Origin: a virus
Taxonomy: Duplodnaviria; Heunggongvirae; Uroviricota; Caudoviricetes
IMG/VR virus record: IMGVR_UViG_3300042889_001305
Direction: 5' to 3' (one strand)
Length of the DNA: 64,000 nucleotides
Notes under the pieces: generated by a model
What the model saw: only the letters and a program-made list of their open reading frames with translations
The model's database searches: none
Told to the model about the DNA's origin: nothing
Made by a program: the position numbers and the translations under genes
Shown: positions 1 to 64,000 of the stretch, in pieces
Layout: the number at the start of each line of letters is the position of its first letter
How positions within the stretch are numbered: the stretch's first letter is position 1

Positions 1-254
1 TTTTCATCAGATGCGTTTAGTATCATAAAATCACAATTGATTGAATTAACAATCAACTTTGCAAGAGTGGTTTTACCTGTTCCCGCTTTACCAAATAAAA
101 GTAAATGTGGGACATCTCCACTTTCAATATAATCGCGAATCTTTTGTTTTAAATGGTCATTGCCAACATAATCCTCTAATTTCTTAGGACGATATTTTTC
201 AACCCAAAGTGTGTTGGGGGTTTCTTCTTTTATATTTTCTTCGAAAAATGCCAT
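1..254 (-). CDS. Clamp loader AAA+ ATPase subunit (RFC small subunit / T4 gp44-like). Partial: the C-terminus lies beyond the window start.
   Basis: Reverse complement of 1-254 reads MAFFEENIKEETPNTLWVEKYRPKKLEDYVGNDHLKQKIRDYIESGDVPHLLLFGKAGTGKTTLAKLIVNSINCDFMILNASDE. It has the RFC box (WVEKYRP) and a Walker A (GKAGTGKTT). The ATG sits at 252-254. The ORF track omits it because it is truncated. Confidence 0.85.
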   Translation of the reverse strand, partial: MAFFEENIKEETPNTLWVEKYRPKKLEDYVGNDHLKQKIRDYIESGDVPHLLLFGKAGTGKTTLAKLIVNSINCDFMILNASDE

Positions 255-255
255 A

Positions 256-843
256 TTATTTATTTTGTGTTGTATCCGTATTATATTTTGCTAATTCCTC
301 AGGTGTTGCAAATGGTTCAGGAGGTTGTTCAGACCAAAATTGTTGCTCCAATTCAGGTGTCCAACCACCATCATCAATTGCACCAAAGAAATCATTTTCT
401 AATTCCTCTAATGATTCGCCTAATGATTTGTTTATATTTTGTATAGTTGGAGAATTTGGGCCGTGTTCCGGTTTCCATGTTGAATTAGTATAACTCATTG
501 TACTCCCACTTGGATACCCATATGCAGTTGCTGATGGAGTTGATGTTACAAATTGTGGTGTTGCGTATGTAATAGAACTTTGACCAGGTGTTGTTGTTAT
601 TGTTCCAGATGAACCACTACCACAATTTATTTGATATGGGTTATATGGGTTATATGGTTGGATAAATGGTAATGTTTGTATTGGTGCAGTATTAGGAACT
701 CCAAACGGAAATCCTATTGGTTCTTCATCCTTAACCTCTACCAATTTATCTTTTAACGCATCCCATTGTTTTGGAGTTGGTGCGTATTCGTGGCAGGCTT
801 CTACAAAACCTTTAAGCCATATAACGTATTCTTTCGATGTCAT
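256..843 (-). CDS. Hypothetical protein with a low-complexity P/N/Y/S/T-rich middle region
   Basis: 195 aa ORF with an ATG start. Its stop overlaps the clamp loader start. I see no recognisable motif. Confidence 0.45.
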   Translation of the reverse strand: MTSKEYVIWLKGFVEACHEYAPTPKQWDALKDKLVEVKDEEPIGFPFGVPNTAPIQTLPFIQPYNPYNPYQINCGSGSSGTITTTPGQSSITYATPQFVTSTPSATAYGYPSGSTMSYTNSTWKPEHGPNSPTIQNINKSLGESLEELENDFFGAIDDGGWTPELEQQFWSEQPPEPFATPEELAKYNTDTTQNK

Positions 844-864
844 TATGTATAAATATTATTTGTT

Positions 865-2217
865 TTATTTCTTAATAAGGATAAACTCTCTAAAATAATT
901 CATTTCATTATAAATCCAATCTAAAATTAATTTCTTATTATGTTTAATTTTAGGTAAATTTTCTAAATAAATTCTTTTAGCATCTTCCAGTGATATATTC
1001 CCTAATGCTTCAATTACATAATCCATTTGTTTAATCGGGTCTTCAGTTTCTAAAAATAAAGGATTGATTCCCAATTCTTTTATAAAGGTATGGCCTCCCA
1101 ATTTCTCAAATTCTCTATAAAATTTATTTGAACCTACTGAAATATATAATTTTTCAAAGAATAATCCATGATATGTTTTTTCAGACCAAAAATCAAATAA
1201 TTTATTAAATAGTATATGAGTTTCACCCACCACTTCAATATAACTTTTGTTGTAATCTTTATTGACAATATTTTCAGTTGAATATTCAAATCGTTTATGC
1301 TCTCCTAATGGGTCGTAAATCTTATCGTAGTGTGATATTGGTTTATAAAAATCACTATTCCAATACTTGTATACTTCGGATTTGATTAAATTAGTTCCAT
1401 CAGTATTTGGATTTTTAGTTCTTACCATTTCTGAATATTCTTTGAAAAAGAACTTATTCATAGTTACATATCCCTTATCAATCAACCCATTTTCTATAAT
1501 GTTATTAATAAAATATAATCTATGATAACGTGGTTTACCACCCAACATTCCAAATACTTTTTCCCTATCTTTAATTGGTTCTACCAATCTATGTAACCAA
1601 TCGTAAAACGTTTCTTCACCATTTAGGATTTGTTGCCAGTTATTTGGTGATACCTCAAATGCAAGAATATCATAAATGTAATTCCAAAGTGAATTGAATG
1701 TATTTACCTTAGTATTTTTCAATCCTTCAAATAATGGATAATCAGCCATTTTGATATAATCAAAATCGTAATCATTAATACATCCCACATAGTGGTCTGC
1801 TTCATAATCACAAGGTTCAAAATATGATAATCCAAACGCTATTCTACAATTACGTTCCTTATATACTTTTTCAAGTTGTTTTACAAACCCAATACCAAAC
1901 ACTCTAAATAGTTTAACCCATACCCCTACAAATTGCCATCTATCTAAAATGAAAGTTGCATTTTCAGGTGGGTTAATAAAAATGGAATCTTGATTAGTAG
2001 CAAAGAAATTATGATTTGTAATTTCCTGACCTCTATCATCGCGTGTCATCCACACAATATTATTTTCATCGAAATCACTAAATAACTTAATCTGAAATTC
2101 CTCACCTTCATGCGTAAGATTGAGTACTTTATACTCCGGTGTTAGTTCTAATTGTTTAAATTTAGATTTACCGAATAAGGAAAATAATTGAGGTTCTCTT
2201 GATACTATATTAATCAT
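865..2217 (-). CDS. Hypothetical protein (450 aa)
   Basis: Long ORF with an ATG start, packed between the SPPY paralog P1 and the 195 aa gene. I see no recognisable motif. Confidence 0.5.
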   Translation of the reverse strand: MINIVSREPQLFSLFGKSKFKQLELTPEYKVLNLTHEGEEFQIKLFSDFDENNIVWMTRDDRGQEITNHNFFATNQDSIFINPPENATFILDRWQFVGVWVKLFRVFGIGFVKQLEKVYKERNCRIAFGLSYFEPCDYEADHYVGCINDYDFDYIKMADYPLFEGLKNTKVNTFNSLWNYIYDILAFEVSPNNWQQILNGEETFYDWLHRLVEPIKDREKVFGMLGGKPRYHRLYFINNIIENGLIDKGYVTMNKFFFKEYSEMVRTKNPNTDGTNLIKSEVYKYWNSDFYKPISHYDKIYDPLGEHKRFEYSTENIVNKDYNKSYIEVVGETHILFNKLFDFWSEKTYHGLFFEKLYISVGSNKFYREFEKLGGHTFIKELGINPLFLETEDPIKQMDYVIEALGNISLEDAKRIYLENLPKIKHNKKLILDWIYNEMNYFREFILIKK

Positions 2218-2219
2218 AA

Positions 2220-3854
2220 TTATGGTTTGTAAAATACAAAAATGGGTTCAAACTTATACGCTTTACCATCGTGTTTAACTGCGTTTTTAATACCGGTTTT
2301 AGATGGGTCTAATCCTACCATTCGGGTCATTAACATCTTCAATCTACCTTTATACTCACAACCTAATCCGGTTAGAATATCAATAGAATCTTGTTCCAAT
2401 GCATAATAGGTATCCTTACCAATTTTAATATCGGCTATGTTCCATAGAATGTATCTATCATTTTTAAGATAATCATAAATGGTAGTTAGAGTAGGACGTA
2501 AGAAGTTTTGTCTCCAATCCTCATATTCACCATATGCTTTGAATGATTGATTCTCATCTTGTGAATATTGTTCTCTATTAAAATATGGGGGTGATGTGAA
2601 TGCTAAATCCAATTTACCTGCATACTTTTGAAACTTAGGATTATGTTGAATCAACTCCGAGCCATCTTGAAATAACTCATAAGTGTTTGATTGTTTTTGA
2701 ACCTCAAAGAACTTACCAAATGTTTCTGAGTAATCATCTACACAATTTTTGTTATAGAAATCAGCCACATACTCATAACGTGAAATACCTAATTCCGGTA
2801 TAAAGTTATCAGGGTTCGGGTCAGTTCCAATGTAATGGGTTTTCTTACGAGAACTCATTGCACCTAATATTCTGCCACCCCATCCACTTGATGAATCATA
2901 AATGTGTAGGGGGTCTGATTGTTCAATATGTGAAGTGTAATGTTCGTATAACCACTTAGCAGTTAGTGCAGGGAAATTCACTGCAGGTTGACCACAACTT
3001 AAACGAAACACTTGTAATATCTTTGGAAAGATACCAATTGTCTTATCATACCAACGAATCAGATAGAAAAACTTTTTAACCGTCCCATCTTTTAAAGTGG
3101 TAGATGGTTCAATCGTTTTAATATTAGATAATTGAGTATGTGATAACCATCCCTTATCCTTACATTCTTGTACTTGTTCAGCAGTTAGGTATAGATTACC
3201 AAATCCAATATATTGTTCATTGATAGTACCATAATTATCTAAGGTATCCTCCTTTACTTTCGCAAGAACAATACCTATGTTTTCGTACTTACCAACGAAC
3301 ACTTTACCTTCATGTACTTTTTGTATAAATTCAATTCCAGTTTCACCATCCCAAAATTCATTCTCATCTTTCTTATTCACAATAGAACGTGACCACGAAT
3401 ACATAGAATCTTTCTTAACCGCCCTCTTCATTATATGAACGAAGGTATCTTCTAATTTCGGGTCTGAGAAATGGTCATAAATAGATAATCCACCTTCTGC
3501 TGATTTACCGATTGATATTTTGGTTTTCAACATAGTTGGAAAGAATTGATTTACGGCTGATGCATCTTTATTGAAGTTTTGTAAAATACCCAATGAGTTA
3601 TCATCTCCCGTCAAATCTTTTTGAAGGAAATCACAATCATTTGTTTTTAACTTTTTGAATGAATCGATTATATCATTCTTATCTTTTCCGATAACAGGAG
3701 GAACACCATCGGTATCCCATTGTTTAGTTACTTCTATGCGTAGTAACTTTGCCCAACTAATAAACTCATCATCAGTCATTTCTAATAACCGATGATAAGT
3801 TGTATTGGATTGGAATTCAGAAAATTTAGACCTTTCGTAATAGTGTTTACTCAT
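2220..3854 (-). CDS. SAM-dependent amino-methyltransferase-like protein (SPPY motif), paralog P1. About 300 aa of unknown N-terminal domain.
   Basis: Motif I-like YDSSSGWGGRILGA precedes motif IV DLAFTSPPYFNREQY, the gamma-type order of N6A/N4C methyltransferases. The C-terminus is similar to the products of 11339-12559 and 12564-13796. Confidence 0.6.
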   Translation of the reverse strand: MSKHYYERSKFSEFQSNTTYHRLLEMTDDEFISWAKLLRIEVTKQWDTDGVPPVIGKDKNDIIDSFKKLKTNDCDFLQKDLTGDDNSLGILQNFNKDASAVNQFFPTMLKTKISIGKSAEGGLSIYDHFSDPKLEDTFVHIMKRAVKKDSMYSWSRSIVNKKDENEFWDGETGIEFIQKVHEGKVFVGKYENIGIVLAKVKEDTLDNYGTINEQYIGFGNLYLTAEQVQECKDKGWLSHTQLSNIKTIEPSTTLKDGTVKKFFYLIRWYDKTIGIFPKILQVFRLSCGQPAVNFPALTAKWLYEHYTSHIEQSDPLHIYDSSSGWGGRILGAMSSRKKTHYIGTDPNPDNFIPELGISRYEYVADFYNKNCVDDYSETFGKFFEVQKQSNTYELFQDGSELIQHNPKFQKYAGKLDLAFTSPPYFNREQYSQDENQSFKAYGEYEDWRQNFLRPTLTTIYDYLKNDRYILWNIADIKIGKDTYYALEQDSIDILTGLGCEYKGRLKMLMTRMVGLDPSKTGIKNAVKHDGKAYKFEPIFVFYKP

Positions 3855-3857
3855 ATC

Positions 3858-4571
3858 TTAGTTAGCGATTTCCACTAAATAGTAATCGGATGTATAGGCA
3901 TCTACTTCAAAATGAATGTGAGATAATCCTTGTGATGAAATTTCTAAGATAGCATCTTTAGCTTCTTTGTTTGCAACTAAGATTTCCTTTAAGTAAGTTG
4001 CTGAGAATGAGATTGGGTTAATACTACCTTCACACTCACAATCAACATCAATAGAAATTCTATTAGTGTTAATGTTTGAATGACCTAAGATAATTTGACA
4101 CTTACCATCTTTTGCAACAAATGTGAAATTGTTCTCATCTGTCAACGCCGATTTAGCACGGATGAACTTTGTAATAAAGTTTTCGTCTAACTTAATTTTA
4201 ATGTTGAAAGTTGGTAATTGTTTCAAATCAGGTACATTTGGGATAACCGAAAGGTCAGCCAACATATAATTGATTGAAGTTGAACCATCTTTAAACTTTA
4301 ATGATACCGCTTTACCATCTACATCAGAAATTTCAAAATCAATTGATTCTCCTAATACTGATAACATTTTAGTCAACTTAGATGTATCATATACACCAAA
4401 TGTTGTATCACTATAACCAAAATCTGTCATTGTTACTTTACCCAATACTGATTTGTCATCAGAAATGAATGCAGTTGTTAATGAGTTGTCTTTTGTTTCC
4501 CACTTTACAGATTCTACTAAACCTGCAAGATTGTACTTTTGTACGAAACGACCTAATTTACCTTTTTCCAT
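3858..4571 (-). CDS. Sliding clamp (T4 gp45-like), putative
   Basis: 237 aa (T4 gp45 is 228 aa). It lies immediately downstream of the DNA polymerase on the same strand, in the same operon region as the clamp loader. A host-type promoter sits upstream. I have no motif-level proof. Confidence 0.5.
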   Translation of the reverse strand: MEKGKLGRFVQKYNLAGLVESVKWETKDNSLTTAFISDDKSVLGKVTMTDFGYSDTTFGVYDTSKLTKMLSVLGESIDFEISDVDGKAVSLKFKDGSTSINYMLADLSVIPNVPDLKQLPTFNIKIKLDENFITKFIRAKSALTDENNFTFVAKDGKCQIILGHSNINTNRISIDVDCECEGSINPISFSATYLKEILVANKEAKDAILEISSQGLSHIHFEVDAYTSDYYLVEIAN

Positions 4572-4605
4572 GTTGTTTTTTTTTATTGTTTTAATTTATT
4601 GTAAG

Positions 4606-4638
4606 TGTAAAGATACGAATAATTTTTGAATTATCCAA
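4606..4638 (-). promoter_or_regulatory. Host-type promoter (TTTG-N20-TATCTTTAC) upstream of the sliding clamp gene
   Basis: The reverse complement reads TTTGGATAATTCAAAAATTATTCGTATCTTTAC. The spacer contains the palindrome ATAATT-N4-AATTAT. Confidence 0.5.
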
Positions 4639-4645
4639 ATTTATT

Positions 4646-7153
4646 TTAAAAAGAAAAGAATTTTTCTGCATTTTTTTGTTCACTCATTACTTCACCCCAA
4701 CCTAAGGCGTTATAGAAATCTTGTAACTTACCTTTTAATTCCGCTTCGAAGATTCGATTATGGTCGGTATAAGTTGTAATGAAATCAACTATTTCTTGTG
4801 GGTCATCATATCCTGTGAATCCCAATCCATCAATTCCTAATGGATTATTTTTAAGATAGACCCATTTGATTTTATCACCATCTTTCATTGGTGAATATTT
4901 GAATGGGGCTTTAAAGTGGGTTAAACAATCATTATATAGAATTGCTGCTTTAACGTGAGCAGGTGCACCTTTTTCCATATGGAATAATTGTCTTTTCTTT
5001 GGTGAATATTTTGAAAGGTTTTTAACTGCTGAGTTCTTTGCAATTTCATGTATCGGTCTACTTACCATACTCTTTTTAAACGCAAGAACAAATGCTGTTA
5101 ATTCCTCTTCAGTTTTACCTTTTAAGATATCTATTAGAACCGTCCCCATACAATCTTGAAACGCCTTAGGGAATGATGACCTTCTAACATCCAATCCCTT
5201 TACATCCAATCTATCTACGGCAACACCATTGTTTGAAATAATCCATTGTGCGTATCTCTTTTTTGCAATCCAAATACCTGCCCTAGCAACGTATTCCTTT
5301 TTAATTTCTAATCGGTGATTTTGAACATTGAAAAACTTATCTGAAAGAATATCATAAAACTTATTTAGATAATCTTGCATTTCACCTGCGATTCCATCTA
5401 CCAATACTGCAACTTCACTATCTGGCATTTCCTTCCAATTTGGATGACGGAAATCTAAAAGTGGTACTGCAGAAAAAAATACTGAATCCGTATCAATGTA
5501 AATGTTAGAATCCACATCAGTAGTACCTAACTCTTTATTGTATTTGATGTTTCCCATATTCGCAGAGTTCTTAATAACCGTCTGACCCGTAGTCGTAACT
5601 GCCTCCGCATTATCAACATCATAAAACCGAAAGGCAGGAAGACCAAGCACACCATAAAGAGAGTTAAGTAGAATTTTTTGAACCAACTGTCTTTTGCCGT
5701 AAAAGGCATATTTTTCTTTATTACCCTCCTGGCCGTACTTCTTTTCCAACTTTCTAAACTCCACCCTTTCATTGAACCAAATATCTAAAATTTCAGGAAT
5801 ACATCCTATTTTATCTTTACGATATAACACACCATTTGATGATATTGTTAAATCTGCCTCTTTAATATACTTTTCTAAATTATCACGTGAGATTTTATTA
5901 TCACCCATTTGATAGTAATCAACCTCCCTCTTCATATATTTCTGAACATCCCAATCTGCAATTTTAGCAACTTTGGTTTCAGGAGAAATGTTGATTGTCA
6001 TGATGATTGATGGATATAGAGATGTTAAATCCAAATCATATACCCAATCATACTTACCCACAATCGGGTCTTTTACATACGCACCGATAAACTTTTCTTG
6101 TTCATTATCTCTCAATGCCTGCATCATTTCCTTACGGTCTGATGGTTTATTCGGAGCAACTAATCCCTTACGTTTAAGGAAACATAACAATGCACCCTCT
6201 AAATACTTAGATGAATAAACGAAGTCCTCATAGGGAACGTGTCCTGCGTGGCAGATACCTCTACATAAATCAATGAATTGTAATTTCTTATCCAACTCCA
6301 CAACAATCTCAACATCGACTAAGTTATACTCAATGAACTTTTCAATGTCTTCATTAAATAAATCATCCAATGAACCTTGATATTCAATCTTACCCTTACC
6401 TAATTCAATCGTACCAATGGTATCTAATCGATAGTTAGGTAATTCGTTGTAGTTAAATTTCTTATAGAGTGATAGGTAATCCAAACAACTTACTCCTGCA
6501 AAGAACCATCTTTGACGATATGGAGAATAAAATGCTTGACCAATAGGTGATAACCTCTTTGCTTGAGATTCACCTAAGATGCGTTTCATTCGGTTGAATA
6601 GATACGGAATATCAAAATTATCAATGTTCCAACCAGTTAAAATATCCGGTGCAATACCTTCATAAAGTTCTAAGAACTTCATACACATATCCCTTTCATC
6701 TCTGAATGGTAGAATGATTGCCTTATCGGTTTTTCGTTCCACCATCTTACCTTTCTTATCCATAATCAATACCCAATATTGATTGGTGATATTATCTTGT
6801 AGACCAATAGCGGTAAGTTCGTTTTCAGCTTTTTCGGTATCAGGTAATCCACTTTCCATTTCCACCTCAATATCAAATGTCATTGTTACGATGGTATCTG
6901 ATGGAATATCGGAATCGGTATAAGTATCGACTAAAACACGTGTTGTTTCGGGTACATCCGATTCAAATAAATTTGGGTCATCCCCTTTGAATTTATAAAT
7001 CTTAGTTAATTTATCACCATAAATAGAACGGGCTTCACCTCTCTCTGCTCTTTCGTATGCGTATCTGGTGTATGGGAAGGTTCGGTAACCTAAATGAGAA
7101 TCCCAAAGGTGAATGAGATTTCGTTCCCTTTGATAATATATGTTTTTGTACAA
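4646..7153 (-). CDS. Family B DNA polymerase (T4 gp43-like)
   Basis: DLTSLYPSII (motif A, DxxSLYPS) and YIDTDSVFF (motif C, YGDTDS) are present. It also has exonuclease-like N-terminal blocks. 835 aa. The apparent start codon is TTG (7151-7153) with no in-frame ATG nearby. Confidence 0.9.
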   Translation of the reverse strand: MYKNIYYQRERNLIHLWDSHLGYRTFPYTRYAYERAERGEARSIYGDKLTKIYKFKGDDPNLFESDVPETTRVLVDTYTDSDIPSDTIVTMTFDIEVEMESGLPDTEKAENELTAIGLQDNITNQYWVLIMDKKGKMVERKTDKAIILPFRDERDMCMKFLELYEGIAPDILTGWNIDNFDIPYLFNRMKRILGESQAKRLSPIGQAFYSPYRQRWFFAGVSCLDYLSLYKKFNYNELPNYRLDTIGTIELGKGKIEYQGSLDDLFNEDIEKFIEYNLVDVEIVVELDKKLQFIDLCRGICHAGHVPYEDFVYSSKYLEGALLCFLKRKGLVAPNKPSDRKEMMQALRDNEQEKFIGAYVKDPIVGKYDWVYDLDLTSLYPSIIMTINISPETKVAKIADWDVQKYMKREVDYYQMGDNKISRDNLEKYIKEADLTISSNGVLYRKDKIGCIPEILDIWFNERVEFRKLEKKYGQEGNKEKYAFYGKRQLVQKILLNSLYGVLGLPAFRFYDVDNAEAVTTTGQTVIKNSANMGNIKYNKELGTTDVDSNIYIDTDSVFFSAVPLLDFRHPNWKEMPDSEVAVLVDGIAGEMQDYLNKFYDILSDKFFNVQNHRLEIKKEYVARAGIWIAKKRYAQWIISNNGVAVDRLDVKGLDVRRSSFPKAFQDCMGTVLIDILKGKTEEELTAFVLAFKKSMVSRPIHEIAKNSAVKNLSKYSPKKRQLFHMEKGAPAHVKAAILYNDCLTHFKAPFKYSPMKDGDKIKWVYLKNNPLGIDGLGFTGYDDPQEIVDFITTYTDHNRIFEAELKGKLQDFYNALGWGEVMSEQKNAEKFFSF

Positions 7154-7180
7154 ATCTGTAACTTTTTATGTGTAATTTTA

Positions 7181-7546
7181 TTATTTTATTGATTCATTAA
7201 ATCTTCTTCTCTCTTCCATTGATTTCCAATTCACACCATCAATCAAATCATCAATGGTATCAAATGATGGAGAATTTATCAGACCACCACCCATTAACAT
7301 AACAATCTTACCAGATGAGGATTTTTTAATACTACCGGTAGATATTACTTGCCAAAAGTTTCTTTTACCTTTATATTCATCAGGAACGATAAAATCAATA
7401 ATATTACCTTTACCTTTGATTATATTTAACTTTTCAGTCTTACTAATTTTTTCCAAAGATTTATTAGCAGGGATTCCTTCAGCTCCTTTAAATTGTTTTC
7501 CGCCGAATTCGGTAATTAGATTCTTTAACTTTATCATATTGGACAT
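7181..7546 (-). CDS. Hypothetical protein
   Basis: The track ORF starts at a TTG (7594). I prefer the in-frame ATG at 7544-7546 (MSNMIKLKN...), which is preceded by AAGGA. No recognisable motif. Confidence 0.4.
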   Translation of the reverse strand: MSNMIKLKNLITEFGGKQFKGAEGIPANKSLEKISKTEKLNIIKGKGNIIDFIVPDEYKGKRNFWQVISTGSIKKSSSGKIVMLMGGGLINSPSFDTIDDLIDGVNWKSMEERRRFNESIK

Positions 7547-7613
7547 CCTTGTTATTTGTTTATAAATATAAAATAAATTGGATTTAACACCCAATTTTAC
7601 ATTTTTGTTTTAA

Positions 7614-7856
7614 TTATAGTTTTTTTAATGGAACTAATTTACCATCAACTATTTTATGAGGTATCCCATCTTTAATTACAAATGGTGGTTTTTTATTTAT
7701 ATCAATTCCTTGATTAAGTAACTCTTGTTTTATTTGTTTTTTACGCAGTTCTTCCTCTCTACGATTGAACCATTTTTCAGCTTTTAAACTACCTTCTTTT
7801 GGTAAAGATATCTTATGTGGTTTAAATGAACTCTTCTTTTTTATATCACCTGCCAT
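7614..7856 (-). CDS. Hypothetical basic protein (80 aa)
   Basis: ATG start. Lys/Arg-rich. It sits in the operon between the PLP enzyme and the polymerase. Confidence 0.4.
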   Translation of the reverse strand: MAGDIKKKSSFKPHKISLPKEGSLKAEKWFNRREEELRKKQIKQELLNQGIDINKKPPFVIKDGIPHKIVDGKLVPLKKL

Positions 7857-7868
7857 TATTTTATTTTT

Positions 7869-8708
7869 TTAAAATTTGTAAATTCCACCAATATTCCAGA
7901 ATAGAATAGTTCCTTCGATTTGGTCTATGTTTTCTTCTAACCACTTCCATTGCTTTACATCCCAAAATTGGTTGCAAGGGAATGGGGTTTCGTAACCATC
8001 TAATCTATTCTCAAATAGATACTCTGATTTTCGTATATTTAGGGGAATTGGAATCCCACTCTTTTTAAGTGTTTTATTGATTGAACTAACCGATGATACA
8101 CATGTTGTCCAAATCTTCTTTTTAACTTGTGGAAAAAACTCTTTAAGTTCCTCTCTATAATATCCTCTTGCTAATCCTGCAAGAGTTACACCACTACCAG
8201 ATGATACTACTAAATTATCAAAATGGGCAAGGGGTTGAATTCTATCTGCAAGATAATCTTTATAGAAATCGTGGTCAAAAGCGTAAGGTAACATTTGCCA
8301 TCCCCTTTCTCTTGCATCTTTCTTTAACGAATTATACATAATCTGCATCATATTAGGTCTAATTGGATATAGGTTTGTTTTAGGATGCATTTCCTTAATC
8401 ATTCTCAAATATTCCTGTGATATCTTTTTAGAATCAGGGTGTGCTGCATAAAATTCAATTCCCAATTCCTCACATATTGCACTCAATGCCCATGCTGTCC
8501 AACTACCATCTACGGAAAGGTGAACCAGTGGTTTTGATTTATCAATATATTTTTTAACCAATTCAAATAATGCTGCTAATTTACCCCACGGCGGTAATAT
8601 CATACCATCGCCCATCAAGTCATCCCTCTTTACCCATACTTCTCTACCCTTAATGTGATAAAGTTCTAATGGGGTATCTTCGGTTAATCCTTTTAGTTTT
8701 AAATCCAT
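7869..8708 (-). CDS. PLP-dependent enzyme, fold type II (ACC deaminase / D-cysteine desulfhydrase family), shortened
   Basis: TPLELYHIKGREVWVKRDDLMGDGMILPPWGKLAALFEL parallels E. coli DcyD TPLEYL..GREIFIKRDD......GNKLRKLEFL, placing the PLP lysine in WGK. The glycine loop VVSSGSGVTLAGLA parallels VVASGSAGTHAGLA. It is 279 aa against about 330 for the family. Confidence 0.7.
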   Translation of the reverse strand: MDLKLKGLTEDTPLELYHIKGREVWVKRDDLMGDGMILPPWGKLAALFELVKKYIDKSKPLVHLSVDGSWTAWALSAICEELGIEFYAAHPDSKKISQEYLRMIKEMHPKTNLYPIRPNMMQIMYNSLKKDARERGWQMLPYAFDHDFYKDYLADRIQPLAHFDNLVVSSGSGVTLAGLARGYYREELKEFFPQVKKKIWTTCVSSVSSINKTLKKSGIPIPLNIRKSEYLFENRLDGYETPFPCNQFWDVKQWKWLEENIDQIEGTILFWNIGGIYKF

Positions 8709-10204
8709 TGATATATTCCTCCTGAGTTTGACGTTAATTCTCCTTTCATTTTTCTATGAGAGAACCCGTGTATTTTTTCAAAGTTATCACCAATGACATG
8801 AATCATATTTTTTCTTTTCTTAAAATTAATAGATTCATCTTTTAAAATGATTTCTTCGATGTATTGTTTAAAATTTGTTCCTTTTTGAAATGCTCTTTTT
8901 TCCTGGTCTAAAATCTCATCAGGCAGTTTACCTCTGAATGCATTAGCAAGTGGTAATTTCCATTGACCTCCTTTAGATAAGTATTCATCGGTTAAATTAG
9001 TAGTATAGTTTAAAAATTCGGTATCAAAGAATGGGCATCTTAATTCGATTGTTCCATAATTCATAAAGATAGTATTACCTCTTAATAGGTTACCATAGTA
9101 TTGTTTTTCAAATAACTTTTTACGAACATCACTCCAATCTGGTTTCTTACTGAACATACGGAATGTACCATACGAACCATAGGATTCATCAGAACCCTCA
9201 CCACTAAATGCTACCTTAATACCATCTCTTGCCATTTGTTCTGCAATAAAGGATTGTAGGATACCCACTTCCATTTGAACGGTCGATGGATATTCGATTA
9301 CTCTAATTGAATCTAAAAATCTTTGTTTAATTATTTCTTCATCTTTAGGAACAAATACTTCAACTAACTCCACTCCTAAATACTCCGCACATACTCTTGC
9401 CTTTTGTAAATCCTTTGAGGTTTCATCAAATGCAATTGTGTATGCTTTTAGGTTTGGTATACGTTGTGATAGTAGGTAGGTAATGATTGCAGAATCAATC
9501 CCACCACTTAGTGATGTAGCAATTGGTACATCTGATAATAATCTTTTATCTACTGCAGTTTCTAATAACTTAAATGTAGTTTCACCAACTTCTTCATGTG
9601 ATGCCGGTATAGTAGGTTCGTTTGAGAATTGAAAATAATAATCTTTATGAACTACAATCGTATCAGTATTTAAATCAATTTCTACCAATGAATTCTTAGG
9701 TACAAACTTAATATCTGAACTCTTTACCTGTGTTGTAATGGATTTCAATTCACTAGCGATGATATAGTTGTTTGTATTGTGAATATAAAGGGGCAATTTA
9801 CCCACCCAGTCCCTCGATAGTATCAACTTATCATTATCGTATATAATGAATGAGAACATACCCTCTAATCTCTTTAATTCACCTTCCTTGTAAAGATATA
9901 GAATAATTTCTGAATCTGAATTAGATTTAAAGTGATACCCCCTTCCTTCGTATTCTTTACGCAATTGAGGATAGTTCCAAATCTCACCATTGACTACCAA
10001 TTCAACTCCATCCCATTCCATAGGTTGATTACCCAATGGTGAAGTATCGTTGATTGATAATCGGTTATGTCCTAAGATAATATGTTTATCGTTATATTGG
10101 AATTCTTTAATACCACGATTATCTCTACCACGATGCTCAATTGCTTCGAGCATTACATTCACATCATCTCTTTTATATCCAATCGTTGCTACAATTCCAC
10201 ACAT
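8699..10204 (-). CDS. Asparagine synthetase (glutamine-hydrolysing)-like amidotransferase
   Basis: The N-terminal MCGI carries the Cys2 nucleophile of class II glutamine amidotransferases. The PP-loop SLSGGIDSAIITYL is an ATP pyrophosphatase motif. 501 aa. Its stop overlaps the start of the PLP enzyme gene. Confidence 0.85.
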   Translation of the reverse strand: MCGIVATIGYKRDDVNVMLEAIEHRGRDNRGIKEFQYNDKHIILGHNRLSINDTSPLGNQPMEWDGVELVVNGEIWNYPQLRKEYEGRGYHFKSNSDSEIILYLYKEGELKRLEGMFSFIIYDNDKLILSRDWVGKLPLYIHNTNNYIIASELKSITTQVKSSDIKFVPKNSLVEIDLNTDTIVVHKDYYFQFSNEPTIPASHEEVGETTFKLLETAVDKRLLSDVPIATSLSGGIDSAIITYLLSQRIPNLKAYTIAFDETSKDLQKARVCAEYLGVELVEVFVPKDEEIIKQRFLDSIRVIEYPSTVQMEVGILQSFIAEQMARDGIKVAFSGEGSDESYGSYGTFRMFSKKPDWSDVRKKLFEKQYYGNLLRGNTIFMNYGTIELRCPFFDTEFLNYTTNLTDEYLSKGGQWKLPLANAFRGKLPDEILDQEKRAFQKGTNFKQYIEEIILKDESINFKKRKNMIHVIGDNFEKIHGFSHRKMKGELTSNSGGIYQWI

Positions 10205-10209
10205 ATTAT

Positions 10210-10632
10210 TTATTTTATATCAGCTTCTACGTCTTTTAAATTCATTTCTATCATTTTCAACTCATCATTTAACCAATCATATTTTCCAAATGCTATATCC
10301 TTTATCTTTGCATTGATTTCCCAACGTTGAATAATATCTCCTACTACATTTAATTCTAATAATTGAAACGAAATTGTATTAGTTTGTTTAGATTTATTTT
10401 CTGCTAATCCCTTGCAAATAATTGAAGCAATTGGAATTTCTGAAGTTTCATACATCTCAATTGTTAAATCACCCCAATTTACCCACCCATCATCATAAAC
10501 ACAAACTACTTTTAATTCACTCATTTTATGGACCGCATATGTTGGGATAACAAATGGGGAATTAAATTCAATTAAAAATCTATTTACTTTTTGTGGTTCA
10601 AATGCTACGAACTCTTGTTGTTCTTTTTTCAT
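10210..10632 (-). CDS. Hypothetical protein (140 aa)
   Basis: ATG start that overlaps the stop of the TS-like gene (translational coupling). No recognisable motif. Confidence 0.45.
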   Translation of the reverse strand: MKKEQQEFVAFEPQKVNRFLIEFNSPFVIPTYAVHKMSELKVVCVYDDGWVNWGDLTIEMYETSEIPIASIICKGLAENKSKQTNTISFQLLELNVVGDIIQRWEINAKIKDIAFGKYDWLNDELKMIEMNLKDVEADIK

Positions 10633-10633
10633 A

Positions 10634-11332
10634 TTATTTATTTAATACTTCTAATAACTTATGAGTCTTTTTCGTTTCATCATTCATTTTACCGATATGA
10701 CAAGAACAAGCTAAAACTGAAACTTTCCCTAACTCCATACCACTTTCTCTCGCTAAGAACTTACCCATCTCAACCAATGCAGTGTAATCTGCGTAACCTG
10801 ATTTGGATACTCTATTTGAACGAATGATTGATGTTAGGTAGATTTTACCACCACGAGGTTTAATATCAATCCCTAACATACAAGGTTGTGAGTATGGATT
10901 CCTAGCATCTCTGCTCGGGTCAAAGATAATCAATTCACATCTCTTAACTGCTTTACCAGTTTTAAGGATTTTAATTACATTTTCTACTTGATTAAATGTT
11001 CCTTGCCATGCAATCATTCTACCCCAATATGAATCATGCCAGTGGTCTTTAATGAATTTGTATTCCAATCCCTCTTCGGCTACAAAGAATGGGTTATCCG
11101 ATACCTTTGGTTGTGGTTCTAAGAAGGTTACGGTCTTTGCGTAATCAATTCTATCATCTCCCATAATTTCTCTAAAATGTGGGTCGAACCATTCATCAGA
11201 TTTAAATTCGGTGATTTCTGTCATTACGTTTAACTCTTCGGTTAAATCGCCTACCTTTACGCCATTGGCAATAAGGTGTTTAGATACCTTTACCCATGCA
11301 TCTCCCGGAGATGTTGCTTCTATAACTGTCAT
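10634..11332 (-). CDS. Thymidylate synthase-family enzyme (dNMP 5-hydroxymethylase/methylase-like), short form
   Basis: SQPCMLGIDIK carries the Pro-Cys nucleophile. KIYLTSIIRSNRVSKSGYADYTALVEM parallels TS [27 protein letters not shown], and VSVLACSCHI parallels the TS C-terminal block. It is 232 aa, shorter than ThyA and closer in size to phage dCMP/dUMP hydroxymethylases. Confidence 0.75.
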   Translation of the reverse strand: MTVIEATSPGDAWVKVSKHLIANGVKVGDLTEELNVMTEITEFKSDEWFDPHFREIMGDDRIDYAKTVTFLEPQPKVSDNPFFVAEEGLEYKFIKDHWHDSYWGRMIAWQGTFNQVENVIKILKTGKAVKRCELIIFDPSRDARNPYSQPCMLGIDIKPRGGKIYLTSIIRSNRVSKSGYADYTALVEMGKFLARESGMELGKVSVLACSCHIGKMNDETKKTHKLLEVLNK

Positions 11333-11338
11333 ATTATT

Positions 11339-12559
11339 TTATTTTATTTTTTTCCAAATCCAAATGGGTTCACCAAATGCATTATTTTTATTGAGTTCTG
11401 TTTTTTCTTTGAGTTCTTCTGCAAAATATTCAGATTTAGCATTTCCTGCACCGCCGGAATTAAACCTTTTTGTCATTTCCATTCCAATACAACCCATATA
11501 TTCTAATCCCTCTGATTTAATAAAGTCATTCATAGCATTTACAATATCAACATACCCCTTATCTGGTGCTGAAAATACATCTGCAATATTAACTGCTAAT
11601 AACCCACCCTTCTTTAAGGTAGGGATTATTTTTTTAATTGTTTTATGTAGGAAATTGGTATTCCAATCATCTATCTTTTTATAGCGTAAATAACTTTGAG
11701 TATCATGTGTGGAATACTTTTCAGTATTGAAGTATGGAGGTGAAGTGAAGATTGTATCAAAAAAGTTTTCATATTTGGAATAATCCACATCTTCTGCCGG
11801 TAACTTTATCAGTTCCACAGTTTTAGGATTCTCAAAAAACGTTTTGTGTTTCTGATAAAATTCTATTTGGTTTTCATAATTTGGGTGATTATCTAAATTA
11901 GGGTCTATACCAACATAATGTTTACCCGTTTCACTTGCAAAGAATCCACATAATCTATCTCCCCAACCTGCTGAAAAATCTAATATATTCTCACTTTGGA
12001 ATCTATCATAAAATGCTTTAGCAATTACAGGTTTGAATTGTGATGCCACATACTTTCGTAATGTAGTTGCCATCTTTAGTGTTTCCTTATTTACATCAGT
12101 TAGGACTTGTTCTAATGTGAAGAATGCCCGAACTATGGTTTTTATACCATTAACTGTCTGCCATGTCTTCCAACCTGATGGTGTTCTTGACCAATCTACC
12201 TTCCATCGATTTTCTATATGGAATGGGTTGGATGCGTTATTACCAACATTCGTTCTTTTAAAGTAATAATTACTACTATCAAATGTAAGTGGATATGCAG
12301 ATTCCCTTTCATTACGCGGAAACCATTCTCCCTCCACTAAAATATCCGGCCACCAAGTACCCTTTAACTTTTTATATGCATCAATCGTTTCTTGTTCTGT
12401 AATAATAGGAATAGGTGGTGGATAAGTATGTAATACTTCTGATAATGTTTCTACTATCTCTTCCTTTTCAAATGTATTTAGTATATGTTTCCACTCCTCC
12501 TTATCAATATTGATATAGGGGGTCATTCCATAAAACTTTTTGAAATATTCTTTTATCAT
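11339..12559 (-). CDS. SAM-dependent amino-methyltransferase-like protein (SPPY motif), paralog P2
   Basis: LDFSAGWGDRLCGFFA (motif I) and FTSPPYFNTEKY (motif IV). The N-terminus MIKEYFKKFYGMTPY matches the P3 N-terminus MYIEYFDKFYGMTPY. I therefore take the ATG at 12557-12559 rather than the track's TTG at 12667. AGGAAAA lies 12 nt upstream. Confidence 0.6.
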   Translation of the reverse strand: MIKEYFKKFYGMTPYINIDKEEWKHILNTFEKEEIVETLSEVLHTYPPPIPIITEQETIDAYKKLKGTWWPDILVEGEWFPRNERESAYPLTFDSSNYYFKRTNVGNNASNPFHIENRWKVDWSRTPSGWKTWQTVNGIKTIVRAFFTLEQVLTDVNKETLKMATTLRKYVASQFKPVIAKAFYDRFQSENILDFSAGWGDRLCGFFASETGKHYVGIDPNLDNHPNYENQIEFYQKHKTFFENPKTVELIKLPAEDVDYSKYENFFDTIFTSPPYFNTEKYSTHDTQSYLRYKKIDDWNTNFLHKTIKKIIPTLKKGGLLAVNIADVFSAPDKGYVDIVNAMNDFIKSEGLEYMGCIGMEMTKRFNSGGAGNAKSEYFAEELKEKTELNKNNAFGEPIWIWKKIK

Positions 12560-12563
12560 TAAA

Positions 12564-13796
12564 TTACATTTTCCTAAATACCCATACCGGTTCGCAGAAA
12601 GTTTTACCGGCATTTTCAATTGCCTTTTGCTTTTCTTCTTCGGAATATCGGTCTTCATCTCCCTCAATCATTGCACCTGCTCCAATTGAACCTGGCCTCT
12701 TAGCCATTTCCATACCTAAACATCCTTGATACTCTGCACCTTCTAATGTGGAAATAAAATCGTTCATTGGGTTAGTGATTTCCTGTTGACCTTTGCCATC
12801 ACCCTTTGAGGATGCATATACATCTGCGATATTAACTGCTAGATACCCACCCTTACGGATAGTAGGCCATACTTTTTCAATCGTTGCATGTAAGAATAAT
12901 TTATTCCATGCATCAATATTTTTATATCGAATCCAACTTTGAGTATCATCATATGAATATCTCTCTACGTTGAAATATGGTGGCGAACTGAATACAATAT
13001 CAAAGTAATCGGTATACTCACTATAATCCATATCCTCTGCGGGAGAACAATGAAAGGTTGCCCTCTTATCAGTTTCAAAAAAACCATTATTCTTTTTATA
13101 GAATTCGGCTTGTTTTTCGTATATTGGATGATTTTCTTTACGCGGGTCAATACCTACATAATGCTCACCATATTCTGATGCGAAAAATCCACATAATCTA
13201 TCACCCCATCCAGCAGAAATATCTAATACATTCTTTGCTTGAACGAAATCATAAAGTGCCTTTGCTACGTTTGGTTTGAACTGAGAACAAATATACTTTC
13301 TTAAAGATAGACAAGTTCTTAGGGTATTTTTACTAACCTCATCAAATTTTAGGGTATACATTCCACCGATTAGTGAAAACATAAAATCAGGGTTATTCCA
13401 AGTACGGAATGGGCCAGGCGATACTGTCCCATCTACGCTCCATCTATTTGCTTGTTGAAAATGATTCGATGCCCCATTACCAGTATTCAGCCTTCTTACA
13501 TATTGTTGTTTACCTTGAAATCCTAATGGATAACGGGTTTCAGATGCCTTACGAGGAAACCACTCACCTTCGGTTAGAAGTTCGTGATAACGAGTTCCTT
13601 TTAATTTAAGATACTCTTTTCTTGCATCCTCTTCAGAAATATCTGCATATGGTAATTCATATGTCATACATACTTTGGCAAGAGATTCCTTAACGTCTTC
13701 TCTTTGGTATGTTTTTTTAATGTGAGACCACTCTTCCTTACCGATATAAAGATATGGTGTCATACCATAAAATTTATCAAAATACTCTATATACAT
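12564..13796 (-). CDS. SAM-dependent amino-methyltransferase-like protein (SPPY motif), paralog P3
   Basis: LDISAGWGDRLCGFFA and FSSPPYFNVERY. It sits in tandem with P2 and is collinear with it over the whole length. ATG start, with a host-type promoter 36 nt upstream. Confidence 0.6.
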   Translation of the reverse strand: MYIEYFDKFYGMTPYLYIGKEEWSHIKKTYQREDVKESLAKVCMTYELPYADISEEDARKEYLKLKGTRYHELLTEGEWFPRKASETRYPLGFQGKQQYVRRLNTGNGASNHFQQANRWSVDGTVSPGPFRTWNNPDFMFSLIGGMYTLKFDEVSKNTLRTCLSLRKYICSQFKPNVAKALYDFVQAKNVLDISAGWGDRLCGFFASEYGEHYVGIDPRKENHPIYEKQAEFYKKNNGFFETDKRATFHCSPAEDMDYSEYTDYFDIVFSSPPYFNVERYSYDDTQSWIRYKNIDAWNKLFLHATIEKVWPTIRKGGYLAVNIADVYASSKGDGKGQQEITNPMNDFISTLEGAEYQGCLGMEMAKRPGSIGAGAMIEGDEDRYSEEEKQKAIENAGKTFCEPVWVFRKM

Positions 13797-13831
13797 AACC
13801 TTTTATTATTTTATTCAGTTTATATTTTATC

Positions 13832-13863
13832 AAAGATACGAAAAATATTCCGTATTTCCAAAT
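13832..13863 (-). promoter_or_regulatory. Bacteroidetes sigma-A-type promoter (minus strand TTTG-N20-TATCTTTG) heading the modification operon
   Basis: The reverse complement reads TTTGGAAATACGGAATATTTTTCGTATCTTTG, which is -33 TTTG, a 20 nt spacer and -7 TAnnTTTG. The spacer contains the inverted repeat ATACG-N10-CGTAT. Confidence 0.6.
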
Positions 13864-14048
13864 CAAATGTGTGTCCACGTTTGACGTTTTACAATTTCTG
13901 AAATATTCCACTTACTAACTTTAAAGTTTCTTGCTATAACATTAACTGAAAACCCTTTCTTAAAAAGGTCTCTTATTGATATAACTTGCTCGTTTGTTAG
14001 TTTAGCCTTAGGATGATTTTCCCCTCGTCTATTATTGGATACATTCAT
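13863..14048 (-). CDS. Small helix-turn-helix protein
   Basis: GENHPKAKLTNEQVISIRDLFKKGFSVNVIARNFKVSKWNISEIVKRQTWTHI resembles the C-terminal DNA-binding module that I recall from phage HNH/GIY homing endonucleases. It is freestanding at 61 aa and overlaps the thioredoxin stop. Confidence 0.4.
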   Translation of the reverse strand: MNVSNNRRGENHPKAKLTNEQVISIRDLFKKGFSVNVIARNFKVSKWNISEIVKRQTWTHI

Positions 14049-14295
14049 TTATTGCGTTTATATATGCCATCTTCGAAGACATTCCAGTAAAGCGATTTAT
14101 TTCTTTACCATCTTTTTCAATGATTACGGTCGGTACTGAACGAATTCCGTACTTTGTTGCCTCATCATATGCGATATCTACATCGTAATCTTCAAATTTA
14201 ACATTTGAAAATTGATTTTTTATTTCATTAATAACCGGAGCTAATGCTCTACAAGGGCCACACCACACTGCTGAAAATTTCTTAACTGTTACCAT
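14032..14295 (-). CDS. Thioredoxin/glutaredoxin-like protein, likely the RNR reductant
   Basis: WCGPC active site. The track start is GTG at 14325. I prefer the ATG at 14293-14295 (MVTVKKFSAVWCGPC). It lies immediately downstream of nrdA. Confidence 0.8.
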   Translation of the reverse strand: MVTVKKFSAVWCGPCRALAPVINEIKNQFSNVKFEDYDVDIAYDEATKYGIRSVPTVIIEKDGKEINRFTGMSSKMAYINAINECIQ

Positions 14296-14314
14296 TTTGT
14301 TTTTTCCTTTTTGT

Positions 14315-16096
14315 TTATCCTTCACAACTTACACATTCAGGGTCCATTGCCTTTGTAGCAATATCGCCTCTTAATACGGATTCCGTTCTCATGTAGTACA
14401 ATGTCTTAACTCCTTGTTTCCAAGCCTCCATTGTTACCTGATTAATCCATTTAGGTTCTGCAATTGCAGGGAATGCTAAGTTTAGTGAAACTGATTGGTC
14501 TATATATTGTTGTCTAATACCCGCCTGTCTTACTAAATCTAATTGGTTAATTTCTTTGAATGTTTTAAATACATCCTTAACATTAAATGTTTTATGTTTG
14601 TCTTCAGGTAATACCTCTTCACAAAGAATTGCTTTACCATTTACAAAACACCAATTATCTAATTCTGCTATATCTTGAATAGAACCACCATCTTCTAAAA
14701 TCTTATCCCAAATTTCTTTGGTATTGATTCCCACTTTTTTAAGTAGTTTTTCTAATTCAGAATTTCTACGAATGAATGTTCCTTTTGAAGTTTGTTCCGT
14801 AAATACATTTGCTGCCCACGGCTCAATACCAGAACTTACATCTCCACTCAATTTAGAGTTAGAAACTGTTGGTGCGATTGCACGTAAGTGAGTATTACGG
14901 AAACCACTATCTCTACACCAAAGTGGTTCACCATATTCAGATGCCATATCTCTACTTGCTCTTTCAGATTCAATTTTCATTTGAGAAAATATCTTACGAG
15001 TTTCAAATTGAGCAGGCATTCCTTCAAATGGAATTCCTCTTTGTTGTAGGTAAGTATGCCATCCTAATACACCTAACCCCAATGCTCTACCTTTTTCTGC
15101 TGAACGAACTGCATTTTCAAATCCTTTCATATTCTTAGCCTTTTGTATGAATTCTGAAAGAACTCCATCTAAGAAATAAGTTGATGTGTAAATCAAATCC
15201 GTATCCTTCCACTCATCATATTTTGCTAAGTTTAAAGAACTTAGGCAACAAACGAATGAATGTGATTCATCGGTATGTAATACAATTTCAGAACAGATAT
15301 TAGTCATAAAAACTTTCAATCCATTTTGTTTGTACATAGATGGGTTTTGCTTATTAACATTACCCTTAAATAAGATATAAGGTTCACCTGTTGCTTTTCT
15401 TTTCTGAAGTAGTTTACTCCATTTTCTTCTAGCCTCAGATTCTCCATCTTGTAGTTTTCTCATAAACTTATCACCCACAACTGCACATTGATGAAGATTT
15501 AAACATTGACGATTAACATCACCCTTCGGTTCTCTAATCTCCAACCAATCTTCAAAATCTTTATGTTCGATGTTTAAGTTTACTGATGCTGCACCTCTTC
15601 TTACCGAACCTTGATTCGTTGCAAGAATAGTTGAGTCATATATTTTAGCAAATGGAACTACTCCATCAGATGTACCATTACCGGTAATCTTTGCACCTGC
15701 TGGTCTGATTTGGTTTATACCAATACCAACTCCACCACCATGCTTTGCTAATAGCATTAATTCTAAATTCTTTGAACCTATATCAAAAATGGAATCTGCT
15801 ACATCTATACCAAAACAACTAATAGGTAATCCCCTATCAGTACCTGTGTTTGATAATACCGGTGTAGCTAAACATAACCATCCTCTCCATATATAATCGA
15901 AAAATTTAGATGCTAGTTGCGGTTGGCCTAATCTCTGTGCTACTTTTGTAGACACTCTCCAATACGCATCTTTCGGTGTTTCTCCCTCAATCAAGTAACC
16001 CTTTGATATGGTTTTAACATATACTTCGGTATTACCCCACTCCGGAAAATCGACACCAAGTTCCCATCCAAATTCTTCACCTTGATTTTTTGCCAT
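14315..16096 (-). CDS. nrdA: Ribonucleoside-diphosphate reductase alpha subunit (class I, no ATP cone)
   Basis: NICSEI (NxCSEI active site), LAKHGGGVG, and the C-terminal pair of Cys CVSCEG. 593 aa. Confidence 0.9.
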   Translation of the reverse strand: MAKNQGEEFGWELGVDFPEWGNTEVYVKTISKGYLIEGETPKDAYWRVSTKVAQRLGQPQLASKFFDYIWRGWLCLATPVLSNTGTDRGLPISCFGIDVADSIFDIGSKNLELMLLAKHGGGVGIGINQIRPAGAKITGNGTSDGVVPFAKIYDSTILATNQGSVRRGAASVNLNIEHKDFEDWLEIREPKGDVNRQCLNLHQCAVVGDKFMRKLQDGESEARRKWSKLLQKRKATGEPYILFKGNVNKQNPSMYKQNGLKVFMTNICSEIVLHTDESHSFVCCLSSLNLAKYDEWKDTDLIYTSTYFLDGVLSEFIQKAKNMKGFENAVRSAEKGRALGLGVLGWHTYLQQRGIPFEGMPAQFETRKIFSQMKIESERASRDMASEYGEPLWCRDSGFRNTHLRAIAPTVSNSKLSGDVSSGIEPWAANVFTEQTSKGTFIRRNSELEKLLKKVGINTKEIWDKILEDGGSIQDIAELDNWCFVNGKAILCEEVLPEDKHKTFNVKDVFKTFKEINQLDLVRQAGIRQQYIDQSVSLNLAFPAIAEPKWINQVTMEAWKQGVKTLYYMRTESVLRGDIATKAMDPECVSCEG

Positions 16097-16109
16097 AATA
16101 TTGTTTTAT

Positions 16110-17123
16110 TTAAAATAAGTCATCCCAATTCTCACCCTCACCTGCTTTTGAATAATCAGTAGGTCTCATTGCGAAGAAATCCGTATGAGTTAAACCTCCA
16201 GTTAGGTGATAGAACCAATCCAATTCAGCTGCTTTCTTTTTATTGAATTCAAAATAATCATCACCGCCAGGCATTGGATTGTATCCTAACTCTGCAAGTT
16301 TCTCATTAATTCGTTTAATAATAAAGTGTTTTAGGTCATCTTTTTTCATATTCTCTAAATCACCCTGTTCAAACATCTTATCAATAAATCTATGTTCTAA
16401 TTCCATTATTAGTTTTGCTGCTTCATAAATTGATACTTTAGCATCTTCTAATAATTCTGGAAATTCATCACACATATGTCTGAATAATTGACATCCCATT
16501 CTACTATGTAGGGATTCATCTCTTACACTCCACTTCATTTGTTGTCCAATTCCTTTTAATTTATTTCTCATTTGGAATGAGTAAAGAACTGCAAATGATG
16601 AATAAAGGGATACACCCTCTGAAAATGCTGAGAATATTGCTAAACTTCTACCAACTTCTTTTCTTGCAATTGGGTTTGTTGCCAAATCCTCATGTGTCCA
16701 ATCCGAAGTAGTTTTTGTTAATAATTCAAACTTTTCTGCAATTGCAGGTTCGTGTAAAAATGCTTCAAAATCATCTAATCCTAAAGTTTCATTTAGATAC
16801 GAATATGCAATTGCGTGAATTGTTTCTTGAGAACCAAACATCATTGCCATCTGACGGATTTCATGTTTTGGAAACCATTGGGTAACCATATTAGTCCAAT
16901 AATCAGATACGGCACACTCAGTCTGAGCAAATCCTAAAAGGATGTTACCTACTAAATTCTTTTCAGAATCAGTTAGAGTTTCATTCCAATCCTTAATATC
17001 ACCTTGCATTGGGATTTCGGTATGTAACCAAAATGCCTGTGCTTGTTTTAACCATCCCTCAGTATAATATATCGGAAATTCAAAAGGTTTGAATGGAATT
17101 CTTTCAGTAAATAGTTTGCTCAT
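16110..17123 (-). CDS. nrdB: Ribonucleotide reductase beta subunit
   Basis: QETIHAIAYSY matches the ExxH iron ligands with the tyrosyl radical region. 337 aa. Adjacent to nrdA. Confidence 0.85.
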   Translation of the reverse strand: MSKLFTERIPFKPFEFPIYYTEGWLKQAQAFWLHTEIPMQGDIKDWNETLTDSEKNLVGNILLGFAQTECAVSDYWTNMVTQWFPKHEIRQMAMMFGSQETIHAIAYSYLNETLGLDDFEAFLHEPAIAEKFELLTKTTSDWTHEDLATNPIARKEVGRSLAIFSAFSEGVSLYSSFAVLYSFQMRNKLKGIGQQMKWSVRDESLHSRMGCQLFRHMCDEFPELLEDAKVSIYEAAKLIMELEHRFIDKMFEQGDLENMKKDDLKHFIIKRINEKLAELGYNPMPGGDDYFEFNKKKAAELDWFYHLTGGLTHTDFFAMRPTDYSKAGEGENWDDLF

Positions 17124-17136
17124 TTTGTAACTTTTT

Positions 17137-17307
17137 TTATTTGTTCTCTTCTACTGATAATTTTCTATAATCTGTAATAAGTTTTTTTAATTCTCCAATC
17201 GCTTTTCTTGCTCTTGATTTGGATGCTTTAGTTGCTCCGTTGTGTTCTGCTTCGAATTGAGTAAATAAATCCTTCATTTGTTCGAATAATTCAGTTGATG
17301 TTGCCAT
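17137..17307 (-). CDS. Small Lys/Arg-rich DNA-binding (histone H1/HU-like) protein, 56 aa
   Basis: Not in the ORF track because it is under 60 aa. The reverse complement translates to MATSTELFEQMKDLFTQFEAEHNGATKASKSRARKAIGELKKLITDYRKLSVEENK. The ATG is at 17305-17307 and the stop TAA at 17137-17139. Confidence 0.4.
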   Translation of the reverse strand: MATSTELFEQMKDLFTQFEAEHNGATKASKSRARKAIGELKKLITDYRKLSVEENK

Positions 17308-17460
17308 AAATTGTTTGTTTGTTAAATTGTTAAAAATTACTCCAACAAAATATCTTGTTGGTGAGTATAACTATTGTATATATGAAAAAAAGAAATGATT
17401 TTTTTTAATATTTTTTTTCTTTTTTATTATCCCATACTAACAAAAAGCTAACCCCTTTAT

Positions 17461-17505
17461 TATAATAGGGTTACCCCATATTTTCTACATACTTTTTATG
17501 CAGAA
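17461..17505. repeat. Direct repeat copy A (about 44 bp), just downstream of the DNA methyltransferase gene
   Basis: ttaccccatattttctacatactttttatgcagaagttgtttttt matches 18624-18667 with a single mismatch. Confidence 0.85.
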
Positions 17506-17513
17506 GTTGTTTT

Positions 17514-18620
17514 TTACTCAAAAAATTGATTTATTTTTTCTTTCACTTCCGGTTTCACTTCTACACGGTTTCCTTTTATTGGTTTGCTAACCGGTCTGTT
17601 TTTTTCATATTCAATTCTTGTTTTCGAAATTTCAAAGTATTCTTTTTCTCTTTCAATACCAATAAAATCAAAACCACCTCTAATTGCTGCTTTACCAGTA
17701 CTTCCACTTCCCATAAACGGGTCTAATATCGTTCCATCGTTTTTAGTAACCAAACGAATAAGGTATAGCATCAAATCCGTTGGTTTGACAGTCGGGTGTG
17801 TGTTATTACTTCCTTCGTTTCTATCACTCTTTGATGTTTTAGGACAGTAGAAAAATCTACTAGCACCACCAACATCTCCCAATCCACCTAAATTTGCAGC
17901 TTTAACATCTAATGCATAGTTTCCATATTTACCGTTTTTGCCCAATTCTCCCATTGATTTATCCCCACTACCTCCTGGTGATTTTGATACTCCACTTTGT
18001 TCATCCAATAACCTACCTGCTTCTTCATCAAAGATTACATTTGCTGGAAATCTGCCTATTGTATCTGCTATGTTAGCGTTACTACTATCATAACCATCAT
18101 CTAATCCTGTCAATGAGGGTCTACCATTTGCTTTTGATTTATAATCACCATTAAGTTCAATCCTGCAACCATCTATGTTTATCCCACCAGTTCCCCATTC
18201 TAAAACATTCTCTGCTACTGTGCTTTCACTCAAAGGTTTTCTTGCCATTACAATAGGTTCATGTGCCGGTTTAAGAGCAGTTCCCCAACCTTGCCATTCT
18301 TCTAACTTATGTCCTATGTTATGTGATTTAGGAAACCCTGAACCATATATCCACATAATCTGGTCTCTAATCTCAAACCCTGCATCTTCAATTCTTACAG
18401 CCATTCTGTGATAAGTTCTACTACCCGCGAATGAAAGGATATGACCTCCTGGTTTTAGAACACGAAGGCATTCTTCCCATATCTGCTGTGATGGAACATC
18501 ATAATCCCAGTGTTTGCCCATAAATGCAAGTCCATATGGCGGGTCAGTAACAATACTATCCACCGAATTATCATCTAATTCTTTAAGTTTATCTAAACAA
18601 TCTCCTAGTAATAATTTCAT
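17514..18620 (-). CDS. DNA methyltransferase (N6-adenine or N4-cytosine, DPPY type)
   Basis: SIVTDPPYGLAF (motif IV) near the N-terminus, and DPFMGSGSTGKAA (motif I) near the C-terminus. This is the beta-class order of the N6_N4_Mtase family. 368 aa. Confidence 0.85.
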   Translation of the reverse strand: MKLLLGDCLDKLKELDDNSVDSIVTDPPYGLAFMGKHWDYDVPSQQIWEECLRVLKPGGHILSFAGSRTYHRMAVRIEDAGFEIRDQIMWIYGSGFPKSHNIGHKLEEWQGWGTALKPAHEPIVMARKPLSESTVAENVLEWGTGGINIDGCRIELNGDYKSKANGRPSLTGLDDGYDSSNANIADTIGRFPANVIFDEEAGRLLDEQSGVSKSPGGSGDKSMGELGKNGKYGNYALDVKAANLGGLGDVGGASRFFYCPKTSKSDRNEGSNNTHPTVKPTDLMLYLIRLVTKNDGTILDPFMGSGSTGKAAIRGGFDFIGIEREKEYFEISKTRIEYEKNRPVSKPIKGNRVEVKPEVKEKINQFFE

Positions 18621-18623
18621 AAC

Positions 18624-18667
18624 TTATCCCATATTTTCTACATACTTTTTATGCAGAAGTTGTTTTT
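18624..18667. repeat. Direct repeat copy B, between the helicase stop and the methyltransferase start
   Basis: ttatcccatattttctacatactttttatgcagaagttgttttt. It overlaps the helicase stop codon (18624-18626) and ends 3 nt before the methyltransferase ATG. Confidence 0.85.
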
Positions 18668-19985
18668 GAACCATTTGTCCATTGTTAGATTCCTTTGAAG
18701 CAATGATTCCATCAGCGGAAGCTGCATCATATACTTCAATAAATCCTGTGTTTGTATCCATCTTACAAGGAAATGTAATTCCATCTGGTCCGAATCGGTT
18801 TTTCATAATGTGAGCCCTTGCAGTGTTATTCAATTTGTCTTTTGATTTTCTACTCCAACTCATAATGAAATCCGCATTCATAACCTTTGCATATGAATCT
18901 GCAATCTTATCTGCTTCAATTACATCTGAATCTATCGCAGAACGATTTGTTTGAGAAGCAGTCCATATTGGAATTCTCAATTCACCACCCATACCTCTAA
19001 GGTCAATGTAAACACCACCTTGTTCGGCATAAGTTGAATCCGTTTTATTTGAATGGGAAAGAAGTAAATCTGCGTAATCCACAATAATCAGGTCAGGTCG
19101 GTTTCCGGCTGCAATCATTTTTTCAATATGCATTTGCAACTTCTTAACACTTACCCCCTTCGGTGGATAATATTTAATAAGTAATTTTCCTTTTAATCCT
19201 TTGATTTTTGCTTTAACATCCTCTTTTCTATCTCTCAAATCTGCAGATGGGATATGAGTAAAGACTGTATCGTATCTTGCACCTACATAGTGTTCTGATA
19301 ACTCCATTGTATAATGAACTACACTTAATCCTGCTTTAACTGCCGATGCACCTAATGCGGTTAAAATCCATGTCTTACCAACACCAGATGGTGCAACTAC
19401 TACTCCTAATTCTCCTGGTCCTAATCCTCCATCCATTAAATCAGTAATGGGTTTCCAATCAGTTGGGACGGTATCTCTCTTTTCATCAGTTGAACGTGCA
19501 TCAAAATCTAAAACATAATCATGTCCTAAATCGTTTTCAACTCCAACCTTCATTGCCCTATCTACGAGGTCTTTGATTTTATCGTAACTTCCTGCCTTTA
19601 ATAAATCTACTGATTGTAGAATTACTTGTTTTAAGTTTTGATTTTTACAAAAGGATGTAAATTCCGTTTTAATGTAGGCTAAATCAGTTACGTTACCTAC
19701 TTGTGTGTAGATATGGCGTAATTGTTCTACAATCGTTGTTTGTAATCCTTTGTTATCTAATTTCGATAAACTTACTTTGAAAGCATCCATTGTGGGTGCT
19801 TGTCTATATTCAGTATGATAGTTAACAATTTCACTAACTATCCATTTGTTCGCATCCGATTCAAAAAATTTGGGTGTAACAATTTCTGATATTTGGTCTA
19901 AGAATTTATTATCGGTTAATAATGCAGATACAACTTTAGATTGGAAAGACTGTCCGTATTTCGATAAGTTGTCTATATCTTGCAT
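18624..19985 (-). CDS. Replicative DNA helicase (DnaB / T4 gp41-like)
   Basis: DnaB-like N-terminal domain. Walker A VVAPSGVGKTWILT. RecA-fold C-terminal region. 453 aa. Confidence 0.8.
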   Translation of the reverse strand: MQDIDNLSKYGQSFQSKVVSALLTDNKFLDQISEIVTPKFFESDANKWIVSEIVNYHTEYRQAPTMDAFKVSLSKLDNKGLQTTIVEQLRHIYTQVGNVTDLAYIKTEFTSFCKNQNLKQVILQSVDLLKAGSYDKIKDLVDRAMKVGVENDLGHDYVLDFDARSTDEKRDTVPTDWKPITDLMDGGLGPGELGVVVAPSGVGKTWILTALGASAVKAGLSVVHYTMELSEHYVGARYDTVFTHIPSADLRDRKEDVKAKIKGLKGKLLIKYYPPKGVSVKKLQMHIEKMIAAGNRPDLIIVDYADLLLSHSNKTDSTYAEQGGVYIDLRGMGGELRIPIWTASQTNRSAIDSDVIEADKIADSYAKVMNADFIMSWSRKSKDKLNNTARAHIMKNRFGPDGITFPCKMDTNTGFIEVYDAASADGIIASKESNNGQMVQKQLLHKKYVENMG

Positions 19986-20215
19986 TATTTATTTTTTTCC
20001 TTCTTTGTTTTTGTTTTAATTTCTTCAACTTGAGTTTCGACTTCTTCGGTAATCACTTCGGTCTTACTCTTTCCTTTGGATGATTTCCATTCGCTCTTTG
20101 GAACAAATTTCCAATGCCCACCTTTTACTCTCTCATCTGCCTCGATATCAGTCACTCTTTTAATTTCTCCTAACGTATAGGATTTTCCTTCCTTAATTGT
20201 TTTAATACACTTCAT
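19985..20215 (-). CDS. Hypothetical small protein with a Lys/Glu-rich tail
   Basis: 76 aa ORF with an ATG start, between the RNase H and helicase genes. Confidence 0.4.
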   Translation of the reverse strand: MKCIKTIKEGKSYTLGEIKRVTDIEADERVKGGHWKFVPKSEWKSSKGKSKTEVITEEVETQVEEIKTKTKKEKNK

Positions 20216-20237
20216 AGTTTTCCTCCATGTTTAATTG

Positions 20238-21281
20238 TTATTTTGTAATAATATTTCCAAATGTTGTTTTTAACCAATCATTGATATCACCAAAGTTGTT
20301 TACCGCTTTATACTTTAAACATACCTTCATAAAATCTAATTTATTTAATTGGTCGTTTGGTTCGTTAAATTTACTCAATATATTCATTTTTATAATACCT
20401 GATATATCGGGGTCATCTAATTGCATCAATTCTCTATTCATAAGAATCTGCTCTCTTGCAGAAAGGATATCATCGTATATCTTAATCTTACCTCTCTTTT
20501 CTTCACATAGGCGGAATAAGTCATCAACAGATAATTTAACATCCTCAGTCAGTTCTGGAAACCTCTTTACGAGGGTTTTTACACCACATCCATTAACTCC
20601 TGGTATGTTATCCGATTTATCACCATCCAATACCCTATATAAAAGTAGATTCTTTGATTCGATACCGAATTCTTCCTTAACAACGTTCCTATTATAGATT
20701 TTCTTTTTGGTGGGTGACCAAACGATGGTTTTTTCGTTAACCAATTGAAGGAAATCCTTATCAGTTGACATAACCACCGCTTGTTCATCCTCTTTAAGTA
20801 GTTGTGTAGTGATATAGGCCATAACATCATCTGCCTCTACACCATCATATATCATGTTGGTTACAGGTAGATAATTTAGCATTTCGTTCAACCAAACAAA
20901 TTGTCTTTTCATTGATTCGCGTTCATCCTCGATATTCATCATACCGGCATATTGACGATTCACTCTAAGTTTGTTTGGGTCTCTATCTGCCTTATAACCC
21001 GAAAATCTCTTTTTTCTACTTTGGGAGCCACCTTTACCATCGAAAACTACAATAACACGAGTCGGTTGAACCTGACGGATTGCGTAACCTATTGATTTTA
21101 AGACACCCGTTACACCACCTAAATGGTCGCCATCATCATTCATTGTGGGAATGGATGACCAGCAACGGATGAATGTATTTAATCCATCAATTATCAGAAC
21201 TCTAGAATTTCTAGTTTTAATAGAATTGCTAGTGTGTTCTTTTTCTACCGATTCTAAAATGTTTTTGTATATTGCTTTCAA
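20238..21281 (-). CDS. 5'-3' exonuclease / flap endonuclease (T4 RNase H-like)
   Basis: VLIIDGLNTFIR. Acidic clusters VVFDGKGG and EADDVMA are typical of FEN/53EXO metal sites. 347 aa. The apparent start is TTG. Confidence 0.8.
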   Translation of the reverse strand: MKAIYKNILESVEKEHTSNSIKTRNSRVLIIDGLNTFIRCWSSIPTMNDDGDHLGGVTGVLKSIGYAIRQVQPTRVIVVFDGKGGSQSRKKRFSGYKADRDPNKLRVNRQYAGMMNIEDERESMKRQFVWLNEMLNYLPVTNMIYDGVEADDVMAYITTQLLKEDEQAVVMSTDKDFLQLVNEKTIVWSPTKKKIYNRNVVKEEFGIESKNLLLYRVLDGDKSDNIPGVNGCGVKTLVKRFPELTEDVKLSVDDLFRLCEEKRGKIKIYDDILSAREQILMNRELMQLDDPDISGIIKMNILSKFNEPNDQLNKLDFMKVCLKYKAVNNFGDINDWLKTTFGNIITK

Positions 21282-21296
21282 TGTGTTGTTTTTAAA

Positions 21297-22418
21297 TTAA
21301 TCATCCATTCCTGCACCTGATTCATCGATTTCCATATTTTCGATATCTAATGTATCTGATTTGTATTGTAATATCGTAGATTCACAAATCTTTTTATATA
21401 TTTGTTCTCTAACGTCAACCCTACTTTCCATCAAAGTAATGAAATCTTTAGATTGGAATTTAATAACTTCGCCACTTTCAGTATCAGTATATTCATACCA
21501 AGCACCTGCTTGTTTAACGATTTTATTATCTTTCATTACAACTAACCACGAACCATAGTTATCGATTCCTCTATCAAAGAAGATATCAAAATCGGCACAT
21601 CTTAATGGTGGGCCCATTCTATTCTTAACGACTTGAGCTCTTACTTTCATACCAACGATTTTATCGTTACCATTTACCTTCATCTTAATCTGTCCCATTC
21701 CTTTCAAACGTAATCTAACCGAAGCATGGAATGCTAAGGCTTTACCACCGGATGTAGTCCACGGGTCACCGAACGGCATTGCGTTCATTTTCTGACGAAG
21801 TTGGTTTGTATATACTAATAAGATTTTTTGTCTACCAATCATATTGGTAATCTTTCTCATCGCCTTTGAGATGATGATTGCTTTGTCAGTTGCATAGCCA
21901 TCTTTACCATAATCAGAAGCCAACTCCGTTTTAGTGGATGCTGCTGCTACTGAATCGGTTACAATTACTACTAACCTGTCTTTGTCTGTCTGTCTAACTT
22001 TCTCAATAATAGTTTCAGTAAAATCAAAAATTTGTTCAACTGAGTCTGCTGATACATAAAGTAATTTCTTTACATCCACACCGATTGCTTCAAGAAATTC
22101 TCTACTCACTGCAGTTTCAGTATCTATTAACACTGCAACACCACCTTGCTTTTGTGTTTCAGCAAGGATGTGTGCAGATACTAATGATTTTCCACTTTGT
22201 TCTAATCCTGTTATCTCAACAATTCTACCAACAGGCAATCCACCATAAGGACGATTTGAAATCGCAACATCTAATGTAGCACATCCGGTTGATACCCAAC
22301 CCTCTACGTTTGTAGGAGTCGCATCATCATCTAAGAAGAATGCTACTTTTTGGTCTTTAGATTGTTTATTTAGCTCACTCGCTAGAATATCGGCTAAATC
22401 CAATTCCTGTTTTGCCAT
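21297..22418 (-). CDS. RecA/UvsX-family recombinase
   Basis: Walker A GLEQSGKS within VGRIVEITGLEQSGKSLVSAHILAE. 373 aa. Lies beside the SSB gene. Confidence 0.85.
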   Translation of the reverse strand: MAKQELDLADILASELNKQSKDQKVAFFLDDDATPTNVEGWVSTGCATLDVAISNRPYGGLPVGRIVEITGLEQSGKSLVSAHILAETQKQGGVAVLIDTETAVSREFLEAIGVDVKKLLYVSADSVEQIFDFTETIIEKVRQTDKDRLVVIVTDSVAAASTKTELASDYGKDGYATDKAIIISKAMRKITNMIGRQKILLVYTNQLRQKMNAMPFGDPWTTSGGKALAFHASVRLRLKGMGQIKMKVNGNDKIVGMKVRAQVVKNRMGPPLRCADFDIFFDRGIDNYGSWLVVMKDNKIVKQAGAWYEYTDTESGEVIKFQSKDFITLMESRVDVREQIYKKICESTILQYKSDTLDIENMEIDESGAGMDD

Positions 22419-22430
22419 AAAATTTGGTTA

Positions 22431-23267
22431 TTAATTGTTAAATAAATCATCGAATGCTGCAGCTACATCATCAGTCTTTTTAGAAACTGGTGGTTGTGAT
22501 GGAGTTTCGATTGAACCGCCTAAATCATGTGATACACTTGGTGTAGCCTTAGATGTAGTGTTGGTTGAAAGGGTTTCCTCTACTACTGAAGTTGTATCAT
22601 CATCTTCCGATGTTGCAGATGGATTTAACCATCCTTCTAATACATTCTTTAATTCAGCGTAAGAAAGTTCGGAATACAATTCAGTAATCTCAGTTTGATT
22701 ATCTAAGAATTTCTGAAGGTCTCCACCTTCTGCCAATGGTGTTTGATTTGGTTTAACACGCAGTGTAGTCGTAGGATACGATGTACCTGCATCTTCCGCA
22801 GAAATGTAATCAACTGTTAAATCTCTACCGGCATTTGGGTCAGTAATATCTCCGTAATCGGGGTCAGCAATGTAACCCAAAATTTCTTGATAAACTGTCT
22901 TGCCAAATCCCCAAAATTTAACTCCTTCACTTTCTTGACCGCGAACAATAACAGGAACGAAGGTTCTCAACTTAGGCTCCATTGCCTTTGCTGCTTTCCA
23001 ATCTTCCTTATCACCCATTCTTTTAAGTTTGTCTGCAAACTCAACAATAGGGTCAGGTCTACCAAATGAAATTGGAGATAGATAAGTTTTGTTATTTACG
23101 TTGTAGTGAAAATAAAGTTCGATAAAAGGATTATCTTTGTTGAACTTGTAAGGGACGATACGGACTTGGGATTTGCCAGGTGTTGGTTTCCACAATGCAT
23201 CCGTTTTCTTTTGTGTGTTTTGTAGTTTGTTTAGTCTACCTCTAATTGCGTTAATGTCTAATGCCAT
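22431..23267 (-). CDS. Single-stranded DNA-binding protein (gp32-like), putative
   Basis: The N-terminal block KPTPGKSQVRIVPYKFNKDNPFIELYFHY resembles the gp32 core. The acidic C-terminal tail DDVAAAFDDLFNN is typical of SSBs. It sits upstream of uvsX. Confidence 0.55.
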   Translation of the reverse strand: MALDINAIRGRLNKLQNTQKKTDALWKPTPGKSQVRIVPYKFNKDNPFIELYFHYNVNNKTYLSPISFGRPDPIVEFADKLKRMGDKEDWKAAKAMEPKLRTFVPVIVRGQESEGVKFWGFGKTVYQEILGYIADPDYGDITDPNAGRDLTVDYISAEDAGTSYPTTTLRVKPNQTPLAEGGDLQKFLDNQTEITELYSELSYAELKNVLEGWLNPSATSEDDDTTSVVEETLSTNTTSKATPSVSHDLGGSIETPSQPPVSKKTDDVAAAFDDLFNN

Positions 23268-23352
23268 TTTTTCTCCGTTTAAGTGTTTAAAATTAAGTTG
23301 TTTTATGGTTTTATTTACGAGTCTTTCCTACTCGCGGTGTGTGTATATAAAT

Positions 23353-23375
23353 ATACGAATTTCCGATTTTCGTAT
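23353..23375. promoter_or_regulatory. Inverted repeat ATACGAA-N9-TTCGTAT upstream of the SSB gene, with the TATATAAATATA motif adjacent (23344-23355)
   Basis: atacgaatttccgattttcgtat. The same TACGAA/TTCGTA half-sites lie inside the promoter spacers at 25587-25618 and 13832-13863. Confidence 0.45.
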
Positions 23376-23394
23376 ATAATTAATCAAAGAATTT

Positions 23395-25017
23395 TTATAA
23401 TTTATTCAACGATTCAATTGCAAATTCAACGTTATTAACATATGTTTGTCTGAATTCTTGTATAGCTAATTCCCACATTTCATTATTAGCCGGAATATCT
23501 ACAAAGAATGAATTAGCTTCAATTGCATTTATCTTTTCTTCATCCGATAATGTTTGATAGTATTCAGAAAAATCATAATTATATTGCTCTTTCAACGATT
23601 TCTGATTAAGTACATTTATTCGAACCAACCGACCTATTAATTGTCTTGCGAATTCAGTAAGTGATAGCCCGTCACCATCATCTTTATCAGTTCTCTTTAA
23701 AACCATTACTCCACTCATAGTAGGAATATTCATTCCCATAGTTCCTTTATGAACGACAAGAATTACGGATAAAGGGTCTTCGTTATTATTTAATTTTCGT
23801 TTTAATGAAGTTTCATTTTCTTGTTCAATACTTCCATCGGGAGAGTAAGATTCATTTCTACCACTTGTCATAACACATGTTTTAAAATCACCTTCCATTC
23901 CCAAATCTAAATAAATTTGATTTACCCTTTCCAATACGGAATCTACTTCATATGGATTATCATATCCACTAATAGCACATGATAACAAAAGTGTTTTCTT
24001 AACTCCTGTAATTAATTTTGAGTTTTCAATTTCAATAATTCTTTCTTTTACTTTATCAAATGTTTCTTCTACCTTTTCTAAATTCAAATATCCATGTTCT
24101 TTAATCCATGCCTGTTTTGGTAGTAAAAGTTGCACAGGACAACTTTTATTTATAATTTGAAAAGTAGTTTTTGAATTATTGATTGCTACTTTTCCAGTTT
24201 GTTCACCATTTGGTGTTGCGGTTAAACCAAATACATATGGATTGTAACGTGTAATTTCAGATAATAAATTATAGAGGCATGCAGAATAACCATCGGTATT
24301 CCAACCTACTACCTTTTTATAAACTTCTGGATTAGTACATAACCACGTGTGGGCCTCATCGATAATTATCGCATGTTTTACGTTACTTTTCTTACAATAT
24401 TTTATAAGATTCTTTCCATTCTTACTTACCAATCCTTTGTGAGTTGAAATATGGATTACACGATGACCATCTTCTAAAAGTTCAAGTGTACGTTGAGGGT
24501 TATCTGAAAAAAACCATTTATTTGTTTGTGCACATAATAAAAAATCAATTTCATCTAAAATACCACATTGTGGTGCCGATACTATCACTAATTGAAGATT
24601 ATGTTTTGGTTTTGACCATTCTGGTATCATATATTTAGTAATCGTAAATGTTTTACCTTGACCAGTTTTACCAACAATAATACCAATATTATTTGTTATT
24701 TTTGGAAATAGAGGTGAATTACAATATGCAATCCAATCTTTCCATATAAAATCGATAGGGTCTATCCAACTACTACCTTCTACTTTTTTTAAGTTTCTAC
24801 CCGGTGTCTGCCAATCTTGATATAAATTTGTCTTGTATTGTGCACAATTACCACATAATGTTAAAAGATTATCTGATAAATTATTATTAGGATTACCATC
24901 CCAGTGTTCAATTGTTAAAATACCTTTTGAATTGTTATCAATTGGTAAGGTATAGGTACATTCATAACCTAATATAGCGTTACAATTTTCACAATATTCT
25001 TTTTTACTATACTTCAT
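23395..25017 (-). CDS. HNH endonuclease domain fused to an SF2 (DEAH) helicase/ATPase
   Basis: The N-terminus has CENC...EHWDGNPNNNLSDNLLTLCGNCAQ (His-Me finger with Zn-binding cysteine pairs). Walker A VGKTGQGKTFT and Walker B IIIDEAHTW follow. 540 aa. Confidence 0.7.
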   Translation of the reverse strand: MKYSKKEYCENCNAILGYECTYTLPIDNNSKGILTIEHWDGNPNNNLSDNLLTLCGNCAQYKTNLYQDWQTPGRNLKKVEGSSWIDPIDFIWKDWIAYCNSPLFPKITNNIGIIVGKTGQGKTFTITKYMIPEWSKPKHNLQLVIVSAPQCGILDEIDFLLCAQTNKWFFSDNPQRTLELLEDGHRVIHISTHKGLVSKNGKNLIKYCKKSNVKHAIIIDEAHTWLCTNPEVYKKVVGWNTDGYSACLYNLLSEITRYNPYVFGLTATPNGEQTGKVAINNSKTTFQIINKSCPVQLLLPKQAWIKEHGYLNLEKVEETFDKVKERIIEIENSKLITGVKKTLLLSCAISGYDNPYEVDSVLERVNQIYLDLGMEGDFKTCVMTSGRNESYSPDGSIEQENETSLKRKLNNNEDPLSVILVVHKGTMGMNIPTMSGVMVLKRTDKDDGDGLSLTEFARQLIGRLVRINVLNQKSLKEQYNYDFSEYYQTLSDEEKINAIEANSFFVDIPANNEMWELAIQEFRQTYVNNVEFAIESLNKL

Positions 25018-25045
25018 ATTTTAAGTTTTATGTTTTATTATTAAG

Positions 25046-25077
25046 CTAAGATACGATTATTATCTGATATATCCAAA
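25046..25077 (-). promoter_or_regulatory. Host-type promoter (TTTG-N20-TATCTTAG) for the HNH-helicase gene
   Basis: The reverse complement reads TTTGGATATATCAGATAATAATCGTATCTTAG, which has one mismatch to the -7 consensus TAnnTTTG. Confidence 0.45.
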
Positions 25078-25088
25078 TATTCTATCGT

Positions 25089-25559
25089 TTATTTTGCCCA
25101 TTTACCATTAGAAACTATTTGTGCAATAATTCCATATACTGATAGGTCTTGAAAGGTATCTTCTATTGATTCCCCAACTGAATCCTCTTTACTTAGGACT
25201 ACCAATTGTTTTAATCTTTGGATTTTATCGTTCATTCTAAACCATAATCCCGTTAGTGATAATTTCTTATCCTCAGCAGTTTCTAATTTAGTACCAACCG
25301 AAATATTGTTTGGGCCGTAGTTTGATTGTTTTAGACAAAACAATTCGTATTGAGTAAACATAAGTCGTTTAAACTCATCCGTCATTTCTGGATATTCTTT
25401 TTCGACCTGTTCTATGATTTTGGGATTATCATATTTGATAAATGCAACCTCATCATCTTTAGTCTCCAATTTAGGAGCGATGTTCATTTGAAGTTGATTC
25501 TTCACCTGTTGGCCTATAATCTTAGGGCCACTTGATTGTGGGGGTGTGTTTTTTGCCAT
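25089..25559 (-). CDS. Hypothetical protein (156 aa)
   Basis: ATG start. A host-type promoter lies 28 nt upstream. Confidence 0.45.
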   Translation of the reverse strand: MAKNTPPQSSGPKIIGQQVKNQLQMNIAPKLETKDDEVAFIKYDNPKIIEQVEKEYPEMTDEFKRLMFTQYELFCLKQSNYGPNNISVGTKLETAEDKKLSLTGLWFRMNDKIQRLKQLVVLSKEDSVGESIEDTFQDLSVYGIIAQIVSNGKWAK

Positions 25560-25586
25560 TATAACCTTTATTTATTTTTATTAATT

Positions 25587-25618
25587 CAAAGATACGAATA
25601 ATATTTCGTATTACCAAA
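25587..25618 (-). promoter_or_regulatory. Host-type promoter (TTTG-N20-TATCTTTG) with an embedded palindrome TACGAA-N6-TTCGTA
   Basis: The reverse complement reads TTTGGTAATACGAAATATTATTCGTATCTTTG. Confidence 0.6.
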
Positions 25619-25619
25619 T

Positions 25620-26030
25620 TTATTGAGGAGTATTTTCAGAAGTTTCTATCACTTCAAAAATTCTTGTACTAAGTTTCTTAGTTCCTTCGGTATTTGTCAC
25701 TATAATAGTGTTTCTAAATTTTTCCCAATCTATCTCAAAACTCTTATCTAATTTACCACCATTTTCCTCTTTAACTAATTCATTTAGGGCGTTGATTGTA
25801 TATAAGGTATTAGATTGTTTTTTTCTATGTACTAAAATAGTATCTTTTAGTGGAGTAGATGGTTTATATTGAGTATCTATATTGTATGTAATATATAATT
25901 CATCTAAGTTAGATTTATTCTGAAGCACGTATATGTAATTATAAACAATTGTATATGTTTGTCTAATTTTTTCTAGTATGGTTTGTAACTCATCTCTTTT
26001 TGTAAAGGTACACAATAATTGTGTTTGCAT
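25620..26030 (-). CDS. Hypothetical protein (136 aa)
   Basis: ATG start preceded by AGGAGAGA. Confidence 0.45.
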   Translation of the reverse strand: MQTQLLCTFTKRDELQTILEKIRQTYTIVYNYIYVLQNKSNLDELYITYNIDTQYKPSTPLKDTILVHRKKQSNTLYTINALNELVKEENGGKLDKSFEIDWEKFRNTIIVTNTEGTKKLSTRIFEVIETSENTPQ

Positions 26031-26103
26031 CGATTCTCTCCTATTTTTTTATACTCTCTACAATAAGTATAAAAAACGAAATCGAAAGACTTATTTACTG
26101 ATA

Positions 26104-28347
26104 CTAGTCATCTAAATCATCACCACTTTCGGTATCGTATGCAGTATTTTCATTATCTACCATTGTATCTGGAACTTTCCCATCACCTGTGAATGAATAT
26201 TGTGGCCCACCTCCTGCTCTACCTGCAGTTCTTCTAGTTCTATATGTAATCGAATAATCATTAGGTTCATTTGTACCTTTATCAGTTACAAAATGTGGTT
26301 CACCATTATCATCATAATATTGTTTATTATGTTCTAATCCGTATCCATCTGAAGTTCTAATACTATTCGCATCGTTAATCATACAAAGTGCAACTTCAAC
26401 AGGTACTTCTCCTTTTTTATTACGAGCATTACCTACATTATTTTTACCTATTAATTTTTCAATTTTTTCTTCGGTCATTATTTTACCCATCCTAGTCGCA
26501 TATTCCTTATCGATTCCAGCCAACCTTTTACCAAACTCTTCCCAATATTTATCTTTACTAGGAAATGAAGTTGATGCCATTTCCTGTTTTATTTTTTCAA
26601 TTTCAGATGTGTATTCTGCTATAATAGTAGCATATTCATTTAATTCTTTTTCATCGAATACCCCTGTTAATCCAATTTCACCTAATGAATTTATTACGAA
26701 TTTTTTAGTTTTATCGATAGTTTCCTCTTTAGTATCTCCTCTATATAGTTCATCATTTAATACTAATAAATGACCACCTTCTCCTAAATACTGACCAGTC
26801 ATTTCTCTTTTGTTTGGGTCTGGATGTACCGATTGAATAGCTTTTGCATTTGCAGGGCAACCATACGTTCTACCTGATTTACCAAACTTACAACTAATCA
26901 ATGAAACCATACCACTACCATCTTTCATAATAACATCTCCTGCTGGGAAATTACCCTTAGATGGTAAGTACACTTCTTCTCCTCTTGCCAATAGGGTTTC
27001 ATATAAACGATTTTCAGCTAATTGTTTCATTACCGCAGAAGCAGCATCTGCATCTGCCTCGTGTAAATCAACCATCATTTGATTATAAGACTCATCAATT
27101 GCTGTAGCTAATTCTTCAGATGGTGATTCGTATTTATCTAATAGACTTTGTAATCTATTTTTATGATTTTGTAACGCAGAAACAAATTTTTCATCAATTT
27201 CACCATTCTTAGACATGTCAGTTGCGACTTGAATTGTTCTATCTAATGCCGGATTTTTAAAACTTTGTTCCAAATATTCTTTTGAGTATTTATTACTCGG
27301 CATTTTAGGATTTCCACTCTCATCCATAACTGAAAAGAATCCCCATAATGATTCATTTACTCTACTTAAAATTGGATTACTTTGGAAAAATTCCTTTACT
27401 TGTTTATATTTTTTTGGATTTGCTTCGTTTTCTTTACCTAAATCCGGTTTAGCTGCGGATGATAATTTATCCTTAATACCCTTTTGATTATGTTCTCTTA
27501 CTTCCGCGTGTTGTTTTACTCTATTAACTAATTCTGCTGCTGATGCAGTTCCTGCTTTTCCTGAAATGATTTTTCGATTTCCACCCAATGCATTAAAATA
27601 TGCTTTAGTTCCGTTATCATTGGTAGAGAATTTCATATTATCCACTAACCATTGTGCACTCTCTTTTTTTAATTCATCTGATGAATTCTCATCATAAAGA
27701 TTTTCAATTCTACTTAATGCTTCATTTACTAATTCCTGTTGTTGTGCATTTAGAAATTGGGTATTTTCACCAATTCTTCTTTGAAAATCATTTATAGCAG
27801 ATTGGTCTTTTTTAGAATATTTTCGATTGGATTCTCTAGCTGCTTTCTCCGATGCTTCTTTCTCTTTCTTAAATCGTTCTTGAGATTGAGGGTCTTGTAA
27901 TGAAGTTCCCTTTTCCGGTTCTGCAGGTGGTTGTTCACCCCCTACCGCTTGACCTTCTTCCCCGTTACCTTTTTCCTGTGGTTTAGCGTTTGGATTGTTA
28001 GTTGGTCCGCCCTCTTCACCAGCTTTATTTTTTTGTTTTTCATATTCATCATCACTTACCGGTGAATATTTTCCATTATCATCTTTTTTAAATTTCTGTG
28101 CACCTTCTTTACCTTCATCACTTACTTTTACATAGAATCCCTGTCCAACGTGTTTGTATTGAGCATCTTCTTCTCCACCTTCGGTTAAATTTTGGATTAG
28201 TTCCGATTCCATTGAACTCAAACCCCATTCTGATAGAATATCTGATATTAGGTCTTGATGTTCTTTTTTAGCGAGTATAGGATACCCTTCGGTACTCCTA
28301 TAAGAAAGTTCACGTAATAATTTATTGAAAAATTGATTTGAAGTCAT
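26104..28347 (-). CDS. Large hypothetical protein with an acidic/Lys-rich, probably disordered region (residues about 50-200)
   Basis: 747 aa. The low-complexity segment is EGGEEDAQ...KGNGEEGQAVGGEQPPAEPEKG. The C-terminus is acidic (ESGDDLDD). No catalytic motif recognised. Confidence 0.5.
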   Translation of the reverse strand: MTSNQFFNKLLRELSYRSTEGYPILAKKEHQDLISDILSEWGLSSMESELIQNLTEGGEEDAQYKHVGQGFYVKVSDEGKEGAQKFKKDDNGKYSPVSDDEYEKQKNKAGEEGGPTNNPNAKPQEKGNGEEGQAVGGEQPPAEPEKGTSLQDPQSQERFKKEKEASEKAARESNRKYSKKDQSAINDFQRRIGENTQFLNAQQQELVNEALSRIENLYDENSSDELKKESAQWLVDNMKFSTNDNGTKAYFNALGGNRKIISGKAGTASAAELVNRVKQHAEVREHNQKGIKDKLSSAAKPDLGKENEANPKKYKQVKEFFQSNPILSRVNESLWGFFSVMDESGNPKMPSNKYSKEYLEQSFKNPALDRTIQVATDMSKNGEIDEKFVSALQNHKNRLQSLLDKYESPSEELATAIDESYNQMMVDLHEADADAASAVMKQLAENRLYETLLARGEEVYLPSKGNFPAGDVIMKDGSGMVSLISCKFGKSGRTYGCPANAKAIQSVHPDPNKREMTGQYLGEGGHLLVLNDELYRGDTKEETIDKTKKFVINSLGEIGLTGVFDEKELNEYATIIAEYTSEIEKIKQEMASTSFPSKDKYWEEFGKRLAGIDKEYATRMGKIMTEEKIEKLIGKNNVGNARNKKGEVPVEVALCMINDANSIRTSDGYGLEHNKQYYDDNGEPHFVTDKGTNEPNDYSITYRTRRTAGRAGGGPQYSFTGDGKVPDTMVDNENTAYDTESGDDLDD

Positions 28348-28464
28348 TTTTATTTTTTTTACCCATTACAAATATACAAAAAATATTTCGGTTTTCCTAA
28401 TTTATCTTTGCTTATTTATATAAATATCCATATTCCGAATTATATCCCGTAAGTTGTTTTTATG

Positions 28465-29082
28465 TTAAGATACATTTAGTTGTACATAATCAACCCATGG
28501 GCCGTGATTACCATTCCAGTTTCCTACATCTTGTCCGGTTATTCGAACTTCTACGGATGCTATTGTATCAAATGTTGCCGGAATTTCACTTCTATCTAAA
28601 GTCAATGTTACATCGGTATAGTTCAAAGGAGCGATACTTTGATTTGTTGTTTTTGTTACAAGGGTTGTTCCACCGGAGTTTTTAAATAATAATGTAAAAT
28701 TATAAGTATCATTATTATTTGGGCCGTTGTTCTCACGTTTAATATTAACAATTCCAGTAAAAGAATTTGCAGTAGAAACATAACTACTAACATTTACAGA
28801 TTGACTAACTGTTCTACTTACATATGTGAAGTACAATACTCCATTTAAAACTGCAGCTTGATTTGATGAATAAAAATCCCATGTTCCAAATCCACCACTT
28901 GCTGTCCATCCCGTTGTTCCGGAACTAAAGTCAGAATTGGTTAATAATTGTGTTGTAGTTGGTGATGATACTACCGAACCTGATATAATTGCTTTACCAA
29001 CAAAATCACCAAATGCTAAATTCTTACCACTTGTAGATGTTTTTAATTCAGTTATTATTCCGTTTGTTAATACTATTGCCAT
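28465..29082 (-). CDS. Hypothetical beta-rich protein, possibly carbohydrate-binding or structural
   Basis: 205 aa. S/T/N/G-rich. No motif recognised. Confidence 0.4.
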   Translation of the reverse strand: MAIVLTNGIITELKTSTSGKNLAFGDFVGKAIISGSVVSSPTTTQLLTNSDFSSGTTGWTASGGFGTWDFYSSNQAAVLNGVLYFTYVSRTVSQSVNVSSYVSTANSFTGIVNIKRENNGPNNNDTYNFTLLFKNSGGTTLVTKTTNQSIAPLNYTDVTLTLDRSEIPATFDTIASVEVRITGQDVGNWNGNHGPWVDYVQLNVS

Positions 29083-29093
29083 TTTGTTTTTCC

Positions 29094-29759
29094 TTATTTT
29101 TGTTTGAATTTAAACCCTGTTAGTTTTTCAATATCCGAAACCTCTACTTTATTATTATTTATACCATCTGGTTTAGATAAGTCGTTCTCAAATAAAAACG
29201 CAAACCATTCTTTATTTCTAACTACATAAAAAACTTTCCAACATTGTGTCGGTACGGAAATCTTTCCTATCTTTTTTAACTCACCCACATTTCCTGCCCA
29301 CACATGAACGGAATCTGATATTAGAGCAACATCTCTTGTTAGGGTTTCTAAGGATTTCCAATCTCCCGCATTTAATCTATGGTATTGTGCTACCATATTT
29401 GAATAATAGAAACTTTCATCTTGTATCGCCGGAGTTTGACATTGATTTGATTTTGCCGGCATTAGATGACCTCTATCAAATCCACTTCCTACATAATCGT
29501 TTCCAATATTGGTTTCGTTTGGTAAAAGGGGGTCGGGTTTAAAATTATCTTTACGTGGAATTGGATTTGGACAACCAATTTTTGCTTTGGTTTCCCACCA
29601 TTCTACTAAGACAGGATATCTTTTTGATTTACTAAAGTGTGAGGTGTAATTTGTGTGTTTTAAAACCACTACATCTTGTGCGAATGTTACAATTGTAACG
29701 AATGATAGCATCAACGTCATTAACGTAATCCCCACTATTGTTCCTAAATTTTTTCTCAT
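29094..29759 (-). CDS. Exported non-specific DNA/RNA endonuclease (beta-beta-alpha-Me, Serratia/EndoG family)
   Basis: N-terminal signal peptide MRKNLGTIVGITLMTLMLSFVTIVTFAQD. It carries the DRGH motif as GSGFDRGHLMPA. 221 aa. Confidence 0.75.
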   Translation of the reverse strand: MRKNLGTIVGITLMTLMLSFVTIVTFAQDVVVLKHTNYTSHFSKSKRYPVLVEWWETKAKIGCPNPIPRKDNFKPDPLLPNETNIGNDYVGSGFDRGHLMPAKSNQCQTPAIQDESFYYSNMVAQYHRLNAGDWKSLETLTRDVALISDSVHVWAGNVGELKKIGKISVPTQCWKVFYVVRNKEWFAFLFENDLSKPDGINNNKVEVSDIEKLTGFKFKQK

Positions 29760-29790
29760 ATACTAACTTTTCTCGTTTAGTATATAAATA

Positions 29791-31053
29791 TTAAATTTTA
29801 GAGTAATCCATGCCCCAACTCGCCTTAATTGGGAAGCCAAAACTTTCGAGCACGATTTTAATCCCCTTTGCAGACTCCATCCCCCAATTCAGAGGATACT
29901 CAAAGAGGAATGAATCATAGAGATATAGAACCGGTAGTGGAAGGTCGGATGCTTTTAATTTGTGGATGACTTCCATATTAAATTCCGTTTCGGTTGCTTG
30001 AAGGAGATAATTGAATGCCTTTTGTGGGGTTAGCCCTTCAATCCATTCGATAGGGATTTTACGCCCCTTTCCGGTTTGTATCCATCCTCTCTCCAATGAA
30101 CCGATATGGAGTTTTTGAATGAACTCATCAACCTTTTGGAAAAATGGGATACTCCTATCCTCCTCACTCACTCCACCATAAAGAATCCTAAAGGTTCGAG
30201 CCTTTGAGTCCTCATAGGAACAACCATATTGGTCTGCCAACCATTGGTGGACGGAAGTGGTTGGAAGGTCATACCCAATCAACTTGCCAATAATTCGAAC
30301 GTGATACGCATCGTAATCCATCCCTAAAAACATCGTTCCATCACGGGGAATAAAAACTTCTCTCGAACCATCCTTCTTATTCAATGCACCGAAATTGATG
30401 CCACCATGTCGATTGGAGGGACGGGAGGTTAGGGTATAGGGATTGTATTCTGTCCAAATGATTTCATTATGGAGGTGTTTAGTATTGGAAGGCCATCTAT
30501 CAATAAATTTTTTGTAGTCGACGTGGAGTCCCATTCGTTCAATATCTGAAAGGATAGGAATCATCGTATCATCAATCCACAAATCGTTTGTTGTATAAGG
30601 GATATCTTTACTAATAAGGTTTAATACCTCTACCCACTTCATTATAGGGAAACTTTTACCCAAATCATCTCTTATACCCAAACGAGTATAAAAGTTCAGG
30701 GCAGGTTCTAAAAGGGTGTTATATGGGATTGTTTTATTATGGAGGAAAAAGGATTCAGTTTCCAAATCATATAGGGATTGAATACCCAAATTCGTTTGTA
30801 GCAATCCCTTCTTATTCCACACTTTTTTAGGTTGTGTAGATTCACTAAGGTCAATTGTAATCGGTTCACAATCGGTATGGTCAAATGGAATTACCCATTC
30901 TCCCTTTGTTTCGAATCGGACATAGAGAAACGATATATAGGTATTCATTGGATGCTTTTCCAAATCAGCCCATATAGGAAAAACTATTGAGGTATGATTA
31001 CCCCAATAGTTTAAAAACTCTTGAACTTCTTGTTCGGTTTCTACTATAATCAT
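29791..31053 (-). CDS. Family A DNA polymerase-like protein (palm/fingers only, no exonuclease domain)
   Basis: FLGMDYDAYHVRIIGKL parallels motif A DYSQIELRI. KARTFRILYGG parallels motif B O-helix K-xxx-F-xxx-YG. VLYLYDSFLFE parallels motif C VHDELVFE. All three occur in canonical order within 420 aa. Confidence 0.5.
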   Translation of the reverse strand: MIIVETEQEVQEFLNYWGNHTSIVFPIWADLEKHPMNTYISFLYVRFETKGEWVIPFDHTDCEPITIDLSESTQPKKVWNKKGLLQTNLGIQSLYDLETESFFLHNKTIPYNTLLEPALNFYTRLGIRDDLGKSFPIMKWVEVLNLISKDIPYTTNDLWIDDTMIPILSDIERMGLHVDYKKFIDRWPSNTKHLHNEIIWTEYNPYTLTSRPSNRHGGINFGALNKKDGSREVFIPRDGTMFLGMDYDAYHVRIIGKLIGYDLPTTSVHQWLADQYGCSYEDSKARTFRILYGGVSEEDRSIPFFQKVDEFIQKLHIGSLERGWIQTGKGRKIPIEWIEGLTPQKAFNYLLQATETEFNMEVIHKLKASDLPLPVLYLYDSFLFEYPLNWGMESAKGIKIVLESFGFPIKASWGMDYSKI

Positions 31054-31057
31054 TTTA

Positions 31058-31089
31058 CAAAGATACGAAAAATTAGTTAGATTTCCAAA
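31058..31089 (-). promoter_or_regulatory. Host-type promoter (TTTG-N20-TATCTTTG) ending 4 nt before the ATG of the PolA-like gene
   Basis: The reverse complement reads TTTGGAAATCTAACTAATTTTTCGTATCTTTG. This implies a leaderless or near-leaderless transcript. Confidence 0.55.
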
Positions 31090-31399
31090 ATTGATACCAT
31101 TTTTTATTTTTTACATCCGGTTTTGCAAATGGTTGGGTGTTATCCCAAACATTTACTATACCCCCATACCTTACACTCATCATTTGACAAAAGATTTGAT
31201 GATATTCAGGTGGTATTCCTTCAAAATCTGCTTTGATTGATACATCTAATGATATACGGTCATCATCACCAACTATTAACCTCAAATGGTCTCTCATTTC
31301 AATAATGGTGCTCGTTTTCATTGTCAGATAACTCGCATCTCCAATATAAAATTCACTTTTCTTTTCGTTACTACTCACTTGTTTCTGTTTTTTCTTCAA
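31073..31399 (-). CDS. Hypothetical protein
   Basis: 108 aa. The track start is TTG, and the true start is uncertain. Confidence 0.35.
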   Translation of the reverse strand: MKKKQKQVSSNEKKSEFYIGDASYLTMKTSTIIEMRDHLRLIVGDDDRISLDVSIKADFEGIPPEYHQIFCQMMSVRYGGIVNVWDNTQPFAKPDVKNKKWYQFWKSN

Positions 31400-31528
31400 T
31401 GACCAAATATTTCTTATCCTTATGTTCTTTGATTATACCTGTTTGGATTAATTTATCTACCATTTTTGGATTTTGTTGTACCAATAACATAATGGTTTGT
31501 TCCATATAGATTATTTTCATATCTAATT

Positions 31529-32440
31529 TTATTGGATATTTTTAAACATTTGTGGAACTTGCCCATAGACCGGTAATTTACCATCCCATTTGTTAATATA
31601 TTCCAATTGTAACAACAATGGTGTTAGAGTTACTTGCTTCATTCGATTTGATTCCGCTTCTGCCTTTGCAGAGGTTAACATTGCCTGTGCATTACCTTCC
31701 GCAGTTGCTACTTTAATCTTCGCTTGTGCTTCAGCAGTTTTCACTTCGTTCTCTGCTCTTAATGCTGCTTGAACTGCGTTGTTCTTAGCTTCGATTGAAC
31801 GTTTGAATGTTTCTGGATAAATCAAATTCGATGTGAACTGATTAATTGTAAATCCCTCTTTTAATAATTGTCCATCTAATAACCTACGAACTTCAATTTC
31901 AAATATTGCTCTATTTGAGATTAACTCATCTGCGGTATATTTGTTAGTTGCTAATCTGAATGCATCATACACTGCTGTTTTTAAAAAGCCTTCCTCAATA
32001 TCTTCCAAAGGTCTACGATACTTAGAAAATATTGCCGGAACTTTATCCCTCTGAACTGAATAGTTCATAATCGGAGATACGTTAAATTCAGAACCATCCT
32101 TACTATTTACAATGAATGAATTTTCACCTTTGTATTCCTTATGTTGAATGAATGTAGGGAACTCATAAATCTTAGTTGTAATTGGATTATAGAATACCAT
32201 ACCGGTAACTGCTACTACATCATCCACCCCTTTGTTATCACCATATTGGTTTACTTTAACACCAACATATCCTGCATCAATTCTTTCACATGAATTGAAT
32301 AATACTACTAATAGGATAAATCCTAATACACCTGCACTAATTGCTTTAATCATTTTTTTGATTTTTAATTGTTTGTTTAATTTATATTCTTCAATCTCTT
32401 TTTGTCTTAGAGCTTGATAATCCGTATCATATACTGCCAT
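31529..32440 (-). CDS. SPFH / band-7 (stomatin/prohibitin/HflC-like) membrane protein
   Basis: One N-terminal TM helix (ISAGVLGFILLVVLF), then an SPFH-like core and an Ala/Glu/Lys-rich coiled-coil (AVQAALRAENEVKTAEAQAKIKVATAEGNAQAML). Confidence 0.7.
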   Translation of the reverse strand: MAVYDTDYQALRQKEIEEYKLNKQLKIKKMIKAISAGVLGFILLVVLFNSCERIDAGYVGVKVNQYGDNKGVDDVVAVTGMVFYNPITTKIYEFPTFIQHKEYKGENSFIVNSKDGSEFNVSPIMNYSVQRDKVPAIFSKYRRPLEDIEEGFLKTAVYDAFRLATNKYTADELISNRAIFEIEVRRLLDGQLLKEGFTINQFTSNLIYPETFKRSIEAKNNAVQAALRAENEVKTAEAQAKIKVATAEGNAQAMLTSAKAEAESNRMKQVTLTPLLLQLEYINKWDGKLPVYGQVPQMFKNIQ

Positions 32441-32441
32441 A

Positions 32442-32702
32442 TTATTTTGTTTTAGGTTTACGTTTTGGTTTTACATTTGTAGGTTCAATTGGTTTAACTT
32501 CGTCTACTGATTCATCAGGACTCCAAACCCAATCATATAATGCTAAACCACCCCAAATAAGTAATAGTAAAAGGGCAATACCACCTACTATATTAGCGAA
32601 AGTATCTGCCATTGTTAGACTAGGATACACTCCAAATTGTAATAACAACCATATTGTTATGAAAGTGAAGATTTGTTTTTTGTACTTTTTAATTTTATCC
32701 AT
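32442..32702 (-). CDS. Small membrane protein with two predicted TM helices
   Basis: FTFITIWLLLQFGVY and GGIALLLLLIWGGLALY, followed by a basic tail. It overlaps the start of the SPFH gene. Confidence 0.5.
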   Translation of the reverse strand: MDKIKKYKKQIFTFITIWLLLQFGVYPSLTMADTFANIVGGIALLLLLIWGGLALYDWVWSPDESVDEVKPIEPTNVKPKRKPKTK

Positions 32703-32715
32703 TTATTTTATTTAT

Positions 32716-33201
32716 TTACCATATTTGAAATCCTCCACAATTGCGAAGAAAGTTAATCCATTCTTTTAATCTACCTAACGATACACTATGTGATGGTTCA
32801 ACTAATGACCCATCTAATGCTACAACTGAGGTAAATAGAATATCACCATATTCGTATTGGTCATCCAATCCTTCGGTAACTTCGTTTGGTATAAATTTAC
32901 CCGTACCTGCTTCACACCACATACCCATACAAACATATAATCGGTCTTCATCTTCCGTAAGATGTTCACCATATTTTTCAGATATCAATAATTCTATTGC
33001 ATCTGCTAACTTATTACACTCACGTTGATTCTTTAAACCTTTACCATCATTTGAACCCCAATTTGTGGTATCAAACCCCAATCCCTTTAATTCGATTGCA
33101 GTTTCAGAAAGTGCTTGGATTGGTCTCCATCCCCACCAATTAGCACCGAAATAATCACCTGTTTCTATTTTGGGCTTTCTGCCCGATACATCTACTCCCA
33201 T
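32716..33201 (-). CDS. Hypothetical protein (161 aa)
   Basis: ATG start. No motif recognised. Confidence 0.4.
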   Translation of the reverse strand: MGVDVSGRKPKIETGDYFGANWWGWRPIQALSETAIELKGLGFDTTNWGSNDGKGLKNQRECNKLADAIELLISEKYGEHLTEDEDRLYVCMGMWCEAGTGKFIPNEVTEGLDDQYEYGDILFTSVVALDGSLVEPSHSVSLGRLKEWINFLRNCGGFQIW

Positions 33202-33219
33202 AATTTTATATTTTAAATT

Positions 33220-33435
33220 TTATCTATATAATGTTACAAACGAACCGAAGTTTTTATCAAACACATTTACTGCGTTTTCATAATCACTACTCATCATTTC
33301 TTTTTTGATTGCTGCAGCATCTAATCCCAATTGTTTGGCTAGATTACCGGCAGTTCCGATTAAGAAAAATACATTACCTTGTGGACCTGTAAGGTCAATC
33401 TCAATACCTTTGTTTTCTTTTTTACTTTTTATCAT
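33220..33435 (-). CDS. Hypothetical small protein
   Basis: 71 aa, ATG start. Confidence 0.35.
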   Translation of the reverse strand: MIKSKKENKGIEIDLTGPQGNVFFLIGTAGNLAKQLGLDAAAIKKEMMSSDYENAVNVFDKNFGSFVTLYR

Positions 33436-33439
33436 TGTT

Positions 33440-33787
33440 TTAATTTTTAAGTTTTAAATTTATTATATGTTTACAATCCTTACCTCTACCAAATCCATGT
33501 GCCGGACAACTACATGTCCATCTACCATTCTCACTTACCACCTCATAAATCTTACCTTTACTACCTTCAACTGAGAAAGTTTGTTTTTTTACTATTTTTG
33601 GTAGTATTACTACTGATTTTATATCATTTGTAAACTGTCGTTTAGTCCACATCTTTTCTAACTCACTCCATTCATATTTTCTATCTACCTCCACCCAACC
33701 CAATTTCGGGTCAGTCGTTACAATATACCATTGACCTGATATAATAGATTGAAACGATACTGGTGGTAAAAGTGATTCTATTTTCAT
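33440..33787 (-). CDS. SWIM zinc finger protein
   Basis: C-terminal CxC-Xn-CxH in GRWTCSCPAHGFGRGKDCKHI. Confidence 0.55.
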   Translation of the reverse strand: MKIESLLPPVSFQSIISGQWYIVTTDPKLGWVEVDRKYEWSELEKMWTKRQFTNDIKSVVILPKIVKKQTFSVEGSKGKIYEVVSENGRWTCSCPAHGFGRGKDCKHIINLKLKN

Positions 33788-33789
33788 AA

Positions 33790-34161
33790 TTATACCATTG
33801 AAAATCCAGCTACGGAATTTGTTGTTGAACGAAAGGGTTTTGATGCTTGAGCAAATCTACCCAAACTTTGAACTGAATTAGATGGTTGACCGATAGTATC
33901 CCACGGCGATTCCCATTTATCAGGTAATGTACCATCCTTCATTCGAAGTAAATGAACTGCCGGTAAAAAATCCTTTATATCACCATATTTTACCTTAAAG
34001 AAGGTATTTACCCTATTTTCTTTATCAACTAAAATAAAGAGAACTGAGCGGGATTTAACCTTACATAATTTAAGATTTCGGGTCTTAACCTTACCATTAA
34101 GGGAAACGGTCACATCAATAAATTGACCAGCGGGGGTGTTGTCAAAAATAGAAGAGTTCAT
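33790..34161 (-). CDS. Hypothetical protein
   Basis: 123 aa. A host-type promoter lies 31 nt upstream. Confidence 0.4.
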   Translation of the reverse strand: MNSSIFDNTPAGQFIDVTVSLNGKVKTRNLKLCKVKSRSVLFILVDKENRVNTFFKVKYGDIKDFLPAVHLLRMKDGTLPDKWESPWDTIGQPSNSVQSLGRFAQASKPFRSTTNSVAGFSMV

Positions 34162-34191
34162 ATTGTTTATAGTTTAATCATTTATTACAAA

Positions 34192-34224
34192 GCTAATATA
34201 CGAAGAATAGCTGAGATTTCCAAA
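34192..34224 (-). promoter_or_regulatory. Host-type promoter (TTTG-N20-TATATTAG)
   Basis: The reverse complement reads TTTGGAAATCTCAGCTATTCTTCGTATATTAG. It contains the TTCGTAT half-site. Confidence 0.45.
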
Positions 34225-34225
34225 T

Positions 34226-34447
34226 TTATTTTAATGAATAACAAAATTGATATCCACAATCCTCATCATAATCATCCTTTTCTTCAACCGATTGACCTAC
34301 TATTTCCTGTAACTTTTTCACATCAACTCTATTCCAATATCCAAATCGAAGATACACCTCATTTGAACCAAAAGCCTGGTCAATATCAAAATAACCAAAC
34401 ACCTCTTCAATTTTCTTTAATACATTAATATCAATTCTATTCATCAT
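34226..34447 (-). CDS. Hypothetical small acidic protein
   Basis: 73 aa, ATG start. Confidence 0.35.
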   Translation of the reverse strand: MMNRIDINVLKKIEEVFGYFDIDQAFGSNEVYLRFGYWNRVDVKKLQEIVGQSVEEKDDYDEDCGYQFCYSLK

Positions 34448-34475
34448 AACGTTTATATTTTAAATTTTAATAATA

Positions 34476-34835
34476 TTACAATCCTTGTTCTCTACGCAAA
34501 TCGTACTCTTCCTTTTCAATCTCTGAATACTCTGCCACTTTAAGGTAGGGTTGAAACTTTGTTTCGTAATAACCTCTAAGGTTAGCCATATCAATCATTG
34601 AATCAACGAATGATTTACGAACATAAGTCATATCAGATGAACCAAACCCCTGGTCTTCCGGCCAATCTTGATAATCTTCAGCCACATCATTTAGGGCTTC
34701 ATACACTGCATCGGAGTAAGTAATTACTCTTTTAGTAAAACGACCCTCAACAGGGAAAGCGTTTCTAACTACATCGAACCCTTCGATTAAGGAGGCGGTA
34801 GCGAGAACGGAATTAAGGTTAAATGGTAGGCTCAT
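34476..34835 (-). CDS. Hypothetical protein
   Basis: The track start is TTG at 34868. I prefer the in-frame ATG (MSLPFNLNSV...) at about 34833-34835, but it is uncertain. Confidence 0.4.
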   Translation of the reverse strand: MSLPFNLNSVLATASLIEGFDVVRNAFPVEGRFTKRVITYSDAVYEALNDVAEDYQDWPEDQGFGSSDMTYVRKSFVDSMIDMANLRGYYETKFQPYLKVAEYSEIEKEEYDLRREQGL

Positions 34836-34878
34836 AATTTTATATTTTAAAGGTTTATTATCTCTCAATCTTATACAG

Positions 34879-34910
34879 CTAAACTACACATTATTTTCCA
34901 CATTTCCAAA
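34879..34910 (-). promoter_or_regulatory. Host-type promoter (TTTG-N20-TAGTTTAG)
   Basis: The reverse complement reads TTTGGAAATGTGGAAAATAATGTGTAGTTTAG. Confidence 0.4.
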
Positions 34911-34944
34911 TATTTTACCGCTTATTTTTCATTTATTTTTAGAC

Positions 34945-34975
34945 AAAAAATAACTCATTGATTTTCAATGAGTTA
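34945..34975 (-). terminator. Rho-independent terminator after gene 34998-35729
   Basis: Perfect 10 bp inverted repeat taactcattg / caatgagtta with a 5 nt loop. An A6 run on the plus strand gives a U-run on the minus transcript. Confidence 0.6.
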
Positions 34976-34997
34976 TAATATGTTGGTAATCAATTGG

Positions 34998-35729
34998 TTA
35001 TATTTGTAGGTATATATACTCTGAAAACTCCTTATTTCCATTGGGTGAAAGATGCCAATCTCCATTATTTAATTCAGAATCACAAGTCCACCCTTTATTT
35101 ATGGTTAATTCTCGTAAATTTGTTAAAGCCGGTTCAATATATTTCCTAATATTATCACCCATTAATTTATCCCATGATAATAATAATGTTGATATATTAT
35201 TTTTTTTATCATCAATACCTTTTAAAGTATAGTATGTTGATAAAATAGAATTTCGTTGTAAAAATATTTCATTTGATAATTTTTTATTGAATATATTACA
35301 AAAGGTAGTTAACTCCGCATCGTAATATGGATATTCTTCATTAAAGTTTCTATGAGGTGAAAACGGAACAATTGAATTCAGGTCATTTTTTTTTAAAATT
35401 GAATGCTGAAATGCTATTCTATTCCAATAGGTTAATTGAAAAATTATTAGTGAATCATCATATATTTCACGAGGTAATCTATCTCCATATAGTTCTATTT
35501 GCTTATCATTATTAGGATGCGGAAATTCTAATTTAGAATTTATACAATTTAAATAATATAAATTTTCAATGTTTGAACTACCATTTATTGAATAGTTGTA
35601 TACATTTTTAGCTGATATATTTAACTTATCCGCTAACAAATCTACATATGATTTGCAATTAGGGTCAATAGAATTGGTATTTAACGAATGAGAACACCCA
35701 AAAATATATAAATGTTTGTATTTATTCAC
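34998..35729 (-). CDS. Hypothetical protein, weakly SGNH/GDSL-hydrolase-like
   Basis: The N-terminal LYIFGCSHSLNT resembles GDSL block I with Asp replaced by Cys. GTG start. Low confidence. Confidence 0.35.
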   Translation of the reverse strand: MNKYKHLYIFGCSHSLNTNSIDPNCKSYVDLLADKLNISAKNVYNYSINGSSNIENLYYLNCINSKLEFPHPNNDKQIELYGDRLPREIYDDSLIIFQLTYWNRIAFQHSILKKNDLNSIVPFSPHRNFNEEYPYYDAELTTFCNIFNKKLSNEIFLQRNSILSTYYTLKGIDDKKNNISTLLLSWDKLMGDNIRKYIEPALTNLRELTINKGWTCDSELNNGDWHLSPNGNKEFSEYIYLQI

Positions 35730-36498
35730 CCCAATACTTTTGTCTTAATTCGTACATATCAATTGCCTCTCTTTTCATTTGATTTCCAGCATGAAAATAT
35801 GCACCTTCTTTAAGATAACCACCTAAGAAATTTCTTCTCATTCTATTAGGGTCTTTATTTGGTTCTGACCCATGTACTACATGTGAGTGTAAAAGTGCAA
35901 CTTGTCCTTTTTTCAAATACCCTTCTATCTTACGGAAATCATGCCCTTCTGGCATTACACAACTTTTACCTCTCTCACTTCTCCAGTTATCGGTATTTGT
36001 TGCTTTTCTTTCTTCGTTATCTTCGATTGGTAAAACCGGTAATCTATGTGAACCTTCATAGTTCCATACTGCACCATTTTCAGGGTCGTGATTATCTAAT
36101 GCCAATGCAGTGTTGATAATTTCATTGTGTCCACAACCAGTATAGAATGCATTTTGATGTTGGTCTCTACCCAATTCGCCCTTTGGTTTGTAATAACCCC
36201 AAGTTTGTAATCCAACAACTCCACCTTCCATTAGGAATTCTGCTGCTTCTAAAATTTTTGGATGTGAAAATAATTTAGCTATTTTTTCTGATTCTCTATG
36301 TGGATACATAATGGGTTCGAACTCTTGCCATTTTCCTGGTTCTTTTTCATTACGTTCTACACGTAAACGGTCTAATTCTTCGTTGATTTCATCTACTTCT
36401 GCTTCGGTTAATAATTCCAAAACTGTGAAGCCTCGGTATCTCCAATCAAATGACATTTGTTGAAGTTCTTCCGTTGTAAGGTGTTTGTATTTTTGCAT
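35722..36498 (-). CDS. Fe(II)/2-oxoglutarate-dependent dioxygenase, PhyH (phytanoyl-CoA dioxygenase) family
   Basis: HQNAFYTGCGH and ALLHSHVVHGSEPN...R fit the PhyH HxD/E...H...R arrangement. 258 aa. Confidence 0.6.
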   Translation of the reverse strand: MQKYKHLTTEELQQMSFDWRYRGFTVLELLTEAEVDEINEELDRLRVERNEKEPGKWQEFEPIMYPHRESEKIAKLFSHPKILEAAEFLMEGGVVGLQTWGYYKPKGELGRDQHQNAFYTGCGHNEIINTALALDNHDPENGAVWNYEGSHRLPVLPIEDNEERKATNTDNWRSERGKSCVMPEGHDFRKIEGYLKKGQVALLHSHVVHGSEPNKDPNRMRRNFLGGYLKEGAYFHAGNQMKREAIDMYELRQKYWGE

Positions 36499-36564
36499 AA
36501 CTTTTGTGTTTTATATAAATATATATAATTTGTAAAAACGATAATTATTTTTTTATGATTGTTA

Positions 36565-36954
36565 TCACTTATAAAATTGTAATAAATTTGGTAGGTATAA
36601 TTTTAAGGTAGGTATTTTTTCATATACCAATTTTATTGCCCTTCTATTTGATTCACTTACACTTACATCAAATACATCACCATTTTCTCTATATTGAGTT
36701 TCCTTTGGGCCAGATATTCTCCATTTCAAAGAACAACGACTGAATAAGGGGTTTGTTTGAAATCTTAAATATGTTTTTCCATTGATTTCAAATATAGGTG
36801 AATTCACATCATTTACTTTTTTTATAAAATATCTACTGATATATCCACGAGTATAATCTAATTTAGATGGCGTAGGAATATAGGTATCAAATGAATCATT
36901 TGGTAATGATGTTGTTGGGTTTATCAACTTATTATATGAATCTAATATACTCAT
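36565..36954 (-). CDS. Hypothetical protein
   Basis: 129 aa, ATG start. It is translationally coupled to the 835 aa structural gene upstream. Confidence 0.4.
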   Translation of the reverse strand: MSILDSYNKLINPTTSLPNDSFDTYIPTPSKLDYTRGYISRYFIKKVNDVNSPIFEINGKTYLRFQTNPLFSRCSLKWRISGPKETQYRENGDVFDVSVSESNRRAIKLVYEKIPTLKLYLPNLLQFYK

Positions 36955-36956
36955 TG

Positions 36957-39464
36957 TTATTTAGGTTTACTTTCTTTACCTACTATTCTTAATTTAGATT
37001 TAACATCCGTTGTCCATGTCATACCATCTAATGTGTGGTCTACTTTCACTACTTGAAATACATTTGGTTGACCGAATTTATCAGGTAATCCATCTACTTG
37101 AAATTGGTCGCCCACTTTAAATCCACTTACACCATGTACTTTGAAATCAAAATCAGCAACACCAAATGGTGGATTTTGTGTATTATTAGCAGCTTTCGTT
37201 TGTAAAGTTTGACTAACGGCTAAACCCTTATCAACTAAAAAACATTGTCTTAGGGCTGATGTGTCATTCCATGAACCTACCATTAATACATTTTCAATTG
37301 TGTTATCGTTAGCTGCACTATCAAAAAAGGTTTTAGTTATATCTAGTTTTGCCTCTCTATCTTGAATTTTAGGATATACTGCACCTGTTTTTACAAAAAA
37401 TTCAAAATTTGCTACCTTAGCCTCTAATTCTAATTCATCTGCACTTTTTCGTTTTGGTGGGTTATTTGATGTATCAGGTGGTCCTTCTTCTTCTTCCTTT
37501 TCTGCTTGTTGTATTCCTGCTAGGATAGTACCAACAAAATCTTGTCTTCTAGAAAATACAGTTCCTAAAGCCGGACGGGGATTTAATTCAGGACTATGGT
37601 CATATGTATGACCCTTATCATCTTTTAATTTATTATTCACAACCGATGACATCATTGCGGCAGGAACTTCTACTGAAAAATCACAACTAATAAATGGCGA
37701 TTTAACTCCTCTAGATTGAAATGTTACAATACCACTATTATTTGAGATATCACCTAAAAAATTTAAATCAACTACTGCTAATTCATATTTACCATCTGGA
37801 GTTGGTTCAGGTACTTCTTGTATTTGAAATTTCCAAATTGAATTACATGCAGATGACATACCATTTAACATTTCATAAAAAACATCTCTAACTACAAAAT
37901 TTGGTTTACTTATACATTCTACGAAAAAATTAAAATTTATATATAAATCTTTTAAGTATCCCCAAAATCTAGCTTTTTCTTGTACTGCTATAAATGTAGA
38001 ATCTGCTTGAGATTTTGCACTTATTCCCCTTGTATTTGGAAATGCATATGGAACTAACCTACTCTTACCATCTGATGGGTCTATTCTTGAATCTACGTGT
38101 TGTAGCCAGGGGTATGATGTTAGTTCTGCTAAAGGGTGTATATTTGAAAAATTTTTGGAATCATCTAACGCATCAAACTCAAAATAAGTTTTTATTTCTT
38201 TATCCGCGGATAGTGCATCTAAAAATTTAAAATTTGGAGTAGTTGGATTTGGTATAAATAATTTTGTAGGGTCAGTCGAAAACATATGTGGAAATCCACT
38301 AATATAAGTATTTTTAATATTAATTAGTTTACTACGAGTTTTATAACTACCACATGAACTTGGTTTACTTTTTAAATCATATACATAACTATTCATTATT
38401 TCACATGCCAATTCAAATCTAATAAATTTTTCTTCTGATAATAGCGGTAAATCTTTGGGTATAGCCACTTCTGCGCCAGAAGATGATTTTAATTCACCTG
38501 CCTCTGATAATGCATCTTTTAAAGTTTCCCCAACTACTTTATCTATGTTTACAAAATTAGCAGTATCTGACCATTGTGGATTGTTCCATAAATTATAAAC
38601 TTTAGGTGTCCTTTTTTGTCCAGGAAGTTGATTAAACATTTGCATAAAAAGTGCGGCACCTATTTTTTTATCACCTACCTGTGTTTCAATTTGTTGTGGT
38701 GAAAAAGTCTTTCCACTATCTTTTTTATTTTCATTTGTGTTATTAGCATCTCTATGCGTTTGCATATATTCAGCTACATTACCAACTGATGTTAATTTTA
38801 CTTCCAATTCATAACTTTCATTATCTCCAAATGAAATTCCACCGCCAGTTACAATACCTAAAAATGCATCATAAGTAAAATCAGATTTAATTCTTTTTTC
38901 TTTAATTGTAGACCATTGGTCGTATGCAACTAAATCACAATTTGTTACCTTTCCACCGCCTCCAACTTTTTGTGCATTTGATTTTTGAGTATTCCAACCC
39001 CACTCACATAAGGCATGAAATCCCGGTTCTAAAAAATATCCGGCTAATAAATCAGATTGTTCTTTTGTAAATGCACGAATTTTAATAGTTGCTAATCGAC
39101 TACCACCTTCAGCTTTTTCATCCATAGTCATAGATGTTATAATAGGTGGTGGTCTAAGTGCTCTACTTCTACCAGATGGTATCCATATTTCATCACCACT
39201 AAAATTTCTACCGATAGCACCAGGGCCGATGTAAGAACCACCATTTGAACCATATACCGATGTGAAATCAGTAGCGTTTGGATTTATTGATTCTAATATA
39301 CACCCATTTGGTGCCACCCCAGCTAATAATCTAATCCAAGTAGATAGACCACTAACACCGGGATTTGCTTTTACATTCCACGGGTTATTGTTACCTGCTC
39401 TATTTTTTAGAGTAGTTTCTAATTCAGGATATATATTTGATAAATTTGGAAATGAACCTGGCAT
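36957..39464 (-). CDS. Large virion/baseplate-associated protein, putative
   Basis: 835 aa. It sits in the tail module between the LysM-like protein and small genes. No catalytic motif recognised. Confidence 0.45.
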   Translation of the reverse strand: MPGSFPNLSNIYPELETTLKNRAGNNNPWNVKANPGVSGLSTWIRLLAGVAPNGCILESINPNATDFTSVYGSNGGSYIGPGAIGRNFSGDEIWIPSGRSRALRPPPIITSMTMDEKAEGGSRLATIKIRAFTKEQSDLLAGYFLEPGFHALCEWGWNTQKSNAQKVGGGGKVTNCDLVAYDQWSTIKEKRIKSDFTYDAFLGIVTGGGISFGDNESYELEVKLTSVGNVAEYMQTHRDANNTNENKKDSGKTFSPQQIETQVGDKKIGAALFMQMFNQLPGQKRTPKVYNLWNNPQWSDTANFVNIDKVVGETLKDALSEAGELKSSSGAEVAIPKDLPLLSEEKFIRFELACEIMNSYVYDLKSKPSSCGSYKTRSKLINIKNTYISGFPHMFSTDPTKLFIPNPTTPNFKFLDALSADKEIKTYFEFDALDDSKNFSNIHPLAELTSYPWLQHVDSRIDPSDGKSRLVPYAFPNTRGISAKSQADSTFIAVQEKARFWGYLKDLYINFNFFVECISKPNFVVRDVFYEMLNGMSSACNSIWKFQIQEVPEPTPDGKYELAVVDLNFLGDISNNSGIVTFQSRGVKSPFISCDFSVEVPAAMMSSVVNNKLKDDKGHTYDHSPELNPRPALGTVFSRRQDFVGTILAGIQQAEKEEEEGPPDTSNNPPKRKSADELELEAKVANFEFFVKTGAVYPKIQDREAKLDITKTFFDSAANDNTIENVLMVGSWNDTSALRQCFLVDKGLAVSQTLQTKAANNTQNPPFGVADFDFKVHGVSGFKVGDQFQVDGLPDKFGQPNVFQVVKVDHTLDGMTWTTDVKSKLRIVGKESKPK

Positions 39465-39471
39465 AATTTAT

Positions 39472-39759
39472 TTATTTTGAAAAACTATTTGAAATTTCTA
39501 AATAATTTTCTGGTATTCTTAGTATTGTTCCATCGTTTACTGCGAATGGTGCATCGTGGATATTGTTAGCAGTTGCTATAATCCACCATAAGGATGCATC
39601 TCCGTAAAACTGATGTGCAAGTGTATCCAATCGGTCACCCGTCTGGGTCACTGCGTAAATATCAGTATCTCGTAATGGTATATTTGGATATATCTTTGTT
39701 CTGAAGACTTCCCTACCATCTTTGAGTTTTTGTATTTTATTATTTGTATATCTTGACAT
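39472..39759 (-). CDS. LysM-like tail protein (phage P2 gpX-like)
   Basis: TGDRLDTLAHQFYGDASLWWIIATANNIHD..DGTILRIP parallels P2 gpX QGDTLDAICVRYYGRTEGVVETVLAANPGL..GTAVELP. Confidence 0.55.
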   Translation of the reverse strand: MSRYTNNKIQKLKDGREVFRTKIYPNIPLRDTDIYAVTQTGDRLDTLAHQFYGDASLWWIIATANNIHDAPFAVNDGTILRIPENYLEISNSFSK

Positions 39760-39804
39760 AATTTAATTTATTTTTCACCGGATAGTTTACTATATTAAGG
39801 TGGG

Positions 39805-42414
39805 TTAGATTCCTTGCTCTTTAAGTGGGTTAACTCCGTTATTAACCATTCTGAACCACGTATTGTATCTCATTGCTACGGCAACTCCGGCTTTATTTAT
39901 AAAGAAACACATATCTCTACTTGATGTTTGTCCTTTATAGGTTACCGGTGCGTAATATGCAGTTTCAGTTGCTTTTTCAATACTACCATCACTAATTTTA
40001 CTACCTAATGCTATCTCATCGGCCATTCTAGCAGCTATCAAATCTGGTATACCAAGTTCATCTTTATAGTTTGTATACGCCTCTTTTCGAAGTTCTTCTG
40101 CCCTGGTTTCCGATTTTTTAATAATTGCAGCCAATAAAGCAGGGTCAATACTTTCTTTTGGTGTTTCTGCCGGCTGTCCTGTATCTAATGATTTTGGAGT
40201 TGAATCCATCCCTAACATACCGCCACTTGTTGATTCTGTCTTTGGTGGTTCAGTTTGTGCTACCCCCACACTATTAATTGGCGGTGGTGGTGTTGTTGGT
40301 TGAACTACTTGGATTGTATTTGTTTTTGTAATTACTGAAGTACCACCGGTTTTTGGTTCTTGACTTACAGTATTTGTATTACCAGATTGTTCAGCCTTTC
40401 TCTTATTAATTACTTTAACCGCCTCTTTAGAAATTGGAGTTCCATAAAGTTTAAGTTCTGAACCAACATTTTCAACAAATTTAAATTCCATTTGGACTTC
40501 AACTATTTTTGGTAATTGATTACCATTTACAGTTTCCCATGTACCATCATCAGGGAATGTGTACGAAAGAGAGTTTATAAATGCAGTTTTTCGTTGATAC
40601 ATATTACCCAATGTAAATTCAATAAATGGTGGATTTACTAAATTACTCTTATCAATAGTTGGATATGCTTTACCTGTTAAAAATTGAATTCGTTGCCACA
40701 TTGTTGATAATTCATTAGAATTCATACAATACATTTTTAATTGCAATGATAAGGTTCTTTCTACTCCACCATATGTGTAGTAACTATATGGATTACCGAC
40801 AAATTTAGCAGAATCCCAAGTTGGTGAAACAGTTTCACTTAAACTTGTTATTAGGGTTCTAAAATATACTTTTTTAGAATCACTTACACCTGCTATTGAA
40901 AATGTTACCAAATCTTTATCATCGCCATTACCAATACCACTTACTCCATACGAACTATTAATTAAATCACCATTATTACTTGTAATTCCATATTGCGTTT
41001 CTATTGTAGTAATTTTTTGGCCTCCTGCTACTCCACTATATGTATTAGTTGGGTCATTAGGCATAACAGCACCAGTATTATTTTTTATATCTTTAAATGC
41101 ATAGGGTGATGTACCAAATACACCATTTGTACCTCTTCTATCAATTCCATATACCGGTGATACTAATTTCAAATCAATACGTTCACTTACTTTTTCGTTT
41201 GTATAATCACCTAATTTTCCACTATAAGTGGTTGGAGTTGCAGTAGTTGTTTTAGTTTTTGCTTCAACTGCTTTATCTATTTCTGGTTTTGATTCAGTAC
41301 CTTTTAATTTATCTTTTATTGATGTAGCACTTTTTCCTAACTTTTCTTTAGCCTTACCAATTTCTGCAGAATCTTTTACTGCAGTATCGGTAGATTCAGC
41401 AGTTGGCATTCTTAAATTAGTTTCTGTACTATTTGATGTTATATATGAACTATATTTTTCATTATATGGTCTAGAATTATCAGCTCTTTCTTTAGCTTTT
41501 TCCTCTATAAGTTTGTCAAGTGCAGATGGGTCTGCAGTCTTTTTTAATTTTTGTTTTAGAGATGCAGTTGCATTTGCAGATGCCTCTCCTAATTTTTTCT
41601 TAGCATCAAGTTGTAATTGAGTTACTTTTTTGGTAATATCAGTTGCAGCTTTATCTACTTTACTTACTGATTTTGAATTAAATTTAACATTATCAATTTG
41701 TTTTGAATATGGTAGTTTTGAACTATATTCGTATTTATCAGTTGCACCTGCAGTATTAGTACCTAATGAGTTTGGATTACCAAATAGGGTAGTTCTCAAT
41801 TTATCTTTTACTAATGAGATACCTTGTCCTATTATTTGTTTGCCAATTGTTTTTGGATTACCACCACCAGTATTCTTTAAGAATCTACCAACGATTGTAC
41901 CCTTTGCATCATTTTTGATTTTTGAAAGAGTAATCATTGTATCTGGCTCTAATCCTGCTTGTAATTCTCCTGTATTATTTACATAAGTTGGTATCACATT
42001 TTGTGGAATACCTAAACGAGAATTTATACCATCTCTTGCTTGGTTTAGGGATGTTACTTTACCACCAAAAACAAATTTACCAAACTTACCACCGGTAATT
42101 GCACCTAATCCTTTACCAATCAATCCACCATCTCCTGCACTTCCACCCGTTGCCTGTTTCATTTTCTCAACCGATGATGTACTACGAGTTGCTATACGAA
42201 TTGCTTCGTTACCATATATTAATGGATTATTTAATTCTACCTTAGTTTTTATACGAATACCACTAAGTTCTTGTTCTATTAAAGTTAGTTTATCTGGTTT
42301 TACACTTTTTTCTTGTGTAGAACCTGCAAATAATTCTTGCACGGGAGTTAAGTCCAATATTTTTGGAGTTATATCTTTATTCGAACCTTTAAATAATTCT
42401 AATATTGTTGGCAT
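39805..42414 (-). CDS. Large tail/baseplate protein with a Lys-rich coiled-coil and Pro/Thr linkers
   Basis: 869 aa. It is downstream of the tape measure gene. It contains a TTPPPPINS linker. Confidence 0.45.
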   Translation of the reverse strand: MPTILELFKGSNKDITPKILDLTPVQELFAGSTQEKSVKPDKLTLIEQELSGIRIKTKVELNNPLIYGNEAIRIATRSTSSVEKMKQATGGSAGDGGLIGKGLGAITGGKFGKFVFGGKVTSLNQARDGINSRLGIPQNVIPTYVNNTGELQAGLEPDTMITLSKIKNDAKGTIVGRFLKNTGGGNPKTIGKQIIGQGISLVKDKLRTTLFGNPNSLGTNTAGATDKYEYSSKLPYSKQIDNVKFNSKSVSKVDKAATDITKKVTQLQLDAKKKLGEASANATASLKQKLKKTADPSALDKLIEEKAKERADNSRPYNEKYSSYITSNSTETNLRMPTAESTDTAVKDSAEIGKAKEKLGKSATSIKDKLKGTESKPEIDKAVEAKTKTTTATPTTYSGKLGDYTNEKVSERIDLKLVSPVYGIDRRGTNGVFGTSPYAFKDIKNNTGAVMPNDPTNTYSGVAGGQKITTIETQYGITSNNGDLINSSYGVSGIGNGDDKDLVTFSIAGVSDSKKVYFRTLITSLSETVSPTWDSAKFVGNPYSYYTYGGVERTLSLQLKMYCMNSNELSTMWQRIQFLTGKAYPTIDKSNLVNPPFIEFTLGNMYQRKTAFINSLSYTFPDDGTWETVNGNQLPKIVEVQMEFKFVENVGSELKLYGTPISKEAVKVINKRKAEQSGNTNTVSQEPKTGGTSVITKTNTIQVVQPTTPPPPINSVGVAQTEPPKTESTSGGMLGMDSTPKSLDTGQPAETPKESIDPALLAAIIKKSETRAEELRKEAYTNYKDELGIPDLIAARMADEIALGSKISDGSIEKATETAYYAPVTYKGQTSSRDMCFFINKAGVAVAMRYNTWFRMVNNGVNPLKEQGI

Positions 42415-42416
42415 AA

Positions 42417-44975
42417 TTAAGCTCCCATTAATCCAAATCGGTTTTCACCACTTTTTTCGTTTGTTTTCACTACTGCTGATGAAACTTTTTCTTTATCCAT
42501 ATAGACATCTCTATTAGAATATACCGCTGAGATTAATTCATCTAATTTAGCAACAACTGCAGTGTTATCTTGTCCTCCACCCATCATACCACCCAATAAT
42601 CCACCAATACCAGTTCCTAAGCCTGTAGCAATTGTTTCCAATAAACTAGCAGGGTCTTTAGTTGCTAATAAAACATCCGCTGGATTTGTTCCTATTACTT
42701 TACCATCTTGAACCACACCATCGTTAATACTTGAAGTTGTTGCGGTACTTCCATCAGTTTTTGCTTCATCACTTATTCCTAAGAATGAACCTATCGAACT
42801 AAATACACTCCCTATTCCGTTTACTGCCCACATAATCGGGTCTACTATATATTTAGAAATTGTATCTCCTATAAAACTAATTACATCATATATCAATCCA
42901 AATCCTTTTACTAAGAAATCTACAAAAAATCCAATTGCTCCACCTACTAATGAACCAAATATTTTACCAATACTACTAATAACTCCAATTATTGGTTGTG
43001 CAAATTTCATCATTACTTCTTTGAATTCACCTATTTTTAAAAACAATGGTTCTAATGCATCAAACGCAGCTTCAAATGGAGTAAGTAATGCATTTGTTAT
43101 TGCAGAACCGATTGCTACTAATGGCATGACAATTGCAGATATAACATCATAAACTGCTTTAAGTGGTTTGAATACCATTTTAAACGCCAATCCTATAACT
43201 CTAAATATCGGTAATAGAACTGCGTTTAATATTGTAAATAAATCATTTAATACTGGCATTACAAATGCTGCTATTGGTTCGAACATATCACTAAATCCAG
43301 TTTTAAGAGCAGATGAACTATTTGCAAGGTTATCCATTACTCCTTGCATATCCTTTTGAGATGATAATCGTTTAGTTTGTAAATCTAAATCCTCTTTTGA
43401 TAATGAAGTGATATCTCTACCAGAATCCATTAAGGACATTGCCGATGCTAATTGTTCTGAATTTAATTTACCAAATTGTTCTCTAATTCTTTGTTGATTT
43501 ATTAAATCACCCATTTGCATACCAGTTGCTTTAGTAAGAGCATCTTGTTCAAATTTATTTAATTTTGTTAAATCACCTAAACTCGATACTTGGTCTAATA
43601 CAGCCTGTTGTGCACCCAATATGTCATTATTAGCTGCTAGATATCTTGCTTGAGAAAGATTTAGGTTTGTTCCTAATATTGCACTTGCTTCTAATTCTGA
43701 GGTAATACTACTTTCAAAATCCAAAAGATTATCTGCAACTGCACCTGCTTCTTTAATCGATGTTCCTAATTTTGCTGCTTGAACTGCTGCTTTAGCTAAT
43801 TCTTTTGGAGAACCATTAAAATAACGATATGCATATTCAGAACTCTCCGCCATATCTGCTATTACCTTTGAAGGTGCAACCCCAGCCATCTTTGCCATTT
43901 CAGCAGTTTGACCGATTAGTGCTTGTGATTGTGCGGCAGTTAATCCACCTATATTTTGAAATACTTTATTTAATTCGGCACCTTGTTCTACCCCAACACC
44001 AAAGTTTTTATTCAACATAACCATAGAACCCAACACTTCTCTTGAAGGTTGCTCTAGCCCGCCAAATGTTTGTGTAAACGCGGTTGCAGATTTACCTACA
44101 TCTTCTGCACTTACACCTAATCCTGCGAATTCAGTTGATACTGCTTTTATGTTACCTTGTAAAGTTCTAGTTTGAGAATTTAATAATCCGGTTTCCTCTC
44201 TAAAAGATTTTGCTGCTGCTTCTATTTCTTTAAATCTCTCCAACCCTACTTCAAATGCTTTGTATAAAGCATATGCAATTAATGCAACTGCTGCAACTAC
44301 TGCGACAACGGATAATATTGCTATCCCTTGAGGTCCTAACAATCCCATTATCATATTTTTAGCAGAACCAAATCCTCTACTTAATCCGGAAGTAAATGAT
44401 TCCATCATATTAGAACCCTTATTAGTTGCTTGAGTAAATCCCGTTTTGAACTGAGTCATAAAACGTTTTTTTACTGCATCTATACTTCCTTTTGCTTTAT
44501 CTGAGAAGGGTGTCCAAAATCTATTAAATAGTGTTTCCCCTATTATGGGTATACCTTTTATTTTTTCACCAATGGAATCTAATGATTTTACAAATTTATT
44601 TTGTAAATTATCTGCAATTCGTTGGGTTTCATTTATTATTTTTAATCTAGCTAATTCCTTTTTTACAATAGCATCTGCTGCATCTAATTGTGCTAGATAC
44701 GTTGATTTCATTTTTTCATTAACACCAAAATTTGATTGTAGGACTTGTCCTTTTTGGGCCGATAATTTAATTAGAGCCTCTTCGTAGGATTTTTCATCCT
44801 TTAATGAGTTTAACACTTTTTTAGTTAAACTTATTTCTTCAAATATTTTTTTATTGCGCAAATCAGAAGCTTCAGCAGTTTCTTCAATAGCCCTCTTCAT
44901 ATCACCTATGATAGATGAGGTATATTTGACTGCATCTTGATATTCTTTTTCTTCTGCTGTTTTATTTTTTGCCAT
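42417..44975 (-). CDS. Tail tape measure protein
   Basis: 852 aa. Coiled-coil N-terminal region. Hydrophobic and Gly-rich segments (IAILSVVAVVAAVALIAYALY, GLGTGIGGLLGGMMGGG). It sits in the expected position after the tube and chaperone genes. Confidence 0.7.
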   Translation of the reverse strand: MAKNKTAEEKEYQDAVKYTSSIIGDMKRAIEETAEASDLRNKKIFEEISLTKKVLNSLKDEKSYEEALIKLSAQKGQVLQSNFGVNEKMKSTYLAQLDAADAIVKKELARLKIINETQRIADNLQNKFVKSLDSIGEKIKGIPIIGETLFNRFWTPFSDKAKGSIDAVKKRFMTQFKTGFTQATNKGSNMMESFTSGLSRGFGSAKNMIMGLLGPQGIAILSVVAVVAAVALIAYALYKAFEVGLERFKEIEAAAKSFREETGLLNSQTRTLQGNIKAVSTEFAGLGVSAEDVGKSATAFTQTFGGLEQPSREVLGSMVMLNKNFGVGVEQGAELNKVFQNIGGLTAAQSQALIGQTAEMAKMAGVAPSKVIADMAESSEYAYRYFNGSPKELAKAAVQAAKLGTSIKEAGAVADNLLDFESSITSELEASAILGTNLNLSQARYLAANNDILGAQQAVLDQVSSLGDLTKLNKFEQDALTKATGMQMGDLINQQRIREQFGKLNSEQLASAMSLMDSGRDITSLSKEDLDLQTKRLSSQKDMQGVMDNLANSSSALKTGFSDMFEPIAAFVMPVLNDLFTILNAVLLPIFRVIGLAFKMVFKPLKAVYDVISAIVMPLVAIGSAITNALLTPFEAAFDALEPLFLKIGEFKEVMMKFAQPIIGVISSIGKIFGSLVGGAIGFFVDFLVKGFGLIYDVISFIGDTISKYIVDPIMWAVNGIGSVFSSIGSFLGISDEAKTDGSTATTSSINDGVVQDGKVIGTNPADVLLATKDPASLLETIATGLGTGIGGLLGGMMGGGQDNTAVVAKLDELISAVYSNRDVYMDKEKVSSAVVKTNEKSGENRFGLMGA

Positions 44976-44977
44976 AA

Positions 44978-45244
44978 TTAGTAATCAAATCCTAAATATT
45001 TTCTAACTGATTGAGGTATTGCCTTTTTAACTGCTTCTTTATCGCCACCGAATCGTTTTTCAATAGTTTCACGAGCAGTTTCGATTGATTCGTCTGCATC
45101 TTTTATTGCTTTAGCTATATTTTTATCACTTTTTAAATTACGACTTAATATAGATAAAAATAAATTACTAATAAATCCTTCTTTCAATTTATGTTTAGTA
45201 TAAATTTCTTTAAAAAGTTGTCTATCTTCTTTTGTTAATTTCAT
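44978..45244 (-). CDS. Hypothetical small protein
   Basis: 88 aa. ATG with AGGAGAA 7 nt upstream. It lies between the frameshift region and the tape measure gene. Confidence 0.4.
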   Translation of the reverse strand: MKLTKEDRQLFKEIYTKHKLKEGFISNLFLSILSRNLKSDKNIAKAIKDADESIETARETIEKRFGGDKEAVKKAIPQSVRKYLGFDY

Positions 45245-45280
45245 AAGGTTCTCCTATTATACTCCTATAAATATAAGACA

Positions 45281-45310
45281 TAAAAAAAGTGAGGAATTTA
45301 TTTCCTCACT
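45281..45310 (-). terminator. Rho-independent terminator overlapping the last codons of ORF 45298-45537
   Basis: Perfect 9 bp stem agtgaggaa / ttcctcact with a 5 nt loop. An A7 run on the plus strand immediately follows in the minus-strand direction, giving a U7 run. Confidence 0.55.
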
Positions 45311-45537
45311 CTTACACCTGGTCCTTTTGATGGTTGGTTATTTTTTTGTGCTTTATTTGCATTATCACTTTCTCGTTTCTTTGTATCTACCAATTCTTTG
45401 TAATAAAAATTTCTTAAATGAACTGGTAATCTATATACATCCGATTGAATGAACCCATTTCCATGATAACATAATTCAAAAATTTGTCTATGTAATAGGA
45501 TAGAATAATTACTCGGTAGGCCAAAAAAAGCTAACAC
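45298..45537 (-). CDS. +1-frame extension ORF with no ATG of its own, candidate frameshift product of gene 45509-46264
   Basis: Its nominal start is a GTG lying inside the upstream gene's ATG-GGT-GTT. It overlaps that gene by 29 nt across a T7 run (AGC TTT TTT TGG in frame 0, GCT TTT TTT GGC in frame +1). Confidence 0.3.
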   Translation of the reverse strand: MLAFFGLPSNYSILLHRQIFELCYHGNGFIQSDVYRLPVHLRNFYYKELVDTKKRESDNANKAQKNNQPSKGPGVRVRK

Positions 45538-46264
45538 CCATTGTAATAGGTCTTACCTCCATTTCTCCTGTTTCAGGGTTTTCGTAATCAAATTCCATTT
45601 TGATATCCGGTTGTAAATTTTTTACATGTTCTCTAAATCCTTTAGTATCTCTAGCAAGGAATTTATTATTAATAAAATCAGTTATAGATTTGGTGTCTTC
45701 TTTACCATCTACCGATTGTATCATATAACGATAACGGGTGGTTAATTCACTCCCCATTGAATCTTTGTTCAATCTTTTTAAAGCGTTAACATCAGCATCA
45801 ATTCGTTTTTCATCACCATGTGTTAATAGTTTAAAAACTAATACATTTCCAGTTGATGTTGTAAATTGATAACGATTTTCAGTATTTAACTTTGAATAAT
45901 CAATATCTTTTGTTTGAACTTTACCTAAATCAACAGTAATTTGTTGTTTGGTATCATTATCATCTAATATTTCAATCTTATATTCTGGTCCATATCCTAA
46001 GATACGAGTTGCTAACATAATAGCGTTTTTATCACCCAAAAGAATATCATCTGGATTTACTTTCTTATCTACTATAATTGCTTCGAATAATTTATCTAAT
46101 ACTACACCTTTTTTAATCAAACTTTGAGATGAAAGAATTTCTTCCTCTCTTGCCGTCATATATTTTAATTCGATGTTACCACTTGATAATGGATTTGTTT
46201 CTGGATAGCATTTACCTTGAGATGGTAATCCAACTATTTCCGTTGAGAATTCGTATTGTGACAT
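45509..46264 (-). CDS. Tail assembly protein / chaperone candidate (251 aa)
   Basis: It sits between the tail tube and tape measure genes. It ends ...GVSFFWPTE* across the T7 run. Confidence 0.45.
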   Translation of the reverse strand: MSQYEFSTEIVGLPSQGKCYPETNPLSSGNIELKYMTAREEEILSSQSLIKKGVVLDKLFEAIIVDKKVNPDDILLGDKNAIMLATRILGYGPEYKIEILDDNDTKQQITVDLGKVQTKDIDYSKLNTENRYQFTTSTGNVLVFKLLTHGDEKRIDADVNALKRLNKDSMGSELTTRYRYMIQSVDGKEDTKSITDFINNKFLARDTKGFREHVKNLQPDIKMEFDYENPETGEMEVRPITMGVSFFWPTE

Positions 46265-46312
46265 ATTTTACCTTTATTTTGTTATTGTATATAAATATAT
46301 AAATAAAAAAAA

Positions 46313-46346
46313 AATTGAAAAAAAAGGAGATATTTCTATCTCCTTT
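46313..46346 (-). terminator. Rho-independent terminator downstream of the tail tube gene
   Basis: 9 bp stem aaggagata / tatctcctt with loop tttc. An A8-9 run precedes it on the plus strand, giving a U-run after the hairpin on the minus transcript. Confidence 0.65.
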
Positions 46347-46369
46347 CTTAATTTTATATTTTAATTCTA

Positions 46370-46858
46370 TTAGAATTCAAGTATTGCATAATCGTAAGCT
46401 AACGTTAATGTAATCTCTGCAGGGTCATTTGATGTCCAATCTAATTCACCAAATTGTGCGTTTAAGATAAATGCACCTTTAAGTTTCCAGTTTTCAATTT
46501 TATCACCTACTGGTCCTAACATATAGATATCAATATCTTTTTTGTAGAAATCTGCATATCCATCACGTCCTGTTAGGGATTCATGTGAAGTTCTAACCCA
46601 CTCCATTACTGCCTGTGCACCTGATGGTACGATTGGGTCATATAATGTGATTTCTAAATCTTGCCATTCACCTTTACCTTTCAACTTTCTTTTTAAGTTG
46701 ATGTGTTCTAATGTTACAGCTTCAAACTGAATGTTTGGTCTGTTACCTGCTTTGATAAGATATGAAGGGATACCAGCGATTTCCATGATGAAACGATTTT
46801 TCATCTTTGGTTCAAAGTTGGTATAGAACATTTCGTTAAACTCTAATATTTCTGCCAT
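46370..46858 (-). CDS. Tail tube protein, putative
   Basis: 162 aa, immediately downstream of the sheath gene. AGGAGAAAATAAAA precedes the ATG. Confidence 0.55.
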   Translation of the reverse strand: MAEILEFNEMFYTNFEPKMKNRFIMEIAGIPSYLIKAGNRPNIQFEAVTLEHINLKRKLKGKGEWQDLEITLYDPIVPSGAQAVMEWVRTSHESLTGRDGYADFYKKDIDIYMLGPVGDKIENWKLKGAFILNAQFGELDWTSNDPAEITLTLAYDYAILEF

Positions 46859-46912
46859 TTTTATTTTCTCCTATTATATTAATAAATATAAGGTTTCTCT
46901 TTTTTTTAAAAT

Positions 46913-49312
46913 TTATGCTGAGAACGATGCTCCAGTCGGTAAGATGTTGAAATCTAACACGATGAATTCAGCGGTTTTTGTTGGTTGTAAGAAAATCTGT
47001 CCAGCCAATATATTTCTATCAATTACATCAGGAGTGTTATTACTCTCATCCATTACTACTCTAAATGCATATAAACCTTGTCTTTGTTGAATTGCTTCTA
47101 AATAAGGATTAACTGTATTTAAGAATCTTGAACGAGTGGTAGAAGTATTTTGTTCGAATACTAAGTATCTTGATGTAGAAGCGATATACTTCTTAACTTT
47201 GATAAGTAATCTTCTAACATTGATTCTATCTAACGCTGATGATTTTTCTTGTAATGTTTTCTGTCCAAATGCCACGATACCCTCGCCAGGGAAAGATGCG
47301 ATAGGATTTATTTTTCCTTCGTATAATGTATCTCTCTCTGCGTGTGTTAATCTATTCAATACTGAAACTGCTCCTACGATTCCACCACGATTTAAACCAG
47401 CTGGTGCGAACCATTCTGCTGCAACCGCATCATTTGCTGCGTAAATACCTGGCATCAATACTGATGGTGGTACTGCAGTTAATTTGTTAGTGTTTCTATC
47501 GATTGTCTTAACCCACGGGTAATAAGTACCTACATAGTTAGAATCTACTGCTGCACCTTGTGCAACTGCTTCATCAATTGTATCATTACCACCATCACAA
47601 CCAACTACATCACCAATGAAGAATACATCTTCACGATTCTCACACATTTCACTTATGTAATCAAATACATATGAGTGATGTCTACGAACTATACCTGGTG
47701 CTGCGATTAAGTTGATATCAAAATCATCAGGGTTAGATACTGCGTTGATTGCTTTTACATATGCAACCGAACCACTTGCAATTGATGTTGCTAAGTTAAA
47801 TCCTTGTGAATTACCTGCTGATATATCCACACCTTTGTTAATTGTTTTTGCTGGCGTTGTACCATCAAATCCACCTTGAAACGCTAAAGTAAATTGTCTT
47901 TTAGCAATTGTTTCGGCCGAATCATCAGTTGATAATGAATAACCAAAATTATATGTTCCAACCGAACCACTTACAATAGCAGTAATATCTGCATCAAATG
48001 TAAAATCAGTATTTCTACCAGTACTAAATTCAGTTCCCGGTAATGGTTTTAAATATTGTGTATTATTTATTTTTACTGCAGTAGTTTCTAAATCAATACC
48101 AGAGTATCTATATGCAGATGATGCTGTATTATTAACAGAACCCGTTGAATATATAACTGCAGGAACGATTGTTTCTATCGTTGCATCGATTGGATTGATG
48201 TATGCACCATGTCCAAAAGGTGCTGCTATGATAGGGAATGAACCTTCAGCTGCAACTTTTACTCTAACTAATTTAGAACGATTTGCGTAATCACCAGTTT
48301 CAGTTTGTTTACCATTTGCATCAATTGTTAATGTTCTATCACCAATTACTTTAGCAATATAGTTTGGAGATGCAGGGTCTAAGTTAACGTTATTATATGT
48401 TTCTTTTACTGATTTTTTTCTATCAGTATCACTAAATCCACGAACTACTATTGAGAATGTAGCGTAATCAGTTGCACCAGATACTCCTGCTGCTTTGACG
48501 TTAAAAATACTTATTTTATATTCGGTATTGTATGGATTACCATCACCTAATGTTTCAAATTTAAATAAATCGTGGCGTTGACCGCTAATTAATTGAGATT
48601 TAACCATTGGTGTTTCTGCGTATGTAATACCATTAGTATCAGCTCCAAATACTTGAGTTGGTAATTGAACTAATGAAATAGAACCAGAACCTGCAGATAA
48701 GTATGCACTTAAATCAGTAGCTGTTTTTTCAAAGTATGTATACACATATGCTTTTTTAGTTCCAAATGGAGATTCTCCAAATACATCACCAATATCATTT
48801 CCTTCTGAAGGGTCAATTGATGCTGAACCATTATATGCAATATTACTTCCACTAATTGTAAAATAACTATCAGTTGATGTCCCGTTTGCAAATACTATTG
48901 AACCAGTAGCAAATCCGGTTGATTCACTACCACTTAATGTAGCGTGTAATGTACCGATGATATGTTCACTACCACTTGCATATGTTCCTGTAGCAGAACC
49001 AGATTCTAATGTTACTTTAATACCAATTGGTGCTACTTGTGAATAACCACCTAAGTGACCAACACGAACAATTGTAACTGTTCCTGCTTCTCTTAGATAG
49101 TTTTGTACTGCGTACCCTGTATAGTATGTTCCATCAGGTGTACCGAATATTTCTTCAAATTCTGATTGTGTATTTACGATAGTTGGTAAGAATGCTGGTC
49201 CTTTACTAAAAGGTCCTACTATTGCTGCTCCAATTTCTCCGATACCCTGTGATAAAAATGATAAATCATTCTCTCTTGTGAATACACCAGGTGATACAAT
49301 TTTTTCTGCCAT
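46913..49312 (-). CDS. Contractile tail sheath protein
   Basis: The N-terminus MAEKIVSPGVFTRENDLSF is the typical sheath ...SPGVY/F.E.D.S start. I take the ATG at 49310-49312, which is preceded by AGGAGTAAATAAA. The track's GTG at 49348 adds 12 residues of doubtful coding. Confidence 0.8.
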   Translation of the reverse strand: MAEKIVSPGVFTRENDLSFLSQGIGEIGAAIVGPFSKGPAFLPTIVNTQSEFEEIFGTPDGTYYTGYAVQNYLREAGTVTIVRVGHLGGYSQVAPIGIKVTLESGSATGTYASGSEHIIGTLHATLSGSESTGFATGSIVFANGTSTDSYFTISGSNIAYNGSASIDPSEGNDIGDVFGESPFGTKKAYVYTYFEKTATDLSAYLSAGSGSISLVQLPTQVFGADTNGITYAETPMVKSQLISGQRHDLFKFETLGDGNPYNTEYKISIFNVKAAGVSGATDYATFSIVVRGFSDTDRKKSVKETYNNVNLDPASPNYIAKVIGDRTLTIDANGKQTETGDYANRSKLVRVKVAAEGSFPIIAAPFGHGAYINPIDATIETIVPAVIYSTGSVNNTASSAYRYSGIDLETTAVKINNTQYLKPLPGTEFSTGRNTDFTFDADITAIVSGSVGTYNFGYSLSTDDSAETIAKRQFTLAFQGGFDGTTPAKTINKGVDISAGNSQGFNLATSIASGSVAYVKAINAVSNPDDFDINLIAAPGIVRRHHSYVFDYISEMCENREDVFFIGDVVGCDGGNDTIDEAVAQGAAVDSNYVGTYYPWVKTIDRNTNKLTAVPPSVLMPGIYAANDAVAAEWFAPAGLNRGGIVGAVSVLNRLTHAERDTLYEGKINPIASFPGEGIVAFGQKTLQEKSSALDRINVRRLLIKVKKYIASTSRYLVFEQNTSTTRSRFLNTVNPYLEAIQQRQGLYAFRVVMDESNNTPDVIDRNILAGQIFLQPTKTAEFIVLDFNILPTGASFSA

Positions 49313-49404
49313 TTTATTTACTCCTATTAAGTTTGTGTAATGATACACATATAAGTATTAGATACTTTTTCTAAAATATTATTTTATATATGCGTAACGT
49401 AGTA

Positions 49405-49674
49405 TTATTCTGCGATTGGTGTGAATTCTCCCGTTGTAGGGTTGTAATCACCATCTCCGTATTTTTCATTTAATCCTTTAAATAAGGTTTCTTCCGTTAT
49501 AACTAAATCCGAATGTTGTTTAGTTAATTCTGCTTCTCTTTCTTCTAATTCTGACAATCTTCTTCTTTTTTCAATATGAATTTGTCCTAATTCAGTAAAA
49601 ACAGCCCCAACATCAATTCGTAATTTGTTAATTTGTGCGACTTCGTCTTCCGTAAACTTAATTTTTTCTGCCAT
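49405..49674 (-). CDS. Hypothetical small coiled-coil protein
   Basis: 89 aa, ATG start. Confidence 0.4.
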   Translation of the reverse strand: MAEKIKFTEDEVAQINKLRIDVGAVFTELGQIHIEKRRRLSELEEREAELTKQHSDLVITEETLFKGLNEKYGDGDYNPTTGEFTPIAE

Positions 49675-49743
49675 TTTGATATATTTTGTTTATTAATTAG
49701 TTATATATATAAATATATAGATTTTCACCAAACGATAAAAAAA

Positions 49744-51021
49744 TTATCTAACAAATGAATAAGCAGATGTCCAAGCACCTTTAAGACCTTGGTCAATTGC
49801 TCTAACTCTAGCATACCACGTACCTGCAGTTAATAGGGTATTAACTTCAATAGTTGTAGTACTCCATTCCGTATTATCTACTATATTTGTAGCAAATGTA
49901 TTTCCAGATGATATTTGTATATCATATGCAGTAATACCAGCTGTTCCAACTGCAGTAGGTGCTACCCAACTTAAACTTGGAGATGCATATGCTAATGAGG
50001 TTGGTGCACCAGGAGCTCCTAAATCCGTAAATGCGTTACCACCTTTATTATGGGTAATATATCCATTTACTAAATAGGTATCTTCTGCTTCCACATCTAA
50101 TGATACGATTTCAGATGTTTCTTCATCAATTGTTATTGATGTTATATCTATTTCTTGTGTATTACCATTTTCAAATTTAATTAATTTATCATTAAGATTT
50201 AAATTAAACATTTGTTTAAATCTATATAAATTATCAGTAGAATCTTTAACTAATAATGGATGTTCTGATGTAGCAGTGATTTCACCATTATTAACATTGT
50301 AATATTTACCAGTAAATGAATATATTACATTCACAACTGTTACTTCTTTTTCAGTTTTATTTAATTCAGATGTAGACCAATCATAGAATGTGCCATCTGA
50401 ATCGATTGATAATCCACTTAAAGAAAATCCTTTTAATTTATCACCTTCTTCAATTTGGCCAACTTCCTTAATAGAACCATCAGCCATTGTTATTGGTGAA
50501 TCAGATGTTAAACATAATGCAACGGAGTTACCATCATAAGAATCTACGGAATAAACCGTCTTATCTCTAGAAGTATTATACCCAGTTGCGTGTGTATTAT
50601 ATCCATCTGCAAATATTGCTCTAATAGTATGAGTTTGAATTGTTTGTAGTACAGTCTGTGCACCTACCCCTTGTGGGTTCATTGATGATATACTAAAACT
50701 AGCGGTTGTACCACTATTTGTTCCTAATGTTATGAATGACCCAGCAGGAACACTCCATGTGAAGTTTGCTGCTCTACTACTAATTCTATCAAAATTTGCA
50801 CCAGCACCACTAAACCCTAATGTATAAGTTTCACTTGTAGATTCAACTCCGTATGTATAACCAGTTACTGAACCTACCGAATCAATTGCAAATGATGACA
50901 TTGAAATAGGACCGGTTGAATTTCCCTTTGCTGCTGATAATGCTCTTGGTCCTGCTGCAACACCTGTTGCTGCACCTAATGAATTTAAACTTTTGGTTTG
51001 TCCTGATGTTAATGTTGCCAT
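49744..51021 (-). CDS. Virion-associated protein with an internal Hint (intein/BIL-like) domain and a C-terminal fibronectin type III domain
   Basis: Residues about 170-325 read CLTSDSPITMADGSIKEVGQIEEGDKL (Hint block A), ATSEHPLLV (TxxH block B), and EIVSLDVEAEDTYLVNGYITHN (C-terminal HN). The C-terminal about 90 aa (PGAPTSL...TWYARVRAIDQGLKGAWTSAYSF) looks like FN3. Confidence 0.6.
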   Translation of the reverse strand: MATLTSGQTKSLNSLGAATGVAAGPRALSAAKGNSTGPISMSSFAIDSVGSVTGYTYGVESTSETYTLGFSGAGANFDRISSRAANFTWSVPAGSFITLGTNSGTTASFSISSMNPQGVGAQTVLQTIQTHTIRAIFADGYNTHATGYNTSRDKTVYSVDSYDGNSVALCLTSDSPITMADGSIKEVGQIEEGDKLKGFSLSGLSIDSDGTFYDWSTSELNKTEKEVTVVNVIYSFTGKYYNVNNGEITATSEHPLLVKDSTDNLYRFKQMFNLNLNDKLIKFENGNTQEIDITSITIDEETSEIVSLDVEAEDTYLVNGYITHNKGGNAFTDLGAPGAPTSLAYASPSLSWVAPTAVGTAGITAYDIQISSGNTFATNIVDNTEWSTTTIEVNTLLTAGTWYARVRAIDQGLKGAWTSAYSFVR

Positions 51022-51032
51022 TTATGTGTTTC

Positions 51033-52031
51033 CTATTTATTATAAATATCTAATAATGAATCAATCCACTTATTCTTATCTGTATATTTTTTAATCATAT
51101 AATTTTTTATAATATTAAACCAATATAATTTTTCAGAATAAGATAATGTAGTAATCTTTGTATAAATATCAAAAAATTCAGTTTTAGACGATGCTCGGTA
51201 TGGATATTCTAAATCTTTACACCAACTCGAATGTAGTATTGGTAATTTACCTTTATCAACCGCTTCAAATATTGAATATCCAAAGGGTTCTGATATAAAC
51301 GCAGAGTGTGATATACCCCAATCCATATCATAAAATGTATCTTTAAAATCTGGAGTATAATGATATAATTTTGATTTTGAAATATCTACTTTTACCCCAT
51401 TTTTCCAAAGTACATTAAATTCTTGAGAGTTAGTAAAAATAAGACTAGGAATTTTATCTAAATAGTGTGGATTTTTTCTACCTTCACTTCTTGCTGCAAA
51501 TCCTAACCTATTAGATTCGGATAGTGGTAAATTCCATTTAAATTCGTAAAAATTTGGTATATTAGTATTTTTATAAAGTATTTCGTATAATCCTACCCAT
51601 ATATTAGTTTCACACCAATCAGTAACCTCTTGTTCCCATTCTGAACTCATATAAGGATGATGTCCTATTGGTAAATCACTTCCAAATTGAGATTTTAGGA
51701 TGTGGTCTATTGAATTGTGTAATATATTTGAATGGATTTTATCTTTATTATCTACGATTGGTTTCATTGGAGTATAATGTCCATGTAGGATATTAATTCT
51801 TCGTGCACCTTTACATAGTTCTTCAAATTTTTGAATATCTTCACCATGCCAGTAAGTTTCTATTGGGAATTCGTAATCTTCGTGTCCTTTGGGTTTGTTT
51901 CTATGAATTAGTAGAATTGGTTTAATATCTAATTTAGGTGCTATTAATTCTATCCAAAGATTTACCCAAATATCAGAACCTGCATTGACCCACGGTCCAC
52001 CACCTGTGGTATAATAAACATCGTAAACCAT
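51033..52031 (-). CDS. GT-B fold glycosyltransferase, putative
   Basis: The C-terminal block AFISEPFGYSIFEAVDKGKLPIL matches the GT1/GT4 signature E-x-F-G-x4-E-A-x3-G-x-P-v-i. 332 aa. Confidence 0.5.
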   Translation of the reverse strand: MVYDVYYTTGGGPWVNAGSDIWVNLWIELIAPKLDIKPILLIHRNKPKGHEDYEFPIETYWHGEDIQKFEELCKGARRINILHGHYTPMKPIVDNKDKIHSNILHNSIDHILKSQFGSDLPIGHHPYMSSEWEQEVTDWCETNIWVGLYEILYKNTNIPNFYEFKWNLPLSESNRLGFAARSEGRKNPHYLDKIPSLIFTNSQEFNVLWKNGVKVDISKSKLYHYTPDFKDTFYDMDWGISHSAFISEPFGYSIFEAVDKGKLPILHSSWCKDLEYPYRASSKTEFFDIYTKITTLSYSEKLYWFNIIKNYMIKKYTDKNKWIDSLLDIYNK

Positions 52032-52036
52032 TTATA

Positions 52037-53911
52037 TTATTTTTTAATTATAATTAGTCCAGAAAATAATCCAGCAAAAGTTATAGTTAACGCATTAACT
52101 GAGGTTGATTCTATAATTGAGGGAACTTCTTGTCTTTTATTAGTAGTATTCCATGCTTGAACTATTGGATATTCTTCACCCAAACTATGAGTGATTGAAT
52201 AGGTTGAATTACCACTAACTGTTTCCTTATAGGTTGTTAATGCAGTTATTTGTGAAGACCCACTCACCAACCCACTTGGCGTTCCTGCTAAGTTATTCCA
52301 AGATGTAGAACCACTTACTATATGTCCACCTTTAGCAACTACTGCGTATCCACTTTGAGCGGATGATAATACTATTGTTGCAGTATTATTATTAGTAAGT
52401 GTTACCGATGATGGTATTATTTGTGAATCATTTGTTCCGTATACTGAAACTAATACATTTTTAGTATTAAAATTATGGGTTACCTCAATAGTTGATTGGG
52501 TATCAAACGAAGATGTGATTGTTGCAACTTCTGCAATTTCAGTTACTACGTTTGTAATACCACTACCATCCCCAACAAAGAACGATGCAGTGATTGCACC
52601 ATTTCCTAAATTAATTGATTGACTTACTAATGATGAAATGATTTGGGTAGAAGATGATACAATGTTGCTTCCACCTAATATTTGTATCGACCCGGATATT
52701 AATGTTGGTAATGAACTAATTTCACTAAAAGTAATTTGAGATGACCCTGATACAATATTATCACCACTAGCAAGTAGTATTTTAGATTCAGACCCACTTA
52801 CTCCGCTTTTCCAATAATCATTAGTCGAATCCCATAATAGAGAACCACTAATAATAGAAGCACCGGTTGAATCTTTAACTAATAAACCACCATTTGCTAC
52901 ACCACTACCATTCAATTCAATAATATTATCACCTAATTGAATTGTAGTTGAGTTTACGGAGGTGGTTGTTCCTCTAACGGTCAAATCACCTAAAACAATT
53001 ACATTCGAACCTGTCAACTCTAACGCAGTTTTAAGAGAGGATGTATATGTGTTTAAAGATGCAGTTGATTCTTGTATTCTATCTAACTCACTATCAATTG
53101 AAGCAGTATATGTTGCAAGGGTTGAGTTCTTAGTATCTTGTGATTGTGTATACGAATTTAATGAACTCAATATACTAACTATCTGAGATGAACCACTTAC
53201 TAATCCGCTTGGTTTATTTGTATGATTTGTATAATCTAAATAATATGAACCGGATTCGCCATTTAATTTATTTGAATCATCTGCAGAACCACTAACAATG
53301 TGGCCACCTTTAGCAACTACTGCATAACCACTTTGAGCGGAAGTTAATACTATTGTTGCAGTATTTAAATCCGTAAGAGTTACTGATGATGGGATTATTT
53401 GTGCATAATTAGAATCGTATACTGAAATGATTACATTTCGTGAATTAAAATTATGACTAACTGATATGTTTGAGGAATTAAAGAAAGCGTAATTAACAGT
53501 TGCTACTTGAGAGATATCGGATGCGGGTAGATTTGTTAATCCACTACCATCTCCTCCAAATGAACCAGTGAAAGAACCACTAATAGTTCCTTCACCTAAT
53601 GTATTTAAATATCTTGAATCTAATGAGGATGTTAATTGAGATGAACCGGAAACCATTCCAGTCCCACCGAAAGTTATTTGAGAACCATTTCCTATGAAAT
53701 TTGAAGCCGTTATAGCACCACCGATATTAATTGAACCAGAAATTAGGGCATCAGTAACAACTATTGATTGTATGGAAGGGACTCCGTTATCTTTTTCAAA
53801 ATACAACTTACCATCGTAAGTGTTTATCGCCAACTCTCCTAACTCAAGAGTGTCGGTTGTAGGTGATTTTCCCTGAACTGCCGTTCTTTTTAGCTTTAAT
53901 ACTTGTGCCAT
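52037..53911 (-). CDS. Tail fibre protein
   Basis: It shares an N-terminus (MAQVLKLKR...) with the other four fibre genes. Internal duplications (YAVVAKGGHIVSGS twice). It also carries the shared module IQLGDNIIELNGSG..LLVKD..SGSLLWDSTNDYWKSG. Confidence 0.7.
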   Translation of the reverse strand: MAQVLKLKRTAVQGKSPTTDTLELGELAINTYDGKLYFEKDNGVPSIQSIVVTDALISGSINIGGAITASNFIGNGSQITFGGTGMVSGSSQLTSSLDSRYLNTLGEGTISGSFTGSFGGDGSGLTNLPASDISQVATVNYAFFNSSNISVSHNFNSRNVIISVYDSNYAQIIPSSVTLTDLNTATIVLTSAQSGYAVVAKGGHIVSGSADDSNKLNGESGSYYLDYTNHTNKPSGLVSGSSQIVSILSSLNSYTQSQDTKNSTLATYTASIDSELDRIQESTASLNTYTSSLKTALELTGSNVIVLGDLTVRGTTTSVNSTTIQLGDNIIELNGSGVANGGLLVKDSTGASIISGSLLWDSTNDYWKSGVSGSESKILLASGDNIVSGSSQITFSEISSLPTLISGSIQILGGSNIVSSSTQIISSLVSQSINLGNGAITASFFVGDGSGITNVVTEIAEVATITSSFDTQSTIEVTHNFNTKNVLVSVYGTNDSQIIPSSVTLTNNNTATIVLSSAQSGYAVVAKGGHIVSGSTSWNNLAGTPSGLVSGSSQITALTTYKETVSGNSTYSITHSLGEEYPIVQAWNTTNKRQEVPSIIESTSVNALTITFAGLFSGLIIIKK

Positions 53912-53977
53912 ATGTATGACTTAATAATTTCATTATATAATTATTTAACTAGAAACTCCTTATATAAGAAGTTTTGA

Positions 53978-53999
53978 ACTATAACCCGTGTGGGTTATA
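53978..53999. repeat. Perfect 9 bp hairpin (ctataaccc-gtgt-gggttatag) at the 3' end of fibre gene 53995-55605
   Basis: The inverted repeat is visible in the sequence and overlaps the stop codon region. No clean U-run follows on the minus strand. Confidence 0.4.
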
Positions 54000-55605
54000 G
54001 TCCAGTTTCTAATTTATTAATTTTGTTTGATAAATCTTCGATTTGCTTTTGTTGTTCTTTTATACCTTCGATTAATAGAGCAACTAATTTGTCATATTTA
54101 ACCGCTTTATATCCATTATCACGAGTTACAACTAACTGTGGTAATACTTCTTCAATTTCTTGTGCGATTACACCGACATCGTTTCCTTCAAATCCATGTA
54201 TATCTTTATTTTCTGCTTTCCAATCGTATGTGTTACCACTAATCATTTTGATTTTTTCGATTGGAGATTGAATTGTTGTAATATTTTCTTTGAAACGAAT
54301 ATCTGAAGCAGAGAATGCTGTAATATCACCCGTTGCAGTTATTGCTCCGTTAATTGTTAAACCTGCGAAAGTTGGGGATGATGAAGTTAAAACTGCTTGG
54401 TTTAATACTGAACCATATCCTGTTGTAGATGATAGAGTTACTTGAGATGAACCACTAACCACACCAGTTGGTAAAATTGCAGTGACACTACCTGCGGTTA
54501 CTGTTCCTATTGTTGTAATAGAATCATCACCACTATATGTTCCACCCGCAACAGCTGCCAATGTAGCGTTATATGCTTGAACATCTGAACCGATTGCTAC
54601 TCCTAAGTTAGTTCTAGCAGTACCTGTATTTGTTAAATCTGATAAATTTGATGACTTTGATAATTTACCATCTACTAAAGTATTTAAAGTAGAATCACCA
54701 CTTGCAAGTGATGCAGAAATTTCTAATAAAGTATCAAACGCTGCACTAGCACCACCGATTAAATCAGTTAATTCTTGTTGAACGTATGCAGTAGTAGCAA
54801 TTTGAGTTGAATTTGTATTTACTGCAGCAGTTGGTGCTATTGGAGTACCTGTAAATTCAGGAGAAGTAAACATTGTTGCTTTACTTTCATTTGTTACGTT
54901 TCCTAAACTAACATGAGTAGCAGTTACACCACTAACAGTTCCAGTAAATGTAGGAGAAGTAAACATTGTTGCTTTACTTTCATTTGTTACGTTTCCTAAT
55001 GATAAGAAAGTTTTAACATTTGAAGCCGAACCACTTACTACTGCTAATGAATTGTTATATGCTAAAACATTTTCATCAAAATTAGTAATCGAATCTGCGT
55101 TTACTTGTGAACTACCACTAACAACGCCAGTTGGTAATGTTGAAGTAAGTTGTGCAGAACCAGAGATTACACCGGTTGGTAACAATTCAGTTACTTGAGT
55201 AGAACCACTTACAATTCCAGCTGGGATTGAAGAGATACTAGCATAAGTTATTTGAGATGACCCACTAACCAATCCTCTACCCTTTGTTTCATAAGATGAA
55301 GTTGCAGAGTTTAAGTTTGAAAGTTGTGTATCAACTGATGCGGTATAAACTGCAAGAGTTGAGTTCTTAGTTTCTAACGATGATGTATACGATTCAATTA
55401 AATCTAATCTAGCATCTTGAGAGCCAGTATCAATATTTAATTGTTGAATTTTAGTTTCTAATGATGCAGAAAAAGTCTTAGGGTCTCCCAAACCTGCAAC
55501 TGAACCACTAAACGAACCACTATATATACCATTATCTGGTAAGGTGAATGTTGCACCATTTGCAAAGGTTAGTGAACCTGAAATTATGGGACTATGTATT
55601 ATCAT
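53995..55605 (-). CDS. Tail fibre protein with a C-terminal intramolecular chaperone (peptidase S74-like) domain
   Basis: The C-terminus SASDIRFKENITTIQSPIEKI...YDWK...GVIAQEIEEVLPQLV...YKAVKYDKLVALLIEGIKEQQKQIEDL carries the SDxRxKxNI autocleavage motif. The N-terminus is repeat-rich (S/T/G). Confidence 0.7.
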   Translation of the reverse strand: MIIHSPIISGSLTFANGATFTLPDNGIYSGSFSGSVAGLGDPKTFSASLETKIQQLNIDTGSQDARLDLIESYTSSLETKNSTLAVYTASVDTQLSNLNSATSSYETKGRGLVSGSSQITYASISSIPAGIVSGSTQVTELLPTGVISGSAQLTSTLPTGVVSGSSQVNADSITNFDENVLAYNNSLAVVSGSASNVKTFLSLGNVTNESKATMFTSPTFTGTVSGVTATHVSLGNVTNESKATMFTSPEFTGTPIAPTAAVNTNSTQIATTAYVQQELTDLIGGASAAFDTLLEISASLASGDSTLNTLVDGKLSKSSNLSDLTNTGTARTNLGVAIGSDVQAYNATLAAVAGGTYSGDDSITTIGTVTAGSVTAILPTGVVSGSSQVTLSSTTGYGSVLNQAVLTSSSPTFAGLTINGAITATGDITAFSASDIRFKENITTIQSPIEKIKMISGNTYDWKAENKDIHGFEGNDVGVIAQEIEEVLPQLVVTRDNGYKAVKYDKLVALLIEGIKEQQKQIEDLSNKINKLETGL

Positions 55606-55651
55606 CGCTTTTGATTTTTTTTTATTTTATTTACTAATAAATATATTTTTT

Positions 55652-56296
55652 TTAAATTGAACCGCCATCTATACTAGATATTGTTGTTGCATTTGCTGTT
55701 CCTGTCACATCTCCGCTCAATGTTATTTGAGCCGAACCACTAAATAAACCAAGTACATTTACTTGATTTGTTACTGAAGCATCAAAACCTATAATTTTAC
55801 TCGAATCAATCGAACCACTAAGAATATGACCACCTTTTGCTACAACTACATAACCACTTCTAGCGGATTCGAATGTAATTGTTATAGTATTATCGTCAGT
55901 ATGTCTTAATGTTGATGGGATTATTTGATATCCTTCTGCATCAAACACTTGTGCTATTGCATTGGGAGTATTCAAATTATGGTTAACTACCCAACTTGAT
56001 GAAGCAGTAAAAGAACGTTGAACTGTTGCTGCTTGTGCAACTGTTATATTTTCTAACCCACTACCATCACCTTTAAAAAATGATGCGGTAATTGAACCTG
56101 TTATATTAAGGTTACCAGCAATGGCAGTTGAAGTATTAGTTGTTACTAATGATTCTATCGAATCTACTGAACCTGACTTTCTAAAAAATACCTTACCATC
56201 GGTAACGTTCATTGCTATTTCACCATATTGTAGTGAACCAGTTTCAGGTATTGCTCCAGCGGTCGTTGACCTTTTGAATTTAATAATTTGTGCCAT
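55652..56296 (-). CDS. Short tail fibre protein
   Basis: It shares the N-terminus MAQIIKFKR with the other fibres. 214 aa. Its start overlaps the stop of the 1295 aa fibre by 1 nt. Confidence 0.6.
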   Translation of the reverse strand: MAQIIKFKRSTTAGAIPETGSLQYGEIAMNVTDGKVFFRKSGSVDSIESLVTTNTSTAIAGNLNITGSITASFFKGDGSGLENITVAQAATVQRSFTASSSWVVNHNLNTPNAIAQVFDAEGYQIIPSTLRHTDDNTITITFESARSGYVVVAKGGHILSGSIDSSKIIGFDASVTNQVNVLGLFSGSAQITLSGDVTGTANATTISSIDGGSI

Positions 56297-59200
56297 TAAT
56301 TTTCTATTTTGGTTTTTAAATATTCCACTTGTTTGGTTAATTCCTTAATACCTTCAATTAAAACGGATACTAATTTATCATATTTAACTGCTTTGTAACC
56401 ATTTTCTCTTGTTTGTACTAATTCTGGGAATACTTCTTCAATTTCTTGAGCGATTACTCCGTAATCTTTACCACTATAAATAGATTGCAACTCATCATTC
56501 CATTCAAACTCACAGCCATTAATTTTAGAAATCTTTTCTAATGGGGATTCGATTGGTTTGATATTATTTTTTAATCTAATATCTGATGATGCAAAAGCAA
56601 CAATATCACCACCTGCATTGATACCACCACTTACCCCTATACCACCTGTTACGATAAATGCACCAGTTGTTTTATCAGTCGATGCGGTAGCATTTGAAAT
56701 GGTAATTGCATTTGTTGTAGATGCACCGGTATCAGTTATTTGTTGTAATGTTCTTGTTACTTGTGATGAACCTGAAATTACTCCATCAACATCTAATTTA
56801 GCTTTAACGTTTGAATCAAAGTTTGTAATTGAATCAGCATCTACTTGAGATGAACCTGAAACTACTCCGCTTGGTAACAATAATATAATTTGTGAACTTC
56901 CACTAACTACTCCCGAAGGTAGTGTTGCGGTAAGTTGCGATGAACCCGATATTACTCCGTTTGTAGCGTTTATTACTCCATTAAATGAAGTTGCAATTAC
57001 ATCACCTATTGTTGTAAGTGAACCTGTTATTTGAACTGAACCTGTAAATTCATGTGTATCATTTCCAAAATCACCAAACCTATTAGAGCCACTACTGAAT
57101 ATAACCGATGCAGTTTCACTAATTGTTGTTAAATTAACAATAGTTAAATCCGTAATAGTTGTTCCACTTAATTGAGATGAACCAGAAATTATTCCGGCTG
57201 GGATTGATGAAATATCTGCGTATATTATTTGAGAACTACCACTAACAATTCCTGCTGGAATAGAACTAATGTTTGCATATGTTATTTGAGAACTTCCACT
57301 TACCAACCCACTTCCACCAAATATTTGAGAACTTCCACTAACAATTCCTCTACCATTTGTTTCGTAAGATGAAGTTGCACTATTTAAATTTGATATATGA
57401 GAATCAATCGAAGCTGTATAAATAGCAAGAGTTGAATTCTTTGTATCTTGTGAAGATGTATATGAATTTAATGAGGTTAATGGAATTAATCTAGCATCAA
57501 CACCATTTGTGAAATGTGTAGAACCAGTATTTAATGTAAGAGTTACATCACCTGATAATCCTCCTCCACCTAAACCATCACCTGCACTTACCGATAAAAT
57601 GTCTGCAACAGCTGCTGCAGCTAAAAGTTCTTCGGTTCTCCAATCTATATATTTTTTTGTTGCTCCTGCAGTGAGTAAATGATTATTTGTATAATTAATA
57701 CTTCCACTTACTAATACTACATCAACCGATGATGTTACATTATAAAATGCGGCTGAACCTAATGATACTAACGGATTTGCACCCAATAAAGTAGCAAAAG
57801 ATGCCGATGGTGCATATCTTAAATCATATGAACCAGTCAATTGTTGTGAACCACTAACTACACCAGTTGGTAATAATGATGGTATCTGTGAAGAACCACT
57901 AACTATGCCCGCCGGAATTGATGATAATGATGTGTATACTACTTGAGATGAACCACTTACTACTCCATTTGTTGCGTTGATTTCGCCGATGATTGAACCA
58001 GTAAATCCTGCTGATGCACTTACTGCACCTGTTACATTTAACGAAGAACCAACAAATACACCATTTACACCAACAATAGAAACTGTTTGTGCACTATCAT
58101 CTATTTTTAAGTAATTGGTATCGTCACCAAAGTAGTTGAAATCTGTATTACCTTTAAAGTGAATATCATTACCCGAAGGTGCAGCAGTATTATAAATTTG
58201 AAAATATCTTGCATCATTAACATCAGGTTGTAAAAATATATTTCCAATACCTTTAATTTCATTAGTTACTATTAAAGAAGAACTTATTATTTGCTCACCT
58301 TTAAATGTATTTGAACCGGTTGTTGCAAATGAACCAGTTAAATTTTGTAATGTTAAATTCTTAGTATCTAAACTTGATGTATAATTTCCTAAAGTTAAGT
58401 TCTTAGTATCTTGTGAAGATGTGTAAGAATTTAATGATGAAGTTGATTCGTGTATTCTAGCTAAATCTAAATCAATTGAAGCAGTATAATTTCCTAAAGT
58501 TGAATTCTTAGTATCTTGTGAAGATGTGTATGAATTTAATGATTTTATTCTATCATCAACTGATTGTGAATATGTTGAAAAATTAGTTACATCATTTAAA
58601 TTTATTTGAATTGATGATGATATAACACCTTCTACATTTAATCTTGTTTTAATACCACTTACATAATTTGTAGTTGATGTTAAATCAATCTGTGATGAAC
58701 CAGAAACTACACTATCACCTTCAGCTAAAAGTATTTTAGATTCAGCACCTAATTTACCACTTTTCCAATAATCATTAACCGAATCCCAAAGTAAAGAACC
58801 TGATATCGTTGATACTGCAGTTGGGTCTTTAACTAATAAACCACCATTTGCTGCTCCCGTACCATTTAATTCGATAATGTTATCACCTAATTGAATTGTA
58901 TTTGAATCTAATGTAGTTTGTGTTCCTTTAACAACTAAGTTTCCTAAAATTGTTACAGATGAACCAGTTAATTCAATTGCATTTTTTAATGATTGAGTAT
59001 ATGATAAAACTGATGCGGTTACATTTAATAATGTTTCCCATTTAGTATCAATTGAAGCAGTATAAATTGCTAAAGTTGAATTCTTAATTGATTGAGACCA
59101 TAAAGTATCATCAACCGAACTACTTTTTAGTTCTAAATTATTTAATCTACCATTAACACTTTCAGTATAAATTCCAAGTGTTGAATTCTTAGTATCTTGT

Positions 59201-60183
59201 GATTGCGTATAAGAATTTAATGAAGCCGTTGCTGATAAAATCGATGAGGTTACATTTAATAATGTTTCCCATTTCGTATCAATCGAACCAGTATAAATTG
59301 CAAGAGTACTATTTTTAGTATCTTGTGATTGTGTATAAGAATTTAATGATGATGTTGCAGATAAAATTGATGCGGTTACATTTAATAATGTTTCCCATTT
59401 AGTATCAATTGAAGCCGTATAATTTGCAAGAGTACTATTTTTAGTATCTTGTGATTGCGTATAAGAATTTAATGAAGCAGTTGCAGATAAAATTGATGCG
59501 GTTACATTTAATAATGTTTCCCATTTAGTATCAATTGAAGCCGTATAAAGTTCTAAACTTGCAGTATAATTTCCTAAAGTTGAATTTTTAGTATCTTGTG
59601 AAGATGTGTAAGAATTTAGTGATGCGGTTGCTGATAAAATCGATGAGGTTACATTTAATAATGTTTCCCATTTAGTATCAATTGAACCAGTATAATTTGC
59701 TAAAGTTAAATTTTTATCATTAATACTTCCAGTATAAGTTGCAAATGATGTATTGGATGATGATAAAATACCACTTCCTGGTACGGATATATTATCTATT
59801 GATGCAGAAACTGCATATAAATTTTTCCATTTACGAGTATCACTACCTAAATCGTATTGATTTGATGCAGAAGGTATTAATGAACCACTCACTTGTGCAG
59901 TAACGATTATATTATCACTACCACTATCACCTAAATAAATATTTCCACTTAATCTTACATCTCTTGCGGTTAAATCACCACTTAAAAGGATATTAGAAGC
60001 AGAAATATCACCAACTAAATTTATGTTACCATATGCGGGTGCACCTAATGGTAATAATGTATATGTACTTGAACCACTTCCAAATTGGATTGAACCCGAA
60101 CTTTGATGTAAATATAATTCACTCTCATCTAATGATGGAGATGCATTAGATGTACCTCTTCGTAATTGTAATATTGCAGCCAT
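56296..60183 (-). CDS. Large tail fibre protein with tandem 42-aa repeats and a C-terminal S74 intramolecular chaperone domain
   Basis: Repeats of SQDTKNSTLANYTASIDTKWETLLNVTASILSATASLNSYTQ. The shared LLVKD..SGSLLWDSVNDYWKSG module is present. The C-terminus has ASSDIRLKNNIKPIESPLEKI...GVIAQEIEEVFPELV...YKAVKYDKLVSVLIEGIKEL. Confidence 0.75.
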   Translation of the reverse strand: MAAILQLRRGTSNASPSLDESELYLHQSSGSIQFGSGSSTYTLLPLGAPAYGNINLVGDISASNILLSGDLTARDVRLSGNIYLGDSGSDNIIVTAQVSGSLIPSASNQYDLGSDTRKWKNLYAVSASIDNISVPGSGILSSSNTSFATYTGSINDKNLTLANYTGSIDTKWETLLNVTSSILSATASLNSYTSSQDTKNSTLGNYTASLELYTASIDTKWETLLNVTASILSATASLNSYTQSQDTKNSTLANYTASIDTKWETLLNVTASILSATSSLNSYTQSQDTKNSTLAIYTGSIDTKWETLLNVTSSILSATASLNSYTQSQDTKNSTLGIYTESVNGRLNNLELKSSSVDDTLWSQSIKNSTLAIYTASIDTKWETLLNVTASVLSYTQSLKNAIELTGSSVTILGNLVVKGTQTTLDSNTIQLGDNIIELNGTGAANGGLLVKDPTAVSTISGSLLWDSVNDYWKSGKLGAESKILLAEGDSVVSGSSQIDLTSTTNYVSGIKTRLNVEGVISSSIQINLNDVTNFSTYSQSVDDRIKSLNSYTSSQDTKNSTLGNYTASIDLDLARIHESTSSLNSYTSSQDTKNLTLGNYTSSLDTKNLTLQNLTGSFATTGSNTFKGEQIISSSLIVTNEIKGIGNIFLQPDVNDARYFQIYNTAAPSGNDIHFKGNTDFNYFGDDTNYLKIDDSAQTVSIVGVNGVFVGSSLNVTGAVSASAGFTGSIIGEINATNGVVSGSSQVVYTSLSSIPAGIVSGSSQIPSLLPTGVVSGSQQLTGSYDLRYAPSASFATLLGANPLVSLGSAAFYNVTSSVDVVLVSGSINYTNNHLLTAGATKKYIDWRTEELLAAAAVADILSVSAGDGLGGGGLSGDVTLTLNTGSTHFTNGVDARLIPLTSLNSYTSSQDTKNSTLAIYTASIDSHISNLNSATSSYETNGRGIVSGSSQIFGGSGLVSGSSQITYANISSIPAGIVSGSSQIIYADISSIPAGIISGSSQLSGTTITDLTIVNLTTISETASVIFSSGSNRFGDFGNDTHEFTGSVQITGSLTTIGDVIATSFNGVINATNGVISGSSQLTATLPSGVVSGSSQIILLLPSGVVSGSSQVDADSITNFDSNVKAKLDVDGVISGSSQVTRTLQQITDTGASTTNAITISNATASTDKTTGAFIVTGGIGVSGGINAGGDIVAFASSDIRLKNNIKPIESPLEKISKINGCEFEWNDELQSIYSGKDYGVIAQEIEEVFPELVQTRENGYKAVKYDKLVSVLIEGIKELTKQVEYLKTKIEN
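58960..59720. repeat. Coding tandem repeats (about 120-126 bp unit, 5-6 copies) inside the 1295 aa fibre gene
   Basis: The near-identical block tgatgcggttacatttaataatgtttcccatttagtatcaattgaag recurs at about 59011, 59251, 59372, 59492 and 59641. Confidence 0.7.
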
Positions 60184-60290
60184 TAATTGAAATTTCCTAT
60201 TTTATTTCCTATAAATATAGATATTTAATAAAATGTAAGTAAGATATAATAGTTATACCACCTATATAAGTATTGAAAAATAAAAAGATA

Positions 60291-60328
60291 AAAAAAATCC
60301 CCCACTATTGTGAGGGATTTTGATTTTT
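60291..60328 (-). terminator. Rho-independent terminator between the 1005 aa and 1295 aa fibre genes
   Basis: Stem atcccccac / gtgagggat (one mismatch) with loop tattg. An A8 run precedes it on the plus strand, giving a U8 run after the hairpin on the minus transcript. Confidence 0.6.
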
Positions 60329-60341
60329 TATTTATTCCGTA

Positions 60342-63300
60342 TTAGAAAGTTCCACCATCTAATTCGTTTGAAGCAATGAATGATGAACCATTCCATTGAA
60401 TCAAATCACCAGCGTTTGATGGAGTTACTGAGATTAACTTTTTAGAACCATTCGATACTACGAATGAGTTAGCAGTTAATCCGGTAATTACCAAATCAGT
60501 TCCAATAGTTACTTTAACAGCATCATCAGAAATTTGAGAATTTACAAATAATCCACTTGCTCCTACTACTTGAACCGAACCTGATGTTGGAGTTGCACTG
60601 AATCTAGCAAGTTCTTTTTCAGAACCTAACGCTCCAGCTTTCCAATAATCAGATGTAGAATCCCAAAGTAAAGAACCAGATGCAGTGTTTGGATTGGTAA
60701 CATCTTTTACTAATAAACCACCATTTGCTGCTCCACTTCCGTTCAATTCGATGATGTTATCACCAATTTGTACGGTCGTTGAATCAACTGTTGTAGTTGT
60801 ACCTTGAACATATAAGTTACCAGCGATTGTTACTGAATCTGCGGTTGAGTTACCTAAGAAAACATCACCATTTGCAGTAAATGAACCAGAAACCGTTACG
60901 TTATCAGGTAAACCGATAGTTACTGTCCCACCTGAACCTAAAGTTACTGAACCACCTGTGATTTCAATTTCATTAGCTGTTCCTTGTACGGTCAATGAAG
61001 TATTACCTTCTACTGCAGTACCAGATGTTGAACCATAATCCACTTTTAATGAATTATCACCACCATCTAAAGAAAGACCAGTTCCAGCAACATCAGCGTT
61101 TAAAGTTGCTGCGGTTACACCATTTGCTTTAATTGCAACGTTACCAGAAGTTACATCAAAGTTAGTAGATGAGAATGAAGCAACACCTTTTGCAGATGTA
61201 CTTGCATTATCAGCTGTAATTGTAATTGTATTACCGGTTACTGCTGCAGAGATTGAATTTGAACCCGTTACTAATAACGCTTCAGTTTTCAAATTAAGAG
61301 TATCATTACCAGTAGAACCACTAAATGCTAATGTACTTGCAATACCTGTTAAGTTACTACCATCTCCTGAGAATGTTCCAAAATGTGAACCACTAAATGA
61401 ACCACTTGCAGATACATTTGTTAATGTTGCAAGATTGATTGTAGTTGAATCCAATTGAGAAGAACCAGAAACGATTCCTGCAGGGATTGAAGATATATTT
61501 GCGTATGTAATTTGAGATGAACCCGAAACTACTGTTTCTGCATCTAATTTAGCTTTAACATTTTCATCAAAATTAGTAATTGAATCTGCATTTACTTGTG
61601 CAGAACTACTAAATAATCCACTTCCGCCTAATATTTGAGATGAACCAGAAACTATACCATTTGTAGCGTTAATTGCTCCGTATACGTTAGTTGCGTAAAC
61701 ATTAGCAAATAATCTAGTATCAGAACCTAAACTACGAACATTAGAACCAGAAGGTATAATATCTGAAGTTAAATCTGCTGCGAATGATACTGTATCAGTT
61801 GTAGCATCACCAATTGTGATATTACCACCTAAAGTTAAGTTACCATCAATTTTAGCGTTTCCTGTGATATTCAAAGATGAACCTGAAATACCAGCAAGAT
61901 TCACATTTGAACCTGATAAGTTTGCAACTACTTGTGCTGAACCACTTACAATTCCACCTGGTTTACCATTAAGGTTTTCCCATGTAGCTGCTGCGGTTGA
62001 TGCACTGATTGCTGTTGCTACTGAACTACTATAATCAGTAAATCCAGTTGTTGATGAAATTGTAATTTGAGATGAACCCGAAACTACTGAATCGCCACCT
62101 GCTAAAAGAATTTTAATTTCAGAATCTTTAACTCCAGCCTTCCAGTAATCATTTGTAGTATCCCACAATAGAGAACCAGTTGCAGTGTTTGGTGCGGTTG
62201 CATCTTTTACATATAAACCACCATTTGCTGCTGCCGAACCATTCAATTCGATAATATTATCACCGATTTGAACCGTTGTAGAATCAACAATAGTTTGTGT
62301 TCCTGCTACTGTAAAGTTACCAGGAATAGTTACATTACCACTAAATGTTACATCTGCACCACTTGCAGTAAATGCTGCTCTTAATGATGAAGTGTATGAA
62401 TTGATAGCAGAAAGACTAGTATCAACTGATGCAGTATAAGTTGCTAAAGTTGAATCTTTACTTTCTTGAGAACTACTAAATGTATTTAATGCACTTAATA
62501 TACCAACTACTTGAGATGAACCTGAAACTACTCCATCAGCATCTAATTTAGCTTTAACATTTTCATCAAAATTAGTAATTGAATCCGCATCTACTTGTGA
62601 AGAACCAGAAACGGTCCCCGTTGGTAATAATGGAATGATACCTGCTGAACCTGAAATTACTCCATCAGCATCTAATTTAGATTTAACGTTTGAATCAAAG
62701 TTAGTAATCGAATCTGCATCAATTTGAGATGAACCCGATACTAATGTTGGTAATGAACTAATTTCACTAAAAGTTACTTGAGAAGAACCACTAACAATTC
62801 CCGCTGGAATTGAAGAGATACTTACATAAGATATTTGTGAAGAACCCGATACTGTACCGGTTGGTAATAATGGGATGATACCAGCTGAACCTGAAATTAC
62901 ACCGTCAGCATCTAATTTAGCTTTAACGTTTTCATCAAAGTTAGTGATTGAATCCGCATCTACTTGTGCAGAACTTGAAATAGTTCCAGTCGGTAATAAA
63001 GCAGCAACTTGACCAGAACCTGAAACGATTCCTGTTCCGCCAGTATTTGCTGTTGCTTTTACCTCAACATTACCACCTTTATTAACGATGAATAATTTTT
63101 CAGTTGATGTGTTATAAAATGGAATACCATCTATTGAGGTATCATATGTTGCTCCTGTTAAATCAGGTGTTGCAGTTCCTTGTAAAATTTTATTTGCGGG
63201 AGTTACTGTTGAACCATCAATACCTACGAATAAGATTGAGTTACCATTAGTTGCTGTGATTCCTGCTGAACCCGTTACAACTAATAATTCACCTGCTCTT

Positions 63301-63359
63301 TTTGTAGCACTTGATACGGATTCTAACGAACCCCTCCTATGTTTAATTATTTGTGCCAT
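60342..63359 (-). CDS. Tail fibre protein (1005 aa) with repeated DADSITNFDENVKAKLDADGVISGS units and two copies of the shared LLVKD..SGSLLWD module
   Basis: The N-terminus MAQIIKHRR is shared with the other fibres. It has a repetitive S/G/T-rich beta architecture. Confidence 0.7.
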   Translation of the reverse strand: MAQIIKHRRGSLESVSSATKRAGELLVVTGSAGITATNGNSILFVGIDGSTVTPANKILQGTATPDLTGATYDTSIDGIPFYNTSTEKLFIVNKGGNVEVKATANTGGTGIVSGSGQVAALLPTGTISSSAQVDADSITNFDENVKAKLDADGVISGSAGIIPLLPTGTVSGSSQISYVSISSIPAGIVSGSSQVTFSEISSLPTLVSGSSQIDADSITNFDSNVKSKLDADGVISGSAGIIPLLPTGTVSGSSQVDADSITNFDENVKAKLDADGVVSGSSQVVGILSALNTFSSSQESKDSTLATYTASVDTSLSAINSYTSSLRAAFTASGADVTFSGNVTIPGNFTVAGTQTIVDSTTVQIGDNIIELNGSAAANGGLYVKDATAPNTATGSLLWDTTNDYWKAGVKDSEIKILLAGGDSVVSGSSQITISSTTGFTDYSSSVATAISASTAAATWENLNGKPGGIVSGSAQVVANLSGSNVNLAGISGSSLNITGNAKIDGNLTLGGNITIGDATTDTVSFAADLTSDIIPSGSNVRSLGSDTRLFANVYATNVYGAINATNGIVSGSSQILGGSGLFSSSAQVNADSITNFDENVKAKLDAETVVSGSSQITYANISSIPAGIVSGSSQLDSTTINLATLTNVSASGSFSGSHFGTFSGDGSNLTGIASTLAFSGSTGNDTLNLKTEALLVTGSNSISAAVTGNTITITADNASTSAKGVASFSSTNFDVTSGNVAIKANGVTAATLNADVAGTGLSLDGGDNSLKVDYGSTSGTAVEGNTSLTVQGTANEIEITGGSVTLGSGGTVTIGLPDNVTVSGSFTANGDVFLGNSTADSVTIAGNLYVQGTTTTVDSTTVQIGDNIIELNGSGAANGGLLVKDVTNPNTASGSLLWDSTSDYWKAGALGSEKELARFSATPTSGSVQVVGASGLFVNSQISDDAVKVTIGTDLVITGLTANSFVVSNGSKKLISVTPSNAGDLIQWNGSSFIASNELDGGTF

Positions 63360-63485
63360 TGTTTTCCTTCTTTGTTTTTTTAATTTAAATGATAACCTTT
63401 ATTTTTTTGGTTGTAAGGACATATGCCTAAATAATAAAACACTATGTAGTGTTATGAATATAAGTATGAAGATATTTTAGATTTA

Positions 63486-64000
63486 TTATATTTTACCGCA
63501 ATCAATTGTAAAAGAACCTGAAGAAATTACAGATTCTACTCCACTTTGAAAATGTAAAGAGCCAGTATCTAATGAAAATGATATTGTAGTTCCAGATACT
63601 GAGCCGGTTAATCCATTAGATGCTTCGTATGTGTTACCACCACCAAAAGTGTAAGTGTTCCAAGTAATAGAATCACTAAACGTATTCGAGAAATCTGCGT
63701 ATGTTACATCAGCCTGATATAATGTGTTGGTATCTACAACATAAACGATTTGACCATCTGTAAAATAATTTGCATAAACAGCGGTTAAATCTGCATAAGT
63801 TGGGTAGATTTGAAATGCCCCTCTATTACTTAATAGGACTTCCTCCCAACCATTAACATTCGCTACATTTGAGGTATCTTTTAATACCCATATAGTGTTT
63901 GTATCGCGTTGATAGACAAGTAAACCTTCATATATGTTTGCGGCGGATAATGCATAACGTGCCGATTGGTCTGCTAAACTAAATCTAGCATCGACTGGGT
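63486..64000 (-). CDS. C-terminal part of a structural (fibre/baseplate-like) protein. Partial: the N-terminus lies beyond the window end.
   Basis: The reverse complement is an open frame ending ...SGSFTIDCGKI*, with the stop TAA at 63486-63488. S/T/G/N-rich. The track omits it because it is truncated. Confidence 0.5.
   Translation of the reverse strand, partial: PVDARFSLADQSARYALSAANIYEGLLVYQRDTNTIWVLKDTSNVANVNGWEEVLLSNRGAFQIYPTYADLTAVYANYFTDGQIVYVVDTNTLYQADVTYADFSNTFSDSITWNTYTFGGGNTYEASNGLTGSVSGTTISFSLDTGSLHFQSGVESVISSGSFTIDCGKI

Follow-up and report, generated by a model that had tools for sequence, protein, structure and literature searches.

A short thymidylate synthase-like protein with a candidate role in cytosine hypermodification, encoded in a conserved gene cassette of marine large phages

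In the literature we retrieved, phage cytosine modifications are all built on a 5-methyl, 5-hydroxymethyl or 5-hydroxy group, with sugars or carbamoyl groups as further additions. Amino-acid-derived hypermodifications have so far been documented for thymidine. In phage M6, gp52 is a PLP decarboxylase of C-alpha-glycinylthymidine, an amino-acid adduct in DNA, and unexplained amidoligase and glutaminotransferase genes have been noted in metavirome clusters (PMC8989533). For enzymes of the thymidylate synthase (TS) superfamily, published residue rules relate sequence to substrate and product. Positions 177 and 147 (E. coli numbering, which we use for all alignment positions) discriminate cytosine-modifying enzymes, and cytosine-modified contigs, from ordinary TS in metaviromes (PMC8670742). 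The N177D rule for cytosine specificity is restated in a study in which the Leu143 position correlates with a methyl versus hydroxymethyl product, an acidic residue at this position is typical of hydroxymethylases, and D169N is the signature of flavin-dependent 5-hydroxy-dCMP synthases (PMC13326640).

Here we describe a TS-like gene in a 64,000-nucleotide stretch of tailed-phage DNA, which is the whole stretch that we analysed and is referred to as the window. The gene and its key codons are as follows.

10634..11332, minus strand: TS-fold enzyme of 232 aa with an ATG start; its predicted role is C5 activation on a cytosine nucleotide
10880..10882, minus strand: codon of Cys151, the catalytic nucleophile (equivalent to E. 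coli Cys146), after Pro150, as placed by alignments
10787..10822, minus strand: motif R171-S-N-R174-V-S-K177-S-G-Y-A-D182, from ungapped profile alignments and clade statistics
10813-10811, minus strand: codon of Arg174
10789-10787, minus strand: codon of Asp182

A search of a 5.8-billion-protein set returned 228 homologues at E≤1e-3, and the 120 matches listed share 67–99% identity and equal length; on sequence grounds, the gene is a real one. The original prediction had reported a short TS-fold enzyme with a Pro-Cys nucleophile. Its length and the quoted peptides are exact (YSQPCML, residues 147–153, and RSNRVSKSGYADYTAL, residues 171–186), and 232 aa is not unusual among non-canonical members of the family: T4 gp42 has 246 aa, the deposited AfhB chains have 234–238 aa and the TIGR03283 model has 201 positions. 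Pfam PF00303 matches only residues 101–214 (E 6e-4), and its score of 19.5 bits lies below the gathering threshold of 24.3 bits, while the PHROG thymidylate synthase family matches at 1.5e-9. Judged by these profile matches, the homology to TS is well above chance despite the Pfam score. The AlphaFold2 model (pLDDT 92) is confidently assigned the TS alpha/beta fold, as Foldseek aligns it to many TS chains with a probability of 1.00 and TM scores of 0.55–0.70. The three top PDB matches, MilA, AfhB and T4 dCMP hydroxymethylase (probability 1.00, E 8e-12, TM 0.70), are cytosine-specific members of the family. The pair Pro150-Cys151 aligns with E. coli P145-C146, which bears out the predicted nucleophile.

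The curated family that matches best is NCBIfam TIGR03283 (thy_syn_methano; E 7e-18, residues 99–214), which brings up the reading as an ordinary short methanogen-type TS that supplies dTMP for phage replication. Moreover, JGI pipelines name the homologues 'thymidylate synthase', and the gene adjoins ribonucleotide reductase. However, the protein scores 64.8 bits, far under the curated cut-off of 174.55 bits, and N177, D169, H147 and Y209 are all replaced. Short relatives with D169 and N177 form a separate class; two of them, P0139 and P0146, keep both residues (RGHDFGRKAYAN) and are tentatively taken as methanogen-type TS from their sequences. The conserved cassette described below would have no place in dTMP synthesis, and we regard this reading as very improbable.

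A megablast search with 8 kb around the gene found no close relatives among sequenced phages. By DNA polymerase, the nearest cultured phage is Microcystis phage Mel-JY01 (51%), from which the cassette is absent. The TS-like family is frequent in ocean metagenomes, Tara samples included, on contigs of up to 288 kb.

To map the active site, we used profile alignments, which are ungapped over the motif region for MilA, AfhB and S. aureus TS and likewise, as HMMER local alignments, for E. coli ThyA and T4 dCMP hydroxymethylase (reference sequences of the last two confirmed identical to PDB 1aob_A and 1b49_A). All five place Asp182 on E. coli Asn177 and T4 Asp179, and intermediate homologues place it on E. 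coli Asn177 as well. This upholds the earlier assignment of an Asp to the pyrimidine-specificity position, for which a conserved Asn in a gapped alignment was the possible counter-evidence. A forced global hhalign alignment to E. coli TS gives a gapped alternative at 17% probability, with Gly179, not Asn, at position 177; since residues 174–186 contain no Asn at all, no alignment can put a conserved Asn there. The forced global alignments to single TS sequences, of low confidence and gapped for E. coli and meaningless for T4, were discarded, and we relied on the HMMER local alignments instead.

By these alignments, most of the residues with which a mononucleotide enzyme binds phosphate are kept. 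R171 and S172 correspond to the phosphate-binding R166 and S167 of E. coli and are conserved, K130 and R131 correspond to R126 and R127, and His212 aligns with H207. E. coli His147 is Met152 here and Met or Leu in relatives, and Tyr209, which contacts the 3'-OH, is replaced by Gly; the sugar specificity, and even a mononucleotide as substrate, are thus not secure. The N-terminal 100 residues have no sequence alignment to TS, so that Arg21, Glu58 and Trp80 of E. coli have no assigned equivalents, and HMMER aligns Trp103, not the invariant Tyr102, with the catalytic Tyr94.

The most conspicuous departures lie on the folate side. The Asp that contacts the pterin of folate (E. coli D169, T4 D171) is Arg174 in our protein, K177 and S178 take the places of L172 and G173, so that Gly173 becomes Ser, and the Leu143 position is occupied by Ser148, a residue that is neither hydrophobic nor, across relatives, consistently acidic. 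With Arg174 and this Ser, the protein does not match the published signatures of TS, dCMP hydroxymethylase or 5-hydroxy-dCMP synthase (PMC13326640). We aligned 237 short TS relatives, among which the catalytic Cys is kept in 229 and the preceding Pro in 236, and position 143 is S in 128, G in 30, D in 16, H in 15 and E in 12. The clade of the window protein comprises the 145 members with Arg or Ala at position 169 (Arg 135, Ala 10). All 145 have Asp at position 177 and Lys at position 172, and Lys-Ser is invariant at the Leu172/Gly173 positions. Since both Arg and Ala occur at position 169, this residue is dispensable and would not be a new ligand. The sister classes carry D169 with N177 and D169 with D177. 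Asn at position 169 was found in three of the 237 relatives, all of which have Asn177 and fall outside the clade.

These residues bear directly on a classical folate-dependent route, in which a T4 gp42-like dCMP hydroxymethylase or an XP12-like dCMP methylase would use CH2-THF to form 5-hydroxymethyl- or 5-methyl-dCMP, and modification of that base on DNA would fall to the neighbouring enzymes. This was the reading of the original prediction. Our protein has in common with T4 gp42 an Asp at position 177 and a motif that opens with RSN, the best structural matches include T4 dCMP hydroxymethylase and MilA, and the nucleotide-metabolism setting fits; a non-hydrophobic residue at position 143 argues against a plain methyl product by the published rule (PMC13326640). 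However, every clade member has Arg or Ala instead of the folate Asp (also Asp in MilA), and Gly173 is Ser, whereas all aligned members with experimentally established folate dependence keep Asp169. Only one natural loss is known, D169N, and it accompanies a change to flavin (PMC13326640); position 143 is Ser instead of the acidic residue typical of hydroxymethylases. In addition, at BLAST sensitivity the window and the fetched loci hold no homologue of the 5-hmdU DNA kinase, the known enzyme that activates the hydroxymethyl group, and the ORFs scanned include no glycosyltransferase. Thus, of the original prediction, the cytosine-type Asp at the specificity position stands (Asp182, to which Met152 adds a second cytosine-type position), and a CH2-THF-made 5-hydroxymethyl or 5-methyl product is disfavoured by Arg174, by Ser in place of Gly173 and by Ser at position 143. 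We consider the classical route unlikely, though worth keeping in view; folate use through another binding mode in the clade is possible. The loss of the folate Asp was absent from the earlier account.

Another conceivable route is flavin-dependent: a 5-hydroxy-dCMP synthase of the RB69 gp48 or HY126 AfhB kind would provide 5-hydroxycytosine, to which further groups could be attached. By both fold and profile, AfhB (9iqu/9iqc) ranks second among the PDB matches, its length is similar, and Asp169 and Gly173 are missing in both AfhB and the clade. Against this, the diagnostic D169N does not occur in the clade, where all 145 members carry Arg or Ala, and position 143 is not Glu. The window ORFs scanned hold no glycosyltransferase or NDP-sugar genes, and an amidotransferase, a PLP decarboxylase and a radical SAM enzyme have no role in known 5-hydroxycytosine pathways (PMC13326640). 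A synthase of this type is improbable here.

In the window, the TS-like gene lies among candidate base-modification genes, between ribonucleotide reductase and DNA polymerase. The neighbours considered are listed below.

8699..10204, minus strand: AsnB-type glutamine amidotransferase, 501 aa, with an N-terminal Cys2 glutaminase and a PP-loop synthetase domain
7869..8708, minus strand: fold-type II PLP enzyme, 279 aa, homologue of M6 gp52 (phrog_7093, 1e-23)
11339..12559, minus strand: SPPY amino-methyltransferase-like paralogue 1 (the listed ORF extends to 12667 from a TTG)
12564..13796, minus strand: SPPY amino-methyltransferase-like paralogue 2, 410 aa, with a class I SAM-methyltransferase domain
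2220..3854, minus strand: SPPY amino-methyltransferase-like paralogue 3, 544 aa
10210..10632, minus strand: ORF of 140 aa that separates the TS-like gene from the AsnB-like gene
25089..25559, minus strand: DUF1599 protein (Pfam 'Nucleotide modification associated domain 1'; 27.3 bits, cut-off 25)

The AsnB-type protein keeps the MCGIV start, SGGIDS and SGEGSDE. With 282.6 bits against a cut-off of 267.1 bits for TIGR01536, it clears NCBI's threshold for asparagine synthase, and a metabolic role is in principle conceivable. Its substrate would be either aspartate or a carboxylate attached to the base. The PLP enzyme aligns with M6 gp52 (YP_001294560) over 96% of its length at 25% identity (tblastn, E 4e-16), and its Lys43 and GSG loop align with the PLP lysine and corresponding loop of 1j0a. 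Homologues of M6 gp51, gp53, gp54 and gp55 were not found by tblastn in the window or the fetched loci, where neither the 5-hmdU DNA kinase nor aGPT-Pplase gave a hit at E≤1. Likewise, no radical SAM enzyme was detected in the window by HMM, and the unannotated neighbours contain no CxxxCxxC motif.

The SPPY proteins have the features of class I SAM-methyltransferases, with motif I (D192/G196/G198), motif II (D217) and S271-P-P-Y274 invariant. Paralogues 1 and 2 are 51% identical, residues 1–410 of the latter corresponding to residues 37–441 of the former, and by this alignment the likely start of paralogue 1 is the ATG at 12559. Ahead of its methyltransferase domain, paralogue 2 has a unique N-terminal domain of ~170 aa. 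Foldseek returned only generic class I methyltransferases for the model, Trm11 among them, and no identification for the N-terminal domain. Scores against Pfam N6_N4_Mtase lie near the threshold (17–27 bits versus 26.7). The methyl group could go to adenine N6 or cytosine N4 in DNA, as with exocyclic-amine DNA methyltransferases, or to an amine or amide on a new side chain. With 2856 versus about 276 matches, the SPPY family is ~10 times larger than the TS-like clade and is not exclusive to the cassette. The DUF1599 protein is a possible further member of the nucleotide-modification programme.

The 140-aa ORF, weakly similar to the tail-tube gene of the window (E 9e-5), was rejected as a cassette member: it occurs only in the window and two close relatives and is missing from loci L011 and L014. 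It is probably a lineage-specific insert.

Across ten independent viral or island lineages (39–54% identity), one of them an Ignavibacteria integrative island, the TS-like gene occurs with the same kinds of partner: SPPY amino-methyltransferase-like proteins, an adenylating amidotransferase of the AsnB type, and an M6 gp52 homologue or else a B12-like radical SAM enzyme. In all lineages whose contigs extend far enough on the flank, an AsnB orthologue or a synthetase-only homologue adjoins the TS-like gene. Natural fusions join the TS-like protein to radical SAM, and radical SAM to the methyltransferase-like protein. In several lineages, the cassette lies within phage replication and nucleotide-metabolism modules, whereas the island version is accompanied by a ParB-like gene. 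Of the three window paralogues, SPPY paralogue 3 is nearest to the cassette methyltransferase of the island. A single-protein search of genome contigs yielded an Ignavibacteria MAG as its sole match, and the literature searched on this gene combination returned only general hypermodification papers, with no description of it. The setting agrees with the earlier suggestion of a modified-base pathway in place of plain dTMP synthesis.

A further question is whether the substrate is a DNA precursor at all. CMP, leading to a MilA-like small-molecule or nucleoside product, RNA, or a pyrimidine already in DNA would be alternatives. CMP-specific MilA is the top match, Tyr209 is replaced by Gly, the target of M6 gp52, to which the neighbouring PLP enzyme is homologous, is DNA, and the cassette methyltransferases have DNA-methylase-type motifs, with the ParB-like gene in the island version pointing the same way. 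On the other hand, the phosphate-binding Arg171, Ser172 and Lys130 are kept, and the cassette resides in replication and nucleotide-metabolism modules of several phage lineages. So far as we know, every TS-fold enzyme that has been characterised uses free mononucleotides. We give the reading with a substrate outside the DNA precursors a small chance of being correct.

Thus, we propose, with a probability of roughly 0.55, that the TS-like protein activates C5 of a cytosine nucleotide as the first step of an undescribed cytosine hypermodification in marine large phages. Its substrate would be a mononucleotide of cytosine, with dCMP the likeliest. Cys151 would add to C6 of the pyrimidine, Asp182 would read and protonate N3/N4 of the cytosine, and the activated C5 would then take on a substituent. 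As Asp169 is replaced by Arg or Ala and Leu172/Gly173 by Lys-Ser, the second substrate is probably not classically bound methylene-tetrahydrofolate. In the conserved four-part cassette, the TS-like enzyme would come first, the AsnB-type adenylating amidotransferase would convert a carboxylate to an amide, the third part would be a PLP decarboxylase of the M6 gp52 type (the case in this window) or else a radical SAM enzyme of the B12-like kind, and at least one SPPY N-methyltransferase-like protein would complete the set. Between them, these enzymes would give the cytosine of phage DNA a side chain, amino-acid-like or with a carboxyl group, and tailor it; the order of the steps, and which of them take place on the nucleotide and which on DNA, are part of the proposal. 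The modified cytosine would presumably serve evasion of host nucleases. Among the points against this pathway, the attachment of an amino-acid-like group is unexplained, with no BLAST-level M6 5-hmdU DNA kinase or aGPT-Pplase in the window and the fetched loci, and the decarboxylase and the amidotransferase would compete for a single carboxylate.

A bolder and rather doubtful version is that the clade adds a fourth functional class to the TS superfamily, one that combines Cys-C6 activation of cytosine with a non-folate anionic co-substrate, while the cassette amidates, decarboxylates and N-methylates the product. The clade-specific Lys177 and Ser178 (and Arg174) would hold the co-substrate, for which a SAM-derived 3-amino-3-carboxypropyl group, PLP-bound aminoacrylate, glyoxylate and a radical-SAM-delivered carboxymethyl group are candidates. 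Such a pathway would be a DNA-base counterpart of the diphthamide or ncm5U pathway, and its product would be a cytosine hypermodification of a new, amino-acid-derived kind in abundant large phages of the sea.

The clade can be recognised by its residue signature, Asp177 with Arg/Ala169 and Lys172, and the four-gene cassette is directly clonable and testable. If our proposal is true, TS-superfamily chemistry would reach past folate and flavin, and a new modified base would join the DNA repertoire. It might explain why some marine virome DNA is unread or restriction-resistant and would offer new enzymes for DNA labelling.

Compared with described TS-family proteins, the closest curated family is the methanogen-type TS (TIGR03283), which is likewise compact and without the long TS C-terminus; however, the score is far under the family cut-off and the methanogen-type enzymes have no cassette. 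The CMP 5-hydroxymethylase MilA (PDB 5JNH/5B6D) is the best match overall (phmmer 5e-4, profile 3e-9, Foldseek 8e-12, TM 0.70) and shares Asp at position 177 as well as Lys-Arg where E. coli TS has Arg126-Arg127. Whereas our protein has lost the folate-side residues, MilA has Asp169 ('RAND'), Gly173 and Asp at position 143, is 325 aa long and belongs to a Streptomyces antibiotic pathway.

The 5-hydroxy-dCMP synthases (RB69 gp48, DLP3 gp80 and HY126 AfhB; PDB 9IQU/9IQC) are also short phage TS homologues with Asp177. They too have lost Asp169 and Gly173 and are a precedent for loss of Asp169 on leaving folate chemistry. However, they carry Asn169 and Glu143, in contrast to Arg/Ala169 in the TS-like clade and Ser at position 143 in the window protein, and they work with arabinosyl or glycosyl transferases, none of which were found in the neighbourhood of the TS-like gene. 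T4 gp42 (PDB 1B49/1B5E) resembles our protein in its TS fold, Cys nucleophile, 'RSN' start and length of ~240 aa, with T4 D179 equivalent to D182, and is a gene of the phage replication module that feeds a modified cytosine. The two proteins share only 14–15% identity, T4 D171, G175 and D145 correspond to Arg174, Ser and Ser, and the Tyr of T4 'HVY' is Gly; moreover, our gene has no glucosyltransferases beside it and has other partner enzymes.

On the pathway level, the thymidine hypermodification cluster of phage M6 (gp51-gp54; PMC8989533) has a gp52-type PLP enzyme and a similar logic, in which a TS-family enzyme gives a C5-modified pyrimidine that PLP and radical SAM enzymes tailor. Unlike M6, our loci have no BLAST-level 5-hmdU DNA kinase, aGPT-Pplase or SPL-like radical SAM enzyme, and the predicted base is cytosine, not uracil or thymine. 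Whereas the radical SAM and PLP enzymes of M6 catalyse consecutive steps, they are alternatives here, and an AsnB-type enzyme and SPPY methyltransferases are added to the set.

We estimate a probability of roughly 55% that the thymidylate synthase (TS)-like protein of the window carries out the first, cytosine C5-modifying step of a new hypermodification cassette. Its gene (10634-11332, minus strand) has an ATG start and a 232-aa product, with YSQPCML at residues 147-153 and RSNRVSKSGYADYTAL at residues 171-186; the ORF and both peptides quoted in the original prediction were reproduced exactly. Searching a collection of 5.8 billion proteins yielded 228 homologues (E<=1e-3). The 120 listed among them are 67-99% identical and of equal length; their contigs, from JGI, ENA, Logan and Tara assemblies, reach 288 kb. 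The gene is real and conserved.

The sequence signal for TS homology is weak, and the structural signal of the predicted model is clear. Pfam PF00303 scored 19.5 bits (threshold 24.3), the PHROG thymidylate synthase family matched at 1.5e-9, and the methanogen-type NCBIfam TIGR03283 at 7e-18 (64.8 bits, cut-off 174.55). An AlphaFold2 model built from 29 family sequences reached a mean pLDDT of 92, and Foldseek matched it to TS-family PDB chains with a probability of 1.00, bearing out the proposed TS fold. The top match was the CMP hydroxymethylase MilA (E 8e-12, TM 0.70), followed by the HY126 dCMP hydroxylase AfhB, T4 dCMP hydroxymethylase (gp42) and then ordinary TS. Among viral predicted structures, none was nearer than 20% identity.

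To map the active site, we used family-profile alignments with five references: MilA, AfhB, S. aureus TS, E. coli ThyA and T4 gp42. The ThyA and gp42 sequences were verified as identical to PDB 1aob_A and 1b49_A.

Equivalent residues of the window protein, E. coli ThyA and, where given, T4 gp42
K130 / R131: ThyA R126 / R127
S148: ThyA L143, gp42 D145
C151: ThyA C146
M152: ThyA H147
R171 / S172: ThyA R166 / S167
R174: ThyA D169, gp42 D171
K177 / S178: ThyA L172 / G173
D182: ThyA N177, gp42 D179
H212: ThyA H207
G214: ThyA Y209

All five alignments are ungapped over the motif (MilA rANDafrgavsD, AfhB rSQNcavvmqlD, S. aureus TS rSADiflgvpfN, and RSNDVVFGFRND in T4 gp42). Two remoter short relatives, whose motifs read RGHDFGRKAYAN and RSHDFGRKAYGN, have the Asp as well as the Asn anchor in an unchanged register, which confirms the ungapped alignment through intermediates. 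The original prediction of an Asp at the N177 position is therefore upheld. It had named as its refutation a gapped or structural alignment placing a conserved Asn there, together with plain TS activity; forced global hhalign gave a gapped alternative (17% probability) that still has no Asn at position 177, and residues 174-186 contain none. The TS fold is present, the nucleophile and phosphate site are intact, and the specificity residue is of the cytosine type. A plain TS would share the fold and nucleophile and carry Asn at 177; we regard this reading as very improbable.

In ThyA numbering, N177D confers cytosine specificity, a methyl product accompanies hydrophobic Leu143 and a hydroxymethyl product Asp/Glu143, and D169N marks flavin-dependent 5-hydroxy-dCMP synthases (PMC13326640). 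Independently, in a metavirome association study, 177 and 147 ranked as the two positions separating cytosine-modified from unmodified contigs (PMC8670742). At 177 the window protein is in the cytosine state, and at 147 it lacks His. Position 169 is neither Asp nor Asn and position 143 neither hydrophobic nor acidic, so that the protein falls outside all three described functional classes. A flavin-dependent hydroxylase, for which the AfhB match could speak, is thus improbable at a residue 169 that is not Asn.

Residue classes are sharply separated among 237 aligned short-TS relatives: 145 have Arg/Ala169, every one with Asp177 and Lys172, 46 combine Asp169 with Asn177, and 21 Asp169 with Asp177. 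The window protein belongs to the 145-member clade. D169, L172, G173 and F176, which we take to be TS folate contacts, are all replaced in the window protein (4/4, for the alignable half only), and it lacks the long C-terminus with which TS closes over folate. The classical folate ligands are lost, and by analogy with the D169N enzymes the co-substrate has likely changed. A classical folate-dependent dCMP hydroxymethylase or methylase, in keeping with Asp182 and the MilA and T4 matches and at odds with the replaced contacts, is a possible but doubtful alternative.

Retention of the phosphate-binding residues favours a mononucleotide substrate. With Gly at the Tyr209 position, sugar preference is not fixed by sequence. 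That the substrate is not a DNA precursor at all, as the CMP enzyme MilA might suggest, is unlikely for a gene lying in a phage replication region.

The cytosine-modifying reading draws on the neighbourhood, where the cassette sits between reductase and polymerase, its genes separated by a few bases or overlapping.

Cassette region of the window, all on the minus strand
12564-13796: methyltransferase-like
11339-12559: methyltransferase-like paralogue (listed from 12667)
10634-11332: TS-like gene
10210-10632: 140-aa ORF
8699-10204: AsnB-type amidotransferase
7869-8708: PLP enzyme
2220-3854: third methyltransferase-like paralogue, past the polymerase

The window (~33% G+C, a single coding strand) covers replication and structural functions of a phage, with ribonucleotide reductase, thioredoxin, family B DNA polymerase, DnaB-like helicase, flap endonuclease, RecA-like, gp32-like, canonical N6/N4 DNA methylase (17514-18620), baseplate and tail-tube genes. 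Terminator-like sites show no excess over chance. The nearest cultured phage, Microcystis phage Mel-JY01 (polymerase 51% identical), is without the cassette. The 140-aa ORF was set aside as a probable insert, since no more than two close relatives share it with the window. It faintly resembles tail-tube gene 46370-46858 of the window (phmmer E 9e-5) and may be a duplicated fragment or small mobile insert.

Elsewhere on the minus strand, a 156-aa protein (25089-25559) matches Pfam DUF1599, 'Nucleotide modification associated domain 1', over cut-off (27.3 bits) and may belong to the same nucleotide-modification programme. A PhyH-family Fe(II)/2-oxoglutarate dioxygenase-like protein (35722-36498, E 5e-15), overlapping an unannotated 243-aa ORF (34998-35729) by a few bases, could be metabolic or an additional modifying enzyme. 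A 450-aa protein (865-2217) without matches in Pfam, PHROGs or NCBIfam lies directly downstream of the third methyltransferase-like gene, as in relative L014 (81% identity). Further genes encode a bacterial-type RecA match (Pfam, 21297-22418), an SPFH/Band 7 protein (31529-32440) and a non-specific DNA/RNA endonuclease (Endonuclease_NS, 29094-29759); in a phage that modifies its own DNA, such a nuclease would be consistent with breakdown of host DNA.

The AsnB-type protein exceeds the TIGR01536 cut-off, and its N-terminal Cys, PP-loop (SGGIDS) and SGEGSDE motif are all intact. The PLP enzyme is homologous over its full length to Pseudomonas phage M6 gp52 (25% identity, 96% of length covered, E 4e-16; phrog_7093, 1e-23), with Lys43 and the glycine loop aligned to the 1j0a PLP site. 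M6 gp52 demonstrably decarboxylates C-alpha-glycinylthymidine in DNA to 5-aminoethyl-dU (PMC8989533). No homologue of the M6 5-hmdU DNA kinase, aGPT-Pplase or SPL-like radical SAM was found at BLAST level. In the methyltransferase-like proteins motif I is invariant, motif II acidic and SPPY present; they are modelled with a class I methyltransferase domain after a unique N-terminal domain. This unrecognised domain (~170 aa) is common to the three paralogues in the window; relatives L011 and L014 have a single copy beside the TS-like gene. For the first paralogue, the listed TTG start at 12667 overlaps the upstream gene, and alignment with its paralogue suggests ATG at 12559 as the true start.

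We compared ten lineages whose TS-like proteins share 39-54% identity with that of the window. Besides the window group (L005-L022), they comprise an Ignavibacteria MAG island flanked by an integrase (L002/L028), IMG/VR contigs L023-L026 and, from metagenomes, contigs L003 and L030-L032. On every sufficiently long contig, an SPPY methyltransferase-like gene, an AsnB-type enzyme and one further enzyme accompany the TS-like gene. A full-length AsnB-type enzyme that includes the glutaminase domain is found in the window, L023 and L031; the remaining lineages have a synthetase-only form (~290 aa). Seven lineages have a B12-like radical SAM protein as the further enzyme and three a gp52-like PLP enzyme (window group, L026, L030); none of the ten has both. 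Fusions of TS-like protein to radical SAM (P0125, on L032) and of radical SAM to methyltransferase-like protein (L024) physically link cassette parts. Linkage of the TS-like gene to amidotransferase, N-methyltransferase-like protein and PLP decarboxylase or radical SAM is tight and ancient.

The Ignavibacteria integrative island places the cassette outside lytic phages too, where it may be a mobile element's module for self-modification. There, a ParB-like protein with a DGRSR motif (L002 7396-8565, L028 5345-6562), encoded next to an HTH gene and a tyrosine integrase, precedes the cassette. The L031 cassette has been invaded by mobile nucleases: a 178-aa protein (8825-9361) with DUF723 and a weak PvuRts1I-like N-terminal match lies between the TS-like and AsnB-like genes, with IS605 OrfB/TnpB just upstream. 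On L030 (1-4259), four consecutive ADP-ribosyltransferase-toxin-like (ADPrib_exo_Tox) paralogues lie a few kb upstream of the PLP-type cassette.

In the proposed mechanism, Cys151 would add to C6 of dCMP, Asp182 would protonate N3 of cytosine, and the electrophile attacked by C5 would not be CH2-THF bound as in TS. The new substituent would bear a carboxylate and/or alpha-amino-acid function, since AsnB-type enzymes activate carboxylates by adenylation and gp52-type enzymes require a free alpha-amino acid. Amidation, decarboxylation and N-methylation of this side chain could follow, either on the nucleotide or once it is in DNA. Some points do not fit: the scheme does not account for the attachment of a carboxyl- or amino-acid-like group to the base, decarboxylase and amidotransferase would compete for a single carboxylate, and the methyltransferase-like family is ~10x the size of the TS-like clade.

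A full-text literature search of incomplete coverage, amounting to absence of evidence only, returned no description of this gene combination. The TS-like enzyme is predicted to share the first half-reaction of T4 gp42, MilA and AfhB, yet it departs from each of these families at a defining residue, and it scores under the cut-offs of curated TS families. With thymidine hypermodification clusters, the cassette has one enzyme type and the overall logic in common. However, it is missing their kinase and transferase, and its predicted target is cytosine.

Follow-up and report, generated by a model that had tools for sequence, protein, structure and literature searches.

We analyzed a 64,000-nucleotide stretch of DNA (the window) from an uncultured T4-like phage, the relatives of which are a clade of uncultured T4-like phages. 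A preliminary description of the window had reported three open reading frames with a common methyltransferase core, and all three were found at the positions given there, all on the minus strand. P1 (2220-3854; 544 aa) has an N-terminal region of ~300 residues followed by an SPPY methyltransferase domain. P2 (11339-12559; 406 aa) is a tandem paralog of P3 (12564-13796; 410 aa) with the same two-domain architecture. In P3, an N-terminal domain of unknown fold (residues 1-168; 13293-13796), which is mainly helical and basic and is a candidate target-recognition domain, precedes the SPPY amino-methyltransferase domain (residues 169-410; 12567-13292), for which a canonical seven-strand class-I fold was predicted. 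The calculated pI was 8.8 for the P3 N-terminal domain and 5.8-6.3 for the whole proteins, which are thus mildly acidic.

The claimed three-way paralogy, judged from pairwise alignments, is far above chance. P2 and P3 were 51% identical over their full length (412 columns, E=4e-154), and P1 resembled them in its C-terminal ~230 residues at 29-34%, with 29% identity to P3 (244 columns, E=6e-24) and 34% to P2 (222 columns, E=4e-28). A tblastn search of the whole window with each paralog recovered P1, P2 and P3 and no fourth copy. The three proteins share D-x-S-x-G-W-G-x-R followed by (T/S)SPPYFNxExY, with motif I always N-terminal to motif IV. Motif I, the SAM-binding loop, reads DISAGWGDRLCG in P3 (residues 192-203; 13188-13223), DFSAGWGDRLCG in P2 (11945-11980) and DSSSGWGGRILG in P1 (2862-2897); the catalytic motif IV reads FSSPPYFNVERY in P3 (residues 269-280; 12957-12992), FTSPPYFNTEKY in P2 (11714-11749) and FTSPPYFNREQY in P1 (2565-2600). 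These two motifs had been described correctly, but the EP-[IV]-W block attributed to all three proteins was found as EPIWI in P2 and EPVWV in P3 and as EPIFV in P1. The conserved EPxWxF block lies inside a predicted C-terminal beta-strand (P3 residues 399-409).

Because the P2/P3 alignment opens exactly at the ATG at 12559, 4 nt past the P3 stop, this codon is most likely the start of P2, and the TTG at 12667 that was taken mechanically as the ORF start is probably wrong. The Y-x-E-Y start ascribed to both P2 and P3 applied to P3 but not to P2, which begins MIKEYF. The N-terminus of P1, described as different, may be not wholly so: its residues 51-142 align motif-consistently with the P3 N-terminal domain, at weak statistics (hhalign E=0.013, probability 3%).

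The paralogs belong to a very large, mostly viral and uncharacterised family. In a set of 5.8 billion proteins we found 2856 homologs of P3, and a search with P1 gave 2181; the family comprises 4596 clusters at 50% identity and extends to giant viruses and Legionella proteins, and its automatic JGI name is RsmD. No full-length ortholog was found in cultured phages (INPHARED). Among 70 diverse members at 28-59% identity, D192, G196, G198, R200, D217, D266, S271, P272, P273, E278, Y280, N322 and E402 (P3 numbering) were invariant, and Y274 of SPPY was conserved in at least 90%. These residues coincide exactly with the positions for SAM binding and catalysis. Since the SAM-binding and (S)PPY positions were all kept in the 70 members, catalytic inactivity of P1, P2 or P3 is unlikely. 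Between P2 and P3 orthologs, 27 positions differed yet were conserved within each group; 16 of them fell in the N-terminal domain, 11 of these at residues 114-151, which would look like the pattern expected of diverging target recognition. P2 orthologs were strongly conserved in every region (mean top-residue frequency 0.87-0.90).

The AlphaFold2 model of P3 (pLDDT 94.8) confidently predicted a Rossmann-like class-I SAM-dependent methyltransferase fold, in which the seven strands follow the canonical order, motif I is rich in glycine and strand 2 ends in an acidic residue. The amino-methyltransferases nearest in fold were the tRNA m2G enzymes TrmN, Trm11 and Trm14, together with METTL5 and also HemK; no DNA methylase was among the best 60 fold matches. 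The N-terminal domain had no fold match in the PDB, HsdM included, and a sequence search of the PDB with P3 returned nothing useful. A profile of the family matched only motifs IV-VI of Thermus TTHA0409 in the PDB.

We then compared P1-P3 with known enzyme classes. Against the DNA methylase family PF01555 (gathering threshold 26.7 bits), P2, P1 and P3 scored 26.8, 26.0 and 17.1 bits, respectively, so that only P2 just reached the threshold, and the match covered only half of the model (positions 2-106 of 221); the catalytic half of the enzyme matched PF01555 in 66 of the 70 members, with a best E of 2.8e-9. P1-P3 resemble PF01555 enzymes such as TTHA0409 (PDB 2zie) and rotifer N4CMT from motif IV to motif VI, with TSPPY, a helix bearing a conserved W and GG..(I/V)NI.D. 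In PF01555 enzymes, however, motif IV precedes motif I, whereas motif I comes first in P1-P3, and only half of the Pfam model therefore matches. PF01555 enzymes also have no counterpart of the P1-P3 N-terminal domain, and SPPYFxxExY and the GWGDR loop are specific to the present family. All three proteins carry the SPP(Y/F) tetrapeptide of N4-cytosine methylases in the form SPPY. The preliminary description had named SPPY as an N4-cytosine signature, in agreement with its occurrence in the majority of DNA methylases acting on N4 of cytosine, where its mutation abolishes 4mC formation (PMC8885841).

Gamma-class DNA methylases (M.TaqI, Eco57I and HsdM type) have a target-recognition domain C-terminal to the catalytic domain or an N-terminal helical domain as in HsdM. 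The accessory domain of P1-P3 is N-terminal and, as noted, did not match HsdM by fold; PF02384 and PF07669 had no match in the three proteins, and Eco57I was weakly matched by 13 of the 70 relatives. PF03602 (the RsmD family, Cons_hypoth95), RNA-binding domains such as THUMP and all NCBIfam models, those for RsmD/Trm included, likewise gave no match in P1-P3, and PF03602 was weakly matched by 4 of the 70 relatives. The identity of P1-P3 to TrmN/Trm11/Trm14, METTL5 and HemK/PrmC was 12-18% with no supporting Pfam match. The motif of those enzymes is D/NPP(Y/F), not SPPY, and they use THUMP domains or partner proteins, both of which are absent from the P1-P3 system. CmoX, a C5-carboxymethyltransferase, was rejected as a counterpart, as a Tyr replaces the Cys of SPPC in P1-P3, PF00145 and other C5-methylase Pfam models had no match and no CmoA turned up in the window ORFs that were scanned. 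The dPreQ1 methyltransferase DpdM, a DUF3109 protein (PMC10516641), was also rejected: P1-P3 have a class-I fold and no CxxxCxxCC motif.

Family members elsewhere showed several further architectures and surroundings. Some contain two tandem modules in a single polypeptide and others fused HTH domains, and a ParB-N/HTH gene overlaps the start of one homolog. Full-length structural homologs in giant viruses are annotated as N4C DNA methylases, and a structural homolog of 699 aa in Satyrvirus is annotated as a glutathione synthase. Full-length P1 homologs in bacterial genomes adjoin integrase-like genes, identified by reading their sequences. Clustering of the genes around bacterial homologs gave integrase-/resolvase-like genes (again read from sequence), a GNAT family and a second methylase-like family, but no restriction-enzyme partners; at six loci, homologs on mobile elements adjoin a gene family in which we read a beta-class motif-I signature. 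A poxvirus homolog was also found, and the surroundings in Legionella look effector-like, with ankyrin-repeat and kinase genes. In one Legionella protein, a P3-like module is fused to a QueC-like domain (E=1.1e-8).

For the genomic context, we used 82 related P3-bearing loci with 10-kb flanks, mostly from one clade. P3 was present in all 82 at 59-100% identity and was always more conserved than the DNA polymerase, which was 47-64% identical in diverged clades (for example, 76% versus 60% and 65% versus 54%). P1 had syntenic orthologs at 41-99% in related phage loci, and it adjoins a clamp-like gene and the DNA polymerase gene in a conserved arrangement. Family genes lie inside replication modules. 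Both P3 and P1 thus belong to the conserved, syntenic core of the clade and are not a strain-level anti-restriction arsenal. The placement of P1 between clamp and clamp-loader genes could not be confirmed for either neighbor: Pfam, PHROGs and a PDB sequence search did not support the 237-aa gene beside P1 as a sliding clamp, Orf450 beside P1 had no family match and, of the window ORFs scanned, none was recognisable as a clamp loader.

P2 is an accessory gene. Its orthologs were found at 70-78% identity in 15 diverged loci and as a 99.5%-identical copy in L005, but it was missing from the 98-100%-identical relatives L004, L006, L007 and L077; in these P2-less relatives, the 3' end of P3 runs into the homologous 3' end of P2 at the junction. 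Three paralogs plus a separate DPPY methyltransferase had been considered many for one phage, but relatives routinely have two or three, and the number is not special here. The separate DPPY methyltransferase described at 17514-18620 (minus strand, between the genes for RNR beta and a DnaB-like helicase) proved solid: this CcrM-like beta-class DNA methylase matched PF01555 at E=1.4e-36 (126.9 bits, model positions 1-220) and phrog_67 at E=6e-80, and it has the permuted motif order of PF01555 and no detectable sequence similarity to P1-P3. It was missing from all 82 related loci, with a ~350-bp spacer at its site in the 97-100%-identical relatives L005, L006, L007 and L077, and is a lineage-specific insertion. 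Among 50,697 phage records, none matched the window at near-identity in DNA; the closest isolate by DNA polymerase was Microcystis phage Mel-JY01 (51%), of which we found no mention in the literature. A tRNA scan found no tRNA genes in the window.

Downstream of P2 lies a variable cassette (7869-11332, minus strand), which is linked to P2/P3 by position only. It consists of a thymidylate-synthase-like (TS-like) gene (10634-11332), orf140 (10210-10632), a 501-aa asparagine-synthase-like gene with a glutaminase domain (8699-10204) and a PLP fold-type-II enzyme gene (7869-8708). The TS-like enzyme looks cytosine-type rather than uracil-type, and the asparagine-synthase-like gene exceeded the NCBI equivalog cutoff for true asparagine synthase (282.6 versus 267.1 bits). 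Gaps of 1-6 nt lie between consecutive genes from P3 through P2, the TS-like gene and orf140 to the asparagine-synthase-like gene, which overlaps the PLP gene by 10 nt; promoter and terminator sites in 7000-14600 were no more numerous than in shuffled sequence. The tight packing of a putative modification operon containing P2 and P3 was thus real, but their membership in it applied to this genome only. The TS-like, asparagine-synthase-like and PLP genes occurred together in about 19 of the 82 loci and orf140 in two only, and while P3 was constant, the cassette came and went, switched side or was replaced, and P3 is therefore not specifically part of it. The neighbors of P3 include the nucleotide-metabolism genes for RNR, thioredoxin and the TS-like enzyme.

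In relatives, family genes repeatedly have a GNAT acetyltransferase or a PP-loop amide ligase as neighbor or fusion partner. A small GNAT gene was directly upstream of P3 in 31 of the 82 loci, overlapping it in L001, and the same GNAT family flanked distant homologs in six unrelated MAG/single-cell genomes; a P-loop ATPase-GNAT fusion took the place of P2 in three relatives, and a gut phage-like contig had the gene order methyltransferase, GNAT, QueC-like PP-loop enzyme. In 53 of the 82 loci, P3 had an asparagine-synthase-like gene no more than 6 kb away. These genes are rare in cultured phages (14 of 50,697 records) and fall into two types with 33-36% identity between them, and the second type adjoined a 2-hydroxyacid dehydrogenase and a PLP enzyme in some relatives.

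The best explanation in our view, which we hold at about even confidence, is that all three paralogs are catalytically active and methylate amino groups of DNA with SAM, each with its own specificity and probably forming m4C. Using SAM, they would act on an exocyclic amino group through a methyltransferase domain ordered as motif I (DxSxGWGxR), acidic motif II, motif III and motif IV ((T/S)SPPYFxxExY), and the mainly helical N-terminal domain without a known structural relative would be a putative target-recognition module. We infer a post-replicative methylation of phage DNA, with N4 of cytosine as the likeliest target and N6 of adenine as the second, in which the N-terminal domain would direct each paralog to a short sequence of its own, so that the genome would be shielded against restriction by the host. 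In this view, the replication module has P3 and P1 as part of its old, syntenic core, and P2 is an ancient tandem duplicate of P3, repeatedly lost by recombination between the homologous 3' ends. We count for DNA methylation the paralogy, the intact motifs with SPPY, the invariant SAM-binding and catalytic residues, the class-I fold, the PF01555 and TTHA0409 matches, the basic P3 N-terminal domain, the P2/P3 divergence within it and the tandem double modules. The HTH fusions, ParB-N/HTH overlap, replication-module location, mobile-element homologs and giant-virus annotations are further links to DNA. M.FokI is a two-domain methylase for an asymmetric (type IIS-like) site, and two-methylase or fused two-domain systems of this type are alike in their head-to-tail tandem paralogs, in the fused double modules of relatives and in a P2/P3 divergence mainly in the putative recognition domain, but P2/P3 have no restriction partner and P2 was lost in near-identical strains while P3 was kept. 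On the other hand, PF01555 was matched over half of its model, below threshold for P1 and P3 and with a different motif order, the best folds were tRNA m2G enzymes and METTL5, and the whole proteins are mildly acidic. Conservation of P3 above that of DNA polymerase would also be unusual for a sequence-specific orphan methylase, and plain methylation gives no account of the repeated GNAT and PP-loop ligase partnership.

That partnership lends circumstantial support to the transfer of groups other than methyl, and its recurrence in relatives is the reason that we count a role in DNA hypermodification, instead of simple methylation, as possible, if rather unlikely. Either a carboxymethyl (from carboxy-SAM) or a 3-amino-3-carboxypropyl group (from SAM) would be put on a base amino group, or an amine on an already hypermodified base would be N-methylated, and the resulting adduct would be the substrate for tailoring by GNAT, PP-loop/ATP-grasp amide ligases and PLP enzymes. 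It is unlikely, in our estimate, that the P3 family is the entry enzyme of an undescribed pathway of this kind, placing a carboxyl-bearing alkyl group on N4 of cytosine or N6 of adenine; GNAT would then acetylate, asparagine-synthase-like, QueC-like or ATP-grasp ligases amidate and the PLP enzyme decarboxylate. The product could be N6-carbamoylmethyl-adenine, which is the Mom modification of phage Mu, by a different route, and the pathway would be common to abundant aquatic T4-like phages, giant viruses and Legionella proteins. The GNAT and asparagine-synthase-like genes near P3, the ATPase-GNAT fusion, the gut contig, the Legionella QueC-like fusion and the glutathione synthase annotation in Satyrvirus all favor such a pathway, but the phage locus counts are not independent because most of these loci belong to one clade. 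GNAT is missing from the window's own lineage, and P3 needs no asparagine-synthase-like gene nearby, since roughly one in three P3-bearing loci lacks such a gene over a distance of 6 kb. Given the asparagine synthase cutoff passed here and the dehydrogenase and PLP neighbors of the second type, the cassettes could instead be amino-acid metabolism genes in a variable region. To our knowledge, every characterised (S/D/N)PP(Y/F) enzyme is a methyltransferase. The CmoA-CmoX-CmoY system of Synechococcus phage S-B43 (PMC12783734), also from a T4-like phage, combines a methyltransferase homolog with an asparagine-synthetase-like amide ligase as here, and that paper notes that ligases carrying a glutaminase domain, the architecture of the 501-aa protein, form a large cluster still to be tested. 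However, CmoX is defined by a C5-methylase fold, an SPPC motif with its catalytic Cys, a carboxylate-binding Arg and a CmoA partner (PMC12783734), whereas P1-P3 have SPPY and no PF00145, the P3-ligase link is positional and no CmoA- or CmoX-like protein was found among the window ORFs scanned. The thymidine hypermodification pathways of M6, ViI and PaMx11 (PMC8989533) are similar in having thymidylate-synthase-family, PLP and GNAT genes nearby (GNAT in relatives), but contain no amino-methyltransferase, and the TS-like enzyme here looks cytosine-type; 5-hmdU DNA kinase and aGPT-Pplase had no family match among the neighboring ORFs scanned. These two papers were the only relevant ones in literature searches on asparagine synthase with thymidylate synthase in hypermodification and on N2-methylguanine or N4-acetylcytosine in phage DNA.

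It is similarly unlikely that the substrate is not DNA but an amino group of RNA (for example, m2G, m6A or m4C in host or phage tRNA or rRNA), a free nucleotide or a protein glutamine. PP-loop enzymes and ATPase-GNAT fusions typically take part in tRNA modification (TilS, TmcA), and the best amino-methyltransferase folds were those of tRNA m2G enzymes, the rRNA m6A enzyme METTL5 and HemK. The JGI name RsmD, the housekeeping-level conservation of P3, its nucleotide-metabolism neighbors and the homologs in a poxvirus and in effector-like Legionella surroundings, where host DNA methylation has no obvious need, point the same way. The missing PF03602 and THUMP-type domains, the sequence similarity toward PF01555 DNA methylases, the HTH and ParB associations and the lack of tRNA genes in the window argue against it. 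Far less probable is that one or more paralogs are a catalytically inactive partner or regulator, such as the non-catalytic subunit of a heterodimer. METTL3-METTL14 is an amino-methyltransferase heterodimer with one inactive subunit, tandem and fused double modules occur in the family and P2 is dispensable in near-identical strains, but P1, P2 and P3 keep every invariant SAM-binding and catalytic residue, and the P2 orthologs are strongly conserved throughout.

If the proteins methylate DNA, the family is a large class of DNA methylases that has so far gone unannotated and has a new recognition domain; its labels in current pipelines ('hypothetical protein', 'RsmD' and 'DNA methyltransferase') are near-random. 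With thousands of family sequence clusters in freshwater and marine viromes, known specificities would aid the reading of environmental methylomes and might give new m4C tools. Near-identical phage genomes differing only by P2 or the DPPY methylase are a natural comparison, and existing long-read metagenomes could therefore assign motifs without culturing. If the GNAT/amide-ligase partnership is functional, the family would represent a second 'handle-and-tailor' DNA hypermodification family, acting on amino groups, that would connect phages, giant viruses and an intracellular pathogen.

Three genes of the window, lying on the minus strand as does every gene in this part of it, encode the SPPY-motif methyltransferase-fold paralogs P1 (2220–3854, 544 aa), P2 (11339–12559, 406 aa) and P3 (12564–13796, 410 aa). 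P2 and P3 aligned over their full length with 51% identity (E = 4e-154), and the match of P1 to P3 and P2 was confined to its last ~230 residues (29–34% identity, E = 6e-24 and 4e-28, respectively), which agrees with the three paralogs and the P2/P3 tandem proposed in the preliminary description. The mechanical ORF of P2 starts from a TTG at 12667, within P3; the P2/P3 alignment starts precisely with the ATG at 12559, which follows the P3 stop by four bases, so the two genes are indeed head to tail. A six-frame search of the window detected no fourth copy. The DPPY gene, encoding a beta-class DNA methylase (17514–18620, minus strand) and flanked by the genes for RNR beta and a DnaB-like helicase, had no sequence relationship to P1–P3 and was rightly set apart from them. 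The motifs quoted for the three proteins were present, except that P1 ends with EPIFV and P2 begins with MIKEYF.

In Pfam, the three proteins showed weak partial matches to the N6/N4 DNA methylase family PF01555, restricted to model positions 2–106, with 26.8, 26.0 and 17.1 bits for P2, P1 and P3, respectively, against a threshold of 26.7, and generic SAM-methyltransferase models matched upstream of this region. They fell in phrog_12517 (function unknown) in PHROGs, and an NCBIfam search of P1–P3 gave no match. The AlphaFold2 prediction for P3, based on 70 diverse relatives, was confident (pLDDT 94.8); residues 169–410 adopted a seven-strand class-I methyltransferase fold in the canonical order, with the conserved EPxWxF block inside the predicted C-terminal strand (residues 399–409). 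The catalytic half looks PF01555-like, yet its motif order is unpermuted. The columns invariant in the 70 relatives (D192, G196, G198, R200, Y213, D217, Y226, D266, S271, P272, P273, E278, Y280, W297, N322 and E402 of P3) included all SAM-binding and catalytic positions. Because P1, P2 and P3 each retain these residues, they are very probably active amino-group methyltransferase-fold enzymes.

The family proved to be widespread. We found 2856 P3 homologs in a set of 5.8 billion proteins, 2181 P1 homologs, and 4596 P3 clusters at 50% identity, of which 176 had E < 1e-30; the majority of the matches listed in the cluster search had the full two-domain architecture. The source names of the homologs, all of them putative, varied (‘hypothetical protein’, ‘RsmD’, ‘SAM-dependent methyltransferase’ and ‘DNA methyltransferase’). 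Among 50 697 deposited phage genomes, ten records matched, all partially and in the catalytic domain only, from Bacteroides and Vibrio phages and two ∼485-kb uncultured phage records. A Foldseek search against viral models captured structural homologs that span the whole of P3, with a TM of about 0.7 and ∼420 aligned columns, in salmon gill poxvirus, Satyrvirus and pithovirus-like giant viruses (BFVD A0A0H4Y1D9, A0A3G5AD75 and A0A481Z6B6, respectively); the 699-aa Satyrvirus homolog is annotated as glutathione synthase and is possibly a ligase fusion. In a prokaryote scan with one genome per species, full-length P3-like genes were found mainly on contigs from MAGs, and several of these contigs bore a related DNA polymerase as well; full-length P1-like genes were found in real genomes of Limnohabitans, Devosia and Sneathiella, adjoining genes that we read as integrase-like. 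Legionella proteins of 563–971 aa (at loci L127, L136, L137 and L161) combined a P3-type N-domain with an SPPY catalytic domain, and some members contained two complete methyltransferase modules within one polypeptide (P0216, P0241, P0255 and P0268). A LAGLIDADG homing-endonuclease domain precedes the P3-like part in others (P0126 and P0149). P1–P3 belong to a new, very large and uncharacterised family, whose motifs stand in canonical order and which joins a catalytic half resembling PF01555 to a new N-terminal domain.

The first 300 residues of P1 differ in appearance from the P3 N-domain, as had been noted, but residues 51–142 aligned with P3 47–146 with conserved features paired (PP...F..L, N.FF and S..D/W), albeit with weak statistics (hhalign E = 0.013, probability 3%). 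Of the 27 residues separating P2 orthologs from P3 orthologs, 16 were in the N-domain, eleven of those at positions 114–151, a concentration that would fit paralogs with different sequence specificity.

We then mapped the window proteins onto 82 related loci, comprising 80 IMG/VR loci around P3 orthologs and two metagenome loci; the nearest isolate by DNA polymerase was Microcystis phage Mel-JY01 (51%). P3 was present in all 82 loci with 59–100% identity, usually following thioredoxin and RNR genes, and was more conserved than DNA polymerase wherever both were present and diverged (76 versus 60%, 78 versus 57% and 65 versus 54%). A 61-aa HTH protein just upstream of P3 (13863–14048, minus strand), resembling the HTH at the C-terminus of HNH endonucleases from phages, was syntenic in many relatives. 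P1 orthologs (41–99%) were found in 41 loci, adjoining the polymerase and the clamp-like gene (3858–4571 in the window, minus strand, 237 aa). The latter had been taken for a clamp gene; it is syntenic with DNA polymerase in relatives, but searches of Pfam and of PDB sequences gave no match to it, and only phrog_12062 (function unknown) did. For the 450-aa gene that follows P1 (865–2217, minus strand), Pfam, PHROGs and NCBIfam all gave no match.

P2 was found in 16 loci, in 15 of which it was 70–78% identical in clades whose polymerase was only 54–57% identical, which argues that the duplication is old; the sixteenth, in L005, was 99.5% identical. Four relatives with a 98–100% identical P3 lacked P2 (L004, L006, L007 and L077). 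We aligned the junctions of two of them, L004 (5680–5790) and L006 (11180–11290), with window 11339–12620, and in both the end of P3, itself 99–100% identical, joins directly to the sequence after P2, with the switch point within a GAACC..T.TGG stretch common to P2 and P3. The loss looks like a deletion by recombination between the 3′ ends of the paralogs. The DPPY methylase was found in none of the related loci compared, and L005, L006, L007 and L077, with flanking genes 97–100% identical, had a ∼350-bp spacer at its position; the gene is a lineage-specific insertion. Since L001, L033 and L034 carried a distinct 351-aa paralog following the helicase gene, and L009 a similar 350-aa gene, several paralogs per genome are normal for the clade and not, as previously supposed, a lot for one phage.

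In the window, P3 and P2 are followed by the TS-like, orf140, AsnS-like and PLP genes with gaps of 1–6 nt or overlaps, and a consensus scan found no internal terminators in this run. This tight packing fits the suggested modification operon, but the TS-like/AsnS/PLP trio occurred in only about 19 of the 82 loci, and its position relative to P3 varied from one side to the other. A second asparagine-synthase type (33–36% identical) was present in other clades, and about a third of loci had no asparagine-synthase gene within 6 kb of P3. P3 is the constant element and the cassette its variable neighbour. The TS-like protein (10634–11332, minus strand, 232 aa), a divergent member of the thymidylate-synthase family, retains the catalytic Cys (PCM), and its best PDB match was the CMP 5-hydroxymethylase MilA. 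It has Arg at the position aligned with the folate-contacting Asp169 of thymidylate synthase and, in common with MilA, Asp at that aligned with Asn177 (positions that we take to follow E. coli, or classical, numbering); the shared Asp suggests a cytosine substrate, and these features hint at C5-modified cytosine in this phage. A 156-aa protein at 25089–25559 (minus strand) matched DUF1599, ‘nucleotide modification associated domain 1’ (E = 4.7e-6), which hints likewise at base modification. Elsewhere on the minus strand, the window encodes a PhyH-type Fe/2-oxoglutarate dioxygenase (35722–36498, E = 5e-15) and a DNA/RNA non-specific endonuclease (29094–29759, PF01223, E = 4e-36), the latter raising the question of how the phage spares its own DNA.

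The AsnS-like protein (8699–10204, minus strand) has an N-terminal glutaminase domain, an architecture it shares with a large cluster of putative CmoY-like ligases described for phages (PMC12783734). Genes of this kind are infrequent among cultured phages, occurring in 14 of 50 697 records. It scored above the NCBI equivalog cutoff for true asparagine synthase (TIGR01536, 282.6 versus 267.1 bits), with its C-terminal ∼140 residues outside the model, and the second type adjoins a 2-hydroxyacid dehydrogenase and a PLP enzyme in some relatives; a role in amino-acid metabolism is therefore as plausible as one on DNA.

We give about an even chance to P1–P3 being DNA methylases, probably m4C-forming, with paralog-specific targets. 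SPPY had been put forward as the N4-cytosine methylase signature, and its mutation indeed abolishes 4mC formation (PMC8885841). PF01555 similarity in 66 of the 70 relatives, HTH-domain fusions in some relatives, a ParB-N/HTH gene overlapping the start of one homolog and the N-domain divergence between P2 and P3 also point to DNA, as do the two-module polypeptides, which also occur among methylases for asymmetric sites. A non-DNA substrate, favoured by a fold ranking that places RNA m2G enzymes ahead, is rather doubtful in the face of these features; the housekeeping-like conservation of P3 and the mildly acidic character of the whole proteins are neutral to DNA methylation or count against it. 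That one partner is inactive is very improbable, as all three keep the invariant residues.

Plain methylation does not account for a repeated partnership with GNAT and PP-loop enzymes, which keeps alive a ‘handle-and-tailor’ role in hypermodification. A small GNAT acetyltransferase gene (160–192 aa) lay directly upstream of P3 in 31 of the 82 loci, overlapping the P3 start in L001 (9462–10010), and in six unrelated genomes, from MAGs or single cells, members of this family lie next to distant homologs. Three relatives (L052, L009 and L010) had a P-loop ATPase–GNAT fusion in the P2 slot right after P3 (390 aa at 1016–2188 in L052), a pairing that recalls ATP-dependent N4-cytidine acetyltransferases. 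Amide-forming PP-loop enzymes included the two asparagine-synthase types near P3, a QueC-like gene in a gut phage-like contig (in the order MTase, GNAT, QueC-like) and a QueC-like domain (E = 1.1e-8) fused to the P3-like module of Legionella bononiensis (L137, 7239–10154), among ankyrin-repeat and protein-kinase genes in what looks like an effector neighbourhood. In cyanophage S-B43, the methylase homolog CmoX makes 5-carboxymethylcytosine with carboxy-SAM, and the asparagine-synthetase-like ligase CmoY amidates it (PMC12783734); other phages use GNAT and PLP enzymes in tailoring hypermodified thymidine (PMC8989533). P1–P3 as counterparts of CmoX were rejected, for they have SPPY in place of SPPC and no C5-methylase match. 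Given that the P3-flanking GNAT family is absent from the window and its lineage, and that CmoA was not found among the window ORFs scanned, we regard the hypermodification role as unlikely. The interest of the paralogs, as DNA methylases or otherwise, comes mainly from their direct testability, in that public metagenomes already contain naturally occurring, near-identical genomes that differ in whether they carry P2 and the DPPY gene.

Follow-up and report, generated by a model that had tools for sequence, protein, structure and literature searches.

A 44-nt helicase-tail duplication around an orphan DNA methyltransferase gene in a phage genome: a probable insertion by short-homology joins

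The methyltransferase (methylase) gene located behind the replicative helicase gene in the 64,000-nt stretch of phage DNA analysed here (the window) was probably inserted as a cassette by short-homology joins, with duplication of 44 nt of its target, and then spread by recombination. On comparison of related contigs, the two 44-nt direct repeats around it are a target duplication of the helicase 3' end made by the insertion itself, not pre-existing sites. The locus is a well-documented fresh case of a known kind of gene insertion and not a new regulatory element. Orphan methyltransferases are a main route by which phages escape host restriction. To our knowledge, the movement of methylases from one phage genome to another can seldom be followed at base resolution. 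The present locus records the empty progenitor allele, the donor-type junction, both short-homology joins, the 44-bp duplication and the hitch-hiked flank, and the record is completed by a second phage locus, where the same cassette has a 56-bp duplication of its own. The first-pass annotation had proposed that a gene cassette came or went by way of the repeats; the gain is borne out by the empty sites, the role of the repeats as pre-existing recombination sites is not.

About 260 related loci were compared and labelled L001 onward. Loci were read for 80 of more than 550 helicase matches and 80 of more than 560 methylase matches, and the informative contigs were found by exact-protein look-up. 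A megablast search of positions 16000-21000 against 50,697 GenBank phages gave no match, and the closest cultured helicases were 42-48% identical at the amino acid level; there was therefore no annotated reference genome. A metagenome scan with the methylase gave nothing closer than 67% among the matches listed.

Repeats, genes and signals at the locus

Two copies of the 44-nt repeat TTAYCCCATATTTTCTACATACTTTTTATGCAGAAGTTGTTTTT were located at 17471-17514 and 18624-18667 (43/44 identical; start-to-start spacing 1153 nt). No third copy was detected in the 64-kb window on either strand at up to three mismatches, and 100 dinucleotide shuffles yielded no repeat match. The two-copy repeat with one mismatch that had been described earlier was confirmed as the only pair in the window, as was the position of one copy at the helicase stop, 3 nt before the methylase start, with GTT as the spacer. 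The other copy had been said to start 8 nt past the methylase stop; instead, it shares the final base of that TAA (17514), and the start given for the region, 17461, lies 10 nt too far out. As a further correction to the earlier description, the genes here all lie on the minus strand. The features are as follows.

18624..19985, minus strand: DnaB/gp41-like replicative helicase gene, 453 aa, intact (Pfam DnaB_C 2.5e-16; PHROG 19 DnaB-like helicase 1.5e-76)
18628..18737, minus strand: helicase 3'-end tract of about 110 nt, identical to the empty-site relative L255; flank that travelled with the insertion
18624..18667, minus strand: upstream repeat copy, the functional helicase tail (last 13 codons and stop)
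18624..18667, minus strand, letters of the upstream copy: AA AAA CAA CTT CTG CAT AAA AAG TAT GTA GAA AAT ATG GGA TAA
18636..18658, minus strand: 9-bp hairpin with 5-nt loop in the upstream copy, UUCUGCAUA AAAAG UAUGUAGAA
18621..18623, minus strand: spacer GTT, 3 nt, between helicase stop and methylase ATG; belongs to the imported cassette
17514..18620, minus strand: DPPY DNA methyltransferase gene, orphan, beta-class, 368 aa (Pfam N6_N4_Mtase 1.4e-36; PHROG 67)
17471..17514, minus strand: downstream repeat copy, a non-coding helicase-tail relic ending in ATG GGG TAA
17483-17505, minus strand: identical hairpin in the downstream copy, with the same stem
17441..17473, minus strand: putative intrinsic terminator of the helicase transcript, stem TAACCC/GGGTTA, 13-nt loop, then GC-TTTTT
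17137..17307, minus strand: Hc1-like (histone H1-like) gene, 56 aa (Pfam Hc1 6.1e-10), the conserved right-hand neighbour of an insertion hotspot

The helicase ORF ends with the upstream copy (codons KQLLHKKYVENMG followed by TAA). The downstream copy is out of frame with the methylase, has base 17514 in common with the methylase TAA and retains the ancestral join to the terminator-like hairpin. The sole difference between the copies is the A at 18627 (GGA) of the upstream copy, the context of the mismatch being GGA TAA GTT there versus GGG TAA CCC in the downstream copy.

The ORF at 17514-18620 had been called a DPPY methyltransferase, and was verified as an N6_N4 methyltransferase with an N-terminal DPPY motif. 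Against PF01555 it scored 126.9 bits (cut-off 26.7); motif IV DPPY occupies residues 26-29, motif I FMGSGST lies near residue 300, and the C-terminus reads QFFE*. With DPPY before motif I, a variable recognition region between the two, and CcrM, DpnA and M.RsrI as PDB relatives, the enzyme is, to judge from its motifs, a beta-class methyltransferase of the N6-adenine type. The centre of the gene (about nt 450-800) is mosaic in alignments with L086, L082 and L261, with a swapped target-recognition region. A second methylase in the window (11339-12667) is without a flanking repeat. [quoted passage not shown]

The palindrome CATA-N5-TATG that had been noted in each copy is present, but the account was incomplete, as it is the core of the 9-bp hairpin (dG -8.5 kcal/mol; z about -3.6 to -3.9 against shuffles). 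This hairpin cannot show compensatory covariation because the variable third codon positions all pair with invariant second positions. The terminator-like hairpin, the stem of which takes in the relic stop codon, was found directly 3' of the helicase stop in all empty-site relatives, with a paired change (TAACTC/GAGTTA) in L002; a simple terminator scan gave no call at 17441..17473 because the loop is longer than 8 nt. The Hc1 gene is situated downstream of the helicase in nearly all related loci. UvsX/RecA, gp32 and a 5'-3' exonuclease are encoded by the phage adjoining the locus.

Empty sites, junctions and related loci

The search for relatives with an empty site and a single repeat copy, suggested as a check in the first-pass annotation, was positive (L001-L007, L247-L254 and L255; at least 15 related contigs). 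Their layout runs from the helicase tail through the terminator-like hairpin to Hc1 without an insert and with an identical downstream flank. The helicase is 98-100% identical to that of the window at the amino acid level in L001-L007, and the protein is identical in L247-L254. The empty site of L255 carries exactly the tail variants of the window (AAC, CAA, CAA, CTG); its single copy and the flank are identical to those of the downstream copy, and 43 of 44 positions agree with the upstream copy. The CTG variant is common to both window copies and absent from all other empty sites read, and the 37-nt tail carrying it was matched in IMG/VR only by the relic copy of L086 and the empty site of L255. 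Both copies therefore derive from one recipient sequence. It is equally possible that L255 arose by excision and is not the progenitor.

Base 18627 is A in the window only and G in all empty sites of the site table. The junction GGA TAA GTT ATG (GGATAAGTTATGAAATT) is the standard helicase-to-methylase junction of L017, L019, L022, L119 and L141, which are more distant relatives of the window. As the lone mismatch falls within this donor-type junction, the repeat is a true target duplication. Homology at the left join amounts to 8-11 nt, and at the right join to an A-run only. The methylase end QFFE*/TTTTTTGAGTAA resembles the family ending FFE*, TTTGAGTAA, of L211 and L235, and the right join was therefore placed directly after the methylase stop; the origin of the 'GTA' in this join (GAGTA plus the 44-mer) was not traced. 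Exact-pattern scans of IMG/VR returned no contig for the left junction and only L086 for the right one. A donor in which an identical methylase immediately follows a helicase was not found. In the nearest cassettes (L081-L085, L086), the methylase is preceded by another one, so that an extra step, deletion of MTaseA between near-identical 5' ends, may be needed. In all other helicase loci, no duplicated helicase tail was seen except for a 23-nt partial copy in L008.

The flanks of the insertion are mosaic. The tract 18628..18737 has 3-6 synonymous differences from those empty-site relatives that are closer to the window further upstream, with the exception of L002. From L255 the window differs at 0 sites in the tract and at 11 in the next 110 nt upstream, from L001 at 6 in the tract and 2 upstream, and from L002 at 10 in the tract and 9 upstream. 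These mosaic flanks show the spread of the insertion by homologous recombination.

A nearly identical methylase cassette was present at a second phage locus in sister samples. There (L081-L084), a two-methylase cassette lies between the copies of a perfect 56-nt repeat, which duplicates the start of the gene on its downstream side; protein search gave a distant empty counterpart of this locus (L260), and the IMG/VR pattern scan returned no exact empty site for the L082-type locus. In L086, the downstream copy 3' of the methylase is identical to that of the window and the right junction is the same, but the upstream neighbour differs (MTaseA). The L086 methylase allele, for which a single 4.2-kb contig was found, matches that of L261 exactly as far as ...CAATTTTTTGA, after which L261 enters a different locus. 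In L120, a 23-nt duplication of the upstream gene tail surrounds a related methylase. Among about 100 distinct methylase loci, flanking duplications were limited to three contexts, and most cassettes are without them.

Origin of the duplication and alternative explanations

The ancestral order would have been helicase, stop, terminator-like hairpin, about 160 nt and Hc1, in the genome of a large, uncultured, aquatic T4-like phage. A 1,109-bp cassette (GTT plus methylase ORF) would have been contributed by a co-infecting relative with a native helicase-TAA-GTT-ATG-methylase arrangement. The left join would fall within (GAA)AATATGGG, in the last few bases of the helicase gene, and the right join would lead from just past the methylase stop to an A-run 44 nt upstream of the recipient helicase stop. 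Because the return point lies upstream of the departure point, 44 nt of the recipient would have been used twice. Such a duplication would be yielded by template switching or by a double illegitimate join during recombination-dependent replication; either template-switch or break-join enzymology may have operated. The event itself would have taken place in an L255-like genome, and the filled allele, accompanied by the right copy and some 110 nt of flank on the left, would have entered the L001-like background of the window via ordinary homologous recombination. The upstream copy leaves the helicase intact and the methylase 3 nt behind it in the operon, so that the methylase is presumably expressed together with the replication genes and may protect the phage from host restriction. 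The downstream copy would be a silent relic that preserves the original tail-terminator junction. The repeat pair should now permit precise loss of the methylase by recombination between the copies, and reversible gain and loss of the methylation phenotype is predicted in the natural phage population.

Integration of a mini-circle (44-nt tail, GTT and methylase) into the helicase tail by a single homologous crossover, comparable to PeSL shuffling, was considered unlikely. It would give tail-methylase-tail exactly, with both neighbours intact, and the reverse reaction would free a circle that could be passed on in co-infection; the formation and packaging of such circles via short direct repeats is reported for T4-type phages (Arbiol et al. 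2010, PMC2839356), this phage has a UvsX/RecA homologue, and the filled allele has moved between backgrounds. However, the origin of the first tail-methylase-tail is left unexplained. The approximately 110 nt of L255-like sequence upstream of the repeat exceed the 44-nt homology of a circle and cannot stem from it; spread therefore needed longer flanks. Donor-type base 18627 and GTT place the origin of the left junction in a helicase-methylase genome, and L086 combines the right junction with a different left neighbour. Neither a circle nor a tandem junction was found in the assembled IMG/VR contigs, although assemblies are a poor test of this. Out-of-register repair off a donor, copying the methylase after a free-standing HNH-type homing endonuclease of a co-infecting relative had cut near the helicase 3' end, was rated as quite unlikely. 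The L255-like tract would then be a co-conversion tract, and the flank marker cluster did move with the insertion, but ordinary homologous recombination equally predicts co-transfer of the flank. The locus is hypervariable, in L008 and L015 the helicase has lost its stop and is followed by small cysteine-rich ORFs, and a 191-aa ORF at the hotspot in L022 has an HNH match. That match, the only one of its kind, is weak (E 0.008, below the Pfam cut-off). No endonuclease gene lies in or adjoining the insert of the window, and no cleavage site is known.

A dedicated transposition-like insertion, in which an enzyme nicks the tail hairpin region at positions staggered by tens of bases and gap filling creates the duplication, appears very unlikely. 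Long duplications (44, 56 and 23 nt) occur in three contexts around related methylase cassettes, the 44-nt one is roughly centred on the stable hairpin, and the cassette ends are sharply defined. These lengths vary widely, however, the three targets have no common motif beyond AT-rich microhomology, and most cassettes of the family are without a flanking duplication. No inverted repeat pairs the insert ends, and no transposase, recombinase or integrase gene was found in or beside the insert; with regard to integrase/att integration, the repeats at the two loci of the cassette are unrelated. The duplicated transcription or translation signal proposed in the first-pass annotation, by which the repeat would serve in regulation as a promoter, 5'-UTR or ribosome-binding module, each copy driving or terminating a transcript, was found to be highly improbable. 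The upstream copy and the methylase ATG are 3 nt apart, and a sigma-70-like match (10/12) has its -35 box, TAGAAA, inside the downstream copy and its -10 box, TATAAT, just past it, but such promoter-like matches were no commoner than in shuffles (17 found versus 14.5 expected). There are only two copies in 64 kb, one of which is the plain coding end of the helicase, and the helicase-tail copy is conserved in hundreds of relatives for this reason. Relatives with other cargo at the site have no second copy, and the same repeat around different genes, named beforehand as the refuting case, was not found among the about 260 related loci. Since the same cassette is flanked elsewhere by a different, locus-derived 56-nt repeat, the repeat belongs to the recipient site and not to the cassette. 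That the assembly had joined two phage populations via the common 44-mer is scarcely credible. The window is a metagenome contig (identical to JGI 3300042445 Ga0453054_0000024), and related contigs (L086, L252-L254) end close to the helicase tail, but the left junction (GGATAAGTTATG) and the right junction (GAGTA plus the 44-mer) are unique, and a mis-join at the repeat creates neither of them. The right junction was assembled independently in L086, and at least four metagenome samples gave the whole two-copy structure independently and identically, so that it is no artefact of assembly.

Known insertion systems and the wider cassette family

Insertion with long target duplication has been described for restriction-modification genes of bacterial genomes (Nobusato et al. 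2000; Furuta, Abe & Kobayashi 2010, PMC2853133), and is defined by repeats of more than 30 bp, an insert of less than 20 kb and the presence of both R and M genes (PMC2853133). At the present locus, the insert is absent from relatives with both flanks aligned (L001-L007, L247-L254, L255), both repeats correspond to one single-copy target (L255), the duplication comprises 44 nt, and the 1,109-nt insert consists of the methylase ORF only, without mobility genes. As in the published class, a modification gene is missing from a close relative, the repeats match a single-copy empty target, and there is no transposase or integrase. In published examples, the duplication, of 46-47 bp, overlaps an adjacent gene at its 3' end (PMC2853133), as the present 44 nt do. 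The class is known from bacterial chromosomes and requires R and M, whereas the present case is a lytic-type T4-like phage with M only, an orphan methylase without a nuclease between the helicase and the Hc1-like gene; here, the donor-type junction sequence and the short homologies point to phage-phage recombination. Double-strand breakage by restriction enzymes was suggested as the common cause by the authors who described the class (PMC2853133). The present locus extends long-target-duplication insertion to a lone methylase in a virus, and the duplication around it therefore argues for a general short-homology recombination or template-switch route that is not nuclease-dependent.

PeSL shuffling and mini-circles have been described in T4-type phages (Arbiol et al. 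2010, PMC2839356; Comeau et al. 2014, PMC4122927). Common to these and the present locus are a non-essential gene in a variable T4-like region and short direct repeats that allow gain and loss, possibly as circles via phage recombination. PeSLs are dispersed, multi-copy cassettes of a promoter and a terminator, whereas the present repeat exists in two copies, is a helicase coding end and was made by the insertion rather than pre-existing. The PeSL composite of a strong sigma-70-like early promoter and a terminator in many copies was not found; the repeat contains only a weak -35-like hexamer. In homology-facilitated illegitimate recombination of bacteria (e.g. PMC3240628), similarity guides one end and microhomology the other, and small duplications or deletions of the recipient are common. 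To that extent, the entry of foreign DNA with one guided end and one microhomology join is alike, but the bacterial process as described involves transformation or conjugation and anchors of hundreds of bases, in contrast to a left homology of 8-11 nt and co-infection here. Morons and hyperplastic-region indels resemble the insertion in being one accessory gene between two conserved genes at a recurrent hotspot. Classical morons carry their own promoter and terminator. In contrast, the present cassette is an ORF with a 3-nt leader and no trailer, which is probably read from the helicase operon, and it is accompanied by a target duplication.

The gap between helicase and Hc1 is a hotspot of about 93 to 3,076 nt, with MTaseA, MTaseB, Mom and others as cargo. 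The methylase and Mom genes show unusual nucleotide-level conservation at the 5' end (ATGAAATTATTATTAGGAGATTG...) and have a common 3' end (...TTTTTTGA/G). It is possible, though quite tentative, that the methylase and Mom anti-restriction genes of these aquatic T4-like phages constitute a recombinase-free cassette system based on handle-swapping, microhomology insertion and homologous spread. The conserved 5' and common 3' ends may then act as recombination handles by which cassettes are swapped and stacked; new sites would be colonised via microhomology-guided insertion, possibly favoured by hairpins such as that of the helicase tail, which would leave target duplications of 23-56 bp, and each new insertion would then spread through the phage population by homologous recombination.

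The case for retention of the downstream copy as the supplier of a -35 box was weakened, the promoter match being ordinary for this AT-rich DNA. Relatives with other cargo are without the downstream copy, yet a conserved TATA(C/A)T...hairpin element nearer to Hc1 is retained in them.

The repeat pair and its gene context

The 44-nt sequence TTAYCCCATATTTTCTACATACTTTTTATGCAGAAGTTGTTTTT was found at 17471-17514 and 18624-18667, with 43 of 44 positions identical and a spacing of 1153 nt. These were the only two matches to the 44-mer when both strands of the 64-kb window were searched with up to three mismatches, and 100 dinucleotide-preserving shuffles contained none. A direct-repeat search of the whole window yielded nothing comparable, all other repeats being coding and located at 52-63 kb. 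That part (52000-63100) is densely filled with families of diverged direct repeats, their units about 21-300 nt long and present in many copies, within long minus-strand coding sequence; presumably they are repeated domains of large structural or fibre proteins. The two near-identical copies with one mismatch that the first-pass annotation described as bracketing a methylase gene were thus confirmed as the only such pair of the window. The downstream copy, which had been placed 8 nt past the methylase stop codon, shares the final base of that stop codon (TAA). The short palindrome reported within the repeat forms the core of a 9-bp hairpin (dG -8.5 kcal/mol, z about -3.6 to -3.9). Every gene in the repeat region is encoded on the minus strand according to the ORF list. 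The locus comprises the following features:

18624-18667, minus strand: upstream copy; final 13 codons and stop codon of a 453-aa DnaB/gp41-like replicative helicase
17514-18620, minus strand: methylase ORF between the copies, 368 aa; beta-class DPPY methyltransferase (Pfam N6_N4_Mtase, 1.4e-36)
17471-17514, minus strand: downstream copy; non-coding, out of frame with the methylase

On the minus strand, the left part reads ...GGA CAA ATG GTT C[AA AAA CAA CTT CTG CAT AAA AAG TAT GTA GAA AAT ATG GGA TAA] GTT ATG AAA TTA... (methylase, 368 aa), with the upstream copy in brackets. The right part reads ... CAA TTT TTT GAG TA[A AAAACAACTTCTGCATAAAAAGTATGTAGAAAATATGGGGTAA] CCCTATTATAATAAAGGGGTTAGCTTTTTG ..., with the downstream copy in brackets. 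Solved relatives of the methylase are CcrM, DpnA and M.RsrI. Behind the downstream copy, the order is a terminator-like hairpin and its T-run, a spacer of about 160 nt, a 56-aa Hc1-like gene, and the small and large subunits of ribonucleotide reductase. A 5'-3' exonuclease (RNase H-like), a RecA/UvsX homologue and gp32 are located on the upstream side. Together these genes make up the replication and recombination module of a T4-like phage. No cultured close relative was found (no megablast match; best helicase identity 42-48%). Related contigs reach 266-288 kb, and a 131.8-kb JGI metagenome contig contains the window as an identical stretch.

The Hc1-like gene (17137-17307, 56 aa) matches the chlamydial histone H1-like Hc1 family (Pfam 6.1e-10). 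Throughout this phage group it keeps its place beside the ribonucleotide reductase genes; histone-like proteins are unusual in phage replication modules. Just upstream of its start, after a conserved TATA(C/A)TCACC motif, a hairpin is found at 17342-17361 (minus strand) and at the equivalent position in the related contigs L016, L017 and L101. The structure is kept with differing stems (window CCAACAA/TTGTTGG, L016 CTACCT/AGGTAG, L101 CTACCA/TGGTAG); it possibly forms a stem-loop at the 5' end of the Hc1 transcript or acts as a terminator. About 5 kb from the repeat locus, the window has another ORF for a methylase of the N6_N4 type (11339-12667, minus strand). In contigs that are otherwise nearly the same, this ORF differs in length (L242, 439 aa; L244, 406 aa; L247, 424 aa), and no flanking repeat was found around it.

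Empty and filled sites and the origin of each copy

The check for an empty site, with a single repeat copy and no insert, was positive in two sets of related phages. Seven contigs (L001-L007), among 80 viral contigs with this helicase out of 550+ matches, encode a helicase with 98-100% amino acid identity and carry a single tail copy, with the hairpin, spacer and Hc1 gene of the window immediately behind it. An exact-protein look-up recovered the identical helicase in 14 contigs, six of them filled with the identical two-copy arrangement and eight empty (L247-L254). As the filled arrangement was recovered from four different samples in an exact methylase look-up, an assembly artefact was excluded.

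The sole mismatch sets GGA in the upstream copy against GGG, the triplet of the downstream copy and of every empty site. In the more distant relatives L017, L019, L022, L119 and L141, which carry a methylase at the same position and helicases of 83-87% amino acid identity, the usual helicase-to-methylase junction is GGA-TAA-GTT-ATG-AAATT; the A at 18627 and the GTT were therefore assigned to the cassette. Left of 18627 the upstream copy is recipient-type (GTA GAA AAT versus GTT GAG AAT in these donors), which places the left join inside the shared (GAA)AATATGGG. The methylase ends in QFFE* (TTTTTTGAGTAA). Because L211 and L235 share the FFE* ending (TTTGAGTAA), the right join was placed immediately past the methylase stop codon, in the A-run opening the repeat.

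At a position where CTA is nearly universal among relatives, both copies contain CTG. In IMG/VR, the 37-nt tail including CTG had only two exact matches, the relic copy of L086 and the empty site L255. The tail of L255 equals that of the window exactly (AAC..CAA..CAA AAA CAA CTT CTG), with GGG TAA and the hairpin. The shared CTG and the L255 match derive both copies from one recipient sequence, so that the repeat is, on this comparison, a genuine target duplication.

In the variable-site table, the window and L255 are identical over 18628-18737, the last 110 nt or so of the helicase, and differ at 11 sites in the next 110 nt upstream. The reverse applies to L001, with 6 differences in the tail and 2 upstream. 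From 17410 onward, downstream of the insertion, the window is of the L001/L247 type and L255 differs. These mosaic flanks indicate that the insertion arose in an L255-like genome and that the filled allele was later transferred with short flanks into the window's background by homologous recombination. The L255 sequence is what either a progenitor or a revertant would show.

The cassette in other contexts

L086 has the same right junction as the window (methylase end, TA, 44-nt relic, hairpin, Hc1) with nearly identical DNA. The central region of its methylase (about nt 450-800) differs, and upstream lies the end of a further methylase, MTaseA (...DKYKFFV*, ATGA overlap), as in L017, L018, L081-L085 and L119. 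In L261, from the sister sample of L086, the methylase is identical to that of L086 through ...CAATTTTTTGA and then runs into a different locus. At this other locus, also present in L081-L084, the neighbours are GHMP kinase, NifU, an Fe-S assembly protein and Cpn60, with no helicase. There, the MTaseA-MTaseB pair lies between perfect 56-nt direct repeats that are the 5' end of the downstream 63-aa gene; in the distant relative L260 both flanking genes are adjacent, without insert. In a third context (L120), a related methylase lies between two copies (22/23) of the tail and stop codon of the upstream ORF, and the left junction likewise reads TAAAGTTATATG. Homologies in the three contexts amount to 8-11, 6 and 8 nt at the left junction and 0-6 nt at the right. 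The same cassette has been inserted independently elsewhere with a different duplication.

In L207 a related methylase lies between 400-nt direct repeats (398/400; 5338-5737 and 8258-8657, spacing 2,920 nt), far longer than the other duplications. These 400-nt repeats possibly represent coding sequence duplicated from a gene next to the methylase. In L217 the 27-nt intergenic GCAAAACyTTATATACAAAAATTCTAA occurs at 5008-5034 and 6108-6134, either side of another methylase and just before the ATG of the next gene. It could be a duplicated promoter or leader and would be more PeSL-like than the repeat of the window.

The helicase-to-Hc1 interval is a hotspot, with distance classes of about 93, 160-175, 1,140-1,230, 2,230 and 2,750-3,076 nt. 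Cargo in the larger classes includes the methylases MTaseA and MTaseB as well as a further methylase-like protein, a DNA-modification protein of the Mom family, a weakly HNH-like ORF and unknown proteins. No duplicated helicase tail was found at the other helicase loci except a 23-nt partial copy in L008 (AAAATATGTAGAAAATtTGGG). In L008 (7339-7424) and L015 (6030-6105) the helicase stop codon is lost (ATGGGA|GTTTT...) and the protein extended by 14-22 mostly hydrophobic residues; the partial copy follows 42 nt further on in L008, and after it a small cysteine-rich ORF. This arrangement possibly reflects a separate insertion at that site. In L022 (7359-8029), between helicase and MTaseB, an MTaseA remnant joins its first and last bases (ATGAAATTCTTATAAGTTTTTT), and MTaseA's place is taken by a 191-aa ORF that weakly matches HNH endonucleases (E 0.008).

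Proposed route of insertion and methylase gene mosaicism

Contig comparison shows an ORF-sized cassette inserted between the helicase stop codon and the downstream hairpin, with 44 nt of recipient sequence duplicated, a donor-type left junction and short homologies at both joins. In a mixed infection, a recipient strand would switch to, or join, the donor template at AATATGGG, copy the methylase, and re-enter a recipient molecule 44 nt before its departure point, in the A-run. This could proceed by template switching or a double illegitimate join within recombination-dependent replication, which is typical of T4-like phages. Re-entry upstream of the departure point would duplicate the target; re-entry downstream would delete the helicase end and the lineage would be lost, so that survivors would be biased towards duplications. 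With only 3 nt from the helicase stop codon to the ATG and no terminator before the methylase, the latter is probably co-transcribed with the replication genes and would shield the DNA of progeny phages from host restriction. Given a UvsX homologue, the phage should be able to lose the methylase precisely through its two 44-bp repeats, which are 1.15 kb apart.

A mini-circle integrating via one crossover would yield the same tail-methylase-tail product, but can explain neither the donor-type base at the junction, nor the 110-nt tract of flank outside the repeat, nor how the arrangement first arose, and no circle junction was found in the assembled IMG/VR contigs. Endonuclease-triggered repair is possible, its basis being the weak HNH match of a single relative. 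A transposition-like mechanism of its own kind is improbable given the varying duplication lengths and the lack of inverted repeats and of a recombinase. The proposal that the repeat is a duplicated transcription/translation signal was rejected: the element has just two copies in the 64-kb window, relatives with other cargo have no second copy, and promoter-like matches are no commoner than in shuffles.

Among described phenomena, insertion with long target duplication of restriction-modification genes in bacterial genomes matches best (PMC2853133). Such genes are absent from sister strains, are flanked by duplications of 46-47 bp and longer that often overlap a gene 3' end, and lack mobility genes (PMC2853133). 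Four of its five operational criteria were found at the locus; the presence of both R and M genes was not, and the setting is a phage instead of a bacterial genome. Breakage by the restriction enzyme, suggested by the authors as a common cause (PMC2853133), cannot apply to the nuclease-free cassette of the window. The closest phage analogue in outcome is PeSL-mediated shuffling in T4-type phages (PMC2839356), although the repeat itself is not a PeSL. Limited literature searches found no paper describing such an insertion for phage-borne orphan methylases. The locus is considered a real, cleanly resolved insertion scar and not a new kind of element. Its value is an unusually complete natural record of progenitor, donor junction, duplication, spread and second locus. 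The locus also hints at a shared short-homology route by which anti-restriction cassettes are moved in these phages.

The methylase centre, its target-recognition part (about nt 450-800, window 17700-18170), is a patchwork among the window, L086, L082 and L261. One sub-segment is common to the window and L082, unlike L086 and L261, and the flanking gene parts share 95-100% DNA identity, which suggests a swap of specificity domains between otherwise identical genes. The opening 40 nt or so (ATGAAATTATTATTAGGAGATTGTTTAGATAAACT..., window 18581-18620) are conserved at synonymous sites in 78 distinct methylase genes of the fetched loci, with a third-position pairwise identity of 0.78 for codons 2-14 versus 0.56 and 0.53 in the next two blocks. 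In tandem methylase arrays, 5' ends of 45-77 nt form near-identical direct repeats (L049, L087, L127, L145, L168, L175, L195). The conserved 5' end possibly serves as a handle for recombination, or is constrained by translation initiation.

The L082-type methylase has extra C-terminal residues (FFDLKN*) matching the tail of the Mom-family gene after MTaseB in L017-type genomes (NEFFDFKN*), which indicates a fusion or deletion at TTTTTTGA; it carries the last codons of the Mom gene. Non-homologous cassette genes have a common C-terminal FF(G/E/D), namely MTaseA ...KYKFFV*, MTaseB ...NQFFG*/E* and Mom-family ...NKFFG* or ...NEFFDFKN*. The ending is encoded by ...TTTTTTG(G/A)... and was seen in L017 (3470-3500 and 4270-4300), L016, L015 and L082 (5420-5445). 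This shared 3' end looks like a recurrent recombination point.
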